A stretch of DNA of 64,000 nt from an uncultured delta proteobacterium (GTDB lineage Bacteria; Myxococcota; Myxococcia; Myxococcales; Myxococcaceae). The notes below the pieces were generated by a model, which had not been told where the DNA came from, ran no database searches, and was given only the letters and a program-made list of their open reading frames with translations. The position numbers and the translations under genes were made by a program. Positions 1 through 64,000 of the stretch are shown piece after piece (the first letter of the stretch is position 1; each line of letters begins with the position of its first letter). Location: assembly GCA_963771175.1 (NCBI GenBank), contig CAVYSY010000011.1, positions 128,001-192,000 of the forward strand, written 5' to 3'.

Positions 1-494
1 GCGCCGCCACCCGGCAGGCCTTCGCCGTCGCCACCATCTCCGCGAGCAGGCCCGTCCTCCAGCGCGTCCGCGATGAGCAGCACCGCATCCGCACCGAGGG
101 CGGCGCTCTCCTCCACCTCTTGCGGTGCCACCAGGAAGTCCTTGCGCAGCACTGGCAGCGAGATGGCCGCGCGCACCTGGAGGAGGTCCTCGAGGCTGCC
201 CCCGAAGTCCACGTCGTCCGTGAGCACGCTCACCGCGCTCGCTCCGGCCGCCTCGTACGCCCGCGCCACCGCCACGAGGTCCTGGTGCGGGAAGTCCCCG
301 CCCGAGGGACTGCGGCGCTTCACCTCGGCGATGACGTTCACCGGCAGGCCGGCCCGGGGCTGCGTGAGGGCCGCCGTGAAGTCCCGGGAGGCGGGGCGGG
401 GCGCTCGGGCCACCAGGGGCTTGCGCGCGGCGAGCTCCCGGCGCTTGCGCGCGAAGATGGCCGCGAGTTTGTCCCCCTCGCTCCCGGTGCTCAT
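1..494 (-). CDS. trpC: Indole-3-glycerol phosphate synthase (runs off left edge; apparent frameshift near nt 50)
   Basis: Not in ORF track. Manual translation from ATG at 494 (ATGA overlap with trpD stop) gives [40 protein letters not shown], the IGPS motifs. Confidence 0.93.
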
Positions 495-1507
495 GACGGG
501 CGCCCCTTCACCAGGGCCCGCAGCCTGGCGGCGGCGGCGCCGGAGTCGATGGACTCCACCGACCGCAGCACGCCCTCGCGCAGGTCCGCCGCCTTGCCCA
601 CCACCACGAGCGCCGCCGCGGCGTTCAGCAGCACCGCCGTGCGCACTCCAGAGCGCTCTCCGGCGAGCAGCGCATTGAAGCGCCGGGCGTTGTCTTCCAC
701 GTCTCCGCCGACGATGGCCTCGGGAGGCACCCGCTCCAGCCCCGCGTCCTCCGGGTTGACGGAGAAGGTCCGCACCGAGCCGTCCTCGCGCAGCTCCGCC
801 ACGTCCGATGCCGTGCACGGGGAGATTTCATCCAGCCCGTCGTGGCCGTGCACCACCCAGGCCCGCTTGCTGCCCAGCCGGGAGAGGACGCGCGCCGTCT
901 GCTCCAGCCGCTCGCCCGCGAAGGTGCCGAGCAACTGGTAGCGCGCGCCCGCCGGGTTGGTCAGCGGGCCCAGCAGGTTGAACACCGTGTACAGGCCAAT
1001 CTCACGCCGTGCCGGCGCCACGTGCCGCATGGCGCTGTGGTGCGAGGGCGCGAAGAGGAAGCCCACGCCGTGCTCGTCCACGTCGCGTGTCACCTGCTCG
1101 TGGGGACGGTCCATGGGGAGGCCCAGCGCGGCCAGCACGTCCGAGCTGCCACACCGCGAGGACACCGCGCGGTTGCCGTGCTTGGCCACCGTCACTCCCG
1201 CGCCCGCGACCACGAAGGCCACGGCCGTGGAGATGTTGAAGGTGTGTGCGCCATCGCCACCCGTGCCGCAGGTGTCGAGCACCACCTCCGCCTTGGGGTG
1301 GATGCGCGTGGCGCAGGCTCGCATGGCCTCCGCCGCGCCGAGGATCTCCTCCTCGGTCTCACCCTTCATGCGCAACGCGACCGCGAAGGCGCCCACCTGA
1401 GCGGGCGTCGCTTCTCCCGCGAGCATCAGGCCCATGACGTGGGCCATCTCCTCGCGGTTCAGGTCACGCCGGCCCACTACCTTGCCCAGCGCTTCCTTGA
1501 GTGTCAT
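491..1507 (-). CDS. trpD: Anthranilate phosphoribosyltransferase
   Basis: [47 protein letters not shown] motifs. Confidence 0.97.
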
Positions 1508-1511
1508 GTGC

Positions 1512-2537
1512 CTACTCCAGTCGCGCCACGTCGCGGCCCAGGGCGGCGGCTACCGCGCGCACCTCGACCATCACCTTGTCGAACTCGGAGAAGTCCAGCG
1601 ACTGGGCGCCGTCGGACTTGGCCCGAGGCGGATCCGGATGCACCTCGACGATGAGGCCGTCAGCCCCCGCCGCGATGGCCGCCCGCATCATCGCCGGCAC
1701 CGCCTTGCGCACGCCCACGCCGTGGGACGGGTCCGCCCACACCGGCAGGTGGCTGAGCGCCTTGAGCATGGGGATGGCGTTCAGGTCGAGCGTGTTGCGC
1801 GTCATCGTCTCGAAGGTGCGGATGCCTCGCTCGCAGAGGATGACCTGGGTGTTGCCGCGGGCGACGACGTACTCGGCCGCCATCAGCAGTTCCTTGATGC
1901 TGGCGCTCAGGCCGCGCTTGAGCATGACGGGCTTGCGCAGCTCGCCCACCGCCTCCAGCAGCGAGAAGTTCTGCATGTTGCGCGCGCCGATCTGGATGAT
2001 GTCGGCCACCTCGGCCACCGCGTCCAGCGTGTCGGTGTCCTTGGCCTCGGTGATGACCCGCAGGCCCGTCTCCTTGCGCGCCTCGGCCAGGAGCTGCAGG
2101 CCGTCGTTCTTGAGGCCCTGGAACTCGTAGGGGCTGGTGCGGGGCTTGAAGGCGCCGCCGCGCAGCAGGGTGGCGCCTGACTTCTTCACCGCCTTGGCGG
2201 TGGAGACGATCTGCTCGTGCGACTCCACCGAGCAGGGGCCGGCGATGACGTGCACCGTCTTGCCTCCCAGCGCCAGGTCACCCAGACGGATGATGGAGTC
2301 CTCGGGCTTGACCTCGCGGCTCACCAGCTTGAAGGGCTGGGAGACGGGGACCGCGTCCGCCACGCCGGGCAGCACGCGGAAGGGCTCGGGCTCCACCGCG
2401 CCCGGGTTGCCGGTGATGCCGATGGCCGTCCGGGTCTCGCCGGGGATCGCGTGCGGTTGCCAGCCACGACGGCGGATCTCGTCGTTTACACGCTCGATGT
2501 CCTGGGCCGTCGCATCCGGTCGCATCACGATCAACAT
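1512..2537 (-). CDS. aroF: 3-deoxy-7-phosphoheptulonate (DAHP) synthase, type I-beta with N-terminal regulatory domain
   Basis: [49 protein letters not shown] motifs; first gene of the trp run. Confidence 0.95.
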
Positions 2538-2736
2538 GGCTTATCGGTCTCCGAGGTATTCCGCCGCCGGGGAAGGGAAAAGGCGGTCGGTTTGAAGCAG
2601 TGCCTTGAGTAAGAAGAGCGGGGACACCGTGCAGGAAGAAAGGTGTCCACTTGTCCTCATATTCCCGACGAGTGTGGCTGGGCGGAGTCCGGGAATCAAT
2701 GTAGGACGGGAAATTTCGTAATTACGGAGCGCACGC

Positions 2737-3987
2737 TTGGCAGGTCCAAACGTCATCGTGGTGGGGGCGGGGCTGGCGGGGTTGACGTGCGCGCGGGTGC
2801 TCCAGCAGGCCCGGGTGAAGGCCTGGGTGCTGGAGGCGAGTGACGGAGTCGGCGGCCGGGTGCGCACCGACACGGTGGACGGCTTCCTGCTGGACCGCGG
2901 CTTCCAGGTGTTCCTCACGGCCTACCCGGAGCCACAGCGGTGGCTGGACTACAAGGCGCTCGACCTCCAGCGCTTCTTTCCGGGCGCGCTGGTGTGGCGG
3001 GCGGGGAAGCTGCACCAGGTGGCGGATCCGTTCCGACGGCCCCTCCAGGCGGCGGCGCACGCTTTCAACAAGGTGGGCTCGTTCTGGGACAAGTTGCACG
3101 TGCTGGACCTGCGCCAGCATGCGCTGTCGGGCACGGTGGAGGACGTGTTCCACCGGCCGCAGAAGACGTCGCTGAAGTACCTGCGCGACGTGGGCTTCTC
3201 CGAGGAGATGGTGGATGTCTTCTTCCGGCCCTTCTTCGGGGGTGTGTTCCTGGAGAAGGAGCTGCGCACCTCGAGCCGGATGCTGGAGTTCGTCTTCCGG
3301 ATGTTCGCCATGGGGGCCACGGCGGTGCCGGCGCGGGGCATGGGGACACTGGCGGCGCAGCTCGCCGCGAAGCTGCCGTCTGGCGCGTTGAGGACGAACG
3401 CGCCGGTGGAGGAGGTGTGGGGCCACCGGGTGCGGCTGGCGTCCGGTGAGACGCTGGAGGCCAGCGCGGTGGTGGTGGCCACGGACGCGCCCGCGGCGGA
3501 GGAATTGCTGCTCGGCATGCCACCGAGGGAGATGAACGCGGTGACGAACCTGTACTTCGCCGCGCCGGAGCCGCCGGTGCGAGGGCCCTACCTGGTGCTG
3601 AACGGGGAGGGGACGGGGCCGGTGAACAACCTCGCGGTGATGAGCGAGGTGGCGCCCGCGTACGCGCCGGAGGGGCAGGCCCTGGTATCGGTGTCGGTGC
3701 TGGAGATGGCGGAGGACTTGGAGGAACTGGAGGCGCGGGTGCGCGAGCAGCTCTCGGGATGGTTCGGCGAGGCGGTGGCGAGGTGGAGGCACCTGCGCAC
3801 CTATGTGATTCCCCACGCGCTGCCGACGCAGACGCCCGAGATGCTCGAGGAGCCGCATCGGCGGGTGCGGCTGTCGCCGGGGCTGTACGCCTGTGGGGAC
3901 TACCGGGAGAACGGCTCCATCGAGGGCGCCATGGTCTCGGGGCGGCGAGCGGCCGAGGCGCTGCTGCGGGACCGGGGCCTGGATTAG
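2737..3987 (+). CDS. NAD(P)/FAD-dependent oxidoreductase (flavin amine oxidase / phytoene dehydrogenase-like family)
   Basis: VVGAGLAGL dinucleotide motif, LEASDGVGGR, DRGFQV, C-terminal ACGDY..GSIEGAMVSG. Confidence 0.85.
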   Translation: MAGPNVIVVGAGLAGLTCARVLQQARVKAWVLEASDGVGGRVRTDTVDGFLLDRGFQVFLTAYPEPQRWLDYKALDLQRFFPGALVWRAGKLHQVADPFRRPLQAAAHAFNKVGSFWDKLHVLDLRQHALSGTVEDVFHRPQKTSLKYLRDVGFSEEMVDVFFRPFFGGVFLEKELRTSSRMLEFVFRMFAMGATAVPARGMGTLAAQLAAKLPSGALRTNAPVEEVWGHRVRLASGETLEASAVVVATDAPAAEELLLGMPPREMNAVTNLYFAAPEPPVRGPYLVLNGEGTGPVNNLAVMSEVAPAYAPEGQALVSVSVLEMAEDLEELEARVREQLSGWFGEAVARWRHLRTYVIPHALPTQTPEMLEEPHRRVRLSPGLYACGDYRENGSIEGAMVSGRRAAEALLRDRGLD

Positions 3988-3990
3988 CTC

Positions 3991-4621
3991 ATGACCTCCC
4001 CCAAGATTCATCACCCGGGCTGGCTCGTGGCCAGCGGAGTGGCCGCGCTCCTGTGGACCGCGTTGGTCCACGCGAACCCGCCGCGCTTCTTCCTGTGGGC
4101 CGCGCTCTTCTGTGCCGGCTGGAACGCGCTGTCGTGGAAGGCGATGGGCGAGCTGGGGCGGCTGCGGCTCATCCCGAGGCGTGAGGGCCTGCTGTGGGGC
4201 GTGGCTCTCGCGGGAGTGCTGTACGTGGGCTCTCGGGCGGTGCTGTGGGCGCTGTGCGGAGGCTTCTCGGAGTTCCTCTGCAAGCCGCTGATGGATGTCT
4301 ACGCGACGCTTCGGCACGGGCTCGGTGTGGGCGGGACTGGCCCTGGCGCTGGTGATTGCCCCGGCCGAGGAGTTGTTCTGGCGCGGCGTGGTGCAGCAGG
4401 TGCTGCGGCCGAGGCTCGGGAGGGTGGGGTGCGCGGTGGTGGCCGCGGTGCTGTCGAGCCTCTTGCTGCTCGCCTTCGGTGAGCCGCTGCTGGCGCTCGC
4501 GGCGTTCCCCACGTCACTGGCCTGGGGGCTGCTCGCCGAGTGGCGTCACAGCCTCGCCGCCGCGTGGGTGAGTCACTCCCTGTGGGACCTGCTCATCGTC
4601 ATCCTCCTGCCGGCCGTCTGA
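3991..4621 (+). CDS. CPBP/Abi (CAAX protease-like) intramembrane glutamic endopeptidase; one apparent frameshift near 4310-4320
   Basis: Hydrophobic N-terminal half in ORF 3991..4482 joins ORF 4295..4621 with AEELFWRG and SHSLWD motifs. Confidence 0.8.
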
Positions 4622-5597
4622 GGTACGGCCCCAGTCGAGCCACCCAGCGCTCCTCCCGTGCGGCGAAACCGTGCCGCCGGGCCGCATGGGCCTCTTCCGC
4701 CGCCAGCGTGCGCCGCGCCGCCTCGTCGAAGGGAATGCTCGGCGGGTGGTGCGTCAGCTCGAAATAGCGCGCGTCACGCGGCAGCAGGTCCTGGGTGAGT
4801 CCCTCCACCAGCTCGCGTGCCACCGCGTAGTCCGCGCTCGTCACCAGCTTCAGCCACAGCGAGGACAGGCGCGGTGTCAGCACCGGGAACCGCACCATGA
4901 GGGGGCGCAGTCCTCGCAGCGCCGCGATGTGCTCCAGGATTTCCCGCCCGCTCAGCACCTCCGGGCCCGGGAGGTCGAACCACTCACCGTGCTCGAGCGG
5001 TATCTCCAAGGCGTCCACCAGTGCCCGCACTACGTCCTCCAGCGCGATGGGGCAGGTGCGTGAGCGCAGCCACGAGGGCAACACCATCGCGGGCAGGCGC
5101 AGCGCCAGGTCACGGCAGATGCGCCAGGACGTGGAACCCGGGCCGATGATCATCGACGCGCGCAGTTCCACCGTGGGCACGGGCCCCGCGCGCAGGATTT
5201 CGCCCACCGCGAGCCGGCTCGCCAGGTGGCGCGACGGTGTGCCACGCGGTGCCACCCCTCCGAGGTACACGAGGCGCTTCAGCCCCGCGCGTGCGGCCTC
5301 TTTCGCGAAGGACTCCGCGCTGCGGCGCTCTCGCTCGCGGTAGTCCTCGCCTTTGTCCCCCATGCTGTGGACGAGGTAGTACGCCGCGTCCATTCCCTCC
5401 AGCGCGGGGGCGAGTGTCTCCGGGCGGAGGAGATCGGCCTCCACCCACTCCTCTCGCCCGTTCCGAGGCGCCCGAGCGAGGTGGCGTGTGGTGGCTCGTA
5501 CCTCCAGCCCTCGGGCGAGCAGGGCAGGGCGTAGGGCTCGACCGATGAAGCCCGTGGCTCCCGTTACCAGCACCGTGCGCACCGAGTCGTCAGTCAT
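4599..5597 (-). CDS. NAD(P)H-binding SDR/epimerase-like protein (YbjT-like)
   Basis: VLVTGATGFIG, YYLVHSM, HLASRLAVGEIL, LRASMIIGPGS motifs. Confidence 0.85.
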   Translation of the reverse strand: MTDDSVRTVLVTGATGFIGRALRPALLARGLEVRATTRHLARAPRNGREEWVEADLLRPETLAPALEGMDAAYYLVHSMGDKGEDYRERERRSAESFAKEAARAGLKRLVYLGGVAPRGTPSRHLASRLAVGEILRAGPVPTVELRASMIIGPGSTSWRICRDLALRLPAMVLPSWLRSRTCPIALEDVVRALVDALEIPLEHGEWFDLPGPEVLSGREILEHIAALRGLRPLMVRFPVLTPRLSSLWLKLVTSADYAVARELVEGLTQDLLPRDARYFELTHHPPSIPFDEAARRTLAAEEAHAARRHGFAAREERWVARLGPYLRRPAGG

Positions 5598-5645
5598 GAC
5601 GATCCTACGGTGTGCATGGCCGGGACGGATGGTAGGCCCGCTTGC

Positions 5646-6029
5646 TCAGCCCTGGTAGATCTGGATGAGGTTGCCGCAGGTGTCGTCGAACACGGCGATG
5701 GTGGTCGGCCCCATCTGCGTGGGCTCCGTGCGGAACGCCACGCCCAGCTTCTTCAGGCGTTCGTACTCCTTCTGGGTATCGTCCACGGCGAACGCCGTGA
5801 GCGGTATCCCCTGCTCATGAAGGGCCTTCTGGTAGACCTTCGAGGCGGGGTTCGCGTTCGGCTCCAGGAGCAACTCGACATCATCGTGCCCTTCGGGCGA
5901 GACGACGGTGAGCCACTTGAACTCCCCGACCGGTACGTCGTGCTTCTTCACGAAGCCCAGGACCTCCGTATAGAACTTGAGGGCCTTCTCCTGGTCGTCG
6001 ACCATGACGCTGCTGAGCTTGATCTTCAT
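5646..6029 (-). CDS. VOC (glyoxalase/bleomycin resistance) family protein
   Basis: Start MKIKLSSVMVDDQEKALKFYTEVLGF; C-terminal FDDTCGNLIQIYQ. Confidence 0.9.
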   Translation of the reverse strand: MKIKLSSVMVDDQEKALKFYTEVLGFVKKHDVPVGEFKWLTVVSPEGHDDVELLLEPNANPASKVYQKALHEQGIPLTAFAVDDTQKEYERLKKLGVAFRTEPTQMGPTTIAVFDDTCGNLIQIYQG

Positions 6030-6127
6030 GGCGCGACGGTGGCAGCCCACGCGTCAAGCTGTCCAGCGAAGAACCGGGATGCCCCAAGTGCGATCCGCCG
6101 CGGCTGTCATGAGGTAAAAGGTCCGCC

Positions 6128-7861
6128 ATGATCCGCGAACTCCTCTCCCTCGCCGCCGCCGCGGTGCTCCTCGCGAGCCCGGCCGGCGCCGCCGAGAAGC
6201 AGCCCGAGACCTCCCGTATGCCCACTGCCCCCGAGCTCAAGCGCGCCACGGCCCGTTTCGCCCCCGTCGACATCCAGGCCGACGTCTCGAAGCTCCCCGA
6301 GAACGAGCGCCGGGCCCTCGCGAAGATGGTCCAGGCCGCGAAGCTCATGGACTCGCTCTTCCTGCGCCAGGTGTGGGCCGGCAACGAGACGCTCCTGCTC
6401 GACCTGCTGAAGGACAACTCCCCGCTCGGCCGGCGCGGCTGCACGCCTTCCTCCTCAACAAGGGCCCGTGGTCCCGGCTCGACCACAACGCGCCGTTCGT
6501 CCCCGGCGTCGCCGCCGAAGCCCGAGGCCGGCAACTTCTACCCGGCCGGCGCCACCAAGGCCGAGATCGAGGCCTGGGTGAAGTCGCTCCCCGAGGCGCA
6601 GCAGCGCGAGGCCACCGGCTTCTTCACCACCATCCGCCGCGACCCGGACGGCAAGCTCGTCGCCGTGCCCTACAGCGTCGAGTACCAGGGCGAGCTCGCG
6701 CGCGGCGGCGCGAGCTGCTGCGCGAGGCCGCGGCGCTCACCACGCAGCCGACGCTGAAGGCCTTCCTCGAGAAGCGCGCCGAGGCGCTTCCTCACCAACG
6801 ACTACTACGCGAGCGACGTGGCCTGGATGGAGCTCGACGCCAGCGTCGAGCCCACCATCGGGCCCTACGAGGTCTACGAGGACGAGTGGTTCAACTACAA
6901 GGCCGCCTTCGAGGCCTTCATCGCGCGTGCGCGACGACGCGGAGACGGCAGAAGCTCGCGAAGTTCAGCGGCGAGCTGCAGGAGCTCGAGAACACACCTG
7001 CCCATCGACCCGCAGCTGCGCAACCCGAAGCTCGGCGCGCTCGCGCCCATCCGCGTGGTCAACAGCATCTTCTCCTCGGGCGACGCCAACCGCGGCGTGC
7101 AGACCGCGGCCTTCAACCTGCCCAACGACGAGCGCGTCGGCGGCCGAGAAGGGCACCAAGCGCGTGATGCTCAAGAACGTCCAGGAGGCCAAGTTCAACC
7201 GAGGTGCTGATGCCCATCACCGCAGGTGGCGCTCGCCCCGACGGACCGCAAGGACGTCTCCTTCGACGCCTTCTTCACCCACATCCTCATGCACGAGCTG
7301 ATGCACGGCCTCGGGCCCCACAACATCACCGTGGAGCGGCAAGCAGACCACGGTGCGCCAGGCGCTCCAGGACGTCCTACCAGCGCCATCGAGGAGGCCA
7401 AGGCCGACATCTCCGGCCTCTGGGCCCTGCAGCACCTCGTGGACAAGGGCGTCATCGGCAAGGACCTGGAGCGCACCATGTACACCACGTTCCTGGCCTC
7501 GGCGTTCCGCTCCATCCGCTTCGGCATCAACGAGGCGCACGGCAAGGGCATGGCGCTGCAGCTCAACCACTTCCTCGACACCGGCGCGGTGGTGGTGAAC
7601 AAGGACGGCACCTTCGCCGTGGTGCCGGGGAAGATTCGCGAGTCCGTCACCTCCCTGACGAAGCAGCTCATGGAGCTGCAGGCCGCCGGCGACCGCGCCT
7701 CCGCCGAGTCGCTGCTCGCGAAGATGGGCGTGGTGCGTCCCGAGGTGAAGCGCGTGCTGGACAGGCTGGAGAAGGTCCCCGTGGACATCGAGCCGCGCTA
7801 CGTCACCGCCGAGAAGCTCGCGCTGGAGCTCGGCGGGGCCTCGGAGCCGGCGAAGAAGTAG
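6128..7861 (+). CDS. Secreted peptidase M49 / dipeptidyl peptidase III-like metallopeptidase, broken by several frameshifts
   Basis: Signal peptide; fragments across frames give NKGPWSRLD, GANFYP-like AGNFYP, TIGPYEVYED, AFNLPNDER, HELMHGLGP and EEAKAD. Confidence 0.8.
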
Positions 7862-7884
7862 GCGTGCGCGGCGGGGGGCGGGTG

Positions 7885-8662
7885 ATGAAGAAGATGGAGC
7901 GGATGCGGAGTCAGGTCCCTCGAGATCCCTGGGGTGTCCTCATCGCGCTGAGCATTCTCGGCGCGTGGGTGGGTCATTCTCGTCTGGCTTCTGGTGGGGG
8001 CCGACCTGTCGCTCGCCTCGCCGCTCACGTACTTCCACATCGCCCTGCAGGCGTACCTGTGTACCGGCCTGTTCATCACCGGCCATGACGCGATGCATGG
8101 CACGGTGAGCCGCCACCGGTGGGTGAACCAGAGCGTGGGCACGGTCGCCTGCTTCCTCTTCGCCGGGCTCTCCTACCGGCGGCTGGTGGTCAACCACCGC
8201 GCCCACCACATCGACCCCACCGGCCTGGACGACCCGGACTTCTCCACTCGCACCCAGTCCTTCTGGCCGTGGTTCGCCACCTTCATGTGGCGCTACACCA
8301 CCTGGACGCAGATCCTCGTGATGGCGGCCAAGTTCAACGTGTTGCAGTTCCTGGGCGTGGCGCAGTGGCGGATCGTGGCCTTCTGGGTGGCGCCCGCGCT
8401 GCTCGGCACGGTGCAGCTCTTCTTCTTCGGCACCTTCATGCCCCACCGGCGGCCGGACACCCCGGACATGGTGCCCCACCATGCGCGCTCCCTGCCGCGC
8501 AACCACCTGTGGGCCATGCTCTCCTGCTACTTCTTCGGCTACCACTGGGAGCACCACCAGTCGCCCTCCACTCCCTGGTGGCGGCTGTGGCGGATGCGGG
8601 ATGCCCGGGCCCTCGCCGAGCGGGAGCCCGCTGCCCGCCAGGTCTCCCCGCCCCCGCTGTAA
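7885..8662 (+). CDS. crtW: Beta-carotene ketolase CrtW-like membrane di-iron enzyme (fatty acid desaturase superfamily); frameshift near 7980
   Basis: His boxes LFITGHDAMHG, HRAHH..P...DDPDF, QLFFFGTFMPHR, CYFFGYHWEHHQSPSTPWW match the CrtW pattern. Confidence 0.75.
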
Positions 8663-8695
8663 CCGGAAATCCGCTTCCGGCGTTATGAAGGGACC

Positions 8696-9685
<990 letters not shown>

Positions 9686-9687
9686 CC

Positions 9688-10311
9688 ATGGCTTCCCCTC
9701 CGTACCCTTGGCTCAAGCAGGCCTTCCTCGTGGGCGGCCTCTCCCCGCTGGCCCTCCTCGCCCTGGGGTTCTGGCGGGACACCCTCGGCGCCAACCCGAT
9801 CGAGCGCGTGCTCAACCAGACGGGGATGCTCGCCCTCATCCTGCTGGTGGCCTCGCTCGCGTGTACGCCACTGAAGGTGGTGGCCGGGTGGACGTGGCCC
9901 ATGCGCCTGCGCAAGTTGCTGGGCCTGCTGGGCTTCGCCTACGCCGTGCTGCACTTCCTCACGTACACGGTGGTGGACCAGGGGCTGGACTTCCCCATCA
10001 TCCTCGAGGACATCGCCAAGCGGCCCTTCATCACCGTGGGCTTCCTCGCGCTGGTGCTGCTGGTTCCGCTGGCCGTCACCAGCACGAATCGCATGGTGCG
10101 CCGCCTGGGCTTTCCCGTCTGGCAGCGGTTGCACCGGCTGGCCTATGTGGCGGCCTCGCTGGGCGTGGTGCACTTCGTCTGGCGCGTGAAGAAGGACCTC
10201 ACCGAGCCGCTCGTGTATGGCGCGGTGCTGGCGCTGCTCTTCGCCGTCCGTCTCGTCGAGTCGCTGCGCAAGCGGCGGGCGCGAGCTGGGGCCGCCCTCC
10301 CGGTCTCCTGA
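9688..10311 (+). CDS. msrQ: Methionine sulfoxide reductase heme-binding membrane subunit
   Basis: ATG at 9688 just after msrP; GANPIE, RKLLGLLGFAYAVLH, KRPFITVG, LAVTS, WQRLHRLAY. Confidence 0.93.
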   Translation: MASPPYPWLKQAFLVGGLSPLALLALGFWRDTLGANPIERVLNQTGMLALILLVASLACTPLKVVAGWTWPMRLRKLLGLLGFAYAVLHFLTYTVVDQGLDFPIILEDIAKRPFITVGFLALVLLVPLAVTSTNRMVRRLGFPVWQRLHRLAYVAASLGVVHFVWRVKKDLTEPLVYGAVLALLFAVRLVESLRKRRARAGAALPVS

Positions 10312-10334
10312 CGCCACCTGAGCGCTCGGCGTGC

Positions 10335-10360
10335 CCGCCTCCCTCACTCAGGGGAGGCGG
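10335..10360. terminator. Stem-loop between convergent msrQ and response regulator
   Basis: CCGCCTCCC (10335-10343) and GGGAGGCGG (10352-10360) form a perfect 9-bp stem; no clear U tract. Confidence 0.45.
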
Positions 10361-10379
10361 CGCACCACCGGCTCGGGGA

Positions 10380-11054
10380 TCAGCCCTTCTTCGGGGGCGG
10401 GAGGATGGTGTCCACCAGCGTCATGAGCTGGGCGCAGCTCACCGGCTTGCGCACGAAGGCGTTGATGCCGGCCTTCTGGCCCTTGTTGCGGACCTCGGCG
10501 GCGTTCGCATCGCCCGTCATCATCAGGATGGGAATCTTGGACACCTTCATGTTGCGGTGGCCACGCACCGTCGCCGCGAAGTCCGCCCCGTTCATCCCGT
10601 CCATGTGGAAGTCGGTGAGGATGAGGTCCACCGGCTGCCCGTCCAGCACCTTCAGCGCCGCCTCGGCCGACTCGGCCTCGATGTACTCGAAGGAGCGCGC
10701 CATCAGGTAGATCTTCAGCAGCGTGCGGATGGAGCGGCTGTCATCCACCAGCAGCACGCGCTGCGCCTGCACCCCGGGCTCCGGACGCGCGAAGGGACGC
10801 GTCTCCGGAGCGGGGGGAGTGGAGGTGGCGTGGGCCGCGAAGGCCTTCGCCGTCTCGGAGCTGAGCCCGCCGAAGGGGCGTGCCGGCTCCGTGGGCTGGG
10901 CGGGCGTTCCGGTGACGGGGGTGATGGCGGGTCGAGCGCGCGCCGGTTCGGTGCCGGGGGCAGCAACGAACGGCCGCGTCGGCTCCGCTGGAGCCGCCGT
11001 GGAACGTGGCGATGTCGTCGCCGCTGCTTCGGGCACAACCGTTGCCGGCTTCAT
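10380..11054 (-). CDS. Response regulator: C-terminal receiver domain with Pro/Ala/Thr-rich N-terminal extension
   Basis: LLVDDS, LILTDFHMDGMNG, ILMMTG, FVRKPV; start chosen at ATG 11054 behind a GGAG. Confidence 0.88.
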   Translation of the reverse strand: MKPATVVPEAAATTSPRSTAAPAEPTRPFVAAPGTEPARARPAITPVTGTPAQPTEPARPFGGLSSETAKAFAAHATSTPPAPETRPFARPEPGVQAQRVLLVDDSRSIRTLLKIYLMARSFEYIEAESAEAALKVLDGQPVDLILTDFHMDGMNGADFAATVRGHRNMKVSKIPILMMTGDANAAEVRNKGQKAGINAFVRKPVSCAQLMTLVDTILPPPKKG

Positions 11055-11160
11055 TGGAGAGTCTCCCTGCACTGTCCCCCCTCCGCGTGCTACCGGAATA
11101 CCGAGATTCCGATATGTTGGCCGACGGACAGCATGAAGTCAAAGAGGAGCGGTGCGCGTA

Positions 11161-12411
11161 TCACGGCACTTCTAGCACGAAGGATTGGCTCTCCACGGAG
11201 GGCAGGCCGCGCTCGGTCGCCAGGAGAGGGGACAGCTCGTTGGGGACGCGCCACGTCTGGCCGGTGAACTGGACGAGCGTGAGGGCGTAGCGCCCCCGGG
11301 GCACGGACTGGAGCAGTACCGGGTTGCGCGGCTCTCGCGCGTCGAGCGCCCTGGGCAGCACCAGCACCCCCAGCGAAGGCACGGCCACGGGCTCCATGCG
11401 CGGGGTGCCGTCGGGCTTGCGGAGGGCATCCAGCAGCGCCGGATCGGGCGCCAGCCCCGCGGCGAGCACCACCTGGTCCGGCAGCCCGTCGCTCGTGCCG
11501 TCGGTCCGGGTGTAGTCCACGCCCTCGGAGTCGAGGAGGCCGTTGCGGTCGAGGTCATTCTCGTCGGCGAGCCTCTGCGTCTCGGTGAGCCCCTGGCCGT
11601 CCGTCAGTTTGCGCAGCACCACCTTCGGCCAGAGGTCCGGCTGGCCGTCGCCATTGGCGTCGTCGGGGACTCCGTTTCCGTCCTCGTCCACGTAGCGCAC
11701 GAGGAGGGCGGGAGAGCGCACGTCCACCACGCCCTCGCGCACCTGCAGGGGTCGCAGCTCCAGCCGCTTGGGGCCCGCCGCCGGGTCGAGGCGGGAGTCT
11801 CCCACCACCTGGAAGGCGGGCCGTTCGGGCACGGTGCTCGTCGAGTCGCTGAAGCTCACGGTGACGCCGGTGGTGGCCTGGAGGGCACCGTCCGGGCCCG
11901 CGGCCACCTCCACCAGGCGTGGGGCGCGGGTGATGGCGTCCACCGCGGCGCCGCCCACGTCTCCGGCGTTGGGCTCGCCGGTGACGCTGTACCAGGGGAT
12001 GAAGTCCGGGCCATGGCAGGGCTGCGCGCCCGAGCGGCACGTGTCCACGTCGATGAAGCCGCGCAGCAGGTAGCGCCCCGGAGCCACCAGGGTGAAGGTG
12101 AAGGGCGCGGTGAAGGGACCGGCGGTGCTCGTGTCCCCCAACGACGGGCCAAAGAGCTGCTCGGCGGGGATGACGGTGAAGGACAGCGGGCGACCCGAGC
12201 CCTGGGGCGGGGGCGGGCGCTCGGCGTCGTAGAGCAGGACGATGGCGTTGCCGCGGGCGCGGCTCTGCACCACCACGTTGCCCTCGATGCGCGAGAGCTG
12301 CTGGTTCTGCCGCCGGTCCGCGGTGGGCACCACGGGAGGAGGCTCGCAGCCGGTGGCGAGCATGGACGCGAGGGTCAGGCCCACCAGTGTCTTCTGGCAG
12401 GAGGAGCTCAT
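11161..12411 (-). CDS. Hypothetical lipoprotein with DxDxDG-like Ca-binding motifs
   Basis: Lipobox LASMLATG-C; DEDGNGVPDDANGDGQPD and DLDRNGLLD; ATGA overlap with the upstream TonB receptor. Confidence 0.75.
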   Translation of the reverse strand: MSSSCQKTLVGLTLASMLATGCEPPPVVPTADRRQNQQLSRIEGNVVVQSRARGNAIVLLYDAERPPPPQGSGRPLSFTVIPAEQLFGPSLGDTSTAGPFTAPFTFTLVAPGRYLLRGFIDVDTCRSGAQPCHGPDFIPWYSVTGEPNAGDVGGAAVDAITRAPRLVEVAAGPDGALQATTGVTVSFSDSTSTVPERPAFQVVGDSRLDPAAGPKRLELRPLQVREGVVDVRSPALLVRYVDEDGNGVPDDANGDGQPDLWPKVVLRKLTDGQGLTETQRLADENDLDRNGLLDSEGVDYTRTDGTSDGLPDQVVLAAGLAPDPALLDALRKPDGTPRMEPVAVPSLGVLVLPRALDAREPRNPVLLQSVPRGRYALTLVQFTGQTWRVPNELSPLLATERGLPSVESQSFVLEVP

Positions 12412-14945
12412 GGAGTCACCGTCAGGATGGCGAGCACGCGGCGCTCGATGCGGTTGCCGAAGGGGTGCTGGTTGTGCGCGGGGCCCAGGTGCGAGCCCAC
12501 CAGCGCCACCGACACATGGTCCTTCACCGGCGAGTAGCCCACGCGGGCGTTGACGACGGCGTAGGCCGACAGCGGGTTGGCCAGGGGCTCGATACGGGTG
12601 GGGTCCTCCGCCGCGGGCTCACGCTCCACCCAGGTGGTGGCGGACGTCCAGGCCGCGTCCACGCTCAGCTCCAGCGCCGAGCGCGTGCGGTAGGTGACGC
12701 CGCCGAACAGCTTGAGCTGGGGCGCCTGGCTGCAGGGGCCGCACAGGCCCTCCTCGCCATCGGACGTCATCTGCTGGAAGGCCGCGGTGGCCTTGATGCC
12801 CAGGCCATCCACGGGCGCCAGGGACACGCCGGCCTCGGCGCCGCGTGCGGTGTAGACGGCCGCCTCGTTCTGGAAGACCGAGCGACCCAGCAGGTATGTG
12901 CCCGTGGCCGCGTCCCACGAGTCGCCCGCCGGCAGCGGCTGCACGGCGGACAGGTGGATGAGGTCCCTCACCGTGTTCTGGTAGAGGGCCACATCCCAGT
13001 CCATGCCGAGCTCGGGGGCCTCGCCGCGGTAGCCCAGCTCGAAGGCCAGCATCCGCTCGGCGCGCAGGGCCGTGTTGCCGGTGGAGAGCGCGCTGGCGCC
13101 GGTGACTCCGGGAATGGGGATGCGCACGCCCATGTAGCTTTCCAGGAACGTGGGCTCACGGAAGGCCGAGGCCGCGCTGGCGCGGAAGGCGTGCCCCTCG
13201 AAGGGCAGGAAGAGGGCGGACACGCGCGGCGAGTGGGCCAGGCCCGGCTTGCCACCATCGAGCAGCGGGTGCCGGTCCACGCGGTAGGAGGCCACCACGC
13301 GGAAGGGCTGGGCCAGGCGCCACTCGTCCTGGATGAAGGCCGCGGCGTGGAACTCCTGGCGCAGCGGGCCCAGGTAGTCCCAGGCCACGCGCTTGATGCG
13401 GCCCTCCACGCCCAGGTTCACCTGGTGCTCACCCAGCAACTGGAAGCCCTGGCTGAAGAGCGCCTCGCCATTGAAGACGTTGGAGGTGACGCGCGTGGCC
13501 AGTGAGCGCTGGCCCATCGCCTCGTACTGAGGACCCGCGTCCACGGACAGGTGGTTCCAGAAGGCCTTCACCTTCAGCGGCCCCAGCCCCGCGTCCGCCT
13601 TGGCGAAGGCGCTCACCCCGTCCAGGAAGTAGTTGCGGAGCACTCCCAGCGGGTAGATCTCCGTGTAGAAGCGGTTGATGCCGCCGGACAGGCCCAGCTC
13701 GGTGCCCGAGTCGAGCTGGTAGACGGTGGCGAGGCTGCCGCGCGCGCTGCGCAGGCCCAGTTCCTTCTCGGGGTCACCCACCGTCATGTCGGGCCGGTCG
13801 TCCGCGAAGTCGCGGCTCCACTTGTCGGCCTGCGAGTACGCCGCCGAGGCGCGATAGCGCAGCCCCCCCGCGCTCCCGTGGCTCACGAAGCTGCCACCCG
13901 CGGCGTTGCCGTTGCCAACGGAGGCCTGGAAGCGCGCGCGCGGACCGGTGCCCGGGGCCCGGGTGATGATGTTCACCACGCCCAGCATGGCGTTGGCGCC
14001 GTACAGCGCGCTGCCCGGGCCGCGGATGACCTCGATGCGCTCGATGTCGGCCATATCCACCGGCATGGATGACCAGAGCGTCATGCCCAGGAAGTCCTGG
14101 TACTCGGTGCGGCCGTCCACCAGCACCAGCACCTTGTTGGCGATGCGCTCGTTGAAGCCGCGCAGCGACACGTTGGCGCTGCCCTGCCCGAGCATCATCA
14201 CCTCGGCGCCCGGCACGCGGCGCAGCAGCTCCGGCAGCGTGGTGGCGCCGGAGAGGCGGATGTCCTCGGCGGTGATGACGGAGGTGGCGTTGGGCGCCTC
14301 CAGCGAGGACTGGGCGCGGCGGCTCGCCGTCACCACGCGCTCCTCGTAGGGCACCGCGCCCTCGTCCTCGTCGGACGAGGCGGCCACGCCCTCCGGGCCG
14401 GCGGCCTCGATGGCGGACGACGCGGGCTGCTGCGCGGACGCGGGCTGCGGCGTGGTGGGCAGGGACTCGGCGCGGGCGATGGCCTTCTCCAGCCGCTCCA
14501 CCAGCACCGCGAGCGTCCTGGCCGCGTCGGCACCGGGCGCCGCGGGCATGGGCGGCAGCACGGGCTTCTTCCCGGGCTCTGGCTCGGCCTGCTTCGTCGC
14601 CTCGGTGGCCTTCCGCGCCTCCTCCAGGCTCGCCAGTGCGGCCAGCACGGGCGCCGTGTCCGGCGGGTTGGTGGCGAGGTAGCGCTGGTAGGCGTCCATC
14701 GCCTCGTTCACACGGCCCGCGTCCTGGTAGGCGCGAGCGATGTTGTAGAGGACGTTGGGGTGCGGCTTGATGAGGTAGGCGGCATCCAGCTCGGCAATGC
14801 CCTGGTCGTACTTCCCCTGGGCAATGAGGCTCATGCCGTTACGAAAATGGCGGCGGGCCTCCAGCCGCGCGTCGCCGAGGGCAGTCCCCGCGTACAGCAC
14901 CAACGCGAGGGTGCTCGCTCGCTTCCAGGCGGTCGGGTTCATCAC
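12408..14945 (-). CDS. TonB-dependent receptor with N-terminal TPR domain
   Basis: Signal peptide; TPR-like ARRHFRNG..YDQGIAEL..LYNIARAYQDAG; TonB-box-like ERVVTASRR; plug motifs VLVLVDGR and IERIEVIRGPGSALYGANA. Confidence 0.92.
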   Translation of the reverse strand: MMNPTAWKRASTLALVLYAGTALGDARLEARRHFRNGMSLIAQGKYDQGIAELDAAYLIKPHPNVLYNIARAYQDAGRVNEAMDAYQRYLATNPPDTAPVLAALASLEEARKATEATKQAEPEPGKKPVLPPMPAAPGADAARTLAVLVERLEKAIARAESLPTTPQPASAQQPASSAIEAAGPEGVAASSDEDEGAVPYEERVVTASRRAQSSLEAPNATSVITAEDIRLSGATTLPELLRRVPGAEVMMLGQGSANVSLRGFNERIANKVLVLVDGRTEYQDFLGMTLWSSMPVDMADIERIEVIRGPGSALYGANAMLGVVNIITRAPGTGPRARFQASVGNGNAAGGSFVSHGSAGGLRYRASAAYSQADKWSRDFADDRPDMTVGDPEKELGLRSARGSLATVYQLDSGTELGLSGGINRFYTEIYPLGVLRNYFLDGVSAFAKADAGLGPLKVKAFWNHLSVDAGPQYEAMGQRSLATRVTSNVFNGEALFSQGFQLLGEHQVNLGVEGRIKRVAWDYLGPLRQEFHAAAFIQDEWRLAQPFRVVASYRVDRHPLLDGGKPGLAHSPRVSALFLPFEGHAFRASAASAFREPTFLESYMGVRIPIPGVTGASALSTGNTALRAERMLAFELGYRGEAPELGMDWDVALYQNTVRDLIHLSAVQPLPAGDSWDAATGTYLLGRSVFQNEAAVYTARGAEAGVSLAPVDGLGIKATAAFQQMTSDGEEGLCGPCSQAPQLKLFGGVTYRTRSALELSVDAAWTSATTWVEREPAAEDPTRIEPLANPLSAYAVVNARVGYSPVKDHVSVALVGSHLGPAHNQHPFGNRIERRVLAILTVTP

Positions 14946-14950
14946 GAGTC

Positions 14951-16585
<1,635 letters not shown>

Positions 16586-16817
16586 GAGCTCCCCCGCCGC
16601 CCGCCGGGTGGGCAGGGCGAAATGTGACCTTTCCCGTATGCTACCATCAGACCATCCAGCACCGAAAAGTCGGGGCGGCTGAAAGCGCGCGCCGAGAACC
16701 CCGACAATACGGCCCTGGCGGAGATTCGTCATGTGTTGGACGGGTTCACCGCCCGCGTCCTGGCGTGACGCGCTGCGTTGCCATGGCGCGCTGCGCGTCG
16801 ACGGGCCGCGCCAGGGC

Positions 16818-17972
16818 CTACTTGCTCTTGCCCGCGCGAGCCGCCTTGGCCTTCTCGAGCTTCTCCGCGCGGGCCGCCTTGGCCTTCTCGAGCTTCTCCG
16901 CGCGAGCCGCCTTGGCCTTCTCGAGCTTCTCCGCGAAGGCCGCCTTGGCGGCCTCCCGCTTCGCCCTGGCCTTCTCCTGCTTCTCCTCCCGAGCGGCCTT
17001 GGCGGCCTCCCGCTTCTCCTTGGCCTTCTCCAGCTTTTCCCTGAACTTCTCCTGCTTCACCTTGGCCTTCTCCAGCTGCACCACCACGCGCTGGAGTGAA
17101 CCCGCCTTCTTCTTGCACCCGGCGGCGACGGCTTTGAGCAAGGTCGGGCGGCCCTTCACCTGGATGGGGCCCTTCGCCAACTCGGGCACCTCGGTGAGCA
17201 GCTTCTCCGCCTCTTCTCCGCAGCGGACGAAGCGCTCGCGCGCGTCCGTGTACAGCGAGAGCCGTGCCTCCAGGTCACGCTCCCGCTTCGCCTTCTTCTC
17301 CAGCTCGGGTGCCTCCTGGCTCGCGCCGAGTGGCCCCGAGACGAACTCGATCACCCGCTGCGCCAGCCGGAGCCGTGTCTCCGCCTGGTTCAGGCGACGC
17401 TCGGTGCTTCGCGCGGAGGCCTCATAGTCCTCGCTCTTGGCCTCGAGCTCCTTGCCCGTCTTCAGCCGCTCCCGGGTGCGTTTGATGGCCTCTTGCACCG
17501 CCTCCACCTGCGCACGGCCCGCGTCCTTCTCGTCGAGTCCGTCGAGCGCCGTGGAGACCTCTGACATCGCCTGTACGACGTCGTCCCGCTGCTTCTCCAC
17601 GGCGGTCTCGAGCGTCTTCCGCTCGGCCTCCTCCCGGGACGTGCGCTCCCGCCGTGCGCGCTCCTCGCGAACCTTGGGAACGAGCGCCTGGAGCTCCGCG
17701 AGCTGCGAGCGGCACATCTCGGCCTCGGGAGAGAGGTCGACATCCGGGTGGGCGAGGACCTCCTTCGCCTTCGCGAGGATGGGCTCGGCGCGTTCCGGGT
17801 TCTGGTTGCGCAGTTCCTGCTCGGCCTCGTTGAGCAGCAGGGTGGCTTCGTCGGTCCGACTGTCTCCGTAGGCCTGGCGCTGCTGCTTGGTTCGGGGGCC
17901 GCAGGCGGTCACCACCACCGCGAGCAGGAGAACGGTCACCCAGGTTCGAGAGGTCGTACGTGCTGGAGTCAT
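16818..17972 (-). CDS. Hypothetical coiled-coil lipoprotein with C-terminal K/A/E repeats
   Basis: Lipobox-like LLLAVVVTA-C; highly charged helical sequence; start uncertain (17972 or 17984). Confidence 0.7.
   Translation of the reverse strand: MTPARTTSRTWVTVLLLAVVVTACGPRTKQQRQAYGDSRTDEATLLLNEAEQELRNQNPERAEPILAKAKEVLAHPDVDLSPEAEMCRSQLAELQALVPKVREERARRERTSREEAERKTLETAVEKQRDDVVQAMSEVSTALDGLDEKDAGRAQVEAVQEAIKRTRERLKTGKELEAKSEDYEASARSTERRLNQAETRLRLAQRVIEFVSGPLGASQEAPELEKKAKRERDLEARLSLYTDARERFVRCGEEAEKLLTEVPELAKGPIQVKGRPTLLKAVAAGCKKKAGSLQRVVVQLEKAKVKQEKFREKLEKAKEKREAAKAAREEKQEKARAKREAAKAAFAEKLEKAKAARAEKLEKAKAARAEKLEKAKAARAGKSK
16832..16930. repeat. Three tandem 33-bp repeats encoding AEKLEKAKAAR, followed by degenerate copies to about 17040
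   Basis: ccgcgcgRgccgccttggccttctcgagcttct at 16832, 16865 and 16898. Confidence 0.9.
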
Positions 17973-18086
17973 GTGGGTCGCCATCCACCCCAAGTCGGGG
18001 CAGGGGAGAGCATGGTCCGAATGGACCACCGGAGGGAAGCCCGCCCTCGACCGCGAGTCCATGTCCGACCGCTTGAAGGCCCTGCT

Positions 18087-18455
18087 TCAGACGAGCGACT
18101 CGCCCACGATGCGCAGGAAGTCGTCGATGTCCAGCGGCTTGTGGACCAGTCGCACGCCCTCGGGAGGCCGGACCCGTGGATGAGCGGTGATCATCACCGC
18201 GCCCATGCCGCGCAGCCGCTCCTCGCGCGCCGCCTGCTCCAACATCCACCCGCCGCTCTGGCCGGGCAGCATGTAATCGGTGATGACGAGGTGGAAGGAC
18301 TCCGATCTCAATCGGTTCAGTCCCTCTTCCGCCGAACCGCTGCCGGCGACCGAATAGCCCTCGCTTTCCAGCAGGTCGGTCAGCCCTTCGCGGATGTCCT
18401 CGTTGTCCTCTACCAGGAGAATCTTCACGTTGTGTCCGGACGATACGGAGTCCAT
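18087..18455 (-). CDS. Single-domain response regulator
   Basis: ILLVEDNEDIR, LVITDYMLPG, VMITA, VHKPLD at the C-terminal end of ORF 18087..20144. Confidence 0.85.
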   Translation of the reverse strand: MDSVSSGHNVKILLVEDNEDIREGLTDLLESEGYSVAGSGSAEEGLNRLRSESFHLVITDYMLPGQSGGWMLEQAAREERLRGMGAVMITAHPRVRPPEGVRLVHKPLDIDDFLRIVGESLV

Positions 18456-18575
18456 CTCTCGGAGAACGGGAGTCTCCCGCGTCCGGCCACGTCCAGGAAG
18501 CCCTCTCGATGCCGGGGTCGCCGGGAGCTGTTGACTACCGTATTCCCGGACCCGGGGGCGTGACAGGATGGAGGC

Positions 18576-20315
18576 GTGTCGCTCGCCTGGCTCGCCCTGA
18601 TCGCCGCGCCGCTGCTGGTCGCGACCCCCACCGCGCCCGCCGAGGGCTACGAGGATGCGCTCGTGCAGTGGGGGCTGGCTCAGCACGGCCACCCGCTCGA
18701 GCCCGCCCCCGAGGGCAAGCGTCTGGAAGAGGTGCTGGTGGCCTCCGAGGACGTCGTCGCCCAGAGCGACCCGTACCCGTCGCTGCTCAACATCTTCCAC
18801 GCGCGCACCCGGGATGTGGTCGTCCGGCGCGAGGTGCTCCTGGAGCCGGGCAGGCCCTACGTGCCCGCGCTCGCGGAGGAGACGGCGCGCAACCTGCGCA
18901 AGCTGGGCATCTTCGCGGTGGTGCGCGTGCTGCCAGTGCGGGGCTCCACGCCGGACACGGTGTCGCTGCTGGTCATCACCAAGGACCTGTGGTCGCTGCG
19001 GCTCAACCAGGACGTCCAGTTGGTGGGGCCCCTGGTGCAGGCCCTGCGCCTGCAGGCCACCGAGCAGAACTTCCTCGGGCTCAACAAGAAGGTGGCGTTG
19101 GATTTCCTGCTGCGCCGGGACTCGCTGAGCCTCGGGCAGACGTACGTGGATTCCCGCCTGGGTGGTAGCCGCTGGTCCCTCAACGAGAACGCCAACCTCA
19201 TCCTCGGGCACGAGAACGGTGGGCTCGAGGGCACCCGGGGCAGTGTGCTGCTGTCGCGGCCCTTCTTCTCGCTCGATACGCCTTGGAGCGTCCAGGCGCA
19301 GGCGGTGTGGCGCGTGCAGCCCGTCCGCATCTTCCGTGGCGCCGAGGTGTGGGCGCTGCCGTACCCCGGTGGCGGGACGGTGCCTTATGTCTACGACGCT
19401 CGCGAGCTCAGCGGCAGCACGCTGTACCTGCGCTCCTGGGGCGCGCGGTACAAGCTGGACGCCGGAGGGGGGCTCGGCGCGTACCACCGGCGTTATGGGG
19501 CTCCGGCGGACTCCGCGCTGGACGAGGCCCAGCGCGCCTGGCTGCGTGACACCCTCCTGCCTCGCAGCGAGGACGCCACGTATGTCCTCGGCTATGCGCG
19601 CGTCTGGGAGACCCGCTACGAGGTGATGCGCGACGTGGACTCGTACGCCCTCTCCGAGGACTACCAGGTGGGGCACTACGTCACCGCCACGGCGCGCTAC
19701 GCGCCCGCGTTGCTGGCCTCCGCGGGGAACTTCGCCGAGGTGGGCCTCACCGGCCGCTACCGCATCCGCCTGGGCGATGCCCTCTCCTCGGTGGCCGCCG
19801 CCGCCTCCGTGCGCCGGGTGCTCGGTGGGGAAGGGCAGGGGCGGTGGGTCAACCGCCGCTGGGCCGCCGAGGTGCAGCAGGTGTCTCCGAAGGTGCTCGG
19901 CGGGCGCTTCGTGGTCCGCGGCCTGCTGGACGTGAACATCGACGACCTGAACGAGCGCGTGCTGCTGCTCGGTGGCGGCAATGGCCTGCGAGGCGCTCGG
20001 CCCGAGGCGTACTCGGGGAAGCGAGTGGCCCTGGTCAACGTGGAGTACCGCACCGCGCCCCTCGTCATCCACACGGTGCACCTGGGCGGCGTGCTGTTCT
20101 ACGACACGGGCTCGGCGTTCGATGAGCGCCCGAGCGTCGTCCACTCGGTGGGCCTGGGCCTGCGGCTGCTCTTCCCACAGTTCAACACCTACCCGTTCCG
20201 GCTCGACTTCGGGTACGTCATCAATGATGACCGGCCCGCGTTCTCCGGACGCTTCTCCTTCAGCGGCGGGCAGGTGACGGAGTTCCGGCCCGCGTTCCTC
20301 GATGCTCCGCTCTAG
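18576..20315 (+). CDS. BamA/TamA (Omp85) family outer membrane protein
   Basis: Signal peptide; POTRA-like TRDVVVRREVLLEPG..ETARNLRKLGIF; EQNFLGLN; LGGGNGLRG, NVEYR, FYDTG, SVGLGLR, RLDFG barrel motifs. Confidence 0.85.
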   Translation: MSLAWLALIAAPLLVATPTAPAEGYEDALVQWGLAQHGHPLEPAPEGKRLEEVLVASEDVVAQSDPYPSLLNIFHARTRDVVVRREVLLEPGRPYVPALAEETARNLRKLGIFAVVRVLPVRGSTPDTVSLLVITKDLWSLRLNQDVQLVGPLVQALRLQATEQNFLGLNKKVALDFLLRRDSLSLGQTYVDSRLGGSRWSLNENANLILGHENGGLEGTRGSVLLSRPFFSLDTPWSVQAQAVWRVQPVRIFRGAEVWALPYPGGGTVPYVYDARELSGSTLYLRSWGARYKLDAGGGLGAYHRRYGAPADSALDEAQRAWLRDTLLPRSEDATYVLGYARVWETRYEVMRDVDSYALSEDYQVGHYVTATARYAPALLASAGNFAEVGLTGRYRIRLGDALSSVAAAASVRRVLGGEGQGRWVNRRWAAEVQQVSPKVLGGRFVVRGLLDVNIDDLNERVLLLGGGNGLRGARPEAYSGKRVALVNVEYRTAPLVIHTVHLGGVLFYDTGSAFDERPSVVHSVGLGLRLLFPQFNTYPFRLDFGYVINDDRPAFSGRFSFSGGQVTEFRPAFLDAPL

Positions 20316-21693
20316 ATTCCTTGCAGACCCCGCGAGGCTCGCCGCGCTGGGGGCGTTCCTCTCGGTGCTGGTGGCGGCGCTCGCGCGGGGCCGCGTCCAC
20401 CCGGATGAGGTCTTCCAGTTCCTGGAGCCGGCTCACGGGCTGGCCTTCGGCTACCGCGTGGTCGCCTGGGAGTGGGTGGAGGGCCTGCGCAATTGGGCGG
20501 TGCCCGGAGTGCTCGGGGGGCTGCTCGTGCTGTGCCGGGCCATCGGGCTCGAGCACCCGTGGGCGATGGCCGCGCTCGTGTGGTGCGTCTGCGCCGGAGT
20601 GCAGGCCGCGGGGACGCTGCTGCTGTTCCGGCTCGTGGAGGAGCGGGACGGTCGCGAGGCGGCGCTCCTGGCCGCGGGGGTCCACGCCACCTGGGGCGGG
20701 TTCCTCATCTATGCCGCGAGGCCACTCGGAGATGTGCTGAGCGTGGTGCCCCTGCTGGGCGCGCTGCTGTGGGCCCAGCGTGCTCGCGACCGGGGCGGGC
20801 TCTGGGATGGGCTGTGGAGTGGCGTGCTGCTGGGGCTGGCGTTCGTCATCCGCTATCCCTCGGCGGTCTTCGGCGTGCCCCTCGCCGTGAGCCTGCTGGG
20901 GGCCCGGCGCTGGCGCTCGCTCGCGGGCCTCGCGGTGGGGACGGGCGCGGTGCTGCTGGGGCTCGGGGTGCTCGACTGGCTCACCTGGGGAACGCCCTGG
21001 TTCTCCGGCTGGCGCTACTTCGACTTCAACATCGCCAGCGGCTCCTCGGCGTCTCAGTTCGGCCGGCAGCCGTGGTGGTGGTACGCGCCCATCTTCGCCG
21101 GCATGGCGCCCCTGCTGCTCGTCTGGCACTTCCTGCGAGGGCTGGCCCGGAGAGACCTGCTCGTGGGGGCCTTCGTCTTCTACCTCGGGGTGGTGAGCGC
21201 GCTCGGGCACAAGGAGGCGCGCTTCCTGGTGCCACTGCTGCCCCTCTTCGTCGCCCTCGCGGCCGGCCCCGCCGCGTACGACCTCTCCCGTCTGTCCGGC
21301 AGGAGCGGGGTGCCGAGACTCCTGGTGGGCCTGTACGTGCTCTCCTCCGTGGCGGCGGCCACCGTGCTGTTTCCGCTCGGGCTGCGCCAGGGCGTGATCG
21401 ATGCCACCGTCTCCGCGGGCAGGGACGCTTCACTCACCGGGTTCATCATCGCCGGCCCGCCCGAGTGGAACACCGGCGGTCGCTTCTACCTGCACCGGGA
21501 CGTGCCGCTGTTCGTGAGCGCCGGACGCCCCGAGGAGGAATTGCGCGAGCGGCTCGCGGATGCGCGATTCTCCCATGCGCTCGTGGATGGCAAGGCGGTG
21601 GACGAGGACGCTCTGCGCTCGGCCGGGTTCTGCCTCCAGCGGCGCTGGGGCTCGGTGGCGCTCTGGAAGCGCTGTCCGGCCCCGAGCCCCTAA
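20302..21693 (+). CDS. GT-C mannosyltransferase, Alg9/PIG-B-like
   Basis: Multi-TM; HPDEVFQFLEPAH..FGY..AWEW..GLR and HKEARFLVPLLP resemble PIG-B/Gpi10 motifs. Confidence 0.75.
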   Translation: MLRSRFLADPARLAALGAFLSVLVAALARGRVHPDEVFQFLEPAHGLAFGYRVVAWEWVEGLRNWAVPGVLGGLLVLCRAIGLEHPWAMAALVWCVCAGVQAAGTLLLFRLVEERDGREAALLAAGVHATWGGFLIYAARPLGDVLSVVPLLGALLWAQRARDRGGLWDGLWSGVLLGLAFVIRYPSAVFGVPLAVSLLGARRWRSLAGLAVGTGAVLLGLGVLDWLTWGTPWFSGWRYFDFNIASGSSASQFGRQPWWWYAPIFAGMAPLLLVWHFLRGLARRDLLVGAFVFYLGVVSALGHKEARFLVPLLPLFVALAAGPAAYDLSRLSGRSGVPRLLVGLYVLSSVAAATVLFPLGLRQGVIDATVSAGRDASLTGFIIAGPPEWNTGGRFYLHRDVPLFVSAGRPEEELRERLADARFSHALVDGKAVDEDALRSAGFCLQRRWGSVALWKRCPAPSP

Positions 21694-23504
21694 CCGTTGA
21701 TCTGATACTTCCGGGCGATCTCCGTCACCTCGCGGGTGACGGCCTGGAGCGTCTCGGTGGCCTGGAGCGTGGTGTCCAGCCGCTTCAGCGTCTCGTCCAT
21801 TCCGGACGAGATGTGGGCGATGGCGTTGAAGATGTGCGAGATGCCCGCGTTCTGCTGGTTCACCGCGGAGGCGATCTGCCGCACGGCCGCGGCGTTCTCC
21901 TGGATGATGAGCGACATCTCGCGCAGGTTGTTGCCCGAGGACTTCACCATCTCCAGGCCTCCCTCGACCTGTTTGGCTCCCTCCTCGCTCATGGAGACCA
22001 CGTCCCGGATGGCGGTGCCGATGTCCAGCAGGCTCTTGCGGATGAGGGCGTTCTCCCGGATGGTCTGGTCGGCCAGCTTGCGAATCTCACTGGCGACCAC
22101 GGCGAAGCCCGCGCCCTGGTCTCCGGCGCGCGCGGCCTCGATGGAGGCATTGAGCGCCAGCAGGTGGGACTGGTCGGCCAGGTCCTTCACCGTGACGGCG
22201 ATGCTGGCGATCTTCGTGGCGCTCTCCTGCAGCCGCAGCACCTTGCCGCGGATGCCGTTCACGAACTCGCGGATGGTGTTCAGCCCGGAGAGGGTCTGTT
22301 CGATGGCCTCTTCGCCGTAATGGCCGAGCTTCTCGGCGTGGCCGGCCACGCTCAGCACGCTCTCGGCCTTGTGGGACGCCAGCTCGGAGGTGGTGCGGAT
22401 CTCCTCAGAGGTGAGGTGGGCCTCCTGGAGCATGGCGGCCTGCTCGGTGAGGCTCTGGCGCTGCTGGTTGCTCGCGGAGCCGAGCGCCGTGCCCGCGGAG
22501 AGCAGCAGCCGGGAGGAGGCATGCAGGCGGGTGGGAATCTCCTGGAGCCGCTCCAGGACCGTGACCATGCCCGCGGCGAGGTCCCCAATCTCGTCGGTGG
22601 AGGCCCAGCGGGGAGGGAAGGGGGTGCCGTTGGCCAGCGCCTCGATGGCCTCCTGGAGCGCCGCCGTGGCCCGCACCTGTCGGCGTGCCAGCATCCAGGC
22701 GGAGATCGAGGGGACGAGGAGGATGAAGGCCCCCAGCGCCAACAAGGGGGGTCCCAGCGTCGAGAGCAGGGTGTCGCTGAAGCCCTGGAGCTTCGCGGTG
22801 AGCAGCTCGGCCTGGGCGGGGGTGAGGGTCGGGTCCGTGAGGATGGCCTTCACCTGCGAGTCGCGCACGTCGAGCGTCTGGATGAAGATGACCAGCCCCG
22901 TGAGCAGCAGGGTGCTCGCCAGGGAGGCGCCGAACGCGTAGGGCAGGTACCAGCGCTGCCTGGGCCAGAAGACTCCGTGGCCGCTGGCGCGCACGCGCAG
23001 GCGGTTGCGCTCCTCGAGCACGTAGGGCATCAGCAACTGCTCGAGCTTGATGCCCACGGGGATGGACAGCACCAGCCCGAAGGTGGCGGCGACGAGGAGA
23101 CCGAATCCCGCCATCAGGGGGTTCTTGTCGAACCAGAGCACCTGGGGGATGGCGAGGAGGACTCCGCCCGCGAGGGAGGTGACCTGGGTTCCCATGAAGG
23201 CGAGCTTCCAGGGCAGCATCTGCAGGCGGATGAGGCGCTCTCGTGGGGGCTCGTTGGGAACGGCGCGGAAGCCGCGTCGGAGCATCGTGGACAGGCCCAT
23301 CCAGGGCAGGAGGACGCCCGCCACCACGAAAGCGGGAGGCACCAGGAGGAGGAGGGGCCCGATGATGTCCTGTGCCGACAACCCGAGCGACAACCCGAGG
23401 AGGTAGGCCGCGATGGGCGTGGAGGGGGCGATCCACGACATCACGGTGAGGAGGGTCCGTCGGAGGAGCTGAGAGGGGACGGTCTGCGGGGGGGAGCCGT
23501 TCAT
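21690..23504 (-). CDS. Orphan methyl-accepting chemotaxis protein with about 6 TM helices
   Basis: DEIGDL HAMP; LADQSHLLALNASIEAARAGDQGAGFAVVASEIRKLA signalling tip. Confidence 0.92.
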   Translation of the reverse strand: MNGSPPQTVPSQLLRRTLLTVMSWIAPSTPIAAYLLGLSLGLSAQDIIGPLLLLVPPAFVVAGVLLPWMGLSTMLRRGFRAVPNEPPRERLIRLQMLPWKLAFMGTQVTSLAGGVLLAIPQVLWFDKNPLMAGFGLLVAATFGLVLSIPVGIKLEQLLMPYVLEERNRLRVRASGHGVFWPRQRWYLPYAFGASLASTLLLTGLVIFIQTLDVRDSQVKAILTDPTLTPAQAELLTAKLQGFSDTLLSTLGPPLLALGAFILLVPSISAWMLARRQVRATAALQEAIEALANGTPFPPRWASTDEIGDLAAGMVTVLERLQEIPTRLHASSRLLLSAGTALGSASNQQRQSLTEQAAMLQEAHLTSEEIRTTSELASHKAESVLSVAGHAEKLGHYGEEAIEQTLSGLNTIREFVNGIRGKVLRLQESATKIASIAVTVKDLADQSHLLALNASIEAARAGDQGAGFAVVASEIRKLADQTIRENALIRKSLLDIGTAIRDVVSMSEEGAKQVEGGLEMVKSSGNNLREMSLIIQENAAAVRQIASAVNQQNAGISHIFNAIAHISSGMDETLKRLDTTLQATETLQAVTREVTEIARKYQING

Positions 23505-23638
23505 GAGGCGTGGCCATTCTCCCAGAGGGAGGGGTGGCGGGGGGAACCACGGGGGGGGACAAGCGCGGCGCCTGCCTGGGTACTCGTCTGGCGAACAGAT
23601 GGTAGCGCGGCTCGGCCTCGAAGTGTGGGGCGCGAGCG

Positions 23639-24403
23639 CTAGGGAGGCACCGTTCCCAGCAGCTCCCGGAAGAGAACCTCCGCCACGTCCCGGAAGAGCT
23701 CCCCCGAGGCCAGGAGCCCACCGCAGTGGTGCGGCTCCCTCGCCAGTGTGAGTGCCACGCACTTTCCGAGTACCTCGTCCCAGAAGGATTCCGAGTCGGG
23801 TGGGAGGAGGTACTCCCGGATGATGTTTCGGGGCCAGGGCAGCACCGTCGTCGGATCCGCGTCGCTCAGGCTGGTGAAACAGTCCAGGTCCACGTCCAGC
23901 AGCACCCGCTCGGCCGCCTCCAGCACCTCGCGCACCGCGTCACCGGGCGCGGGCGAGCGGAAGGCCACCGCCGCCCGGTCCACCGTGGGCACCACCACCA
24001 GCCGGTGCGAGCGTCCCCGCGTGTCCACGTACACGTCCCCCGCGAACGTGCCCCGGGGCCGCCCCCGGGCGAGCACCAGCGCATCTCCCACGAGCCCCGC
24101 CTCCATCGCCGCCAGCACGTGGTCGTAGTTGCGCACGTCCAGCGCCCACCGCGCGTGCTCGTCCAGGGCCCTCAGCCCCGCCGAGCGGTCCGGCACCGCC
24201 TCGGGCGCCGCCGGCACCACCAGGTCCAGGTGCCGGTCCAGCGTCACCAGCAGCGCCGCCGGCCCGTCCTCCAGCGCGCAGGCCCATGCGGGCAGCGCCA
24301 GCCGGTGCGGGTCGAACACGTACGCGTCCGTGGGGCCCCGACCGCCGCCGAGCGACAGCCGGATGACGCCCGCGAGGCGGAGATGTCTCTGCGAATCATC
24401 CAT
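23639..24403 (-). CDS. UPF0489-like protein (arginase/deacetylase-like metal motifs)
   Basis: FDPHRLALPAW, LDRHLDL, LLDVDLDCF, TLAREPHHCGG. Confidence 0.65.
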   Translation of the reverse strand: MDDSQRHLRLAGVIRLSLGGGRGPTDAYVFDPHRLALPAWACALEDGPAALLVTLDRHLDLVVPAAPEAVPDRSAGLRALDEHARWALDVRNYDHVLAAMEAGLVGDALVLARGRPRGTFAGDVYVDTRGRSHRLVVVPTVDRAAVAFRSPAPGDAVREVLEAAERVLLDVDLDCFTSLSDADPTTVLPWPRNIIREYLLPPDSESFWDEVLGKCVALTLAREPHHCGGLLASGELFRDVAEVLFRELLGTVPP

Positions 24404-24522
24404 CACCGGGAATATCCGTTCCCGCGCCGCACTTTGCGGGCCGCGCGCCGTCAGGAGTGTAGGCTGCGCGCGGCTCCTACCCAAGAAGGAGGCATCGCCC
24501 GTTTCACGGGCGCCCGTCCCGC

Positions 24523-26744
24523 ATGCGCATCCTGCTCGCCGCGCTCCTCGTCCTCGTGAGCGCCTCCGTCCTCGCCCAGCCGCAGCAGACCCCAGCCAAG
24601 ACCATGAACGCCTCGCAAGACGCCTTCCTGCGGGACTACGCGGAGACGCGCCGCTTCATGAGCGGACGTCCCGTCAGCCCCCGCACTCACCCCCGACGAG
24701 AAGACCGTCCTCTTCCTGCGCGGCCAGCCCCGCGCCCCCATCCAGACCCTCTTCGCCTTCGACGTGGCCACTGGTGAGACGAAGGAGGTCCTCACCCCCG
24801 AGGCCATCCTCAAGGGCACCGAGGAGACGCTCTCTCCCGAGGAGAAGGCCCGCCGCGAGCGCATGCGCGTGAGCGCCCGGGGCTTCACCAGCTACCAACT
24901 CTCCGAGGACGGCTCGCGCATCCTCGTGCCGCTCTCCGGCAAGCTCTACATCGTCGAGCGCGCCACCGGGAAGTCCACCGAGCTGAAGACGGGCGCGGGC
25001 GTCATCGACCCGCGCTTCTCCCCCGACGGCCAGCAGGTGGCCTACGTCCGGGACAACGACGTGTTCCGCATCGAGCTGGCCTCCAACAAGGAGCGCCGTG
25101 TCACCAGCGGCGGCTACGGAGGCGAAGACCCACGGCCTGGCCGAGTTCGTCGCGCAGGAGGAGATGAGCCGCTTCTCCGGCTGGTGGTGGAGCCCGGACG
25201 CGAAGTCCATCGCCTACACCGAGTCGGACACCTCGGGGGTGGAGAAGCTCTCCATCATCGACGTGATGCACCCCGAGCGCGGCGCCGAGGACTCCTCCTA
25301 CCCGCGTCCGGGCAAGGCCAACGCGAAGGTGCGCCTGGGCATCACTCCCGTCACCGGCGGGAAGACGGTCTGGGCGCAGTGGGACGCGGAGCAGTACCCG
25401 TACCTCGCCACCGTGGTGTGGCCGAAGAAGGGCCCCCTCACCGTGCTGGTGCAGAACCGCACGCAGACGGAGGAGAAGCTGCTCGCGGTGGACGTGGCCA
25501 CCGGCAAGACGCGCGAGCTGCTCACCGAGAAGGATGACGCCTGGCTGGAGCTGGAGCAGACCTTCCCCCTGTGGCTGGAGGATGGCGGCGGCTTCCTCTG
25601 GTACACCGAGCGCAATGGCGGCCCCGAGGTGGAGCTGCGCAACGCGGACGGCAGCCTCGCGCGCTCGCTGGTGAAGCCGGACGCGGGCTTCCGCAACCTC
25701 GCCCGCTACGTGGAGAAGGACCACACCGTCTACTTCGTGGGCGGCCCCATCCCCTCCGAGAGCTACCTGTGGCGCGTGAAGGACGGCGGGGCCCCGGAGC
25801 TGGTGCGCCCTGGCACCACCGGCCCGGCCGAGGAGGCGGGCACCGTCTCCAAGTCCGGCGGGCTGTTCGTCATCACCCACTCGAGCCCCACCTCCATGCC
25901 GCGCACCTACGTGGTGCGCGCGGACGGCACCCGCGTGGGCGAGCTGCCCTCGGTGGCGGTGGAGCCCTCCTTCACCCCCGTGGTGGAGTTCCGCGAGGTG
26001 GGCCCGCTGAAGTTCCAGTCCTCGCTGGTGCGCCCGCGCAACGCGAAGCCCGGCCAGAAGCTGCCCCTCGTCGTCGAGGTGTACGCCGGCCCCACCGTCA
26101 CCGTCGTCCACAAGAGCATGGCCCCCCACCTCCTCTCGCAGTGGATGGCGGACCAGGGCTTCCTCATCGTCCGCTTCGACGGCCGAGGCACCCCGCTGCG
26201 CGGCTCGAAGTGGCAGCGCGAGGTGCACCTGGACTTCTCCGGCGTGACGATTGAAGACCAGGCCGCCGCCGTCCAGGCGCTCGCCGCCGTGGTGCCCGAG
26301 GTGGACCTGCAGCGCGTGGGCATCGAGGGCTGGAGCTTCGGTGGCTACGCCTCCGCGCTCGCCGTCCTCAAGCGCCCGGACGTCTTCAAGGCCGCCGTGG
26401 CCGGCGCCCCGGTGGTGGACTGGCTCGACTACGACACCCACTACACCGAGCGCTACCTCGGCCTGCCCCAGCAGCACCCCGAGGCCTACGAGAAGAGCTC
26501 GCTGCTCACCTACGCCCAGGACACCGGCAAGCCGCTGCCTCCGCTGCTCCTCATCCACGGCACCGCGGACGACAACGTCTACTTCTTCCACACGCTCAAG
26601 CTGTCCGACGCGCTCTTCCGCGCCGGCAAGCACCATGAGTTGCTGCCCCTCAGCGGCCTCACCCACATGGTGCCGGATCCGCTCGTCACCCAGCGCCAGT
26701 ACGAGTGGGTGATGAACCACTTCAAGCGCAACCTGGCGAAGTAG
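24523..26744 (+). CDS. S9B dipeptidyl peptidase IV family protein; frameshifts near 24690 and 25115
   Basis: Signal peptide; AEFVAQEEM, WWSPD, YPRPG, GWSFGG nucleophile, YDTHYTERY, IHGTADDNV, catalytic His in GLTHM. Confidence 0.92.
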
Positions 26745-26764
26745 CGGCAGGCGCCCGCAAAGAG

Positions 26765-26801
26765 AAAGGCCCGGCTCCCTCTGGGGAGACCGGGCCTTTT
26801 T
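26765..26801. terminator. Likely bidirectional intrinsic terminator between dpp and csp
   Basis: AAAGGCCCGG-CTCCC-tctg-GGGAG-a-CCGGGCCTTTTT hairpin flanked by A and T tracts. Confidence 0.75.
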
Positions 26802-26836
26802 CCGAGGCCACTATCCGTGAGGAGTGGCTCGGGACT

Positions 26837-27040
26837 TCAGGCGGCGCGAACGTTCTGCGCCTGCAGGCCCTTGGGGCCGCGGGCGACCTCGAACTCCACC
26901 TTCTGTCCCTCGGCGAGGGTCCGGAACCCATCCATGTTGATGGCGGTGTGGTGGCAGAACACGTCCTCGCCACCGCCGTCCTGCACGATGAATCCAAAGC
27001 CCTTCGCGTCGTTGAACCACTTCACGGTACCAGTCGCCAT
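26837..27040 (-). CDS. Cold-shock protein (CspA family)
   Basis: [37 protein letters not shown]. Confidence 0.97.
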
Positions 27041-27185
27041 TGTGCTTCCTCGTCAAAAGCTGGCTTGTGGCCAGCTGATCTCCCGTCCCCCGACTGCCGG
27101 GTGACACGAGGAAGGGTAAGCGGGCAGCCGAGCGCCTGTCTAGCCGGCTGCCCTGTTTTTCCTGGGTGGTCCGTTTAACCGGTTT

Positions 27186-28396
27186 TCAAATTTCCAACAG
27201 GAGCCGAGTGGGGTCCTCGATGCAGTCCTTGATGCGAATGAGGAACTGCACCGCCTCGCGACCGTCGATGAGCCGGTGGTCGTAGGAGAGGGCGAGGTAC
27301 ATGATGGGGCGGATGACGACCTGGCCGTTGCGGGCCACGGGGCGCTCCACGATGTTGTGCATCCCCAGGATGCCCGTCTGCGGCGGGTTGAGGATGGGGG
27401 TGGAGAGCATCGAGCCGAAGATGCCGCCGTTGGTGATGGTGAAGGTGCCGCCCTGCAGCTCGGCGAGCGTGAGCTTGTCGTTGCGAGCGCGCACGCCGTA
27501 GTCGCCGATCTTCTTCTCCATGTCGGCCAGGGACAGGCGTGTCCGCGTCGCGGACGACGGGCACCACGAGGCCGCGCGAGCCGCTCACCGCCACGCCGAT
27601 GTCGTAGTAGTGCTTGAAGACGACGTCGTCGCCGTCGATCTCCGCGTTGACCTGGGGGAAGGCCTTGAGGGCCTCGACGGCCGCGCGCACGAAGAAGCTC
27701 ATGAAGCCGAGCTTGACGCCGTGCTTGGCCTGGAACTTCTCGTTGTACTGCTTGCGCAGGTCCATCACCGCGCCCATGTCCACCTCGTTGAAGGTGGTGA
27801 GGATGGCGGCGGTGGACTGGGCCTGGAGCGAGGCGCTCGGCGACGCGGCGGCGCAGCGGCGTCATCTTCACGCGCTCCTCGCGGTCGGCGCGCGGGCGCG
27901 GGCCGGAGGGAGCGGGGGCCGGAGCCGGAGCGCGCTGGGCGGGAGCCTCGGCCGGGCGGTTGAGCTGACCGAGCACGTCCTCCTTGGTGATGCGGCCGCC
28001 GGTGCCGGAGCCCTTGAGCTGGCCCACGTCCACCTTGTTCTCCTCGGCGATCTTCCGGGCGGTGGGCGTGATGCGCGCATCGGTCGCGGCGGACGCCGCG
28101 GCGACGGGGGCGGGAGCAGCGGCGGGAGCGGGAGTGGCCGTCGGAGCAGAGGCAGCGGCCCCGGCCTCGATGGTGCCCAGCACGTCGCCCACGCGCACCT
28201 TGTCGCCCTCCTGGAAGGCGATGGTGAGCAGGGCACCGCCGGCGGGAGAGGGCACGTCGACGGTGACCTTGTCGGTCTCGAGGACGACGAGCGGCTCGTC
28301 CGCGGTGACGGCGTCACCCTTCTTCTTGTTCCACTTTCCGACGACGGCTTCAGTGATGGACTCGCCCAGGGGCGGGACTTTCAGTTCAACGGCCAT
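27186..28396 (-). CDS. sucB: 2-oxoglutarate dehydrogenase E2 dihydrolipoyllysine succinyltransferase; frameshifts near 27835 and 27535
   Basis: Lipoyl motif LETDKVT, E3-binding [40 protein letters not shown] across three ORF fragments. Confidence 0.95.
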
Positions 28397-31277
28397 TCTT
28401 GGTTCCTCGGAGGATGGCTTCCTCGACGATGAGCTGCTGCTCCAGGTTGTGCGTCTGGTAGAAGCCGGTAGCGGGGCTCGCGGCTTCCGCGCGCCCGATG
28501 TAGCCCACCTTCAGCGGGTTCTGGCCTCGGGCCGCGGCCAGGTCATGCAGGCGGGGGTACATGAAGTGCCAGGCGCCCGAGTTGCGAGGCTCCTCCTGGA
28601 CCCAGAGGAGCTCGGTGAGCTTCGGCATCTTCGCGACGAGGCCTGCCAGCTCGTCGACGGGGAAGGGGTAGAGCTGCTCCACGCGCACGATGGCGATGGA
28701 GTTGTCCTTGCGCTCGTCCCGGGCCTTGACCAGGTCGTAGTAGACCTTGCCGGTGCACAGCAGCAGGCGCGTCACGCCGGCCGGGTCCACCTTGTCGAGG
28801 ATGACCTCCTGGAAGGTGCCGGTGGCGAGCTCCTCCAGCTTGCTCGTCGCCTCGGGGCGGCGCAGCAGGCTCTTGGGCGACATGATGACGAGCGGCTTGC
28901 GCAGCGGGCGCAGCACCTGGCGACGCAGCAGGTGGAAGATCTGCGCGGGCGTGGTGGGGTAGACCACCTGGATGTTGTCCTCGGCGCACAGGTCGAGGAA
29001 GCGCTCCAGGCGGGCGCTGGAGTGCTCCGGACCCTGGCCCTCGTAGCCGTGCGGCAGGAGCAGCGTGATGCCGCTGAGCCGCCGCCACTTGGTCTCCGCC
29101 GCGGCGATGAACTGGTCGATGATGATTTGAGCGCCGTTGGCGAAGTCGCCGAACTGGGCCTCCCAGATGACGAGCCCGTCCGGCACGTCGAGGCTGTAGC
29201 CGTACTCGAAGCCCAGCACGCCCATCTCGGACAGGGGGCTGTTGATGACGTCGAAGCGAGCCCGGCCGGTGGAGAACTGGTTCAGCGGCGTGAACTTCTC
29301 ATTCGTCTTCACGTCGTGCAGCACGGCGTGGCGGTGGCTGAAGGTGCCGCGCTCGCAGTCCTGGCCGCTCAGGCGGATGGCGTAGCCCTCGGAGAGCAGC
29401 GTGGCGTAGGCCAGCGACTCGCCCTCGCTCCACTGCAGCTCCTCCGTCTGCAGCATGCCCTGGCGCTTCTTGAGCACCGTGCGCTCCACGTCGCGGTGGA
29501 CGTTGAAGCCCTCGGGCACCTCGGCCAGCCGCTTCAGGGCGCCGCGCAGCGTCTCCTTGTCCACCGCGGTGGACACCTGCGGCGCGCCCTTGTGCTGCCC
29601 GCCCTTGTAGGGCTTCCACAGGCCCTCCAGCGCGCTCGGCTCCTTGAACTGGCTCTCCGCGCGGGCGCGGGTGAGCGCCGCGTCGAACTCCTGCAGGCAG
29701 CGCTGCTTGAGGGCCTCGGACTCCTCCGCGGGGATGCGGCCCTTCTCCGCGAGCTGCTGCGCGTAGAGCGTCCGCACCGTCGGGTGCTTGCGGATGATGT
29801 CGTACATCTGTGGCTGCGTGAACGAGGGGTCATCGCCCTCGTTGTGGCCGTAGCGGCGGTAGCAGACGAGGTCGATGACCACGTCGCTCTTGAAGGTCTG
29901 CCGGTACTCGGCCACCAGGCGCGCCACGTGGATGCACGCCTCCGGATCATCCCCGTTCACGTGGAAGATGGGGACGTCCAGCATCTGCGCCAGCGCCGTG
30001 GAGTAGATGGAGCTGCGCGACTCCTCGGGGTCGGTGGTGAAGCCCACCTGGTTGTTGATGACCAGGTGCATCGTGCCGCCCGTCTCGTAGCCCTTGAGGC
30101 GCGCCATGTTGAGCGTCTCGGCCACCACGCCCTGGCCGATGAAGGCCGCGTCGCCGTGGATGAGCACCGGCATCACCTTGGTGCGCCCGGTGTCACCGCT
30201 GCGGTCCTGCTTGGCGCGAACGCGCCCCTCCACCACCGGGTCCACCGCCTCCAGGTGGCTGGGGTTGAAGGCCAGCGACAGGTGGATGTTCTGCCCGCCG
30301 CGCGTGGCGTGGTCCGAGCTGAAGCCCATGTGGTACTTCACGTCGCCGCGGCCCATGTGCTGCTTGGGGTCCTGCGGGCCCTCGAACTCGCTGAAGATCT
30401 GATCCGGCTTCTTGCCCAGGATGTTCGTCAGCACGTTGAGGCGGCCGCGGTGGGCCATGCCGATGACGACCTCCTTGAGGCCCATGTCACCGCCCACCTC
30501 GAGCACGGTGTCCATCATGGGCACCAGAGCCTCGCCGCCATCGAGCGCGAAGCGCTTGGCGCCGACGAACTTGGTGTGCAGGAAGTTCTCGAAGCCCTCG
30601 GCGTAGGACAGCTTGGTGAGGATGTGGCGCTGCTCGTCCACCGAGAAGTCCGTGCGGTTCTCGGTGTACTCCATGCGCCGCATCAGCCAGCGCCGCCGCT
30701 CGCTGTCGAGCATGTACATGAACTCGACGCCGATGGAGCCGGTGTACGTGCGGCGCAGCCGGACCATCAGCTCCTTGAGCTTCACCCGGGCCTCGGGGAA
30801 GACGCCGGCGCTCTCCACCATCTGCTCCTGCTCGGTGGAGGAGAAGTGCGCGTCGTCCACCAGGCCGATGTCCGCCATGTGCTCCAGCGGCGGGCGCGGG
30901 CGGCCCAGTGGATCCAGCTTCGCGCGCAGGTGGCCGCGCAGGCGGAAGGCCGAGATGGCCTGGTCCACCCGGGCCTGCAGCTTCATGTCCTGCTCGAAGG
31001 CCACCGTGGGCGCCGTCTGCGGGGCCAGCGCCACCGCGCCGCCGCTGCTCTCGGCCTTGGGGGCCTTGCCGCCCTTGCCCTCCTTGCCGGGTAGGACCGG
31101 CGCGGGTGGCTCGATGAGGGTCTTGTTGTAGATGGGTCGGCCGGCGCCGTCGTTGCGGTCGAACACCTCGCGCCAGCTCGGGTCCACGCTGGTCGGATCC
31201 TCGAGGTAGCGCGCGTAGAGCCCCTCGATGAAGTCGATGTTTCCGCCGGAGAGGTACGAGTCCTGGAAATTCGCCAT
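28386..31277 (-). CDS. sucA: 2-oxoglutarate dehydrogenase E1 component
   Basis: GMAHRGRLNVL, GDVKYHMG, NPSHLEAV, IHGDAAF, YRRYGHNE, WEAQFGDFANGAQ, EHSSARLERFL. Confidence 0.97.
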   Translation of the reverse strand: MANFQDSYLSGGNIDFIEGLYARYLEDPTSVDPSWREVFDRNDGAGRPIYNKTLIEPPAPVLPGKEGKGGKAPKAESSGGAVALAPQTAPTVAFEQDMKLQARVDQAISAFRLRGHLRAKLDPLGRPRPPLEHMADIGLVDDAHFSSTEQEQMVESAGVFPEARVKLKELMVRLRRTYTGSIGVEFMYMLDSERRRWLMRRMEYTENRTDFSVDEQRHILTKLSYAEGFENFLHTKFVGAKRFALDGGEALVPMMDTVLEVGGDMGLKEVVIGMAHRGRLNVLTNILGKKPDQIFSEFEGPQDPKQHMGRGDVKYHMGFSSDHATRGGQNIHLSLAFNPSHLEAVDPVVEGRVRAKQDRSGDTGRTKVMPVLIHGDAAFIGQGVVAETLNMARLKGYETGGTMHLVINNQVGFTTDPEESRSSIYSTALAQMLDVPIFHVNGDDPEACIHVARLVAEYRQTFKSDVVIDLVCYRRYGHNEGDDPSFTQPQMYDIIRKHPTVRTLYAQQLAEKGRIPAEESEALKQRCLQEFDAALTRARAESQFKEPSALEGLWKPYKGGQHKGAPQVSTAVDKETLRGALKRLAEVPEGFNVHRDVERTVLKKRQGMLQTEELQWSEGESLAYATLLSEGYAIRLSGQDCERGTFSHRHAVLHDVKTNEKFTPLNQFSTGRARFDVINSPLSEMGVLGFEYGYSLDVPDGLVIWEAQFGDFANGAQIIIDQFIAAAETKWRRLSGITLLLPHGYEGQGPEHSSARLERFLDLCAEDNIQVVYPTTPAQIFHLLRRQVLRPLRKPLVIMSPKSLLRRPEATSKLEELATGTFQEVILDKVDPAGVTRLLLCTGKVYYDLVKARDERKDNSIAIVRVEQLYPFPVDELAGLVAKMPKLTELLWVQEEPRNSGAWHFMYPRLHDLAAARGQNPLKVGYIGRAEAASPATGFYQTHNLEQQLIVEEAILRGTKNGR

Positions 31278-31767
31278 GGCGTGCTGTCTTTTACTGGAAG
31301 GCCGCCCCGTTGGGGGGTTTTCGGCGTAATTTGTTGAAAGGGGAGCCCTGGCTCCCAGTCTTTCGCCGCCGGGGTGAGCAGCAGGATTCATGCGCCATGT
31401 GAGCGCGCCTTCATCCCCTGTTTTTTCCGGGCCTCCGCACGAGCCAGGGCTCCTGCTTCCCCGTTGCAGGCAGGGCCCGTCGTCAGCGGGCCGCTGATGT
31501 AGTTAACGCGTTGCTCCCAAGGAGAAAAGGAGGCTCTTGGGACGCTGCCCCGCCCAGCGTGCGGGCATGCCGACCCTCGGAACGTCCCCGCCCTTCCAAT
31601 CGACTGGAAGTGATGTGGGGGGAGGTGCGGTGCTTCTGGTTGACGAGAAGTGGAGTCCCCTGGCCCGTCTGGCGGCGCGTCACCCGGTGACGGAGGGTGT
31701 CTACCTGCCCCGAGCGGGGAGTGGGCCCTGCGTGCGGCGGCCTTCCACCCCACCCACGTGGAGGCGG

Positions 31768-32163
31768 TCATGATGTGACCGGGCGGGGCGGGTCTCCTTT
31801 CTTGGGCGCGGTGTCGAACACCTTCGCCAGGTGCTCCAGCACGCGGAGCTTTCCCGGCGGCAGTCCGTGCAGGTTCGCCAGGAGGCGCCGCAACTCCGGA
31901 GACTCCTCCGGGGGAGCCTGGGGAGGGGGTACTTCCAGCGGGCCGAGGCCGAGGAGCGCGGTCGCGGAGACGTTCAGGACGGCGCACAGCTCCTGCAGCT
32001 TGTTGACGCTGGGCAACCCGCTGCCGCGTTCGAGTCGCCCGTACACCGCTGGGACGAGCCCCACGGCCTGGGCGACCTGCGCCTGGGTGAGTCCCTGGTG
32101 CTGCCGGGCCACACGAAGTCGTTTGCCCAGGCAGGGTTGCAGCTCTTCATTCATGCGGAGCAC
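31768..32163 (-). CDS. XRE-family HTH transcriptional regulator
   Basis: LGKRLRVARQHQGLTQAQVAQAVGL..YGRLERG..LPSV. Confidence 0.85.
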   Translation of the reverse strand: MLRMNEELQPCLGKRLRVARQHQGLTQAQVAQAVGLVPAVYGRLERGSGLPSVNKLQELCAVLNVSATALLGLGPLEVPPPQAPPEESPELRRLLANLHGLPPGKLRVLEHLAKVFDTAPKKGDPPRPVTS

Positions 32164-32402
32164 CCAAGAAAGAGGAGAGCGCCGGCCTGGATGGACGATG
32201 CTTTCCCTCTGCGTACTCTACCTCGCCGGACACCCGAGCGTCAGCGACCTACGGCGTTTCCTCGGAGGCTCGGTGGGTGCTCTCGGGGGCGGCCCCTCCG
32301 CTCCTCCTGCGCGACCGGCTATCTTCCGTGCTGCCCCTGACCTCCGGGAGTGGTAAACCGCCCGGACTTCCACTCTTCATTCCTACCCGGAAAGGCCTTC
32401 GC

Positions 32403-33239
32403 ATGCTGTTGCAGGGCAAGAAGCTCCTCATCACCGGAGTGCTCACCCCCCAGTCGCTCGCCTACGGCGTGGCGGAGCACGCGCTGGAGCAGGGAGCGGA
32501 CATCGTTCTCACCGGCTTCGGCCGCGCGCGCTCGCTCACGGAGCGCAGCGCGAAGCGACTCAAGGCGGGCACCGAGGTGCTGGAGCTGGACGTCACCAAC
32601 CCCGCGCACTTCCCCGCCCTCACCGAGGCGCTGCGCCAGCGCTGGGGCCGGGTGGACGGCGTGCTCCACTCCATCGCCTATGCCCCCGAGGACGCGCTCG
32701 GCGGCAACTTCCTCAACACCCCCTGGGAGAGCGTCCAGACCGCGTTCCGCATCTCGGCCTTCTCCCTCAAGGAGCTGGCCGTGGCGGCGATGCCGCTGAT
32801 GACGCAGGGCGGCTCCATCGTCACGCTGGACTTCGACAACCGCGTGGCCTGGCCCATCTACGACTGGATGGGGGTGTGCAAGGCGGCCCTGGAGGCCACG
32901 GTGCGCTACCTCGCCAGGGACCTGGGCCCCAAGGGCATCCGGGTCAACGCCCTGGCCGCCGGCCCGCTGGCCACCATTGCCGCCAAGGGCATCCCTGGCT
33001 TCAAGTCCCTCGAGAAGGGGTGGGGGGCCCAGGCGCCTCTGGGGTGGGATGCCCGCACCAGCCACGACATGGTGGCTCGCACCGCGTGTGCGCTTCTCTC
33101 CGACTGGCTGCCCTCCACCACGGGGGAGATGGTACACGTGGACGGCGGCTACCACGCCATCGGGGCGCCCCCGGTGGATTCCACCGCCGATGAGAAGGAG
33201 GGGGGCGGCGAATCAGGAACCCCGCCCTCGGCTGGCTGA
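32403..33239 (+). CDS. fabI: Enoyl-ACP reductase (FabI/InhA-like)
   Basis: GKKLLITGVLT..SLAY, VLHSIAYAP, YDWMGVCKAALE, VNALAAGPL, VHVDGG. Confidence 0.93.
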   Translation: MLLQGKKLLITGVLTPQSLAYGVAEHALEQGADIVLTGFGRARSLTERSAKRLKAGTEVLELDVTNPAHFPALTEALRQRWGRVDGVLHSIAYAPEDALGGNFLNTPWESVQTAFRISAFSLKELAVAAMPLMTQGGSIVTLDFDNRVAWPIYDWMGVCKAALEATVRYLARDLGPKGIRVNALAAGPLATIAAKGIPGFKSLEKGWGAQAPLGWDARTSHDMVARTACALLSDWLPSTTGEMVHVDGGYHAIGAPPVDSTADEKEGGGESGTPPSAG

Positions 33240-33386
33240 CCGCTTCCCGGCGGGACGGGCTTGGTTTTCCGTCCCGTCCCAGAGTTTCGATCGCCCCCGC
33301 TTTTGCTGGATGGCGGGGTCAAGATACAGTCTCATCGTTTCCTTCACCCGGGTCCCGATCTTCGTGCCCCGGCAGGAGCCCTGGGT

Positions 33387-33764
33387 TTGAGCGCCAACAT
33401 CCTCCTCGTGGATGACAGCCCGACCGTACGCAACATCCTCAAGATCTATCTCATGAACCTGAAGATGGGGTTCGTCGAGGCAGAGGATGCGACTCGGGCG
33501 TTGCAGCTCCTCCGGCTGGTGCCGGTGAAGCTGGTCATCGCGGATATCAACATGCCGGGTATGGACGGCATTACCTTCGTGAAGCAGGTGCGCCAGAGTC
33601 CTCTGTCGCACGTGCGAGACGTTCCAGTCATCCTGCTCACGGGCGAGCGGGGCGGCGACCTGCGGCAGCGGGGCGTCGAGGCCGGAGCCAACGCCTTCAT
33701 CAACAAGCCGGTTTCCCATCACGACCTGACGGAAACCGTGCGCAAGTTCCTGGCCCAGAACTGA
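33387..33764 (+). CDS. CheY-like response regulator, first gene of the Che cluster
   Basis: ILLVDDS, IADINMPGMDG, LLTG, FINKPV; TTG start inferred. Confidence 0.88.
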   Translation: MSANILLVDDSPTVRNILKIYLMNLKMGFVEAEDATRALQLLRLVPVKLVIADINMPGMDGITFVKQVRQSPLSHVRDVPVILLTGERGGDLRQRGVEAGANAFINKPVSHHDLTETVRKFLAQN

Positions 33765-33774
33765 GAGCCGAGCC

Positions 33775-34641
33775 GTGAGCCTCCCGTCCCTGCTCCTCGT
33801 CGATGACAGTGATGCCATCCTGGCGCTCGAGCGCGCCATCCTCTCTGGTCATTACGCGCTGAACACCGCGAGTAATGGCAAGGAGGCGCTCGAGAAGGTC
33901 AGCCGCGTCCAGCCCGCCGCCATCCTGTTGGATCTCTCCATGCCGGAGATGGATGGAGATGAGGTGCTCAAGCGGCTGAAGGCGGACCCCGCCACGGTCC
34001 ACATCCCGGTCATCATCATCTCCTCGGAGGCGGCGCGGGCGGAGGCGTGCCTGTCGCTGGGCGCGGAGCTCTTCCTGGCCAAGCCCTTCCGCGCCGACGA
34101 GCTGCTGACGGCGGTGGAGAACGCGCTGGAGAACGCAAGGCGCCGGGCCCGGGTGGGCTCCATGGCCCTGCTGCGGCTCACGGTGGGGGGCCTGGAGTTC
34201 TCCATCCCCCTGGAGGCGGTGCGCCAGGTCATCCTCCAACCCGCCACGCGCCCGCTGCCGCTGGGGCCGGCGTACATGTCCGAGTTCTTCGAGCTGCGCG
34301 GCCAGCCCGTGTGCGTGCTGGACCTGGCGCGCCGGCTGGACGTGGAGCACCGCGAGGTCGTCGAGGAGCGCAAGCTGGTCATCCTGGAGATCGACGAAGT
34401 GCTGCTGGCGCTGAGCGTGGATGCGGTGCAGGACCCGGAGGAGTACCAGGCCTCGGACATCGAGCGGCGCGAGCGCGTCGGAGGCTCCGGACACGGGGTG
34501 TTGCGTGACACGCTGCTGGGCATGCTCCGGGCCGGAGAGCGTTCGGTGCCCATCTTCGATCCGAGGGCCTTCGCCACGCAGGAACTGCTGCGCGAGGCGA
34601 TCGAGGCGCTCCGGCCGGCGGGGGTGGAGCGCAGCGCATGA
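33775..34641 (+). CDS. Receiver-CheW fusion protein
   Basis: N-terminal REC (LLVDDS, LLDLSMPEMDG, AKPF) plus CheW domain (FSIPLEAVRQV, ELRGQPVCVLDL). Confidence 0.88.
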   Translation: MSLPSLLLVDDSDAILALERAILSGHYALNTASNGKEALEKVSRVQPAAILLDLSMPEMDGDEVLKRLKADPATVHIPVIIISSEAARAEACLSLGAELFLAKPFRADELLTAVENALENARRRARVGSMALLRLTVGGLEFSIPLEAVRQVILQPATRPLPLGPAYMSEFFELRGQPVCVLDLARRLDVEHREVVEERKLVILEIDEVLLALSVDAVQDPEEYQASDIERRERVGGSGHGVLRDTLLGMLRAGERSVPIFDPRAFATQELLREAIEALRPAGVERSA

Positions 34642-35849
34642 GTACGGGGGTGGAGCCGCAGCAGCTGCTCGCGCGGGCGCGCGAGGTCGTCTCGTCGTGC
34701 ACGGGTTTCCGCGACACGGCCATCTCGCCCACGGCGGTGGATCGCGTGATGCGCGCGGAGCTGGCGCGTGGACGTTCCGTCGCGGAGCTGATGGCGGAGC
34801 TGCAGCGGCCCGGCGCGCCGCTGGCGCGGGCGCTGCTGGATGCCGTGCTGGTGGGCGAGACGTACTTCTTCCGCCACCCGGAGCAGTTCCGCTTCCTCGC
34901 CGCCGAGGCGGCGCCCGCGGCGTTGCGCCGGGGCAACTTCGTGCTGCGCGGCTGGAGCGCGGGCTGCGCCTCCGGTGAGGAGGCCTACTCCATCGCCGCG
35001 TGCCTGCTGGGCATGGCGCCTTCGGGCGTGCGCGTGGAGGTGATCGGCACCGACCTGCACGAGGGGCGCCTGGAGTACGCGCGCCGGGGAACCTACGGGA
35101 ACTGGTCCCGCCGCGAGGCCGGGCCGCTCCTCTATCCCGTCTACCACGACATCGGCGAGGGACGGGTGAGCGTGCTGGAGCCCGTGCGCGCCGTTACCCG
35201 CTTCGCCCAGGGCAACCTGCTGGAGCCCTTGGCGGAGAGCTTCGGCCGCTTCGACGTCATCTTCTGCCGCAACGTGCTGACGTACTTCTCGCCGGAGGCG
35301 GTGCGCACGGCGCTGGGGCACCTGGCGAACGCGCTCGTTCCGGGCGGCTTCCTGCTGCTGGGCACGGTGGAGGTGGACCATCCGCCCGCGGGGCTGGTGC
35401 GCGTGGGGCCTCCGGAGCTGCAGGCCTTCCGTCGGCCGCTGCCGCAGGAGCTGGCGCCTCCGCCCCGTCCCGCCCCTCGCGAGCCCGAGCCGGTCCGTGT
35501 GGCCATGCGCGTGCCGCCGCCCGCGCCCACCCCGCCGCCCGCTCCCTCTCCCGTGCGCCTGCACCTCGAGGCGCTCCAGAGCATCGAGAGCGGTGACGAG
35601 GCCGGCGCCGCCTCCACCCTGGAGACGCTGCTGGAGCAGTTCCGCGACTACATCCCCGGCATGCTGGAGCTGGCCCTGCTGCGCGAGCGCGCGGGGGCTC
35701 GCGAGGCTGCCTTCGCCCTCATGCACACCGTGCGCGACATCGCCTCCCGGCTTCCGCCGGATCTGACCATCGAGGGGCCAGAGCCGTTGCCTGCCCGATT
35801 CTACCGGGCGTCCGCTGACGCCTTCCTCACGCTGGGAGCCATCGAATGA
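34638..35849 (+). CDS. cheR: Chemotaxis methyltransferase with C-terminal TPR-like extension
   Basis: VGETYFFRHPEQF, WSAGCASGEEAYS, FDVIFCRNVLTYF. Confidence 0.92.
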   Translation: MSTGVEPQQLLARAREVVSSCTGFRDTAISPTAVDRVMRAELARGRSVAELMAELQRPGAPLARALLDAVLVGETYFFRHPEQFRFLAAEAAPAALRRGNFVLRGWSAGCASGEEAYSIAACLLGMAPSGVRVEVIGTDLHEGRLEYARRGTYGNWSRREAGPLLYPVYHDIGEGRVSVLEPVRAVTRFAQGNLLEPLAESFGRFDVIFCRNVLTYFSPEAVRTALGHLANALVPGGFLLLGTVEVDHPPAGLVRVGPPELQAFRRPLPQELAPPPRPAPREPEPVRVAMRVPPPAPTPPPAPSPVRLHLEALQSIESGDEAGAASTLETLLEQFRDYIPGMLELALLRERAGAREAAFALMHTVRDIASRLPPDLTIEGPEPLPARFYRASADAFLTLGAIE

Positions 35850-36391
35850 ATTCCAACCCACGCGGCCCCGAGGAGATTCAGGATCCCGAGGTCCGTACCC
35901 TCCTCGACGAGCGTGCGACGCGCCTGCGGGGACGCGCCGAGGGGACGGTCGACGAGTCCGTCATCATGGTGGCCGAGTTCCCCCTGGGTGAGGAGCGGTA
36001 CGCGCTGCCGCTGGATTCACTGCGCTCGGCGCTGCCGCTGCGCCTGGTGACGCCGGTGCCCCTGTCCCAGCCGCACGTCATCGGTGTGCTGCGCTACCAG
36101 GGCTCCGTGCTCTCCGCGCTCAGTCTCGCGGCGCTGCTCGGTGGCCACGGCTGGCGGCAGGATCCCGCCGTGCTGCTCGTGGTGGAGCGCGGTGACGGGG
36201 AGCTGTGCGCCCTGGACTGCGAGGCCATTCCGCGCCCGCTCAGCCTGCCCGCCGCGGCGGTGGAGGCCGCGCGCACCCACTCCGAGGGGCCGGTGATCGA
36301 GGTCCCCCTGAGCAACAACCGTCAGATCATCCACCTCATTGACCTGCCGCGCCTCTTCGCGCGCGGCGCCGGGGCGCGCAATGCCGGTTGA
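35846..36391 (+). CDS. cheW: CheW adaptor
   Basis: LGEERYALPL, TPVPLSQPHVIGVLRYQG. Confidence 0.85.
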   Translation: MNSNPRGPEEIQDPEVRTLLDERATRLRGRAEGTVDESVIMVAEFPLGEERYALPLDSLRSALPLRLVTPVPLSQPHVIGVLRYQGSVLSALSLAALLGGHGWRQDPAVLLVVERGDGELCALDCEAIPRPLSLPAAAVEAARTHSEGPVIEVPLSNNRQIIHLIDLPRLFARGAGARNAG

Positions 36392-38543
36392 CCCCATGCT
36401 GCAGAGCCTCGTCGCCGGTTTCTCGGGCGAGGCGCAGGAAGTCTGTCAGAAGGTCACCCTGGACCTGCTCGAGCTGGAGCGGGAGGGGATCGATAACGAA
36501 GCGTTGGCGAAGGTGTACACCCGCCTCGCGCGCCACCTGCACACCCTCAAGGGCAGTGCGGCCAGCCTCGGGTTGCAGGACCTGAGCTCCATCGCCCACA
36601 AGCTGGAAGATGCCCTCGCGCCGCTGCGCAAGGACATCACGCCCATGCCGCGGTCCATGGTGGACATGCTGCTGCACGGGTTGGACCTGTTCCTGCTGCG
36701 TGCCCAGGCGCACGCCGAGGGGCGAGGGGAGTCGCTGCCGGATCCGACGGCCGCCCTGGCCCAGCTCGTGGCGGAAGCGCCGGCCCCGGAGGAGGCCGCT
36801 GGCGCTGATCACTCCGCCGAGGCCGCTGCGGCCCACGCGCCCGCGAAGGCCGCGCCCGCCGCCGCTCCGTCGCAGTCCGCGGTGTCCCTGGCGGACGACT
36901 CCGACGTGGACGCGGGCTGGCGCGTGGCCGCGCACCAGGTGACGGCGCTCATGCGCGAGGTGGAGCGCATGCGCGAGTTCCGCATGCGCCTGGAGGACCG
37001 GCTCCGCGACCTCGCCAAGGCCGTGGAGCTGCTGTCGGCCCGCGAGCTGCTGGCTCCTACGGCCCGGGCCCGCGCGGTCCTGGCGTCCGTGAACGCCGGC
37101 GTGCGCTCGGACGGTCATGAGGCCTCGGACATCGTGGACAGCCTCGAGGAGGGCCTCAAGTCCATCACCACGCGCCCGGTGCGCACCATCCTCGAGCCGC
37201 TGCAGCGCATGGTGCGCGACCTGTCGCGCCAGCTCGGCAAGCAGGCCCGGCTCTCCGTGGTGGGCGCCGAGGTGTCGCTGGACCGCCGCCTGTTGGAGAA
37301 GCTCAAGGGCGCCATGGTGCACCTGCTGCGCAACGCGGCGGACCACGGGATTGAAATGCCCGACGAGCGCGAGCGCGCCGGCAAGCACCACGAGGGGGCC
37401 CTCACCCTGCGCGTGGAGCAGCAGGGCAACATCCTCATGATGGAGCTGAGCGACGACGGGCGCGGCATCGACGTGGCGCAGGTGCGCGCGTCGGCCGAGC
37501 GCAAGGGGCTCATCACCGTCGACGAGGGCGCGCGGATGCACGAGGCGCAGCTGCGCGACCTCATCTTCCGCCCCGGCTTCAGCACCCGCACGGACGTCAC
37601 CGACACCTCGGGCCGCGGCGTGGGCCTGGACGCGGTGCGCTCCTCGGTGGAGTCCATGCAGGGCCGCATCGAGGTGGTGAGCACCAAGGGGTCGGGCACC
37701 CGCTTCATGATGACGATCCCCATGGAGCTCGGCAGCTCGCCGGTGCTCACGGTGCGCGCCATCGACACGGCGGTGGGCCTGCCCATGCTGGCGGTGGAGT
37801 CCACCCAGCTGGCCTCCAAGGACAACCTGCGCATCGGCCGCGCGAAGACGCAGCTCGACTACAACGGCCAGCTCGTGCCGGTGGTGGACCTGGGGGCCCG
37901 CCTGGGCCTGCGCGCCTCGGCGCCTCCCTCCGAGGGCCAGCCGCTCATCATCGTCCAGAGCGGTGGCAGGCGCATGGCGCTCGCGGTGGACGCGGTGGTG
38001 GGTGACCGCGACCTCGTCATCCGTCCGCTGCCCGCCGAGGTGCGGGACGTGCCCGCCTATCAGGGCGCGGCCATCCTCAGCCGCGGCGAGCTGCTGCTCA
38101 TCCTGCGCCCCGGCTGGGTGGTGACCGAGGCCACTCCGGCCGCCGTCGCCATGCCTCAGAGCCGCAGGGCCCTGGTGGTGGACGACTCGCTCACTGCCCG
38201 CGCGCTGCACCGCGCCATGCTGGAGGCCGGTGGCTTCACCGTGCACCTGGCCGCCAGCGGCGCCCGCGCCCTGGAGCGGTTGCGGACGGAGACCTACGAC
38301 GTGATCATCTGCGACCTGGAGATGGAGGAGATGAACGGAACCGAGCTCATCGCGAAGCTGCGCACGCAGCCGGATACGAGCAACGTCCCGGTCATCCTCG
38401 TCTCCGCCAACGACAGTGCGGGTGCGCGTGCTCGGGGTCTGTCCGCGGGCGCGGACGGCTACCTCAGCAAGCGTGAGTGCGCCGCCGGCCGTCTGCTCAC
38501 CGAGGTGCTCGACGTGATGAGCCGGAGGGGGGCACGGGCATGA
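36381..38543 (+). CDS. cheA: Hybrid CheA histidine kinase (HPt-HATPase-CheW-REC)
   Basis: HLHTLKGSA, HLLRNAADHGIE, DDGRGID, GFST..SGRGVGLD, C-terminal receiver domain. Confidence 0.95.
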   Translation: MPVDPMLQSLVAGFSGEAQEVCQKVTLDLLELEREGIDNEALAKVYTRLARHLHTLKGSAASLGLQDLSSIAHKLEDALAPLRKDITPMPRSMVDMLLHGLDLFLLRAQAHAEGRGESLPDPTAALAQLVAEAPAPEEAAGADHSAEAAAAHAPAKAAPAAAPSQSAVSLADDSDVDAGWRVAAHQVTALMREVERMREFRMRLEDRLRDLAKAVELLSARELLAPTARARAVLASVNAGVRSDGHEASDIVDSLEEGLKSITTRPVRTILEPLQRMVRDLSRQLGKQARLSVVGAEVSLDRRLLEKLKGAMVHLLRNAADHGIEMPDERERAGKHHEGALTLRVEQQGNILMMELSDDGRGIDVAQVRASAERKGLITVDEGARMHEAQLRDLIFRPGFSTRTDVTDTSGRGVGLDAVRSSVESMQGRIEVVSTKGSGTRFMMTIPMELGSSPVLTVRAIDTAVGLPMLAVESTQLASKDNLRIGRAKTQLDYNGQLVPVVDLGARLGLRASAPPSEGQPLIIVQSGGRRMALAVDAVVGDRDLVIRPLPAEVRDVPAYQGAAILSRGELLLILRPGWVVTEATPAAVAMPQSRRALVVDDSLTARALHRAMLEAGGFTVHLAASGARALERLRTETYDVIICDLEMEEMNGTELIAKLRTQPDTSNVPVILVSANDSAGARARGLSAGADGYLSKRECAAGRLLTEVLDVMSRRGARA

Positions 38544-39610
38544 GCAGCGAGAAGGCTCCCATCCGCGTGCTGGTGGTGGACGACTCGCCCACCATGGCGG
38601 ACGCCGTCAGCGCGCTGCTGACGGACGATCCGCGCATCGAGGTGGTGGGGCGAGCCAATACCGGCAGTCGGGCGGTGACGCTGGCGCGCCTGCTGCGCCC
38701 GGACGTCATCACCATGGACCTGCTGATGCCGGACCTGGACGGCCCGGCGGCCATCGCGGCCATCATGGCGGAGGCGCCCGCGCGCATCCTCGTGGTGAGC
38801 GCCGTGGCGGATCAGCGCAATCTGGAGGTCTGCTTCCAAGCGATGAGCGCGGGAGCGCTGGAGCTCATCGGCAAGCCCACCGTCTCCAGTGGCGAGGAGC
38901 TGCGCCGCTGGGGCCGGCAGCTCGCCGAGTCGGTGTGCCTGATGGCGGAGGTGCCGGTCATCTCCCGCCGGCTGCGCATCGCCACGCCGCCGCCGCCCGC
39001 CACCGGGGCCCGGGTCGACATCTTCGGCCTGGCGGCCTCCACCGGTGGCCCGCCCGCGCTGTCCGAGGTGCTCTCGCGCCTGCCAGGGGACCTGCCCGTT
39101 CCCATCGTCATCGCGCAGCACATCACCGAGGGCTTCACCCCGGGTATGGTGCGCTGGCTGTCTCAGGTGACGCCCCTGAAGGTGGCCATCGCCCGCGAGG
39201 GCGAGCGGCTGGAGCCGGGCCGGGTGTACTTCCCGCTGGACGGGCATGACATGACGGTGGAGGGCAACGGGGTGGTGCGGCTGACGCGCACGCGCGGGGG
39301 GCCGTGTCCCTCGGGGGACCTGTTGCTGACCTCGCTGGGACGCACCTACGGCAGCCGCGCCGGGGGCGGCGTGCTCACCGGCATGGGCGAGGACGGGGCG
39401 CGCGGCCTGCTGGACATCAAGAAGGCCGGCGGCGTCACCTTCGCCCAGGACGAGGCCACCTCCGTCGTCTTCGGCATGCCCCGAGTGGCCATCGAGCTGA
39501 AGGCTTCCGACCGGGGAGTGCCCCTGTCCGCCATTCCCGACATCATTCGCGTGAGCTGCCGCCGCGGCCCCACGCCCAACCGCCCTGCCGGTTCGGAGGG
39601 CATCGCTTGA
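38540..39610 (+). CDS. cheB: Chemotaxis methylesterase with receiver domain
   Basis: REC domain; ASTGGP, AQHI, LTGMGEDGARGL, QDEATSVVFGMP. Confidence 0.95.
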   Translation: MSSEKAPIRVLVVDDSPTMADAVSALLTDDPRIEVVGRANTGSRAVTLARLLRPDVITMDLLMPDLDGPAAIAAIMAEAPARILVVSAVADQRNLEVCFQAMSAGALELIGKPTVSSGEELRRWGRQLAESVCLMAEVPVISRRLRIATPPPPATGARVDIFGLAASTGGPPALSEVLSRLPGDLPVPIVIAQHITEGFTPGMVRWLSQVTPLKVAIAREGERLEPGRVYFPLDGHDMTVEGNGVVRLTRTRGGPCPSGDLLLTSLGRTYGSRAGGGVLTGMGEDGARGLLDIKKAGGVTFAQDEATSVVFGMPRVAIELKASDRGVPLSAIPDIIRVSCRRGPTPNRPAGSEGIA

Positions 39611-39669
39611 ACCATTTTCCGTGCAAGGCCGCTGGCGCTGGCCTCGACACTTCCCGCTGAGGAGCTTCC

Positions 39670-41265
39670 GTGAGCCCCAACGCCAATTCGAATCAGTCCT
39701 TGGGTATTGGCCCCAAGTTCATCCTCGTCATGGCGGTCGTCAGTGTCGCCATCGCGCTCCTGCTCAGCGCGGTCGCCGCTCAGCGACTGGAAAGCAACCT
39801 GCTCGAGAGCACCGTGAGCGAGGGCAAGTCGCTTGCCCTCGGCTTCTCGGCGGCCGCCGAGCGGGTCTCCTCCGACGGTGCCACCTCGCTCCAGCCCCTG
39901 CTGGAGCAGTTCCGCGACGCCGAGGGCGTGCGCTACCTCTACGTGGTGGACGGTGCCAACAACGTGCTCGCCCACACCTTCTCGGGCGAGTTCCCCAAGG
40001 CGCTGCTCGAGGCCAACACCGTGAAGCCCGGTGATCTCACCAGCGGCCAGCAGGTGAAGGTCCGCGAGTCGGTGGAGGTGACGGTCGACGGCAAGCGGGT
40101 GAGCGCCGTGGACGTGGCCGCGCCCCTGTCCGGCGGTCTGCGCGGTGTGCTGCACGTGGGCCTCAAGGCCGAGCGCATCAGTGGCCAGGTGGGCCGACTG
40201 TGGCTCACCATGATGCTGCTGGGCCTGCTCATCGTTTCGGCCGGGATCGCCGCAGTGTCCTTCCTCAGTCGCTCCATCGTGAGGCCGCTGCGCGAGCTGA
40301 CGGACGCGGCCGCCCACATCGTCGAGTCCGGCGACCTCACCCGCCCCATCCAGGTGCAGGGTGGTTCCGAGGTGGGCCAGCTCGCCCACTTCTTCGCGCA
40401 GATGGTGGAGCGGCAGCGCACGGTGGTTCAGAACCTCCAGCAGGCCGCCGAGGCCCTCAACGCCTCCACCGAGCAGCTCAACAGCTCCGCCGCCGATCAG
40501 TCGCAGACCGTCTCCCGCCAGGCCTCCGCGCTCCAGGAGACGCAGGTGACGGCGCAGGAGATCCGCCAGACGAGCCTCCTGGCCGCCCAGAAGGCCGACT
40601 CGGTGCTCTCCGTGGCCGAGCACGCCGAGGAGCTGGGCCGCGCCGGCGAGGCCGCCCTGGAGCAGACGCTCACCGGCCTCAACGACATCCGCACCCAGGT
40701 GCAGGAGATCGCCCAGAAGATTCTGGAGCTGGGCGAGCGCACGGTGCAGATCGGCAGCATCACCCAGACGGTGAAGGACCTGGCCGACCAGTCCAACATG
40801 CTGGCGCTCAACGCCGCCATCGAGGCGGTGCGCTCGGGCGAGCACGGCAAGGGCTTCGGCGTGGTGGCCCGTGAAATCCGCGCCCTGGCCGACCAGTCCA
40901 TCGAGTCCACGGACCGCGTGCGCGAGCTGCTGGACGATATCGGCAACTCGGTGGGCATGGCCGTGCGCATCACCGAGCGCGGCTCGCAGCGCATGGAGGC
41001 GGGCCTGGAGCAGGTGCGCACCTACGGCAAGAACCTGCGCGAGCTGTCCGGCATCATCCAGGACAACGCCTCCGCCGTGCGGCAGATCGCCGCCGCCGTG
41101 GGCCAGCAGAACGTGGGCATCAACCAGATCACCACCGCCGTGAGCGACCTGTCCAAGATGATGGACGAGACCGTCTCCCGCATCGGTGCCACGGGTGAGG
41201 CCGCTACCACGCTGCAGATCATCGCCGACCAGCTCAGCAGCGCGGTGAAGAGCTACCGCGTCTAG
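39670..41265 (+). CDS. Methyl-accepting chemotaxis protein (2 TM, periplasmic domain, HAMP)
   Basis: Two TM helices, SEVGQLA HAMP, LADQSNMLALNAAIEAVRSGEHGKGFGVVAREIRALA. Confidence 0.95.
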   Translation: MSPNANSNQSLGIGPKFILVMAVVSVAIALLLSAVAAQRLESNLLESTVSEGKSLALGFSAAAERVSSDGATSLQPLLEQFRDAEGVRYLYVVDGANNVLAHTFSGEFPKALLEANTVKPGDLTSGQQVKVRESVEVTVDGKRVSAVDVAAPLSGGLRGVLHVGLKAERISGQVGRLWLTMMLLGLLIVSAGIAAVSFLSRSIVRPLRELTDAAAHIVESGDLTRPIQVQGGSEVGQLAHFFAQMVERQRTVVQNLQQAAEALNASTEQLNSSAADQSQTVSRQASALQETQVTAQEIRQTSLLAAQKADSVLSVAEHAEELGRAGEAALEQTLTGLNDIRTQVQEIAQKILELGERTVQIGSITQTVKDLADQSNMLALNAAIEAVRSGEHGKGFGVVAREIRALADQSIESTDRVRELLDDIGNSVGMAVRITERGSQRMEAGLEQVRTYGKNLRELSGIIQDNASAVRQIAAAVGQQNVGINQITTAVSDLSKMMDETVSRIGATGEAATTLQIIADQLSSAVKSYRV

Positions 41266-41289
41266 TCGCACTCGAGCGGCGGATGCACG

Positions 41290-41327
41290 AAGGGCCAGGG
41301 GAGGGGAGACCCTCCGACCTGGCCCTT
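41290..41327. terminator. Stem-loop between convergent mcp and clpA
   Basis: AAGGGCCAGG (41290-41299) pairs with CCTGGCCCTT (41318-41327); inner GGAGGG-gaga-CCCTCC. Confidence 0.6.
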
Positions 41328-41352
41328 GGTGTTTCTACGTTCCGACCTGGCG

Positions 41353-43667
41353 CTACGCCGCGGGAGCGGACTCCGGGGTGGTGACGGTCTTGAGCTTCAG
41401 GCCGTCGCCCTCCACGTCGAAGCGCGCGGTGCCGCCGTTCTTCAGCTCGCCGAAGAGCAGCGCCTCGGCCAGCGGCTTCTTGAGCGCAGTTGTCCACCAG
41501 CCGCGCCATGGGCCGCGCGCCGAAGGCCGGGTCGTAGCCGTGCTCGGCCAGCCACGCCGCGCGCCGCCGGCGTCAGCTCCAGCTTCACGCGCTTCTCGTC
41601 CAGCATCTTCTGGAGCAGCCCCACTTCCTTGTCCACCACCTTGAGGATGACCTCGGGCGGCAGGCCGGAGAAGAGGACCCACCCGTCCAGGCGGTTGCGG
41701 AACTCGGGCGTGAAGGTGCGCTCGATGGCCTTCTTCGCGCGCGCGCGCGTCCGCCGGGGCGCTGCTTGTCGCCGAAGCCGATGCGACTTGGTGCTCATCT
41801 CCCGCGCGCCCGCGTTGGTGGTGAGGATGAGGATGATGTTGCGGAAGTCCGCCTTGCGGCCGTTGTTGTCCGTCAGCGTCGCGTGGTCCATCACCTGGAG
41901 GAGGATGTTGAAGAGGTCCGGGTGGGCCTTCTCAATCTCGTCCAGCACCAGCACCGCGTAGGGGTGCTTGCGGATGGCGTCGGTGAGCAGCCCGCCCTGG
42001 TCGAAGCCCACGTAGCCCGGAGGCGCGCCGATGAGCCGGCTCACCGTGTGCTTCTCCGAGTACTCGCTCATGTCGAAGCGCAGGAACTCCACGCCCAGCA
42101 CCGTGCGCGAGCTGCTTGGCCAGCTCCGTCTTGCCCACGCCCGTGGGGCCCGAGAAGAGGAAGGAGCCGATGGGCTTCTCCGGCGCGCGCAGGCCCGCAG
42201 CGCGCCAGCTTGATGGCGTCCACCAGCTCGCTTGATGGCCGGGTCCTGCCCGAAGATGACCGTGTTGAGCTCGGGCTCCAGGTTCTTGAGCTGCACGCCC
42301 TCGCTGGCGGACACGCTCTTGGCCGGGATCTTCGCCATCTTCGCGATGACGCTCTCCACGTCCGCCACCGTCACCAGCCGGTGCGCTTGCCCTCGGGCTT
42401 GAGCCGCTCGGCCGCGCCCGTCTCGTCGATGACGTCGATGGCCTTGTCCGGCAGGAAGCGGTCGTTGATGTGCTTGGCGCACAGCTCCGCCGCCGCCCGG
42501 AGGGCCTCCGTCTGCGTACTTCACCCCGTGGTGCTCCTCGTAGCGGCTCTTGAGCCCCTCGAGGATGAGGATGGTGTCCTCCACGGTCGGCTCGCCCACT
42601 TCGATCTTCTGGAAGCGGCGCGACAGCGCCCGGTCCTGCTCGAAGGACGCCTTGAACTCCTGGTACGTCGTCGAGCCGATGCAGCGCAGCCGGCCGCTGG
42701 CCAGCGCGGGCTTGAGCAGGTTGGACGCATCCATGGAGCCGCCGCTGGTGGCCCCGGCGCCGACGATGGTGTGGATTTCGTCGATGAAGAGGATGGCGTC
42801 CGGGTGCTCCTGCAGCGCCTTGAGCACGCCCTTGAGCCGCTCCTCGAACTGGCCGCGGAACTTGGTGCCCGCCAGCAGCGCGCCCATGTCCAGCGAGAAG
42901 ATGACCGCGTTCTTCAACGCCTCGGGCACCTTGCCCTCGTGGATGTGGAGCGCGAGGCCCTCGGCGATGGCCGTCTTGCCCACGCCCGTCTCGCCCACGT
43001 AGAGCGGGTTGTTCTTCCGGCGCCGGCAGAGCACCTGGATGGTGCGCTCCAGCTCCTGCTCGCGCCCGATGAGCGGGTCGATCCGGCCCTGCTTCGCCTC
43101 CTCGTTGAGGTTGGTGGTGTAGGCCTCCAGCGGGCTTTTGCGCGGGCTGCCCTCACCTTCCTCGTCGTCACCCGCGGGCACGCTGCCCCGGGGCGCGCTC
43201 TCGCCCTCGCCCTCTCCGGACTCGTCCTTGGAGATGCCGTGGGAGATGTAGTTGAGCAGGTCCAACCGGGTGACGCCCTCCTGCTGCAGCAGGTAGAGGG
43301 CGTGGCTCTCCTCCTCGCGGAACAGGGCCACGAGGATGTCCCCGCCGTCGATGAGCTTCTGGTCGGCGGACAGGGCGTGCATGGCGGCGCGGTGGAGGAC
43401 CCGCTCCACGCCGATGGTTTGCTGCGGCTCGGCCTCCACCCCCTCGGGCAGACGCTCGACGGTCTCCTCCAGGAAGCCCTCCAGTCGTTCCTGCAGCCGC
43501 TTGACGTTGGCCCCGCAGCCCTTGAGCACTTCCCGGGTGCGCGGGTCCTTGGTGAGCGCGAGCAGGAGGTGCTCGAGCGTCAGGTATTCGTGACGCATCC
43601 GGTGCGCCTCCTCCAGCGCGTTCCGGAAGCTGGCCTGCAACTCCTTGGCGATCAGCGGTCCTGCCAC
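41353..43667 (-). CDS. clpA: ATP-dependent Clp protease ATP-binding subunit ClpA; several frameshifts in 41480-42520
   Basis: [72 protein letters not shown]; adjacent to clpS. Confidence 0.95.
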
Positions 43668-43671
43668 GGTT

Positions 43672-43998
43672 TCAACCTTCCTCTGGTTCCATCGAGAGGC
43701 GCAGCGGGAAGCCATTCTCCCGCGCCGCCGCCTCCACGGTCCTGACCTTCGTCTCGGCGACCTCGAATGTATAAACGCCTGCGACGCCGATGCCGTTGTA
43801 ATGGACGTGCAGCATGATCTGCACGGCATCCGCCTCGGATTTGTGGAAGACCTCCTTGAGGACGGCCACCACGAACTCCCGAGTCGTGTAGTTGTCGTTG
43901 TGCAGGAGCACCTTGTAGAGCGTGGGCCGCTTCAGCTTCTTCTGCGGCACCGTCTCCGTCGCGACGTTCGAATCCGGGTCGTACTTCTCTCGGGACAT
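43672..43998 (-). CDS. clpS: Clp protease adaptor
   Basis: YKVLLHNDNYTTREFVV, IMLHVHYNG, EVAETK, FPLRLSME. Confidence 0.96.
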   Translation of the reverse strand: MSREKYDPDSNVATETVPQKKLKRPTLYKVLLHNDNYTTREFVVAVLKEVFHKSEADAVQIMLHVHYNGIGVAGVYTFEVAETKVRTVEAAARENGFPLRLSMEPEEG

Positions 43999-44007
43999 GT
44001 TCTCCCT

Positions 44008-45186
44008 CTAACGAGTAGGGGGCACCAACGGCCCCCGCTTGAAACCTGTTTCGGCACGCCACTGGGGCAGGCCAGCCAACACGGCCGCCCGCTCGTGCTC
44101 CAGGAAGGAGCGTACCGCTCGATCGACCCCGGGGTGGAAGAGCAAGTGAGCGCTCCATGTGAGGCTCGGCTCGAAACCCCGGGTGAGCTTGTGCTCCCCG
44201 CCCGCGCCCGGCTCGAAGCGCTCCAGCCCGCGCGCGATGGCGTCGCGCACCGGGTGGTAGAGGCAGACGTTGAAGTGCAGGAAGGGGTGCTCCTCGAAGC
44301 AGCCCCAATAACGGCCGTACAGCACGCGCGGACCCACCAGGTTGACGGCCCCTGCCACCAGACGGCCCTCCCGGCGGGCCTCCACCCACTCGCAGGAGTC
44401 GCGGAAGGTGGACAGCATGCGCGCGAAGAAGTCCGGGGTGAGGAGGCGCCGGCCCCATGGGTACTTGTCCACCGTGGAGGCGTAGATGCGGTGGAGCTCG
44501 CCCGGGTCCACCTCGGCCAGCGCCTCGCCGCGCAGGGTGCGCAGGGTGATGCCCTGGGCGGCCGGAGCGCGCAGTTCCCGGCGGAGCTGGTTGCGCCGTT
44601 TGGCGTGGAAGCGGGCGAGGAAGTCCTCGAAGGAGCCGTAGCCGGCGTTGTGCCACTGATACTGCACGCCCAGGCGCATCGCGAAGCCGGCGGCCTCCAG
44701 CGCGGGTGTTTCCTCCTCGGTGGCGAAGTGGACGTGGACGCTGGAGATGCCCTCGGCGCGGGCGTACTCCAGGGCGCCGCGGGCGAGCTCCACCTCCCGG
44801 GCGGCCCGGTCCTCGCCGGGGGCCACCAGGAGGCGCCGGCCGGTGACGGGGGTGAAGGGCACGGCCAGGAGCAGCTTCGGGTAGTAGCACACGCCGAGGC
44901 GCTCGGAGGCGGTGGCCCAGGACCAGTCGGAGACGAACTCGCCGTGGCTGTCGTCCTTGAGGTACGCCGGCGCCGCGGCCACCAGGCGGGAGCCCCGCCA
45001 CAGGGTGAGGTGGCGCGGGTGCCAGCCGGCGGGGGCCCCCACGCTGCCGCTCTCCTCCAGTGCCGCCAGGAAGGCCCACTCGGAGAAGGGCCGGGCCGCG
45101 TCGTCGAGCAGCGCGTCCCAGGCTCCCCGGGGGACCTCGGTGATGGCGCGATGGATGCGCAGGGTGGATGGCAGCGGGTCGGACAT
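44008..45186 (-). CDS. FemAB-related GNAT-fold protein (DUF482-like)
   Basis: AFLAALEESGS, YLKDDSHGEF..DWSWA, YYPKL..VPFTPVTG, QYQWHN.GY, LYGRYWG, LHFNVCLY, GAGGEHKL.RGF. Confidence 0.85.
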   Translation of the reverse strand: MSDPLPSTLRIHRAITEVPRGAWDALLDDAARPFSEWAFLAALEESGSVGAPAGWHPRHLTLWRGSRLVAAAPAYLKDDSHGEFVSDWSWATASERLGVCYYPKLLLAVPFTPVTGRRLLVAPGEDRAAREVELARGALEYARAEGISSVHVHFATEEETPALEAAGFAMRLGVQYQWHNAGYGSFEDFLARFHAKRRNQLRRELRAPAAQGITLRTLRGEALAEVDPGELHRIYASTVDKYPWGRRLLTPDFFARMLSTFRDSCEWVEARREGRLVAGAVNLVGPRVLYGRYWGCFEEHPFLHFNVCLYHPVRDAIARGLERFEPGAGGEHKLTRGFEPSLTWSAHLLFHPGVDRAVRSFLEHERAAVLAGLPQWRAETGFKRGPLVPPTR

Positions 45187-45251
45187 CGTCGGCGGGCGGA
45201 GCCTATAACGAGCAGCTCCCGGGCCCGCCAACCCGCTCGGTCTCCGACAGT

Positions 45252-45692
45252 CTAGCGACCGCGGGTGAGCTCGGCGGCCAGGAAGCGGCCCACCTCGGCC
45301 AGTCCCAACTGTGCTCGCTGCCGGCCCTCGGGCGACTCCATCACCCGGCGCGCGGCCTCGCTGGCGGTGCCGACCTCCAGGTCCGCCAGCACCAGGAAGG
45401 CGCTCCACGCGGGCGTCAGCTCCGCCACGCGCCCGGGACGCTGGGGCCGGTCCTTCAGCGTGGTGGCCACCTTCTCCACCAGCCCCTCGTCATCGAGCCG
45501 CTTGGACTTGCCGCGCATGGCCGTCCACGCCTCTTCCAGGAGCGAGGTCAGCAGCCGGCCCTGGAGGGCCTGCGAGAGGCGCTGCGCGGCCTCCTCCTCG
45601 TCGATGTTGTGGGCGCGCGCGTAGGTGGGCGTCAGCTTCGCCACCACCACCGAGCGCGTGGCGAGGTGTCCCAGTCGGGGAGGGTAGGCCAT
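45252..45692 (-). CDS. Hypothetical protein
   Basis: 146-aa helical ORF with GGAG RBS and GC3-biased codons, co-oriented with neighbours. Confidence 0.65.
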   Translation of the reverse strand: MAYPPRLGHLATRSVVVAKLTPTYARAHNIDEEEAAQRLSQALQGRLLTSLLEEAWTAMRGKSKRLDDEGLVEKVATTLKDRPQRPGRVAELTPAWSAFLVLADLEVGTASEAARRVMESPEGRQRAQLGLAEVGRFLAAELTRGR

Positions 45693-45708
45693 GGGCTCCT
45701 TCTACCAG

Positions 45709-46281
45709 TTACCAGCGCACGAGGAGGCGGAAGCCCAGGTGCGAGCGCTCTTCCACGGTGATGATGGGCTGCACGTGGGCCCGCTCCAGCGCCACCTCCA
45801 GCGCGCCGGCGATGAACTCCGGGCGGTTGTGCATGTCCGGAATGGAGATGCGCCGGGCCCGCTCGCCCTGGGGGATGAGCTGCACGTCCAGGTCCGGCCG
45901 GCCCATCATTGACAGGTAGCGCGGCAGCCGCTCCACCACCCGTGCGGCGCCGATCATGGGCAGCGCCACGGCGGCCACCCGGCCCACCAGCGTGTCGGTG
46001 AAGCCCTCGGTCAGCTTGCGGCCGAGGGTGCGATAGGCGTCCGCGTCGTCCAGCTCGGCGTAGGCGAGGTCCCTCGCCAGGGCCACGCACCGCTTCCACA
46101 CCTGCACGGGGTAGTCGACCTCGGGGCACTTCGGCTCGTAGCCCTCGGCCCGCAGTGCTTGCATGAGCTGGCTGTTGGGCTCCAGGCCTCGCACGAACAG
46201 GCCCTCGAACACACTCGAGGGGATGCGCGGCTGCGCTGTCGTGAGGGGGGTCCTTTGCACCACCAGACTCGGGCTTTCCAT
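45709..46281 (-). CDS. DUF2378 family myxobacterial protein
   Basis: SVFEGLFVRGL, LRAEGY, YPVQVW, LGRKLTEGFTDTLVGR, FIAGALE pattern. Confidence 0.75.
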   Translation of the reverse strand: MESPSLVVQRTPLTTAQPRIPSSVFEGLFVRGLEPNSQLMQALRAEGYEPKCPEVDYPVQVWKRCVALARDLAYAELDDADAYRTLGRKLTEGFTDTLVGRVAAVALPMIGAARVVERLPRYLSMMGRPDLDVQLIPQGERARRISIPDMHNRPEFIAGALEVALERAHVQPIITVEERSHLGFRLLVRW

Positions 46282-46467
46282 GGGACATCTCCCCCGGCTG
46301 GGAGTCCAGCCGTTTTCACAGCTTAGCATGTTCCACCAGCCAATCAGTAAAGTCAGGTAAGAATCTGATTGTCCGATAGAGCATTCCAGGGGGAGCGCTT
46401 CCCCGCACCTCCGGGTTGCCAGGGGAGGGCGGGCGGCTTAGAGGAAGGGGCACAGGAGAGATTTCGA

Positions 46468-47028
46468 ATGTCGGTGAACATCCAGCTCGAGTGGACGCCC
46501 AACCCCAGCACGCTGAAGTACGTGGTGGATCGGCGGCTGTTGTCGTCGGGAGCGGTGAACATCACGAGCAAGCAGGCCGCGGAGGAGAAGTCCCCGCTGG
46601 CGGTCAAGCTCATGGGCATCAAGGGCGTGACGGCGGTGATGGTGGGCAGCAACTTCGTCACCGTCACCAAGGGGGACGAGGGCGAGTGGGACGAGCTGAA
46701 CGACGCGGTGATGGCCACGCTGGACGAGCACCTGGGCGCGGACCTGCCGGCGGTGAACGAGGAGGCCCTCGCGGCGTCGCGCGCGGCGACGGGTGCCAGC
46801 GGCTCGGTGGAGACGCGCATCCAGGACATCCTGGACGCGGAGATCCGCCCGGCGGTGGCGCAGGATGGCGGTGACATCACCCTGGACCGCTTCGAGGACG
46901 GCATCGTCTACCTGCACATGAAGGGCGCGTGCGCGGGCTGCCCCTCTTCCACGGCGACCCTGAAGATGGGCATTGAGTCGCGCCTGCGCGAGCTCATCCC
47001 CGAGGTCACCGAAGTGGTGTCCGTCTGA
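46468..47028 (+). CDS. NifU/Nfu family Fe-S cluster carrier
   Basis: EWTPNPSTLKY N-terminal scaffold domain; IRPAVAQDGGDI, GACAGCPSSTATLKMGIE. Confidence 0.93.
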   Translation: MSVNIQLEWTPNPSTLKYVVDRRLLSSGAVNITSKQAAEEKSPLAVKLMGIKGVTAVMVGSNFVTVTKGDEGEWDELNDAVMATLDEHLGADLPAVNEEALAASRAATGASGSVETRIQDILDAEIRPAVAQDGGDITLDRFEDGIVYLHMKGACAGCPSSTATLKMGIESRLRELIPEVTEVVSV

Positions 47029-47051
47029 GGCGGCAGGTCAAGGGCAAGCAG

Positions 47052-47882
47052 GTGAAGCGGGAGCTGCTGCCGGAGCAGTCTCCGGCGCTGCTGCGCGAGC
47101 TGCACCTGCTCACGCGCGAGGGCAACCTCAACGCGGACGCGCTGCGCAAGCTCAAGCAGGTCAACCACCTGGTGGGCCTGCTGCGGCCGGCGATGGACGA
47201 GCTGCAGGAGCGCCACGGCGCGCCCGTGGTGGTGGACGCGGGCAGCGGCAACGCGTACCTGGGCTTCATCCTCTACGAGGTGTTCCTCAAGGACGCCGAG
47301 GCGGGCTCTCTGCTGAACATCGAGGGTCGGCCGGAGCTGACGCAGCGCGCGAAGGAGCGCGCCGGGCGGCTGGGCTTCTCGCGGATGGAGTTCCAGACGG
47401 CGCACCTGGAGCAGGCGCAGTGGCCGGAGCGCATCCACCTGCTCACCGCGCTGCACGCGTGTGACACGGCGACGGACGACGCGCTGGCGGTGGCCATCCA
47501 GAAGGGCGCGGACCACGTGGCGGTGGTGCCGTGCTGCCAGGCGGAGGTGGCCGCGCAGCTCAAGGAGTCGCGGCAGGGGGTGGACCCCACGCTGGCGATG
47601 CTCTACCAGCACCCCTGGCACCGGCGCGAGTTCGGCAGCCACCTCACCAACGTCATCCGCGCGCTGACGCTGGAGGCCTTCGGCTACCAGGTGACGGTGA
47701 CGGAGCTGACGGGCTGGGAGCACTCGCTGAAGAACGAGCTGATTCTGGGCCGGCGGGTGCACAAGGAGAACCGGCCGGCGCGCGCGAAGCTGGAGTCGCT
47801 GCTGGGCACCTTCGGCGTGCGGCCCAAGCTGACGCGGGTGCTGGGCGTGGAGCCCTCGCCGCGGGCCTCGCCCACCGTCTGA
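47052..47882 (+). CDS. Class I SAM-dependent methyltransferase
   Basis: RKLKQVNH, VVDAGSGNAYLGF, ALHACDTATDDA, VPCCQ. Confidence 0.88.
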   Translation: MKRELLPEQSPALLRELHLLTREGNLNADALRKLKQVNHLVGLLRPAMDELQERHGAPVVVDAGSGNAYLGFILYEVFLKDAEAGSLLNIEGRPELTQRAKERAGRLGFSRMEFQTAHLEQAQWPERIHLLTALHACDTATDDALAVAIQKGADHVAVVPCCQAEVAAQLKESRQGVDPTLAMLYQHPWHRREFGSHLTNVIRALTLEAFGYQVTVTELTGWEHSLKNELILGRRVHKENRPARAKLESLLGTFGVRPKLTRVLGVEPSPRASPTV

Positions 47883-48011
47883 GCGCGAGGGACACCCCGT
47901 GTGTCGCACCTCCCACGTCCGTGGGAGCCCGGGTCCGACGCGTGACGCGGGGTGACGTTCGCGGTAGGGTGGGGCGCCGAACCTCCGCCGTCACCCTGGA
48001 GCCCGCACCTC

Positions 48012-48879
48012 ATGGAATGGTTGCCATCCTTCTCCACGCGCCTGGACCTGCTCGTGCGCGGTGTCCTCTTCGTGTTGATACTGGGCGCGCTGCTGTGCGT
48101 CATCGCCGTGCTGCTGGAGGTCCCGCACCGAGTCCGGTGGTTCGGCACTGCCACCGTGCCGCCTACCTGCTGCGAGTGGTGGGAGGGACCGAGCGGGCGG
48201 AGCGGCTCTTCCGGAGGGTGGCGCGATGGTCGTACGGGACCGCCCAGACGGTGTCGCTCGCGGGATTGGCGGTCTGTCGCATGCGCCAGGGCAGGTACGC
48301 GGAGGCCGCGGCCATGTTGGAGCCACTCATGGAGCGGCAGATGCCTCGCTTCATGCGGACGGACGCTGTCTCGCTGCCCGGGTTCCTCTCGCTGTGCCTG
48401 TCCATGCTGGGAGACACCCGGCGGGCGAAGCATTGGCTCGACGTGGCCCGTGCTCGCTTCGGCGGGATGGTCACCTTCCTGGTGCTGCCCGAGGTCGCCA
48501 TCCTCTGCCGGGAAGGGCATATGGGCGCGGCGTTCGAAGCTGATGGAGGACTGCTGGCCGCTGATGATGGCCGACGGCACCCTGGGTCCCCGGCTCCGGC
48601 TGTTCCGGGCCTTCGCGCAGAGGAAGGTGGACCCCGAGCGCGATGCGGGCTTCGTCACCATGACGCTGTTGTCGCTCGCGCCCTTCCCGCCGGGGAGAGC
48701 TGGCGTTCTGCCGGGAGCACTGGCCGGTCCTCGCGGACTTCATGCAGATGGGGGAGGACCTCGTGGCCCGCCGCGAGGAGGAGCGGGTCAGGAGGCTGGC
48801 CGAGTGGGAGCGGAAGCGCGCGGAGCGGATGACGGCGCCCGGGAACACGTCCGCACCGGAGGACGACACGTCCGGGTGA
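48012..48879 (+). CDS. Hypothetical membrane-anchored TPR-like protein; about three frameshifts
   Basis: N-terminal TM then helical repeats (LAVCRMRQGRYAEAAAMLE), stitched manually across frames to TGA at 48877-48879. Confidence 0.5.
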
Positions 48880-48891
48880 TGCGCGCGCCGC

Positions 48892-50860
48892 CTACTCCTC
48901 TTCCTCCTTGCGCGGCTCCTTGAAGACGAAGCGCTTCACGGCGGTGATGGGGACCGCGCGCGAGATGTGGGCGGCACCCGGCTGGGAGCCCGGGAGCTTC
49001 TCCAGGCCGTCCTCGGCCTCGTTCCCCAGGGTGAAGCAGACGGGGTACGTCTTCCCGTCGGGCGTCTGGGCCCGGTCGTACCGGCCATAGACGTTCTCCG
49101 CTTCGGTGAACAGCTCGCCGAAGAGCAGGGTGCCCTTCGGAAGCTGTCCATAGGCGGTGTACATCCTGCTGATGATGGGGCCGGAGCGGACGATGGCGTG
49201 CGTCTGGTCCTCGGTCGGGCCCGGCTGACCCTGCTGGATGTCGGTGATGATGGTCGGTCCATCCCCCCAGTACATGCCGAGCTCCTTCATCACGGCGCGC
49301 GACTCGGCGGGGCAGTCCGCGTTGGCGGGGCGCACCTGGGCACCGGAGCAGGCCAGGCCCACGCAGAGGGCGGTGGTACCGAGGGCCTTGCCCACGGGGC
49401 CGGGCTCCCGCTGGGCGGGCGATGCGTCAGGGGTTGTCTGCTGGGGCTTCTTCTTCAAGGGGGCGCCTTTCGTGGCTCGTGCCTCCGCGGGGGCGGCAGC
49501 CGCGGGGGTTGACTCCACAGGTAGTGGCGCCGGCGGCCGACCCAGCTTCGAGGAGTTCCGGCGTCCGCGCCACTTCGGCGCCTCCGGGCGGGAGGGACGT
49601 GGAGAGAGACGGTGGGGACCGCGTCGGCTCCGAGAGGGCTCGCGGGCTGTAGGAGTGAGCGGCCATCAGCCAGAGGCCGGGGAGCACGAGTCCGGGCCCC
49701 GAGCGCCACGGCCAGTGCCCTCCCTGGGAGTGCCGGGCGAGGTGCCGGGTTCCCCTCCGGCGCGGGTGCGTGTGCCCTGGCCCGTTGCCCGTGTTCCATG
49801 CGCCCGGCGAAGGAGACACCGGGGATGAGCCTCACCGGGGGCGCGATGGGTGTCACCGGGCGGGTGGGGAACGCGGGCCGGCGGATGCGCCGCCCGGGAG
49901 CGTCGCCCTCTTTTCGTGCCGGTCTGTCCTCCCAGTCGAAGAGGCTCGCCTCCCACGAGCTCCGCCCGCCGAAGGTCGCCGCCGCCATCAGCGCCGCGTG
50001 CACCTCCGCGCCGCTTCCGTAGCGCTCCTCCGGCGCCTTCGCCAGCATGCGCGACAGCACGTCGCTCAACGCCCGTGGTACCCGGCGGTTGAAGTCCCGA
50101 GGCGCGTGCGCTCGTCGGGTGCAGATCGCCACTCCCACGAGGTCTCCCAGTATGTCGGGAGGGAAGGGGTAGTGCCCCGTCGCCGCGCGGTACAGGCTCA
50201 CCCCCAGCGCGTACAGGTCATCCGCCGCCCCCATCTCATATGTTTCACAGGAGCCCCCGCCCCGCTCCATCCAGAAGCGCATGGCCTCGGGGCTGCGCAG
50301 GTGCGAAGTCCCTGGGGGCAGTGGGGTGGTCGTGAGCGGGACCGCGCCCGCGTAGTCCCCCACGCCGAAGTCCACCAGCACCGGCTCTCCGTCTGGCTCC
50401 CGGATGAGGATGTTCTCGGGCTTCACATCCCGGTGAAACACGCCCCGGCCGTGGAGCTCGCCCAGCGCCAGGGCCATCTTCGCCCCCACCTCCGCGAACT
50501 GGAGGAAGGACGGATTGCGCGTCTCGGCCCACACGTCGAGCGGGAGGCCGGGCACCTTGTCCATGACGTGGTAGGTGTGGCCCTCGACGGGGTCCGGCCA
50601 GCGCCCGCAGCCGTGGAAGCGCACCACGTTGGGGTGGACCGCCTTGTCCATCAACAGCACCACCTCACGCTCGGCCGCGCACGTCACCGGGGCGCAGCGC
50701 CAGCTTGAGGGCGAGGGCGGCGCCGGGCTGATGGATGTCCTCCACTCCGTAGACGGCGCCGTAGCCGCCCACGCCCAGGCGTTCCATCTACGCGCCAGTG
50801 GCCCACCACCGTCGCGGGTGGCAGGGCCTCGGGATGGAGGACGGGGGTTGCTCCATGCAT
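48892..50860 (-). CDS. Myxobacterial Ser/Thr protein kinase (DUF2381-associated type), frameshifted
   Basis: Manual N-terminus [62 protein letters not shown]-terminal [18 protein letters not shown] domain. Confidence 0.8.
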
Positions 50861-50868
50861 GGGTCACC

Positions 50869-51743
50869 TCAGGGCGTGAAGGGGGTGAGAGACACGCCGC
50901 GCTCGCCGTCCCTCTCGCGCAGCTCCAGGCCCCAGCGCTGCTCCGTGTCCTCCGAGGGTCGCTCCAACTCCACGGCGAGGGGGCGGACTTCTCCCGGATG
51001 TAGCTGCGCTCCGTCCATCCACACGGGCAGCCGCCGGACCACGCGGCCCGTCGCGTCCCGCAGCCAGGCCTCGCTGGGGAGTCCAGGGCCGGGCACCCAG
51101 GGTTCAGCCTGAGCCCCACGGACACCACTGCATGGGTGCGCGTGCGGTAGATGCTCCTGCCTGACAACCGTCAACTCGCTCCACGAGGGCGCGACTTCCA
51201 GTCGCTGCCAGCGTCACGCCTCCCGCGCAGCGTCCCCGAGAGGGCCAGCTTGACGAAGTTGCCGGCCTCGCACCGGGCGAGCACGGCCTCCAGCTCGGAC
51301 TCCAGCGCCAGGACCGAGCGCGGCCGGCGTATCACCCGCGCCTGGACATCGACCTCCGAGGTGGCCGGGACGAGCGCGAGCGTGGCGTGGGTGGGTGGCA
51401 GGCCATCGGCGAAGCCCACCTTCAGCAGCAGGGGCCTGTCCTCGGGGAGCGGGAGCGCTGGCCGCAGCACCACCAGCCGGGTCGTGGGCTCCAGCAGGGC
51501 GAAGCGCTCCTCCCGACCTTCCACCGAGACCGAGTCCGGATCGATCGACGCATCGAACTCCAGCACGGTGTCGTAACCGGGGGCGGCACGCACCACCGGC
51601 GGGGGAGCGGTGGGGCTGTCGGGGAGCACCAGTTGGCGCGCCTTCAGCTCGGGGCCGGAGACAAGACGGGGCTGGGCCGCCGCCGAGGCGGCACCCATCA
51701 GGGGCAGCAGACACAGGGCACGGCGCGGAAGGGCCAGGCTCAC
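50869..51743 (-). CDS. DUF2381 family protein, frameshifted near 51120-51180
   Basis: GTG at 51743 behind GGAGG; signal peptide, [34 protein letters not shown]; directly upstream of the kinase. Confidence 0.7.
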
Positions 51744-51857
51744 TCGGGAAGTTCCTCCGGCCACAGAACCTAGCAGGTCAGGGCGTGGAACTGACCAGTC
51801 CCGTGGGCACGGAGCTGCTGTTATGCTGGCGCTTGCTCGGAAGACGGAGGCCTCATC

Positions 51858-52094
51858 GTGAAACGGCTCCTACCGCTGGCGCTATTCATCCCTTGGGCAA
51901 TGGGGTGTGGAGATACGTGGGGCAGGCAGAGCGCTGTCGAAATCCCTTTGCACAGGCATGTCATGGGGATCGATTCCCAGCCAACGTCATGTCAACTCGA
52001 CGAGAAGCAACTGAAGGAGCTTTGCAACGAGGAGAACTTCCACGAGCTCTGTCCTCCAGGGTGTCCTCCCTGGATACCACGTGGAAAGCACTAG
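51858..52094 (+). CDS. Small putative lipoprotein
   Basis: GGAGG RBS, MKRLLPLALFIPWAMG-C lipobox, four further Cys. Confidence 0.55.
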   Translation: MKRLLPLALFIPWAMGCGDTWGRQSAVEIPLHRHVMGIDSQPTSCQLDEKQLKELCNEENFHELCPPGCPPWIPRGKH

Positions 52095-52100
52095 TCCGAG

Positions 52101-52988
52101 GTGGCGCGGCTCATGCGATGGCGCATCCCGCTGGATGTCCTGACTTGTATTCTCGTTCTACTTCCAATGGGTGGGTTGCTCTTCGTGGCGATGCTCCCGC
52201 GAGGCAGGCCAGCAGCGCAGGAGGCGGTCATCCTTCCCGTTCTCTCCCTCGACGTGCGCAGGTCGCTGCTGACATACCAACGGGATTGCCGTTCTGATGC
52301 GGACTGTGAGCCCCCGCTCGGCTGTTTCATGGCGGGGCACTCCGGGGTCTCCTACTGCACGGACAGCACGTGCGCGCAGAACACGGATTGCCTGGAAGGC
52401 TTCGCCTGCATTCCCCTCAAGAGCACCACGGGCAAATCCCTGGTGCGCAGGTGCTCGCTCGTCGGACATCGAAAGGAAGGAGAGGTGTGTCGGGTTCCCG
52501 CCCACGGCCTCGAGGACGCTTGTGAGCAGGGCCTGAGTTGTCAATGGCGGTGTGGCCGGCTGTGTCGCTTGAATGACCCGGCAGGTTGCCCGGACGGTTT
52601 CTTCTGCTTGGAGGGCCGGGAAGGTCCTCCTTCGTGCATGCCTACATGTGAGGGCCGCCCCTGCCCCGCGGGCCAGCAGTGCATTCCACGTGGAATCGAG
52701 GAAGACGGCGTCTCGGTTTGCGGTCGGGTAGAGGGACCGGACTGTCGGCGGGATTCGTGCCCTCGGGGGCAGTACTGCGATGTCTTCGAGGTTCCCCAGC
52801 GCCCCTGGGAAGTGCGGACGCGATGCATGCAACTCTGCAAGAAGGAGTCTGACTGCCCGGAGGAAAGTACCTGCCTCGCCCACCAATGCCGCAAGCCTTG
52901 CGACCCGCGGGAGCCCTCGGCCTGTGGACCCGGGCTCACCTGTGGACACTACCAACCAGCGGACCCCTGGTACTGCATTCCGGGCTGA
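52101..52988 (+). CDS. Membrane-anchored/secreted cysteine-rich repeat protein
   Basis: N-terminal hydrophobic helix; 32 Cys in the remainder, arranged as about 8 four-Cys modules. Confidence 0.75.
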   Translation: MARLMRWRIPLDVLTCILVLLPMGGLLFVAMLPRGRPAAQEAVILPVLSLDVRRSLLTYQRDCRSDADCEPPLGCFMAGHSGVSYCTDSTCAQNTDCLEGFACIPLKSTTGKSLVRRCSLVGHRKEGEVCRVPAHGLEDACEQGLSCQWRCGRLCRLNDPAGCPDGFFCLEGREGPPSCMPTCEGRPCPAGQQCIPRGIEEDGVSVCGRVEGPDCRRDSCPRGQYCDVFEVPQRPWEVRTRCMQLCKKESDCPEESTCLAHQCRKPCDPREPSACGPGLTCGHYQPADPWYCIPG

Positions 52989-53065
52989 AAGGCCGGAGTC
53001 CATACCACCCAAGTGGCGCAGCCGTTTTCTCGGGGCGCTCCCATGCTGGGCAGTGGTCTCGTCGG

Positions 53066-53950
53066 CTACCCGTACGACTCCCGCTTGATGCGCTTGTCCT
53101 CGATGCCGAGGTCATGGAGATGGCCGAGCACCGTCTCCATGAAGCGCGGCGTGGCCGGCGTGCGCGTCTCCAGCGCCTTGCGCCGGTCCCACGGGGTGAT
53201 GGCCGGGCCGCACACGTAGACGAGGCACTTCTCCCGGTCCGGGATGAGCTCCGCCAGCAGGGCCTCGCTGACGCGGCCCTTGCGCACGCTCGGGCCGAAG
53301 TGGGACTCGTCCGTCTCGCGGGTGAGGGTGTGCACCACGCGCAGCTTGTCCGGGTGCGCGCGCTCGAGCGCCTCGAAGGCCTCCCGGTAGAGGATGTCGC
53401 CCCACGTCTTGTTGGAGAAGAGGACGGTGTGGCGCGGCTTGAGTCCCCGGTGCAGGGCGTCCTTGACGATGGCGAAGTTGGGCACCGCGCCCGAGCCGGC
53501 GACGACGTGGACGAGGTGGTCCGTGCGCTCCTCCACGTCGTCCGGGAGGACGTAGGGCCCCATGAAGCCGAGCACCTTGATGCGCGCGCCGGTGAGCCGG
53601 CCGTGGACGAGGTAGGGCGAGAGCAGGGGCGGGTACTTCGTGAAGCCGGGGATGTAGTCCTCGTCCTTCACGGTGATGGACACCAGCGGCTCGTGTGGCG
53701 CGGAGGCCATCGAGTAGGAGCGCGCGGGCTCCTTGCGCGCCTTGTGCTCCTGGAGGTAGGCGGAGAGCCGGCCGAGCGCGGGGAACTGGTGCGGGTCGAT
53801 GTTGATGAACTGGCCGGCGCGGTACTCGGGGCGCTCGGGGCCGAAGTCCAGGTAGAGGGTGGCGGTGTCGTGCGTCTCCAGGCGCACGTCGGCCACCGTC
53901 ACCTCGTACTCCTTGGGGCGGTTCCGGGCGGTCGTCACGGTTGCGCTCAT
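53066..53950 (-). CDS. FAD/NAD(P)-binding oxidoreductase (ferredoxin reductase-like)
   Basis: YRAGQF, RSYSMASAP, VAGSGAVPN, VYVCGP, IKRESYG. Confidence 0.88.
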   Translation of the reverse strand: MSATVTTARNRPKEYEVTVADVRLETHDTATLYLDFGPERPEYRAGQFINIDPHQFPALGRLSAYLQEHKARKEPARSYSMASAPHEPLVSITVKDEDYIPGFTKYPPLLSPYLVHGRLTGARIKVLGFMGPYVLPDDVEERTDHLVHVVAGSGAVPNFAIVKDALHRGLKPRHTVLFSNKTWGDILYREAFEALERAHPDKLRVVHTLTRETDESHFGPSVRKGRVSEALLAELIPDREKCLVYVCGPAITPWDRRKALETRTPATPRFMETVLGHLHDLGIEDKRIKRESYG

Positions 53951-54021
53951 GGCGTCCTTCGTACCAGCCCGGTGGACGTTCTTTCGAGGAAAGCGTTGCG
54001 GCCGGGCGTCGGGCGCGGACA

Positions 54022-55186
54022 ATGCCGTTTCAGGTGACGACCGTCCAACAGAGGGATCAGGTGTTCGTCTCGGCGCTGCCGGGACTGGAGCCGGCCGTGG
54101 AGGCCGAGGCCGAGGCGTTGGGCTTCTCGCCCCGGAGGGTGGAGGGCGGGGTGGAGCTCACCGGCGAGCCGGGGCTGCACCAGGAGGCCAACCTGCGCCT
54201 GCGCACGGCGAGCCGGGTGCTGCTGCGGCTGGGGCGCTTCGCCGCGCCGGACGCCGGGGCCCTGGCGAAGGGCCTGGCCGGGCTTCCCCTGGGCAAGGTG
54301 TGGGACGGGAAGTCGGCGCCGAGGCTCTCGGTGGCCCTGCACGGCGCGCGTATCAAGGGGCAGGACGCGGTGCTGTCCGCCGCCGCGCGAGCCTGGGGAC
54401 TGCCCTCGGTGGAGCGCGCGGGGCCGCTGGACGAGGAGTCCTCCGAGGGCCTCACCCTGCTGGTGCGCCTGGAGGGCGACACGTGCACGGTGAGCGCGGA
54501 CACCAGTGGTGAGCCGCTGCACCGGCGCGGGTATCGGCAGGAGGTGAGCCGGGCGCCGCTGCGCGAGACGCTCGCCGCGGGCATCCTGGTGCTGGCCGGG
54601 TATGACGGGGTGGAGCCGCTGGTGGACCCGATGTGTGGCTCGGGCACCTTCCTCATCGAGGGCGCGTGGATGTCCCAGCGGCGGCGCGCCGGGCCTGGCG
54701 CGCTCGTTCGCCTTCGAGCGCTTTCCCGGCTTCGACGCGGCGGGCTGGGCGGCGCGGAAGGCAAGGGCGGAGGCGGAGTCCCTGCCGGCCCCGCGCGCGG
54801 TGTTGAGGGGCCACGACATCAACGCGGGCTCGCTGGGCACGGCGAGGCGCAACGCGCGGCGGGCGGGGGTGTCGCTCACGCTGGAGCGCCAGGACGTGCG
54901 CACGCTGGCGCTCCCGGCGGGACTCGGGCCTGGGCTGGTGGTGGTGAACCCGCCCTACGGCAAGCGGGTGGGGGAGGCGGAGGACCTGCCGGGGCTGTAC
55001 CGGGCGATGGGGGCCACGTTCCGGCGAGCCTTCGCCGGCTGGCGCGCGGCACTGCTCGTCCCGGAGGACACGGGGTTGATTCGCGCGCTGGGACTGCCCG
55101 AGGGGAGGAGTCTGCCGGTGCGCAACGGCGGCCTGCGCTGCCGCCTGCTGTTGTGCTCGCTGCCCTCGTCCCAGTCCCGCGTGTGA
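54022..55186 (+). CDS. THUMP-domain RNA methyltransferase (RlmL-like); frameshift near 54685
   Basis: NLRLRTASRVL, DTSGEPLHRRGYR, APLRETLAA, DPMCGSGT, VNPPYGKR. Confidence 0.88.
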
Positions 55187-55231
55187 GGCGCTCGCGACGT
55201 CGGTTCGCGAGCGCCTGGCGACCCGGAGGAC

Positions 55232-56794
55232 CTACCGACCCACGGCGAGCCGCGAGGGCTTCGCCGAGGTGCCGTCCATGGCGAGCGCCCGCGCGACCAT
55301 GACCTGGGCGGCGAGCACGGTGGAGCGCACCACATGGAGGGGCCGGTAGAGGCCCTTGGCGATCCACAGCTTGGGGTGGATGTCGGAGGGCTCGCTCCCG
55401 TCGTAGGGCGCGAGGTAGGCGGTGCCCTTGGCGAGGATGCCGGCGTCGACGCTCAGGCCGGCGAGCCGCGCGGCGGCCAGGGCATGGAGGGCATAGGCGG
55501 TCTCCTCGGGCGAGCTGCGGCCGAACCAGCCCCAACCGCCGTCGGTGCGCTGGTTGGCCTGGAGCCACTGCACGGAGGGCACCACGCAGGAGGCATCCCA
55601 GCGCAGCAGCGCCCGCGTCGCGCGGCTGGTGACGTAGTACACCGAGGCGTGCCACTTGTCCGTCCAGAAGCCATCCTGGCGGCGCTGGCTCAGCAGGAAG
55701 CGGGCGGACTTGTCCACCGAGTCCTGGCCGCCGGGGTACGGCCGGCCTTGGATGGCGTCCAGCACGTGGGCGTTCGCACTCACCGAGGCGCCGCGCTCCA
55801 CGAGGAAGCCGACGAAGCCGTCTGGCCGCTCATACTGCGCCAGCAGCTTCCAGTTCACCTCGTAGCCGTGGTCGTGCAGCAACCCGGAGGACACGGAGGT
55901 GTCATCCGAATCGCCGTAGGCGACCTCCGAGGACCACGCCAGCCCGAAGGCCTGGGTGTGCGAGCGGATGGCCTCCAGGTGTGGCTTCAGCTCCGGCTGG
56001 AGCTCGGGGCTCATCCCCGCCATGTGCAGGTGGTAGGCGATCCACAGCCGCTGCCACAGCTCGGTTCCCGTTCCGAAGGGGATGCTGCGGGGCCCGCGGC
56101 GGTCCACCAGTTCCCGCAGGCCGCGGAGCGCGCGCTCATCGCCGCTCTTCTGCACGAAGTGGGCGGTGGTCGCCACGCTCGCGCCCACGAGCCCGTTGGC
56201 CGTCTGCAGCTTGCGAGCCTGCTCCACGTCCAGCTTGTCGCGCAGGAACTCGAGCGAGAAGCCCAGGCTGAGATGGGGCGCGTACAGCATCTGGGGCGGC
56301 ACCCGCGACATCTTCTCCTTGTGCAGGGCCTCGGCCGCGGCGCTCAATGCGTGGAGGTTGCTGAAGCCCCGCTCGCATACCTCCGCGAGCAGCGGGGCGG
56401 CCACCAGCTCGAAGCCGATGGTGAGATCCGGCTCATCCTTGAGCCGCGGCCAGCTCTTGAGGACGAAGGCCGCGGCGCGATCCGCCCGCGCGCGCGCTTC
56501 CGGCCCGTTGTCGAACTCGATCACCGCCAGCATGGAGGAGAGCGTGGCCAGCAGCCGCGCGGAGACGTAGTCCACCTCCGGCGCCCAGCCACCATCCTCG
56601 GCCTGGGTGGTGCGCACCACCTCCAGCACCTCGGGGAAGGCCGGCTCTCGGGTGCCCGGCTTCGCCACGCGAGCCAGGAAGCCCGCGTCGTACTCCGAGT
56701 GCCCCACGTCGGCCATGTCGGGCTGGTCGAGCAGGGCGCGGGCGCGCTCCAGGAGCTGAGCCTTCGAAGGCAGGTGCGGGTCGATATCGGGCAT
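55232..56794 (-). CDS. Class II (protonation-initiated) diterpene cyclase, beta-gamma fold
   Basis: SEYDAGFLA (YDTAW-like), QAEDGGW, IGFEL, DSDDTS (DxDD), SVSANAHVL, WTDKWHASVYY.T, QRTDGGWG, EETAYAL, LWIAKGLYRP. Confidence 0.9.
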   Translation of the reverse strand: MPDIDPHLPSKAQLLERARALLDQPDMADVGHSEYDAGFLARVAKPGTREPAFPEVLEVVRTTQAEDGGWAPEVDYVSARLLATLSSMLAVIEFDNGPEARARADRAAAFVLKSWPRLKDEPDLTIGFELVAAPLLAEVCERGFSNLHALSAAAEALHKEKMSRVPPQMLYAPHLSLGFSLEFLRDKLDVEQARKLQTANGLVGASVATTAHFVQKSGDERALRGLRELVDRRGPRSIPFGTGTELWQRLWIAYHLHMAGMSPELQPELKPHLEAIRSHTQAFGLAWSSEVAYGDSDDTSVSSGLLHDHGYEVNWKLLAQYERPDGFVGFLVERGASVSANAHVLDAIQGRPYPGGQDSVDKSARFLLSQRRQDGFWTDKWHASVYYVTSRATRALLRWDASCVVPSVQWLQANQRTDGGWGWFGRSSPEETAYALHALAAARLAGLSVDAGILAKGTAYLAPYDGSEPSDIHPKLWIAKGLYRPLHVVRSTVLAAQVMVARALAMDGTSAKPSRLAVGR

Positions 56795-56970
56795 GGTCGG
56801 GATTCCTGTCTGGACCTCTCAGGGAGGAGGAGGTCTTGGCGGGAGGAAGTATCGCCGCTCGTCCACGGGAGGAAAAGACGTCCCGAGGTGGCGGGGCGGC
56901 CTCCTCACGGCGGGTAGAGGAGACTCATGACGCGTGGTGCGCGCGAGGGGCCGTGTTGGTGGCGGCGCCC

Positions 56971-58392
56971 TCAAGCGCTCTTGGCGGTGGCGTGGGGCGT
57001 GCGCCTGCGCACCCGGAGCCACACGCCGTTGCGAGGCCGGGTCGCCCCGGCGACGGTCGCCTCCATGGGGCGGCCGGGCACGGGCTCGAGCTCGAAGCGC
57101 GACAGCAGCCGCGTCAGGACGAGCTGCCCCTCCATGAGCGCGAAGTCCCTGCCGATGCACAGCCGCTGGCCATTTCCGAAGGGAATCCAGGCCAGCGGGT
57201 GCCTCCCGGCCGAGCGCTCCGGAGTGAACCGCCACGGATCGAACTGGTCGGGCTGCTCCCAGAATTCGGGGTGCCGATGGATGACGTAGGTCATGACGCC
57301 GATCATCGAGCCAGCGGGGATGCGGTAACCGTCGATGACGTCATCCTCGACCGCCGTGCGCGGCACCCAGTAGGTGGGCGGGTACATGCGCAGGCCCTCC
57401 TGCAGCACCATGAGCACCTTCTGCAAGCGGGGCAGGTGCATGAGGGTGGGAGTGCTCTGTCCGAGCACCTGGTCGCATTCGTCCCGCACCATCTGGGCGA
57501 GGTCCTGCCGCTCGGCCAGGCTGCCGCAGGTGAAGGCCAGGGCGGTGGACGTGGTCTCGTAACCCGCCAGCAGCAGCGAGATGGCCTCGTCGCGGAGTTG
57601 GTGGTCCGTCATGCGGCCGCCCTCGTCATCCACCGCGTCGATCAACATCCCCAGCAGATCGCCTTCGGAGTTGGAGCCCTTCTCCCGGCGCCGGGCGATC
57701 AGCTCGAAGATGATCTGGTCGATGTTGCGCATGGCCTGCTCGAAGCGGCTGCGCCCCGGGGCGGGCATCCACTGGGGCAGCTTGCTGGTGAAGAGGCTGG
57801 AGAGCACATGCTGGACGACGTAGTCGAACTCCCGGCTCACCTGGGTGGCGGCTTCGGGCGAGATGTCGGCGCCGAACAGCGTCTTGACCACCACGTTCAT
57901 GGTGAGGCGGGCGAACTCGTGGAAGCTGTCGAACGGCTCACCCGATTCCGCGGCCCGGTCCCAGCTCTCCAGGCTCTCGTCGATGGCCTTGAGCATGACG
58001 TCGAACAGGGTGGTGATGCGCTCCCGGTGGAAGTGCGGTTGGATCATGCGCCGTTGCCGCAGCCAGAAGTCGCCCTCGCTGGTGGGCAGCCCGTTGCCGA
58101 CGATGCTTCGGATGGCGCCCCAGATGGGGCCACCCTTGATGTAGCGGCGGGGATGGTCACGCAGCACGTGCTGGGCATGGCGCGGGTGGTTGAGCGCGAT
58201 GCAGCGGGTGATGCCCAGGTCGAGCGTGTAGATGTCCCCGTGTCGGGCTCTGGCGGAGAGGACATAGCCCAGGGCATCCCGCGCGAGGCCCGGCAGTGCT
58301 CCCACCAGGGGGAGTCCCGCACGGGGCGGCAGGGGCAGCGTCGAGTCGCTGGAGGAAGGCGCGGGGGGAGCGGGGGGATCGCGATCTGGCAT
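56971..58392 (-). CDS. Cytochrome P450
   Basis: LAGYETT I-helix, EGLR (ExxR), FDPWRF, PFGNGQRLCIG heme motif. Confidence 0.96.
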   Translation of the reverse strand: MPDRDPPAPPAPSSSDSTLPLPPRAGLPLVGALPGLARDALGYVLSARARHGDIYTLDLGITRCIALNHPRHAQHVLRDHPRRYIKGGPIWGAIRSIVGNGLPTSEGDFWLRQRRMIQPHFHRERITTLFDVMLKAIDESLESWDRAAESGEPFDSFHEFARLTMNVVVKTLFGADISPEAATQVSREFDYVVQHVLSSLFTSKLPQWMPAPGRSRFEQAMRNIDQIIFELIARRREKGSNSEGDLLGMLIDAVDDEGGRMTDHQLRDEAISLLLAGYETTSTALAFTCGSLAERQDLAQMVRDECDQVLGQSTPTLMHLPRLQKVLMVLQEGLRMYPPTYWVPRTAVEDDVIDGYRIPAGSMIGVMTYVIHRHPEFWEQPDQFDPWRFTPERSAGRHPLAWIPFGNGQRLCIGRDFALMEGQLVLTRLLSRFELEPVPGRPMEATVAGATRPRNGVWLRVRRRTPHATAKSA

Positions 58393-58507
58393 GTCTACTT
58401 CCGTTGCAAGAATCCAGCTTTCCCAGCATGCACCATCTGCCGGGCCTTGCGTAGTGCGTCGAGCCGGGCGCATGGCCAGGGTGGGTAAATGCCCCTAGTA
58501 TTCCGCC

Positions 58508-59455
58508 ATGTCCAATCCCTCAGTGCCCTCGGAGCCCTCCGACCCCACGGAGGCGGTAGTCCACTTCATCGAGACGAACGCCGTCACGTTCGAGCGAGGT
58601 GAGCCGCGGAAGTACTTCGCCAGGTTCACCAAGATGAATGGGGGGCTCACTCTGCCCATCGTGGACCCGGAGCACCTGACCAAGGTCATCCGGCTCAAGA
58701 ATTTCTACGCCCTCTGGAATTTCCTGGTGGACGATGAGATGGACCGGGATGGGCGCTCCACCGGACTCGACGACAGCATGATGATGCTGATGCATTACTC
58801 GCGGGGGGCACCTCTTTCGTCCCAGGTCTCCGTCGCTGCGCGGCTGCTCGAGAAGATCCTGCGGGAGGTGAAGGCGCTCTCCACCGCGAATGACCCGACC
58901 AAGGCCCGCCTGCGCGAGATGTTCTACTTCGACCTGTGGGCGCTGATGACCGGGTTCAAGCACGAGGCCTGTATCAACGACATGAAGGAGGCGGCCAACC
59001 CGATGGAGTACATCAAGTACACCACCCTGGTCGGCTCCATCGAGCACCTGCTCGACCTGGACTGCCTCTTCGCCACCAGCACGCTGCCGCCCCCCGTCTA
59101 CAACCGCCTGCGGGTGGCCTACGATCATCTCGGACGGGCGCTCAAGTTCTCCTCGGACGTCGGGTCGCTGAAGCGGGAACTGATGGAGGAGGACAACCTC
59201 AACCTCATCCGGATCCTGGCCGGCGGCGAGAACATCACCGGCCTCGAGAAGAAGCTGTCGGAGGCGGAGTTCGAGGCCCTTCGCTCCGACCTCGAGCCCA
59301 TCGTGAAGAAGGTGCGCGACATGGCCCGGGAGCACCTGGAGAAGGCGAGCAGTCTGCTGTCCGGCCTCTCGGGGGTGGATACCGGGCGGCTGCTGGGGAC
59401 GGTCTCCTCCATCGTCCAGGAGTACTTCAAGGGCGACGTGTTCTTCCAGAAGTAA
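58508..59455 (+). CDS. Divergent class I terpene synthase-like protein
   Basis: All-helical 315 aa; LVDDEMD (DDxxD) and SDVGSLKRE..E..NL (NSE/DTE-like) at typical spacing; context of class II cyclase and P450s. Confidence 0.72.
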   Translation: MSNPSVPSEPSDPTEAVVHFIETNAVTFERGEPRKYFARFTKMNGGLTLPIVDPEHLTKVIRLKNFYALWNFLVDDEMDRDGRSTGLDDSMMMLMHYSRGAPLSSQVSVAARLLEKILREVKALSTANDPTKARLREMFYFDLWALMTGFKHEACINDMKEAANPMEYIKYTTLVGSIEHLLDLDCLFATSTLPPPVYNRLRVAYDHLGRALKFSSDVGSLKRELMEEDNLNLIRILAGGENITGLEKKLSEAEFEALRSDLEPIVKKVRDMAREHLEKASSLLSGLSGVDTGRLLGTVSSIVQEYFKGDVFFQK

Positions 59456-59466
59456 GCGGTGCTCGC

Positions 59467-59493
59467 GGGAAGGCGGGGGGAGCCCGCCTTCCC
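59467..59493. terminator. Perfect 11-bp stem-loop between convergent terpene synthase and mcp
   Basis: GGGAAGGCGGG-gggag-CCCGCCTTCCC. Confidence 0.6.
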
Positions 59494-59506
59494 ACAGCCG
59501 CGGTGA

Positions 59507-61352
59507 CTACTCCGGCCTGTTGTTGGCCGGTGTGCCGGGCTGCTCGGCCGGCGCGGAGCCGTCCTGCATCCAGCCGTACTGGCCGACGAAGCCAGTCACC
59601 TGCTGGGCCACGTTGCGGACCACGGAGATGGCCTCCTCCGAGGCACGCAGCTGGGTCATCGTCTGATCCATGATGCGCGTCATGTCGGTGACGGCCTGGG
59701 TGATCTGCACGATGCCCGCGTCCTGCTGGGTCACCGCGGCGGCGATCTGCCGCACCGAGTTGGCGTTGTCGCGCACGATGGCCGAGAGCTGCTGCACCTG
59801 TTGGCTGAAGCTCTGGATCTGCACCAGGCTGCTCTCGACGCGCTTGGTGCCCTTCTCCGTGAGCGTGGCCGCGCTGGCGATGGCGGTGCCGATGCCCTGG
59901 AGGATGGAGCGGATGTTGTGAGTGGCGCGGATGGACTGATCCGCCAGTGAGCGGATCTCCTTGGCCACCACGCCGAAACCCTTGCCGCTCTCGCCGGAGC
60001 GCACCGCCTCGATGGCGGCGTTGAGCGCGAGCATGTTCGACTGGTCGGCCAGGTCCTTCACGATGGCCGTGATGCGGGCGACCTGCCGGGCCTGCTCATC
60101 CAGGGACTTGATGCTGGTGGCGATCTCACGCACCTGCGCGCCGATATCCGACAGGCCCGCCATGCCCTCCTGGATGGCCGCCTCGCCGGAATGGCTGATG
60201 TCCTGGGCCTTCTCGGCCTGCTTGAGGATGTTGTTGGCCGTCTTCGCGGCGAGCTGCGAGGTCTGGGTGATCTCCTCGGTGGTGACCTGGGTCTCCTGCA
60301 GCGCGGTGGCCTGGACCGACAGCACCTCCGTCTGCTTCGTCGTCGACAGCCCGAGCTGCTGGGCCGAGTCCTGCAGCGAGAGGGCGGAAGCGCGCAGCGA
60401 CATGGAGAAGGAGCGCAGCTGCTCGAAGACGCGGGCGGTGGCGGCCGACAGGTCGCCGATCTCATCGGTGGAGATCCAGTTGGGCAGCCGGGGCTGACCG
60501 CTGGCCAGGCCCACCAGGGCGTCCTGGATGCTCATCGCGCCCTCCTGCTGCCGACGGGCGAGCACCCACGCCGTCGTGCCGGCGATGGCCAGGAGGTAGC
60601 CACCCAGGATGACGAGGGGGATCATCGAGTCCCGGGCCAGCTTGGTGAGCATCTGCTGGATGAGCGCCTGCACCTCGGCGGTGCTGACGGCGGCGCTCTT
60701 GGCCAGCAGCTCATGGTAGGTGTCGTAGCCCTGCCGGCCGATGATGGTGAGCGTCATCGCCAGGGTGCAGGCCACGAAGAGCGCGAGCGTGTAGGGCAGG
60801 AACCACGACTGGCGGGGCCACAGGAAACCCCTGCCCTTGGGCGTCAAGGTCCCCGCGAGGATGGAACTGCTTGACCGCGTAGGGGCTGAGGATCCGCTCC
60901 ATCTGGTACTGCTCCACCACCATCAGCAGCGCCAGGTGCAGTCCCGTGGCGACCAGCGCCCATAGGATGAGCAGCGGATCCCGGCCGAACAGCACGACCG
61001 AGCCACCGACGAGGAAGCTCACGCCCGGCACGAACGTGGCGAAGATGGCGATCACGATGGTGCCGGGAACCTTGAGGATGCTCTCGAGCTGGACATCAGG
61101 TGGCGTGCTCGCCGGCACATCGAAGGCGCGCTGCACGGCCCGGCGCGTGACCAGGTAGGGGATGAGGATCGTCAGCACCGTGCTGGAGATGGGCGCCAGG
61201 TAGCCGAAGATGGTGATGGCCTCCTTGCGGTTGAGGCCCATGATGACCGCCAGCAGGTACAGCATGGCTGGGGAGCCGATGACATTAGAGACCTGCCGGG
61301 CATTCCACAGCTTCTTGAAGACCTTGGTGGCTTCTGGCGAGAGAGAACTCAT
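59507..61352 (-). CDS. Methyl-accepting chemotaxis protein with about 6 TM helices; one frameshift near 60850
   Basis: ORF 60711..61376 (4 TM) joins ORF 59507..60847 (WPRQSWFLPY, DEIGDL, LADQSNMLALNAAIEAVRSGESGKGFGVVAKEIRSLA). Confidence 0.9.
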
Positions 61353-61771
61353 GTGTATTCGCTGGGGTACTCCCAAAGAGGCTTGACGGCCAGCTTACAC
61401 GCCATGGGCGCGATCTCCAAGGTTCGGAGTCAAGCGGATTTCCCGGGACTCATGCACCTCAGGAGCGCAGGCAGGCTGGCTGGCGCGGGACCTGACGGGC
61501 GGCTCGAACCGCGCCAGGTGCACTCCCAGTCCGTGCTGCCCCCTACCTCCGAGGGGGGTGCCCTCCGTTGTGCTCCCTACCCGCGGCACGAGCTGACGCC
61601 ATTTTAAAAATCTTCAATAGGGATGTGCGGGGAAGTGTCTTGTACTGAACGGATACGCGATTTTCGAAGGGAGAAGTGCTCGACACCTCACGATGATGGC
61701 TAGGCTCTCGCCCCCACCCGCATCCATCTCAATGACAGTCACATTCTGTCGCATCCACCGAAGGGGGAACC

Positions 61772-63007
61772 GTGGGGAGCGCAGCCCGGCAGCTCGTCAT
61801 CAATCCAGTCAGTCCCGAGAACCTTCTCGATCCAGTCCCGCTCTACGAGGAGATGCGCAAGAACGCCCCGGTCTTCTGGTCTGACCTGGTGCAGGCCTGG
61901 TTCATCACGCGTAACGAGGACGTGATGAACTGCTTCCGCGACAGCCGGCTGAGCGCCAACCGGACGAGGTTCTACGAGGCGCAGCTCCGAGGCATGGACG
62001 TGGAGGTCATCCGGGAGCTGATGCAGAGCCTCAGCCACCAGGTGGGCATGAAGGACGGCGCGGAGCACCAGCGCCTGCGCCGGCAGGTCAACCCGGGCTT
62101 CACACCACAGATGCTCGACTCCTGGCGGCCCGCCATCCGCCGCATCATGGAGATGTTGGTGGACCGGGTCGAGCCCATGGGCCGCATGGACCTGTTCCTG
62201 GATATCGCGCACCAGTTGCCTGTGCTCGTCATCGCGGAGATCCTGGGCATCCCCGCAGAGGATCGCGAGCGCTTCCAGGCGTGGGTGCAGCCGATCGCCG
62301 AATTCACGAGCCCCTCCCTGGGGGTGGACGTGGCGGCGCTGGCCCGCCGGGCCACCGCGTCCATGAAGGAGTTCAATGCCTACCTGCTCGGGGTCATCCA
62401 GGAGCGCCGCCGCACCCCCGGTGACGACGTGCTCAGCCGGATGATCCACAATCAGGAGGGGGGTGGGATGTCCGAGGATGAGCTGGTGGCCAACGTCAAC
62501 CTCATCCTCTCGGCCGGGCATGTCACGACCACCGACCTGCTCAGCAACACCGTCCATGATCTGCTGGCGCACCCCGACCAGTACCAGAAGCTCCGGGAGG
62601 ACCGCGGTCTGCTGGCCTCGGCGGTGGAAGAGGCCATCCGCTTCACCCCATCGATGCCTTTCATCCACCGGATCGCCGTGGAGGACGTCCAGCTCCATGG
62701 CAAGACCATCCGCAAGGGCGACGTCGTCTTCCTCGGCCTGTCGTCCGCCAATCGCGATCCGGAGGCTTTCCCGGACCCGGATACCTTCGATATCACCCGC
62801 AGTCCATCCCCGCAGAAGAACATGGCCTTCGCCTTCGGGCCGCACTACTGCCTGGGCTCGGGGCTGGCCCGCCGCGAAGTGGAGATAGCCCTCGACGTGC
62901 TCCTCGAGCGTCTGCCCGGCCTGCGCCTGGACGAGCGGATCCCGCCGCGCGTCAAGTGCCACACCTTGCTCTTCCGGGGCTTTGATTCGCTGCCCGTGCG
63001 TTGGTAG
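61772..63007 (+). CDS. Cytochrome P450
   Basis: HQRLRR, SAGHVTT I-helix, EEAIR, ANRDP, AFAFGPHYCLG heme motif. Confidence 0.96.
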   Translation: MGSAARQLVINPVSPENLLDPVPLYEEMRKNAPVFWSDLVQAWFITRNEDVMNCFRDSRLSANRTRFYEAQLRGMDVEVIRELMQSLSHQVGMKDGAEHQRLRRQVNPGFTPQMLDSWRPAIRRIMEMLVDRVEPMGRMDLFLDIAHQLPVLVIAEILGIPAEDRERFQAWVQPIAEFTSPSLGVDVAALARRATASMKEFNAYLLGVIQERRRTPGDDVLSRMIHNQEGGGMSEDELVANVNLILSAGHVTTTDLLSNTVHDLLAHPDQYQKLREDRGLLASAVEEAIRFTPSMPFIHRIAVEDVQLHGKTIRKGDVVFLGLSSANRDPEAFPDPDTFDITRSPSPQKNMAFAFGPHYCLGSGLARREVEIALDVLLERLPGLRLDERIPPRVKCHTLLFRGFDSLPVRW

Positions 63008-63138
63008 GGACCTGGCGGTCGCCCCGGACCCTGCTTCATCGTCGGCCAACCCCCCTGCTTCGTCCGTGCTCGACAAGCAGGTGGGGTGGCACTAGCGTCG
63101 GGGCCGTGCAAGATCCGGCCAATGAAACGTCTACCGGG

Positions 63139-64000
63139 GTGACGGGCTCCACCCAGAGCCAGCGCTTCAACTTGGTCTCCCCTGAGAACCTGCTCAATCC
63201 CATTCCCGTCTACAAGCATCTGCGGGAGAACGACCCGGTTCATTGGTCCGACGTACTGCAAAGCTGGTTCATCACCCGTCACGACGACGTGGTGAACGGC
63301 TTTCGTGACCCGCGCCTGAGCGCCGACCGCAGCCAGTTCCTGGAGCATCAGGTGCGGCTGCTGGGACTGACCCCTGAGATCATCGGGAACATCATCGAGA
63401 GCCTCCGCCGACAGATGGTGAACGCGGATGGTGCGGCACACCTGCGCCTGCGCCGACTGGCCAGCCCGGGCTTCACTCCCCAGCTGCTCGACACCTGGCG
63501 CCCGGCCATCCGCACCACCATGAACATGCTGATGGAGCGGGTGCAGGGGCGGGAGCGCATGGACCTGGTGAAGGAGCTGTCCTACCAGCTGCCACCGCTC
63601 ATCATCTGCGAGCTGCTCGGCGTGCCCGCCGAGGATCGCGAGCGCTTCCAGGAGTGGGGGCGAACCATCGTCCAGTTCAACAGCCCCACGGTGGGCGTGG
63701 ACCTGGTGGATCTGGCCCACCGGGCCAACGAGGCCATGGGGGAACTCACCCGATATCTGACGACGGTCATCGAGAAGCGCCGCCACTCCCCGGGCCAGGA
63801 TGCACTCAGCTTGATGATCCAATCCCAGGCGGAGGGGGGGTTGTCCGAGGAGGAGGTGCTGGCCAACGCGGTGCTCCTGCTGTCGGCTGGGCACCTCACC
63901 ACCACCGATCTGCTCAGCAATGGCGTGCACGATCTGCTGTCGAACCCTGAGCAGTTCCAGAAGCTGCGCGAGGATCCCGCCCTGATCAAGTCGGCCGTGG
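63139..64000 (+). CDS. Cytochrome P450, tandem paralog of 61772..63007, truncated by window edge
   Basis: Absent from ORF track because no stop in window. From GTG 63139: VSPENLLNPIPVYKHLRENDPVHWSDVLQSWFITRHDDV..HLRLRR..SAGHLTTTDLL. Confidence 0.92.
   Translation, partial: MTGSTQSQRFNLVSPENLLNPIPVYKHLRENDPVHWSDVLQSWFITRHDDVVNGFRDPRLSADRSQFLEHQVRLLGLTPEIIGNIIESLRRQMVNADGAAHLRLRRLASPGFTPQLLDTWRPAIRTTMNMLMERVQGRERMDLVKELSYQLPPLIICELLGVPAEDRERFQEWGRTIVQFNSPTVGVDLVDLAHRANEAMGELTRYLTTVIEKRRHSPGQDALSLMIQSQAEGGLSEEEVLANAVLLLSAGHLTTTDLLSNGVHDLLSNPEQFQKLREDPALIKSAV

Follow-up and report, generated by a model that had tools for sequence, protein, structure and literature searches.

A putative labdane-related diterpenoid gene cassette with a membrane chemoreceptor gene in a myxobacterium

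Towards the end of the stretch of DNA analysed here (the window, 64,000 nucleotides) lie six genes which, judged from their sequences, form one conserved cassette: two terpene cyclases, three cytochrome P450s and a membrane chemoreceptor (Table 1). The class II cyclase, the class I gene and the P450s that the initial annotation had placed in this region are all present as genes, as seen from open reading frames and family matches, and the 115-bp gap that it described is exact, extending from the ATG of P450 a to the class I gene. The two P450s that it had located 2.3 kb further on are real as well, but the interval is not empty: it contains the gene of a methyl-accepting chemoreceptor (MCP), a sixth gene that the otherwise correct set of five had overlooked and that stands out as the most unusual part of the locus. 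A promoter and terminator scan of the locus yielded matches at chance level only. Downstream of the third P450 there follow a PAS-GAF histidine kinase and a PilZ gene, after which the contig turns to DNA of about 27% GC belonging to another organism.

Table 1. Genes of the cassette, with positions in the window
Feature	Position	Strand	Characteristics
Class II (beta-gamma) terpene cyclase	55232..56794	-	520 aa, Rv3377c-like clade; D295SDD, H343, K380, W381, F179, F330, A479, Y483
Cytochrome P450 a	56971..58392	-	PF00067 E 6e-84; AGYETT, heme Cys intact
Class I terpene synthase, small divergent family	58508..59455	+	PF19086; DDEMD, SDxxSxxxE, Lys213 at helix-H sensor position
Methyl-accepting chemoreceptor (MCP)	59507..61352	-	PF00015 E 3e-32; frame break near 60859
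Cytochrome P450 b	61772..63007	+	I-helix AGHVTT, conserved acid absent
Cytochrome P450 c	63139..64000, extends to 64380 past window end	+	AGHLTT; 62% identical to b

The best solved relative of the class II cyclase is 6VPT (Rv3377c; E 1.3e-48, aligned over residues 31-500), and its nearest solved relatives (6VPT, 3S9V, 3PYA, 5BP8 and 7XKX) are diterpene cyclases, with the active-site residues retained. The DxDD general acid (D295SDD) and the activating histidine (H343) are in place, and the alignment with 6VPT, along with the segment DLTIGFE and K380, points to a beta-gamma didomain with diphosphate- and metal-binding residues. The gibberellin-type His-Asn base pair is absent (F179 in place of His, PFG instead of PNV), as is the Asp of the actinobacterial copalyl diphosphate synthases (position of PtmT2 D502 and Tpn2 G485), which is replaced by A479. 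The equivalents of F171, A475 and Y479 of the Rv3377c family are kept as F179, A479 and Y483, and those of H341 and W380 as H343 and W381 (Rv3377c residues from the accessible parts of PMC9585517 and PMC9814783). Hence, a rearranged diphosphate of the halimane or clerodane type appears likelier than plain copalyl diphosphate. The halimane-favouring Y328 of Rv3377c is, however, not kept: F330 occupies this position, with F likewise in G267, G182 and L054, and the Y328F variant of Rv3377c forms labda-8,13-dienyl diphosphate along with the native product. On these residues, halimane would be the leading, if tentative, candidate for the skeleton; labdadiene is a doubtful second, clerodane is unlikely, and any other skeleton is more unlikely still.

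By Pfam, profile and predicted fold, the class I gene encodes a class I terpene synthase. The protein matches PF19086 with 34.6 bits (cut-off 23.7) and carries the metal motifs D75DEMD and S216DVGSLKRE, the latter in a variant that is conserved across the family, which has 58 representatives in a library of representative proteins and includes fusions with a P450 (P0020) as well as with a polyprenyl synthase (P0033). The predicted model (pLDDT 95) has an all-helical terpene synthase fold, and all Foldseek matches listed for it are terpene synthases (TM by query 0.51-0.68), many of them sesquiterpene synthases, so that the fold matches do not fix the chain length of the substrate. As a single query, the protein gave no significant match among solved structures or in NCBIfam. 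The family profile identified Stt4548 as the best solved relative (E 1.3e-8), with Sat1646 fifth (E 8e-4), both of which use copalyl diphosphate (PMC9814573, accessible part). As to the pyrophosphate sensor, there is no Arg in helix G, and K213, invariant in the 16 closest family members, is aligned with the helix-H sensor Arg of Stt4548 and Sat1646; R30 and K64 are invariant, too.

No GGPP or other prenyl synthase was found in the cassette or on the contig up to its chimeric join. This disposes, for this contig, of the earlier suggestion that a GGPP synthase lies beyond position 64,000; supply from elsewhere, the other source suggested being carotenoid metabolism, is plausible given seven PF00348 matches elsewhere in the genome, one of them beside carotenoid genes on C16. 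The lack of a GGPP synthase in the cassette would also fit a drimane-type sesquiterpenoid made from FPP, or a product of another chain length, instead of a labdane-related diterpenoid. Bacterial drimane pathways are known (PMC11035983, accessible part), a HAD phosphatase accompanies the class II cyclase at two related loci (L040 and L150), and sesquiterpene synthases are among the top fold matches of the class I model. Nevertheless, with the solved relatives nearest to the class II enzyme all being diterpene cyclases whose active-site residues it keeps, and with a copalyl-diphosphate enzyme matching the profile of the class I family best, we consider a product of different chain length quite improbable.

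Orthologs of P450 a adjoin the cyclase in G267 (69%), G182 (59%) and G288 (56%), and those of P450 b adjoin the receptor in the same three genomes, G182 having a single P450 copy where b and c stand here. P450s b and c possess the heme Cys and the ExxR motif; in place of the I-helix acid, V, L or T is found throughout the 13 distinct sequences with at least 52% identity. Across eight complete genomes, 6 of the 21 copies of the P450 b subfamily adjoin the receptor, and 14 other loci of this subfamily contain no evident terpene gene, as judged from listings of open reading frames. Most of the other copies stand alone, and the idea of a subfamily confined to terpene loci was discarded.

The cassette has the same gene order in the congener G267; in the congener G288, the same five gene types are rearranged, with the receptor and P450 b staying with the class I gene despite both the rearrangement and the exchange of the class II enzyme for one of another clade. 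In G182, a relative of the cassette occupies the same chromosomal site, and the class I gene is replaced by an unrelated 331-aa gene; comparison gave no support for reading that gene as a degenerate copy from the class I family. A scan for further loci with the single class I protein as the query found nothing, and a first family alignment was too diverse; a second alignment led to two loci in distant Myxococcales (L053, a 7-kb contig, and L054), in both of which the class I gene adjoins a class II gene and in neither of which a receptor is found. The co-occurrence of the two cyclases in relatives, whose absence would, according to the initial annotation, refute a pathway, is thus seen in G267, G288, L053 and L054, albeit not in G182, and, together with the motifs and the fold, supports the proposed logic of a class II enzyme, a class I enzyme and P450s.

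The chemoreceptor has five to six hydrophobic membrane helices, according to the hydropathy of its intact orthologues in G182 and G267. The one-base break of its frame in the present contig is probably an assembly insertion error, an explanation drawn from one contig at a depth of 4.2. An Atlas search with the sensor domain returned an unnamed cluster (0.91) as well as HAMP/adenylate cyclase and MASE10 clusters (0.87 at most), which are to be taken as leads only. In the genus of the cassette and one related genus, a receptor of this type is present at 17 of the 25 class II cyclase loci examined and missing from 8, and in five complete genomes 10 of the 31 members of the receptor family have a terpene cyclase within 6 kb, compared to 0.19 expected by position, these counts being not independent because the genomes are close kin. 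Other family members are found at polyketide synthase/monooxygenase, type III polyketide synthase and non-biosynthetic sites (5 of 31 each), and a receptor is lacking at 20 of 30 terpene synthase loci. In a quick tree, a receptor clade of 21 sequences (SH-aLRT 91) comprises 17 that are located beside class II cyclases, one beside a Pyr4-like cyclase, two beside UbiA and one beside a P450 only, and the subclades track the locus type. Genomes listed from the two class II-bearing genera have 5-8 copies of the receptor, those listed elsewhere 1-3, and all eight copies examined in other genera are at a housekeeping site.

Could the receptor and the downstream P450s be bystanders at a hot spot of accessory genes, with the pathway limited to the class II enzyme, P450 a and the class I enzyme? 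Copies of the P450 b subfamily that stand alone are indeed common, and cyclase loci without the receptor exist. Such an accident is, however, hard to reconcile with G288, where the receptor and P450 b are kept with the class I gene through rearrangement and the class II clade swap, and with the recurrence of the receptor link in more than 10 flanking-gene contexts (counted by eye), alongside several types of terpene enzymes (class II, class I, Pyr4-like and UbiA); we regard it as very unlikely.

The following pathway can be envisaged. The class II enzyme would protonate GGPP, supplied from elsewhere in the genome, via D297, probably yielding a rearranged bicyclic diphosphate; the class I enzyme would then cleave off the diphosphate to form an olefin, an alcohol or an additional ring; P450 a would oxidise the hydrocarbon, and the substrate of P450s b and c may be an intermediate that already carries oxygen. 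In the last and least supported step, the lipophilic product would bind to the membrane domain of the receptor and feed into a Che pathway governing motility or development. Since related receptors are repeatedly found beside terpene enzymes in relatives, the cell may well sense a lipid that it makes. On the available sequences, the production of an oxidised bicyclic diterpenoid, along with some functional tie of the receptor to the cassette, appears probable, with considerable room for doubt; the sensing of the product by the receptor, taken alone, we place slightly below an even chance.

Alternatively, the diterpenoid could serve as an antibiotic or in predation or defence, with the receptor sensing an outside cue and regulating the cassette or behaviour, in the manner of Che3. 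Che3 of M. xanthus is a regulator of gene expression with six-helix receptors, Mcp3A/B (PMC3945109, accessible part); the receptor gene here is transcribed divergently from P450 b, some 420 bp apart, and the family is also represented at polyketide loci. A single cue, however, would not obviously require a separately diverged receptor at each locus, whereas the sensor domains are merely about 20-60% identical next to conserved signalling domains, and the receptor subclades follow the type of locus. Sensing of an outside cue seems unlikely. Returning to the self-sensing scenario, it can be extended, as a tentative working idea, to a recurring module in which a terpene cyclase and P450s are combined with an intramembrane chemoreceptor of their own, whereby each strain would make and sense its own terpenoid in hormone-like or kin-specific signalling into Che pathways, and cyclases swapped between loci would change the signal; the present locus would be the labdane-related member, with a class I family that is uncharacterised.

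What most bacterial terpenoids do in nature, and what most orphan chemoreceptors of myxobacteria bind, are two questions on which these loci bear. In them, a candidate pathway to a ligand stands next to a candidate receptor, which makes both accessible to tests by expression and by means of a reporter chimera. Furthermore, solved structures include no closely related, characterised member of the class I family, and therefore, even should the signalling idea prove wrong, a new compound or a new type of enzyme is likely. A close match to a characterised cluster, which according to the initial annotation would remove the novelty, was found neither in the open literature searched nor among solved structures. 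The same literature yielded no myxobacterial pathway with a class II diterpene cyclase (the supplements of PMC12009305 and PMC9814783 may include relatives), and the accessible part of PMC11469919 contains no mention of myxobacteria that we could find. The myxobacterial diterpene tetraisoquinene is made by TiqS, a class I enzyme without a class II partner, and it is a class I enzyme that is named as the first myxobacterial diterpene synthase (PMC12009305, accessible part); for the myxobacterial diterpenoid cystodienoic acid, no genes are assigned in PMC5331508.

Among known systems, the Rv3377c/MtHPS halimadienyl diphosphate synthase family (6VPT) shares with the cassette the beta-gamma class II cyclase and, in addition to the residues listed above, a similar segment (DLTIGFE here, DATVGFE there). 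The differences are DxDD here as opposed to DxDT and the partners, which here are a class I synthase, P450s and a receptor, and there an Rv3378c-type enzyme; a type I synthase is present in 33% of Rv3377c-family clusters (PMC9814783, accessible part). The Salinispora terp1/sat and Streptomyces stt clusters (Sat1646, Stt4548) follow the same logic of class II enzyme, class I enzyme and P450s, with Stt4548 as the best match of the class I family profile and a basic residue at the helix-H sensor position. Unlike them, the cassette has Lys for the sensor Arg, Ser for Asn in the second metal motif, a class II enzyme of another clade, and a receptor, none being mentioned in the accessible parts of the literature on sat and stt. 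The terpentecin (Tpn2/Tpn3, two P450s) and Herpetosiphon kolavelool clusters, both clerodane makers, likewise contain a bacterial class II/class I pair and a non-basic residue at the Tpn2 G485 position; the class II match to terpentecin is weaker (7XKX, E 4.8e-25), and the tpn cluster has its own GGPP synthase and a ferredoxin, whereas the cassette is devoid of a GGPP synthase and showed no ferredoxin.

As to the receptor, family copies of 599 and 591 aa from another genus have the lengths of the M. xanthus orphan receptors McpD and McpL, each listed with 5 helices, a match in length and architecture only; the accessible parts of the literature on McpD and McpL name no ligand. Precedents for multi-helix membrane sensors that are encoded beside biosynthetic genes, as in the cassette, are provided by CqsA/CqsS and LqsA/LqsS, where CqsS and LqsS are six-helix membrane sensors of lipophilic self-made signals (PMC4821796, accessible part). 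The likeness is one of architecture, with no homology claimed, and the output is an MCP signalling domain here and a histidine kinase there.

All the genes named in the initial annotation when it proposed a labdane-related diterpenoid cluster, namely the class II cyclase, the class I gene and three P450s, are present, as is the 115-bp gap between P450 a and the class I gene; missing from that account was a chemoreceptor (MCP) gene.

Genes of the cassette, in window positions
Gene	Position	Strand	Remark
Class II cyclase	55232-56794	-	
P450 a	56971-58392	-	
Class I gene	58508-59455	+	
Chemoreceptor gene	59507-61352	-	between class I gene and P450 b
P450 b	61772-63007	+	
P450 c	63139-64380	+	

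The window corresponds to G000:C11:128001-192000, and the source genome (G000; 9.8 Mb) is 81.7% complete. Its relatives mark it as myxobacterial, the two named records that share its enzyme clade belonging to Myxococcales. Contigs of a near-identical strain from sequencing run X1 link P450 a with the class I gene, that gene with the receptor, and P450 b with P450 c and the kinase gene after it; since X1 is possibly the source sample, this bridging tests the assembly, not independent occurrence. At 60859, where the receptor frame is broken, a base is missing from one X1 contig (depth 4.2), and a comparable extra base is found in the flanking methyltransferase gene; these bases are probably assembly insertions, and the receptor orthologues of the congeners G182 and G267 have intact reading frames. 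The flank (53066-55186) comprises this RlmL-type methyltransferase gene, with its frame break, probably an assembly error, near 54685, and an NAD-binding oxidoreductase gene, a possible candidate for a redox partner; both are kept in G182. About 2.7 kb past the window, contig C11 drops from about 68% to about 27% GC (G000:C11 about 194,730 onward; L001:14734-20000, L002). Among the pieces listed, none spans this switch, which is probably a chimeric join, the low-GC DNA being apparently that of a low-GC anaerobe. Low-GC stretches are also seen at the start of contigs C51 and C52.

The class II enzyme retains the catalytic and diphosphate-binding residues (D297 in DSDD, H343, K380, DLTIGFE). Among solved structures it comes closest to Rv3377c (6VPT, E 1.3e-48), and the list of 17 matches continues with diterpene cyclases from plants and bacteria. 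Rules that relate residues to products in such cyclases are imperfect by their authors' own data, as far as the available parts of those papers go (PMC9814783, PMC9585517). The enzyme has neither the His-Asn pair of the gibberellin enzymes nor the Asp found in actinobacterial copalyl synthases, and retains the equivalents of F171, A475 and Y479 of Rv3377c, so that the residue rules favour a rearranged skeleton as the predicted product; F330, which replaces Y328 of Rv3377c, would point partly to a labdadiene again. With only four candidates per genome scored, 15 of the order's 301 genomes have class II relatives that reach E 1e-15, namely G000, all eight congeners and all six genomes of the related genus g15. 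In a quick tree (n=22), the window's enzyme forms one clade with those of G267, G182 and the distant Myxococcales locus L054, apart from 17 others. The orthologues in G267 (L006:68-2257) and G182 (L035:10533-12839) carry, near the C-terminus, a charged insert of ~190-200 residues that is absent from the window's enzyme; the class II enzymes of G288, another congener, also have inserts and short repeats.

The class I protein passes PF19086 weakly and, as a single sequence, has no match among solved structures. The profile of its family (58 representatives) retrieves Stt4548 as the best solved structure (E 1.3e-8; 17 matches at E up to 1). Its predicted structure (pLDDT 95, pTM 0.92) matches terpene synthases in all the fold matches listed, at 12-20% identity. 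An alignment of 45 representatives with the window's protein and its G267 orthologue displays a DDxxD motif, a second motif in the variant form SDxGxxxRE, and no variation at R30, K64 and D185. K213 of the window's enzyme occupies the position of the pyrophosphate-sensor Arg that the consulted part of PMC9814573 places on helix H of Stt4548 and Sat1646. Natural fusions within the family join one member (P0020) to a P450 and another (P0033) to a polyprenyl synthase. Three of the 301 genomes encode close relatives. The pairing of class II and class I genes proposed in the initial annotation recurs in relatives, the two adjoining in G267, G288, L054 and another distant locus, L053. In G182 the cassette lies at the equivalent chromosomal site, its class I slot being taken by an unrelated gene; this 331-aa gene (L035:14411-15406), with no Pfam or NCBIfam match, is a candidate non-canonical terpene enzyme. 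The cluster is real and conserved, its enzymology is of an already known kind, and the class I family is uncharacterised.

The suggestion that a GGPP synthase may lie beyond 64000 did not hold, none being found after the cluster before the contig turns to low-GC DNA. G000 has seven PF00348 matches, one of them beside carotenoid genes, and GGPP would most likely be supplied from elsewhere in the genome, then cyclised, dephosphorylated and oxidised; the substrate may instead be FPP. P450 a accompanies the cyclase in three congeners (56-69% identity). The pathway role of P450 b and c is less secure than that of P450 a. Their subfamily occurs in 18 of 301 genomes, its I-helix lacks the usual acid in every one of the 13 distinct sequences that share 52% identity or more, and at 14 other P450 b-subfamily loci a terpene gene is not evident in the ORF listings. 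One subfamily copy adjoins the receptor in each of G182, G267 and G288, but most others do not: in eight complete genomes, 6 of 21 copies lie by a receptor. A P450 b paralogue lies ~3 kb from a paired methyltransferase and class I terpene synthase (G000:C54:41601-47844, L168), which suggests a methylated terpene pathway there.

The receptor joins an MCP signalling domain to a HAMP-like stretch and 5-6 hydrophobic helices; its sensor region has no Pfam or NCBIfam name. Of 301 genomes, 112 carry the family. Those listed for the source genus (g1) and g15 have 5-8 copies and the other listed genomes 1-3, with no more than eight candidates scored per genome; five outside genomes, scored in full, have 1-2. 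A short stretch (AGCTTACA then CCAA, window about 61385-61425) that G000, G182 and G267 share ahead of the receptor start may be a promoter or operator. A second family receptor in the window (21690-23762) occupies the family's non-biosynthetic site near 2-oxoglutarate dehydrogenase genes, and three more in G000 lie by a class I synthase (C33:571768-574882), by a UbiA gene (C58:60602-63411) and by what appears to be a type III PKS/UbiA cluster (C3:64199-74396).

In two genera, this receptor is found repeatedly with terpene enzymes. A receptor lies within a few kb at 17 of 25 class II loci (24 from the class II search, one reached via the class I gene). Six of the eight receptor-less loci are in the tree, all in one cyclase clade, of which G297 and G275 do carry the receptor; the other two have matching neighbours. 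Five complete genomes yielded 37 receptor matches, reduced to 31 genes by dropping three HAMP-only matches and merging three tandem-sensor repeats. Ten of the 31 have a PF19086 or class II match no more than 6 kb away, both kinds of match coming from searches independent of the receptor, where position alone predicts 0.19; 10 of 30 terpene synthase loci have a receptor. The other 21 receptors include single cases beside a Pyr4-like cyclase, a weak class I-like gene, UbiA plus a P450, and a P450, with five each at a PKS/monooxygenase, a type III PKS and a non-biosynthetic site, and two tandem-sensor genes whose site type is unclear. Tandem-sensor receptors with two membrane sensor domains (~1,180 aa) are found at L108:5113-8682 and L124:4866-8393. 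In a quick tree (n=43), all 17 class II-adjacent receptors fall in a clade of 21 (SH-aLRT 91), the remaining members of which adjoin Pyr4-like, UbiA or P450 genes. Among 20 further loci, hand-picked and inspected for neighbours, seven (g1, g15 and g19) adjoin genes of the class I, class II or UbiA type, unlike five more; the other eight, best-scoring copies at a common site in genera g3, g5 and g10, have no terpene gene. G288 gives an example of a swap: the receptor and class I gene are sister to the window's, while the class II cyclase comes from a different clade. As kin are not independent, we give no P value, and the weight of the link rests on the variety of sites and enzyme types. In another reading, the receptor and P450 b would be bystanders. 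At L064:9757-11304, a 515-aa protein in which a cNMP-binding domain is fused with a domain weakly resembling class I terpene synthases is encoded convergently with the family's most divergent receptor. Unannotated genes beside receptors and P450s (L120:8124-9437, 437 aa; L116:5343-6845, 500 aa) are candidates for biosynthetic enzymes of a new type.

The open literature searched yielded no report of the cluster, nor of any class II diterpene pathway in myxobacteria or any chemoreceptor/terpene cyclase pairing; PMC5331508 and the available part of PMC8401837 mention cystodienoic acid and assign no genes to it. Receptor copies from outside the genus agree in length with McpD and McpL of M. xanthus, orphan receptors that the accessible portion of PMC3945109 groups with Che4-6, being inconsistent on the presence of a motility defect in the mcpL mutant. 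The receptor may sense an outside cue instead of the product of the cassette. By analogy, a lipophilic product would be paired with a co-inherited, membrane-embedded sensor, as with CqsS and LqsS, which, according to the part of PMC4821796 consulted, bind lipophilic autoinducers, possibly within their helices; the likeness, a lipophilic product and a membrane sensor, is one of analogy, not homology.

Follow-up and report, generated by a model that had tools for sequence, protein, structure and literature searches.

A gene for a methyl-accepting chemotaxis protein (MCP) stands among genes for terpenoid synthesis in an uncultured delta proteobacterium of the Myxococcaceae, and this raises the question whether the receptor senses the compound that the neighbouring enzymes make. 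We analysed this locus in a stretch of 64,000 nucleotides (the window), in which the cassette has the following features:

55232..56794, minus strand: class II diterpene cyclase of the beta-gamma type (PF13243/PF13249), with the DxDD motif in G-D-S-D-D-T
56971..58392, minus strand: cytochrome P450, long type (PF00067, E 6e-84)
58508..59455, plus strand: class I terpene synthase (PF19086, E 2e-8), with DDEMD and SSDVGSLKRE motifs
59467..59493, no strand: perfect inverted repeat of 11 bp, lying between the class I synthase and receptor genes, which converge
59507..61352, minus strand: MCP with six transmembrane segments (6TM) of the McpD/McpL sensor family (PF00015), ~614 aa if read through
61392..61420, minus strand: promoter-like element TTGGAG-17 nt-TAAGCT, ~40 nt 5' of the receptor start
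61772..63007, plus strand: cytochrome P450, divergent from the receptor (PF00067, E 4e-36)
63139..64000, plus strand: second tandem P450 (PF00067), ending 380 nt past the window edge, with the full ORF taken from the genome sequence

The cassette and its receptor gene

The original prediction had placed the MCP gene between the class I synthase and the tandem P450 genes, and this order was borne out, with the MCP gene on the minus strand and convergent with the synthase gene. The divergent intergenic region at 61353-61771, described as common to the MCP and P450 genes, is likewise present, and the P450 genes start at 61772. The predicted extent (58508..63007) holds the genes assigned to it, but the cassette is wider and includes the class II cyclase, an extra P450 and the last P450; the insert with the receptor and terpene genes comprises ~9 kb. 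The long-type P450 gene lies 5' of the class II cyclase gene on the same strand. The inverted repeat is possibly a two-way terminator. A sequence resembling the promoter-like element is found in 5/6 aligned upstream regions; a scan for consensus promoters found none, and the element scores under the threshold of that scan.

Among solved structures, the class II cyclase is closest to 6vpt ('Cyclase', E 1.3e-48, full-length match), which we take to be M. tuberculosis Rv3377c, followed by plant and bacterial copalyl-diphosphate synthases. Its residues D295 and D297 in the DxDD general-acid motif of the beta-gamma fold are invariant in alignment A3, and one member of its 90% cluster has been automatically named halimadienyl-diphosphate synthase. 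The class I synthase, which scores above the PF19086 cut-off, has metal motifs of the DDxxD (DDEMD) and NSE/DTE-like (SSDVGSLKRE) types in alignment A4 and orthologues at 43-49% in four genomes (G002, G005, G011 and G014); no solved relative was found for it. The cassette has no geranylgeranyl diphosphate (GGPP) synthase gene, and polyprenyl synthases are encoded elsewhere in G000.

As predicted, the MCP has six hydrophobic segments before its HAMP-like and signalling parts, but it is not a single ORF as assembled: a +1 frameshift at 60859 separates the N-terminal part with TM1-4 (61352-60860) from the remainder (59507-60859, minus strand). One read contig omits one base at 60859; this contig has a depth of 4.2 and 17 letters on the short side, below the bar of 31 letters, and runs X2-X4 did not show the base. 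If the frameshift, which stands in the assembly, is real, the receptor would be a true pseudogene in this strain and the cassette would make a compound that is no longer sensed; this reading, which concerns the strain only and not the family, gains from the thinness of that read contig and from a receptor paralogue linked to a polyketide synthase (PKS) in G001 that is split too. We regard it as very improbable: 15/83 tested genes of the assembly are split over frames by a crude count, read contigs likewise lack the extra bases seen at 53968 and 54685, GC3 is ~0.9 in both halves of the MCP gene, and a relative (P0097) 88% identical to the MCP is intact and agrees in length at the join. In total, the extra base at 60859 is most likely an assembly error.

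Joint occurrence of receptor and terpene genes

At the site of the cassette, 13/15 testable genomes have neither the receptor nor the diterpene genes and 2/15 have both. The gap between the ferredoxin reductase and kinase genes is ~1.2 kb and empty in the 13 genomes, and it is ~10 kb with the receptor and enzymes in the other two (G000 and G012). An MCP gene at this locus without terpene genes, a finding that the original prediction had named as speaking against it, was seen in 0/15 testable genomes. Moreover, in five complete genomes, 10/28 MCPs of the family were encoded no more than 5 kb from a terpene cyclase, compared with 0/122 other MCPs and with 0.15 family MCPs expected from gene density, kin among them not being independent. 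Chance adjacency, which had been put forward as a real alternative, is rejected by this comparison together with the joint gain or loss at the site. We conclude that the layout of receptor and terpene genes is not chance.

Class II cyclases like that of the window were found only in two genera in which the receptor is expanded (21/172 genomes), and the receptor clade of the window is accompanied by its enzymes at each of three sites. A narrow single-pattern scan of genome contigs gave 8 loci. Among 25 testable class II cyclase loci, 19 encode a family receptor at a distance of up to 5 kb and six have none within 18 kb of sequence. The possibility that the cluster usually occurs without the MCP thus holds in part, namely for other cassettes: in addition to these six loci, a cassette of the TPS1c-cyclase-P450 type has the receptor in 3/9 genomes. 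One of five class I synthase orthologues (G002:C161) has no MCP gene on its contig.

The receptor also occurs apart from enzymes. McpL-type genes stand alone with no enzyme gene beside them (3/3 loci), and McpL has been reported as not expressed (PMC3945109). Receptors of family f7 serve as the MCP of the che operon in which they are encoded, and no terpene gene adjoins them (7/7 loci, some of these on short contigs). The region 5' of the receptor paralogue G000:C58 showed no remnant of an enzyme gene. Finally, to see whether the sensor evolves faster when the enzyme set changes, the ratio of sensor to signalling divergence was compared over 40 hand-picked pairs; it did not distinguish pairs of the same cassette from pairs with a changed cassette.

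The receptor family and its partner enzymes

The window MCP has the PF00015 signalling hairpin domain (E 3e-32) and belongs to the McpD/McpL sensor family, which is defined by a homologous N-terminal membrane domain of ~285 aa (profile A5). The profile covers McpD- and McpL-type proteins along its length (315 and 216 bits), and the window protein is 36% identical to McpD and 33% to McpL. Accessions in the matched clusters identify these as the Myxococcus xanthus orphan chemoreceptors MXAN_1248/ABF89240 (McpD) and MXAN_6938/ABF90672 (McpL), which the available part of PMC3945109 groups with Che4/5/6; its Table 1 gives the same 6TM layout for Mcp3A and Mcp3B of Che3. The genome G196 has only two full-length A5 matches, of the McpD and McpL types, and Mcp3A/B were compared by layout only. 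In Archangium, the family is expanded to 4-9 matches per genome.

Pfam detected no HAMP domain in the window protein and weak PF00672 matches in 10/77 family members; the segment at the HAMP position is conserved across receptor clades. The methylation-site consensus had no exact match in the window MCP, in which looser E/Q pairs are present. The loop between TM5 and TM6, originally described as short, in fact has ~35 residues and, in a structural model of the uninterrupted orthologue from G011, forms a helical hairpin that extends TM5 and TM6. Identity between clades is 20-27% in TM1-4 compared with 35-51% in TM5, TM6 and the HAMP-like segment. Positions 19, 26, 133, 144 and 197 (G011 numbering) are clade-specific.

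A Foldseek search with the sensor model gave no match at E<=1e-3, and a sequence search of the PDB with the sensor profile gave coiled-coil noise only. A VIA search likewise gave no clear match (best Z 7.7); prenyltransferase and UbiA folds recurred in it at Z 6-7.6, values that lie within helical-bundle noise, and were set aside. The MASE10 anchors and those of actinobacterial adenylate cyclases have 6TM followed by HAMP (bioRxiv 10.1101/2021.11.05.467447, available in part), a layout like that of the receptor with its HAMP-like segment, and their feature-level scores against the sensor, 0.84 and 0.88, are below 0.9 and make them leads only. Membership in MASE10 was not shown: PF20970 is absent among the matches listed (25 of 47 families, 77 members); PF20970 also had no match at the family loci in G000.

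We chose 73 family loci by receptor score; terpenoid enzymes adjoin the receptor in 50 of these and polyketide synthases in 14. Class I/II cyclases are the partners at 44/73 loci, UbiA at 5/73, an Rv3378c-like protein only at 1/73, PKS at 10/73 and type III PKS at 4/73; a P450 with a protein for which a terpene-synthase-like fold is a lead adjoins at 2/73 and a FAD oxidoreductase only at 2/73, and 5/73 loci, two of them in the window genome, have no enzyme neighbour. The partner folds are varied (class I/II cyclases, UbiA-type proteins, Rv3378c-like transferases, PfaA-like PKS, type III PKS and a diiron oxidase), and McpD-type genes stand after the gene for a heme-oxygenase-like diiron enzyme. 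Receptor clades match cassette types, which is also expected from simple linkage, and in the ribD-ribE slot four receptor clades occur with four different enzyme sets. In G012, the replacement gene c112 scores weakly against the class I profile (E 0.002 among 8 sequences); a single-sequence model of its product was too poor for use (pLDDT 46).

Such linkage would also arise if an ancestral mcp-P450-cyclase block had been duplicated and moved, with the receptor as a passenger that has no functional tie to the enzymes. Linked genes travel together, the sensor and signalling trees agree, so that whole genes move, and at some loci either partner occurs alone. Nevertheless, we give this explanation hardly any weight, because unrelated folds (class I, class II, UbiA, cis-prenyltransferase-like, PKS, type III PKS and diiron oxidase) swap in, the replacement partners remain small-molecule enzymes, deep branches that are separate from one another (L102, L127, L058 and the main radiation) each have terpene partners, and the link is missing from the other MCPs (0/122).

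Every partner enzyme that could be identified produces or modifies hydrophobic molecules, and hardly any of the sensor is a soluble domain for binding. Both observations would also fit indirect sensing or self-protection, in which the lipid alters the bilayer or is toxic, the membrane-buried domain reports this, and cells leave or adjust. We consider this improbable, since a generic bilayer sensor would not call for 4-9 paralogues in each genome that differ by clade in their TM residues. The repeated pairing of receptor and enzymes in these soil-dwelling social bacteria suggests that each strain makes and senses private lipid signals.

Output, proposed mechanism and known systems

Outside the cassette, Pfam identified in the window a candidate for the output:

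33387..41265, plus strand: Che5-like operon cheY, RR-cheW, cheR, cheW, cheA, cheB, mcp

The encoded proteins have lengths of 125/288/403/181/720/356/531, matching those of M. xanthus che5 (PMC3945109, Tables 1-3), and the MCP of this operon has the closest signalling tip to that of the window receptor outside the family (53% identity). The Che5-like operon is the candidate output pathway of the receptor; the likeness of the tips bears only indirectly on control of a CheA through CheW.

The receptor could alternatively be an input linked to the cluster for an outside cue such as prey, a competitor or membrane stress, and, through a gene-regulating Che pathway, switch on the terpenoid genes or be co-regulated with them, with the product as a weapon or membrane additive. 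This would be in keeping with the divergent gap common to the receptor and P450 genes, with the frequent presence of enzymes without a receptor and with the ability of M. xanthus Che systems to control gene expression (Che3; PMC3945109, available part). However, it leaves unexplained why every chemistry is matched by a receptor clade of its own whose membrane domain is divergent; moreover, no upstream motif common to 33 cassettes was found, and the cassette has neither cheA nor a response regulator. We consider it unlikely.

Instead, we favour as probable, on the basis of sequence, a make-and-sense cassette in which an oxidised diterpenoid would be the ligand of the membrane domain and act via a Che5-type pathway, with binding, product and output all predicted. 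By established terpene chemistry, GGPP would be supplied from elsewhere in the genome, the class II enzyme would cyclise it to a diphosphate of the labdane, halimane or clerodane type, the class I enzyme would strip the diphosphate and the three P450s would oxidise the product to an amphiphilic diterpenoid. This compound would partition into membranes and bind the variable TM1-TM4 of the receptor; the conserved TM5-TM6 and the HAMP-like segment would relay the signal to the methyl-accepting domain, which would join the Che4/5/6 module, most likely via Che5, and group motility or development would be tuned by the local amount of the compound that the strain itself makes. Through its repeated pairing with different enzymes, the receptor family would provide every lineage with a set of signal channels of its own.

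More tentatively, Archangium and its sister genus might possess a modular lipid-pheromone language, in which several interchangeable enzyme-chemoreceptor cassettes for diterpenoids, other terpenoids, terpene-nucleoside-like compounds and polyketide lipids all feed into one Che4/5/6 module. If so, private hormones would serve strains for kin recognition, territory marking or the timing of development; many of the silent terpene clusters of myxobacteria would be signal clusters that carry their receptor gene, and a receptor lacking enzymes would act as an eavesdropper.

To our knowledge, most myxobacterial chemoreceptors have no known ligand, and many small gene clusters of myxobacteria have no known ecological role; from the pairing, each receptor gains a candidate ligand and each cluster a candidate function. 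If the make-and-sense reading is right, bacterial terpenoids would be self-signals read by chemoreceptors, a new membrane-embedded ligand-binding domain would be defined, and the receptor would be a genome-mining handle for linked terpene enzymes missed by Pfam (c86, c112 and the Rv3378c-like c40). These proposals extend to culturable strains and, by way of McpD with the diiron enzyme encoded next to it, to the genetic model M. xanthus. Our literature search found no published description of a receptor-terpene cassette link, and a term search found no chemotaxis or chemoreceptor words in PMC12766979, PMC13445942 and PMC7321100; the available part of PMC12766979 gives the ecological role of alkylpyrones as unknown.

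McpD and McpL share sensor family and size with the window receptor but, unlike it, neither adjoins a terpene cyclase; the part of PMC3945109 available names no ligand or biosynthetic link for them. The cassette resembles labdane-related bacterial diterpene pathways in that the 6vpt cyclase is the closest solved relative of its class II cyclase, and one related receptor cassette has an Rv3378c-like gene (E 1.6e-12). It differs from the Rv3377c/Rv3378c pathway in its class I synthase without a solved relative and its three P450s, and we know of no chemoreceptor in diterpene clusters of that type.

In Vibrio CqsA/CqsS and Legionella LqsA/LqsS, synthase and receptor genes are linked and, as in the window, a 6TM receptor is linked to genes for a lipophilic product. 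As a precedent for the sensing of lipophilic ligands by 6TM receptors, CqsS and LqsS have short loops and possibly bind their lipophilic self-made signal in the membrane (PMC4821796, available in part). These systems differ in having histidine kinase output and an alpha-hydroxyketone signal, whereas the window has PF00015 output, cyclases and P450s; the likeness to the receptor family lies in layout, with no sequence relation seen. Finally, staphylococcal agr and Bacillus comQXP have polymorphic, matched synthesis and receptor alleles, with peptides and kinases. They share with the ribD-ribE slot the use of one chromosomal slot for alternative matched pairs but, unlike in agr and comQXP, whole non-homologous enzyme sets are swapped here and several cassettes coexist in one genome.

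Cassette genes and the receptor reading frame

In the window, which belongs to a genome assembly (G000) of 9.8 Mb and 81.7% completeness, a six-gene cassette is flanked by an rlmL-like gene and a histidine kinase gene:

55232-56794, minus strand, class II diterpene cyclase (DxDD motif; 6vpt match over its length)
56971-58392, minus strand, P450
58508-59455, plus strand, class I terpene synthase (both metal motifs)
61352-59507, minus strand, MCP (the receptor)
61772-63007, plus strand, P450
63139 onward, plus strand, P450

The MCP lies between the class I synthase and the tandem P450s, as originally described. No solved relative of the window's class I synthase was found, and no GGPP synthase is encoded in the cassette; polyprenyl synthases are encoded elsewhere in G000. 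The class II cyclases of two related genomes, G011 and G012 (L010:71-2191, L044:3536-5728), carry, close to the C-terminus, an insertion of ~190 aa that is missing from the window enzyme.

The receptor ORF is broken in the assembly, with TM1-4 in one frame, TM5 onward in another and the switch at 60859. Receptor orthologues are unbroken and of the same length across this join, and an intact relative, P0097, is 88% identical. One read contig from run X1, possibly the source sample, omits one base at 60859; because its depth is 4.2 and just 17 letters lie on the short side, this contig alone is weak evidence. Moreover, by a crude count 15 of 83 tested genes of the assembly are split over frames, and so is the flanking rlmL-like gene (53941-55186), in which extra bases at 53968 and 54685 are absent from read contigs of runs X1 and X4. 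We conclude that the receptor frameshift is very probably an assembly error.

Many indels of the extra-base kind are present in the G000 assembly. About 2.7 kb past the window's right edge, G+C drops abruptly from ~0.70 to ~0.30 (G000:C11:194700-209031; L001, L002), and the genes there resemble those of another, low-GC organism; this is probably a chimeric contig join.

Association of the receptor family with enzyme genes

The M. xanthus proteins McpD and McpL are members of the window receptor's sensor family. The sensor profile matches 100 of 172 genomes of the window's taxonomic family; the numbers per genome are at least 4-9 in the window's genus, at least 5-8 in the sister genus g45 and at least 1-3 elsewhere, these counts being lower bounds since 12 candidates were scored per genome; in a sample of the phylum it matches 117 of 401 genomes, nearly all from two families. 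Tandem double receptors, proteins of ~1130-1200 aa in which the sensor domain is matched at least twice, also occur (P0007, P0008, P0021, P0029, L106:6869-10393).

In five complete genomes, a cyclase (class I/II match) was found within 5 kb of 10 of 28 family receptors versus 0 of 122 other MCPs (150 of 156 PF00015 matches used), while gene density predicts 0.15 such family receptors. Fisher's test gives p = 1e-8, a value that is too favourable given the kinship of the genomes. Nevertheless, these counts argue against chance adjacency, the alternative named in the original prediction.

We examined the neighbours at 73 loci picked by receptor score (68 from part of the search matches and 5 of the 6 other family receptors of G000), a sample biased towards the window's receptor clade. 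Class I/II cyclases were present at 44 loci, PfaA-like PKS at 10, UbiA-type prenyltransferases at 5, ACP and type III PKS at 4, a P450 together with a protein whose fold lead is terpene-synthase-like at 2, an FAD oxidoreductase alone at 2 (one on a 3-kb contig) and an Rv3378c-like transferase as the only enzyme at 1; 5 loci had no enzyme neighbour. The sixth G000 paralogue, outside this sample, is 209 nt from a terpene synthase gene. Each well-supported clade of the sensor tree goes with one cassette type, and since the signalling-domain tree agrees with it, whole receptor genes move. In the ribD-ribE slot, four receptor clades occur with four enzyme sets (L011; L069, L071, L073 and L076; L072, L075 and L077; L074 and L078). 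That the receptor is a passenger of such cassettes is very improbable.

At 20 further loci, mostly from other genera, the receptor is downstream of a heme-oxygenase-like diiron-type gene (13 loci, 3 Pfam-checked), follows a P450 with an ACP nearby (2), precedes a type III PKS (1), adjoins terpene genes (3) or lacks any such enzyme gene (1). At L058:6923-13504, an MCP-cheR-cheW operon comes immediately after a class I and a class II terpene gene; the relatives of this operon in another family, f7, have no terpene genes. Taken with the other terpene-adjoining loci, this locus indicates that terpene partners recur in separate branches, as placed by a quick tree with a weak root. In total, we conclude that the receptor-enzyme association is real and family-wide. 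A literature search covering few subscription papers yielded no description of this link, nor was one found in the accessible parts of PMC7321100, PMC12766979, PMC13445942 and PMC12288465; the association is apparently unreported.

Three of these partnerships have further features. In several genera, a PF14518 diiron enzyme directly precedes McpD-type receptors (L119:6018-6785, L120:6047-6787, L122:6245-6919, L132:6022-6849), and its cluster includes M. xanthus ABF87430, giving a testable enzyme-receptor pair in a model organism. An Rv3378c-like diterpenyl transferase lies immediately upstream of the receptor and the class II cyclase (L089:5870-6820, L081, L082), and next to it is a gene with weak similarity to nucleoside deoxyribosyltransferases; this may be a diterpene-nucleoside cluster. 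A conserved PfaA-like PKS cluster (L099:9677-15064, G000:C31:11722-22072) includes a PPTase and an FAD oxidoreductase and has a receptor clade to itself; the G001 receptor of this clade is also split.

Occupancy of the site and exceptions to pairing

The genes flanking the cassette are 1.2 kb apart in 13 genomes of the window's genus (1.6 kb, to a partial match, in G017) and ~10 kb apart in G000 and G012, where they enclose receptor and enzymes. The receptor without terpene enzymes, the arrangement for which a synteny check had been proposed, was never seen at this site in the testable genomes of the genus (13 empty, 2 with both; G005, G010 and G011 fall outside the comparison). The window receptor's clade, together with related enzymes, also occurs at two further sites (G005 and G014). 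In the G012 cassette, an unannotated 331-aa gene replaces the class I synthase. Its product (L044:7414-8406) scores weakly against the class I profile, and for a 437-aa unannotated protein in the synthase position elsewhere (L080:9127-10437; also L079) the fold lead is terpene-synthase-like (TM 0.54); both are candidate non-canonical terpene synthases.

With the window class II cyclase as query, we found 27 loci, spread over 21 of 172 genomes; every one of these belongs to the two genera in which the receptor is expanded. A family receptor lies within 5 kb at 19 of these loci; at 6 none is present in 18 kb, and 2 are on short contigs. The occurrence of the cluster without the MCP, named as a counter-case in the original prediction, is seen in part for other cassettes, at these 6 loci, and for one cassette type just 3 of 9 genomes carry the receptor. 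Enzymes lacking the receptor are therefore commoner than terpene-clade receptors lacking enzymes. Exceptions to the pairing are McpL-type genes and a sucAB-adjacent clade in the window's genus; moreover, 7 of 7 f7 loci have a che operon whose own MCP is the family receptor, which counts against universal pairing.

At 3 of these 7 f7 loci, a gene assigned to the ketoacyl synthase III type purely by similarity lies four genes upstream of the receptor (L185:4421-5500, L186:1602-2630, L188:11333-12412). The window itself has a second family receptor (21690-23504, minus strand) near sucAB with no enzyme neighbour, and a G119 relative of this sucAB-adjacent receptor (L127) has a convergent terpene synthase.

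Proposed sensing mechanism and known systems

Hydropathy analysis gave six hydrophobic segments, in agreement with the predicted six-TM receptor. The TM5-TM6 loop, originally described as short, has 35 residues and is modelled as a helical hairpin in the intact G011 orthologue (pLDDT 94, 77-row alignment). Fold searches with this model gave no known fold that stood out, and the likeness of the sensor domain to MASE10 and adenylate-cyclase anchors provides leads only. Between clades, identity is 20-27% in TM1-4, 15% in the periplasmic hairpin and 35-51% in TM5, TM6, the cytoplasmic loops and HAMP; clade-specific residues are at positions 19, 26 and 144. This pattern, and the lack of a soluble domain, point to putative ligand binding in TM1-4, with the hairpin, given its 15% identity, as an alternative candidate site.

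On balance, we favour that the receptor senses the product of its own cassette. As expected from the established chemistry of these enzyme types, the class II cyclase would convert GGPP to a bicyclic diphosphate, the class I synthase would convert this to an olefin or alcohol, and the P450s would yield an oxidised diterpenoid that would bind TM1-4 or, alternatively, the periplasmic hairpin. That the receptor is instead an upstream regulator is unlikely, and that it senses indirectly or protectively is quite improbable.

The receptor's output may then pass to Che5, as signalling-tip similarity suggests: the closest non-family tip in G000 (53%; the next ones are partial or lower) is that of the MCP of a complete Che5-like operon at 33387-41265 (plus strand), 14 kb from the cassette. 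A conserved promoter-like element lies before the receptor in 5 of the 6 clade members, suggesting that the receptor is expressed. In M. xanthus, McpD and McpL are grouped with Che4/5/6 in the accessible part of PMC3945109, where mcpL is given both as a motility mutant and as a mutant without defects, and is described as not expressed.

In CqsA/CqsS, according to the part of PMC4821796 available, a 6TM receptor recognises a lipophilic self-made signal. The cassette as proposed would share this logic by analogy; it is not a member of that system, for its output is an MCP and its enzymes are unrelated. The agr and comQXP loci are polymorphic slots. The cassette may resemble them in this respect, although it likewise belongs to neither, having an MCP output and unrelated enzymes.
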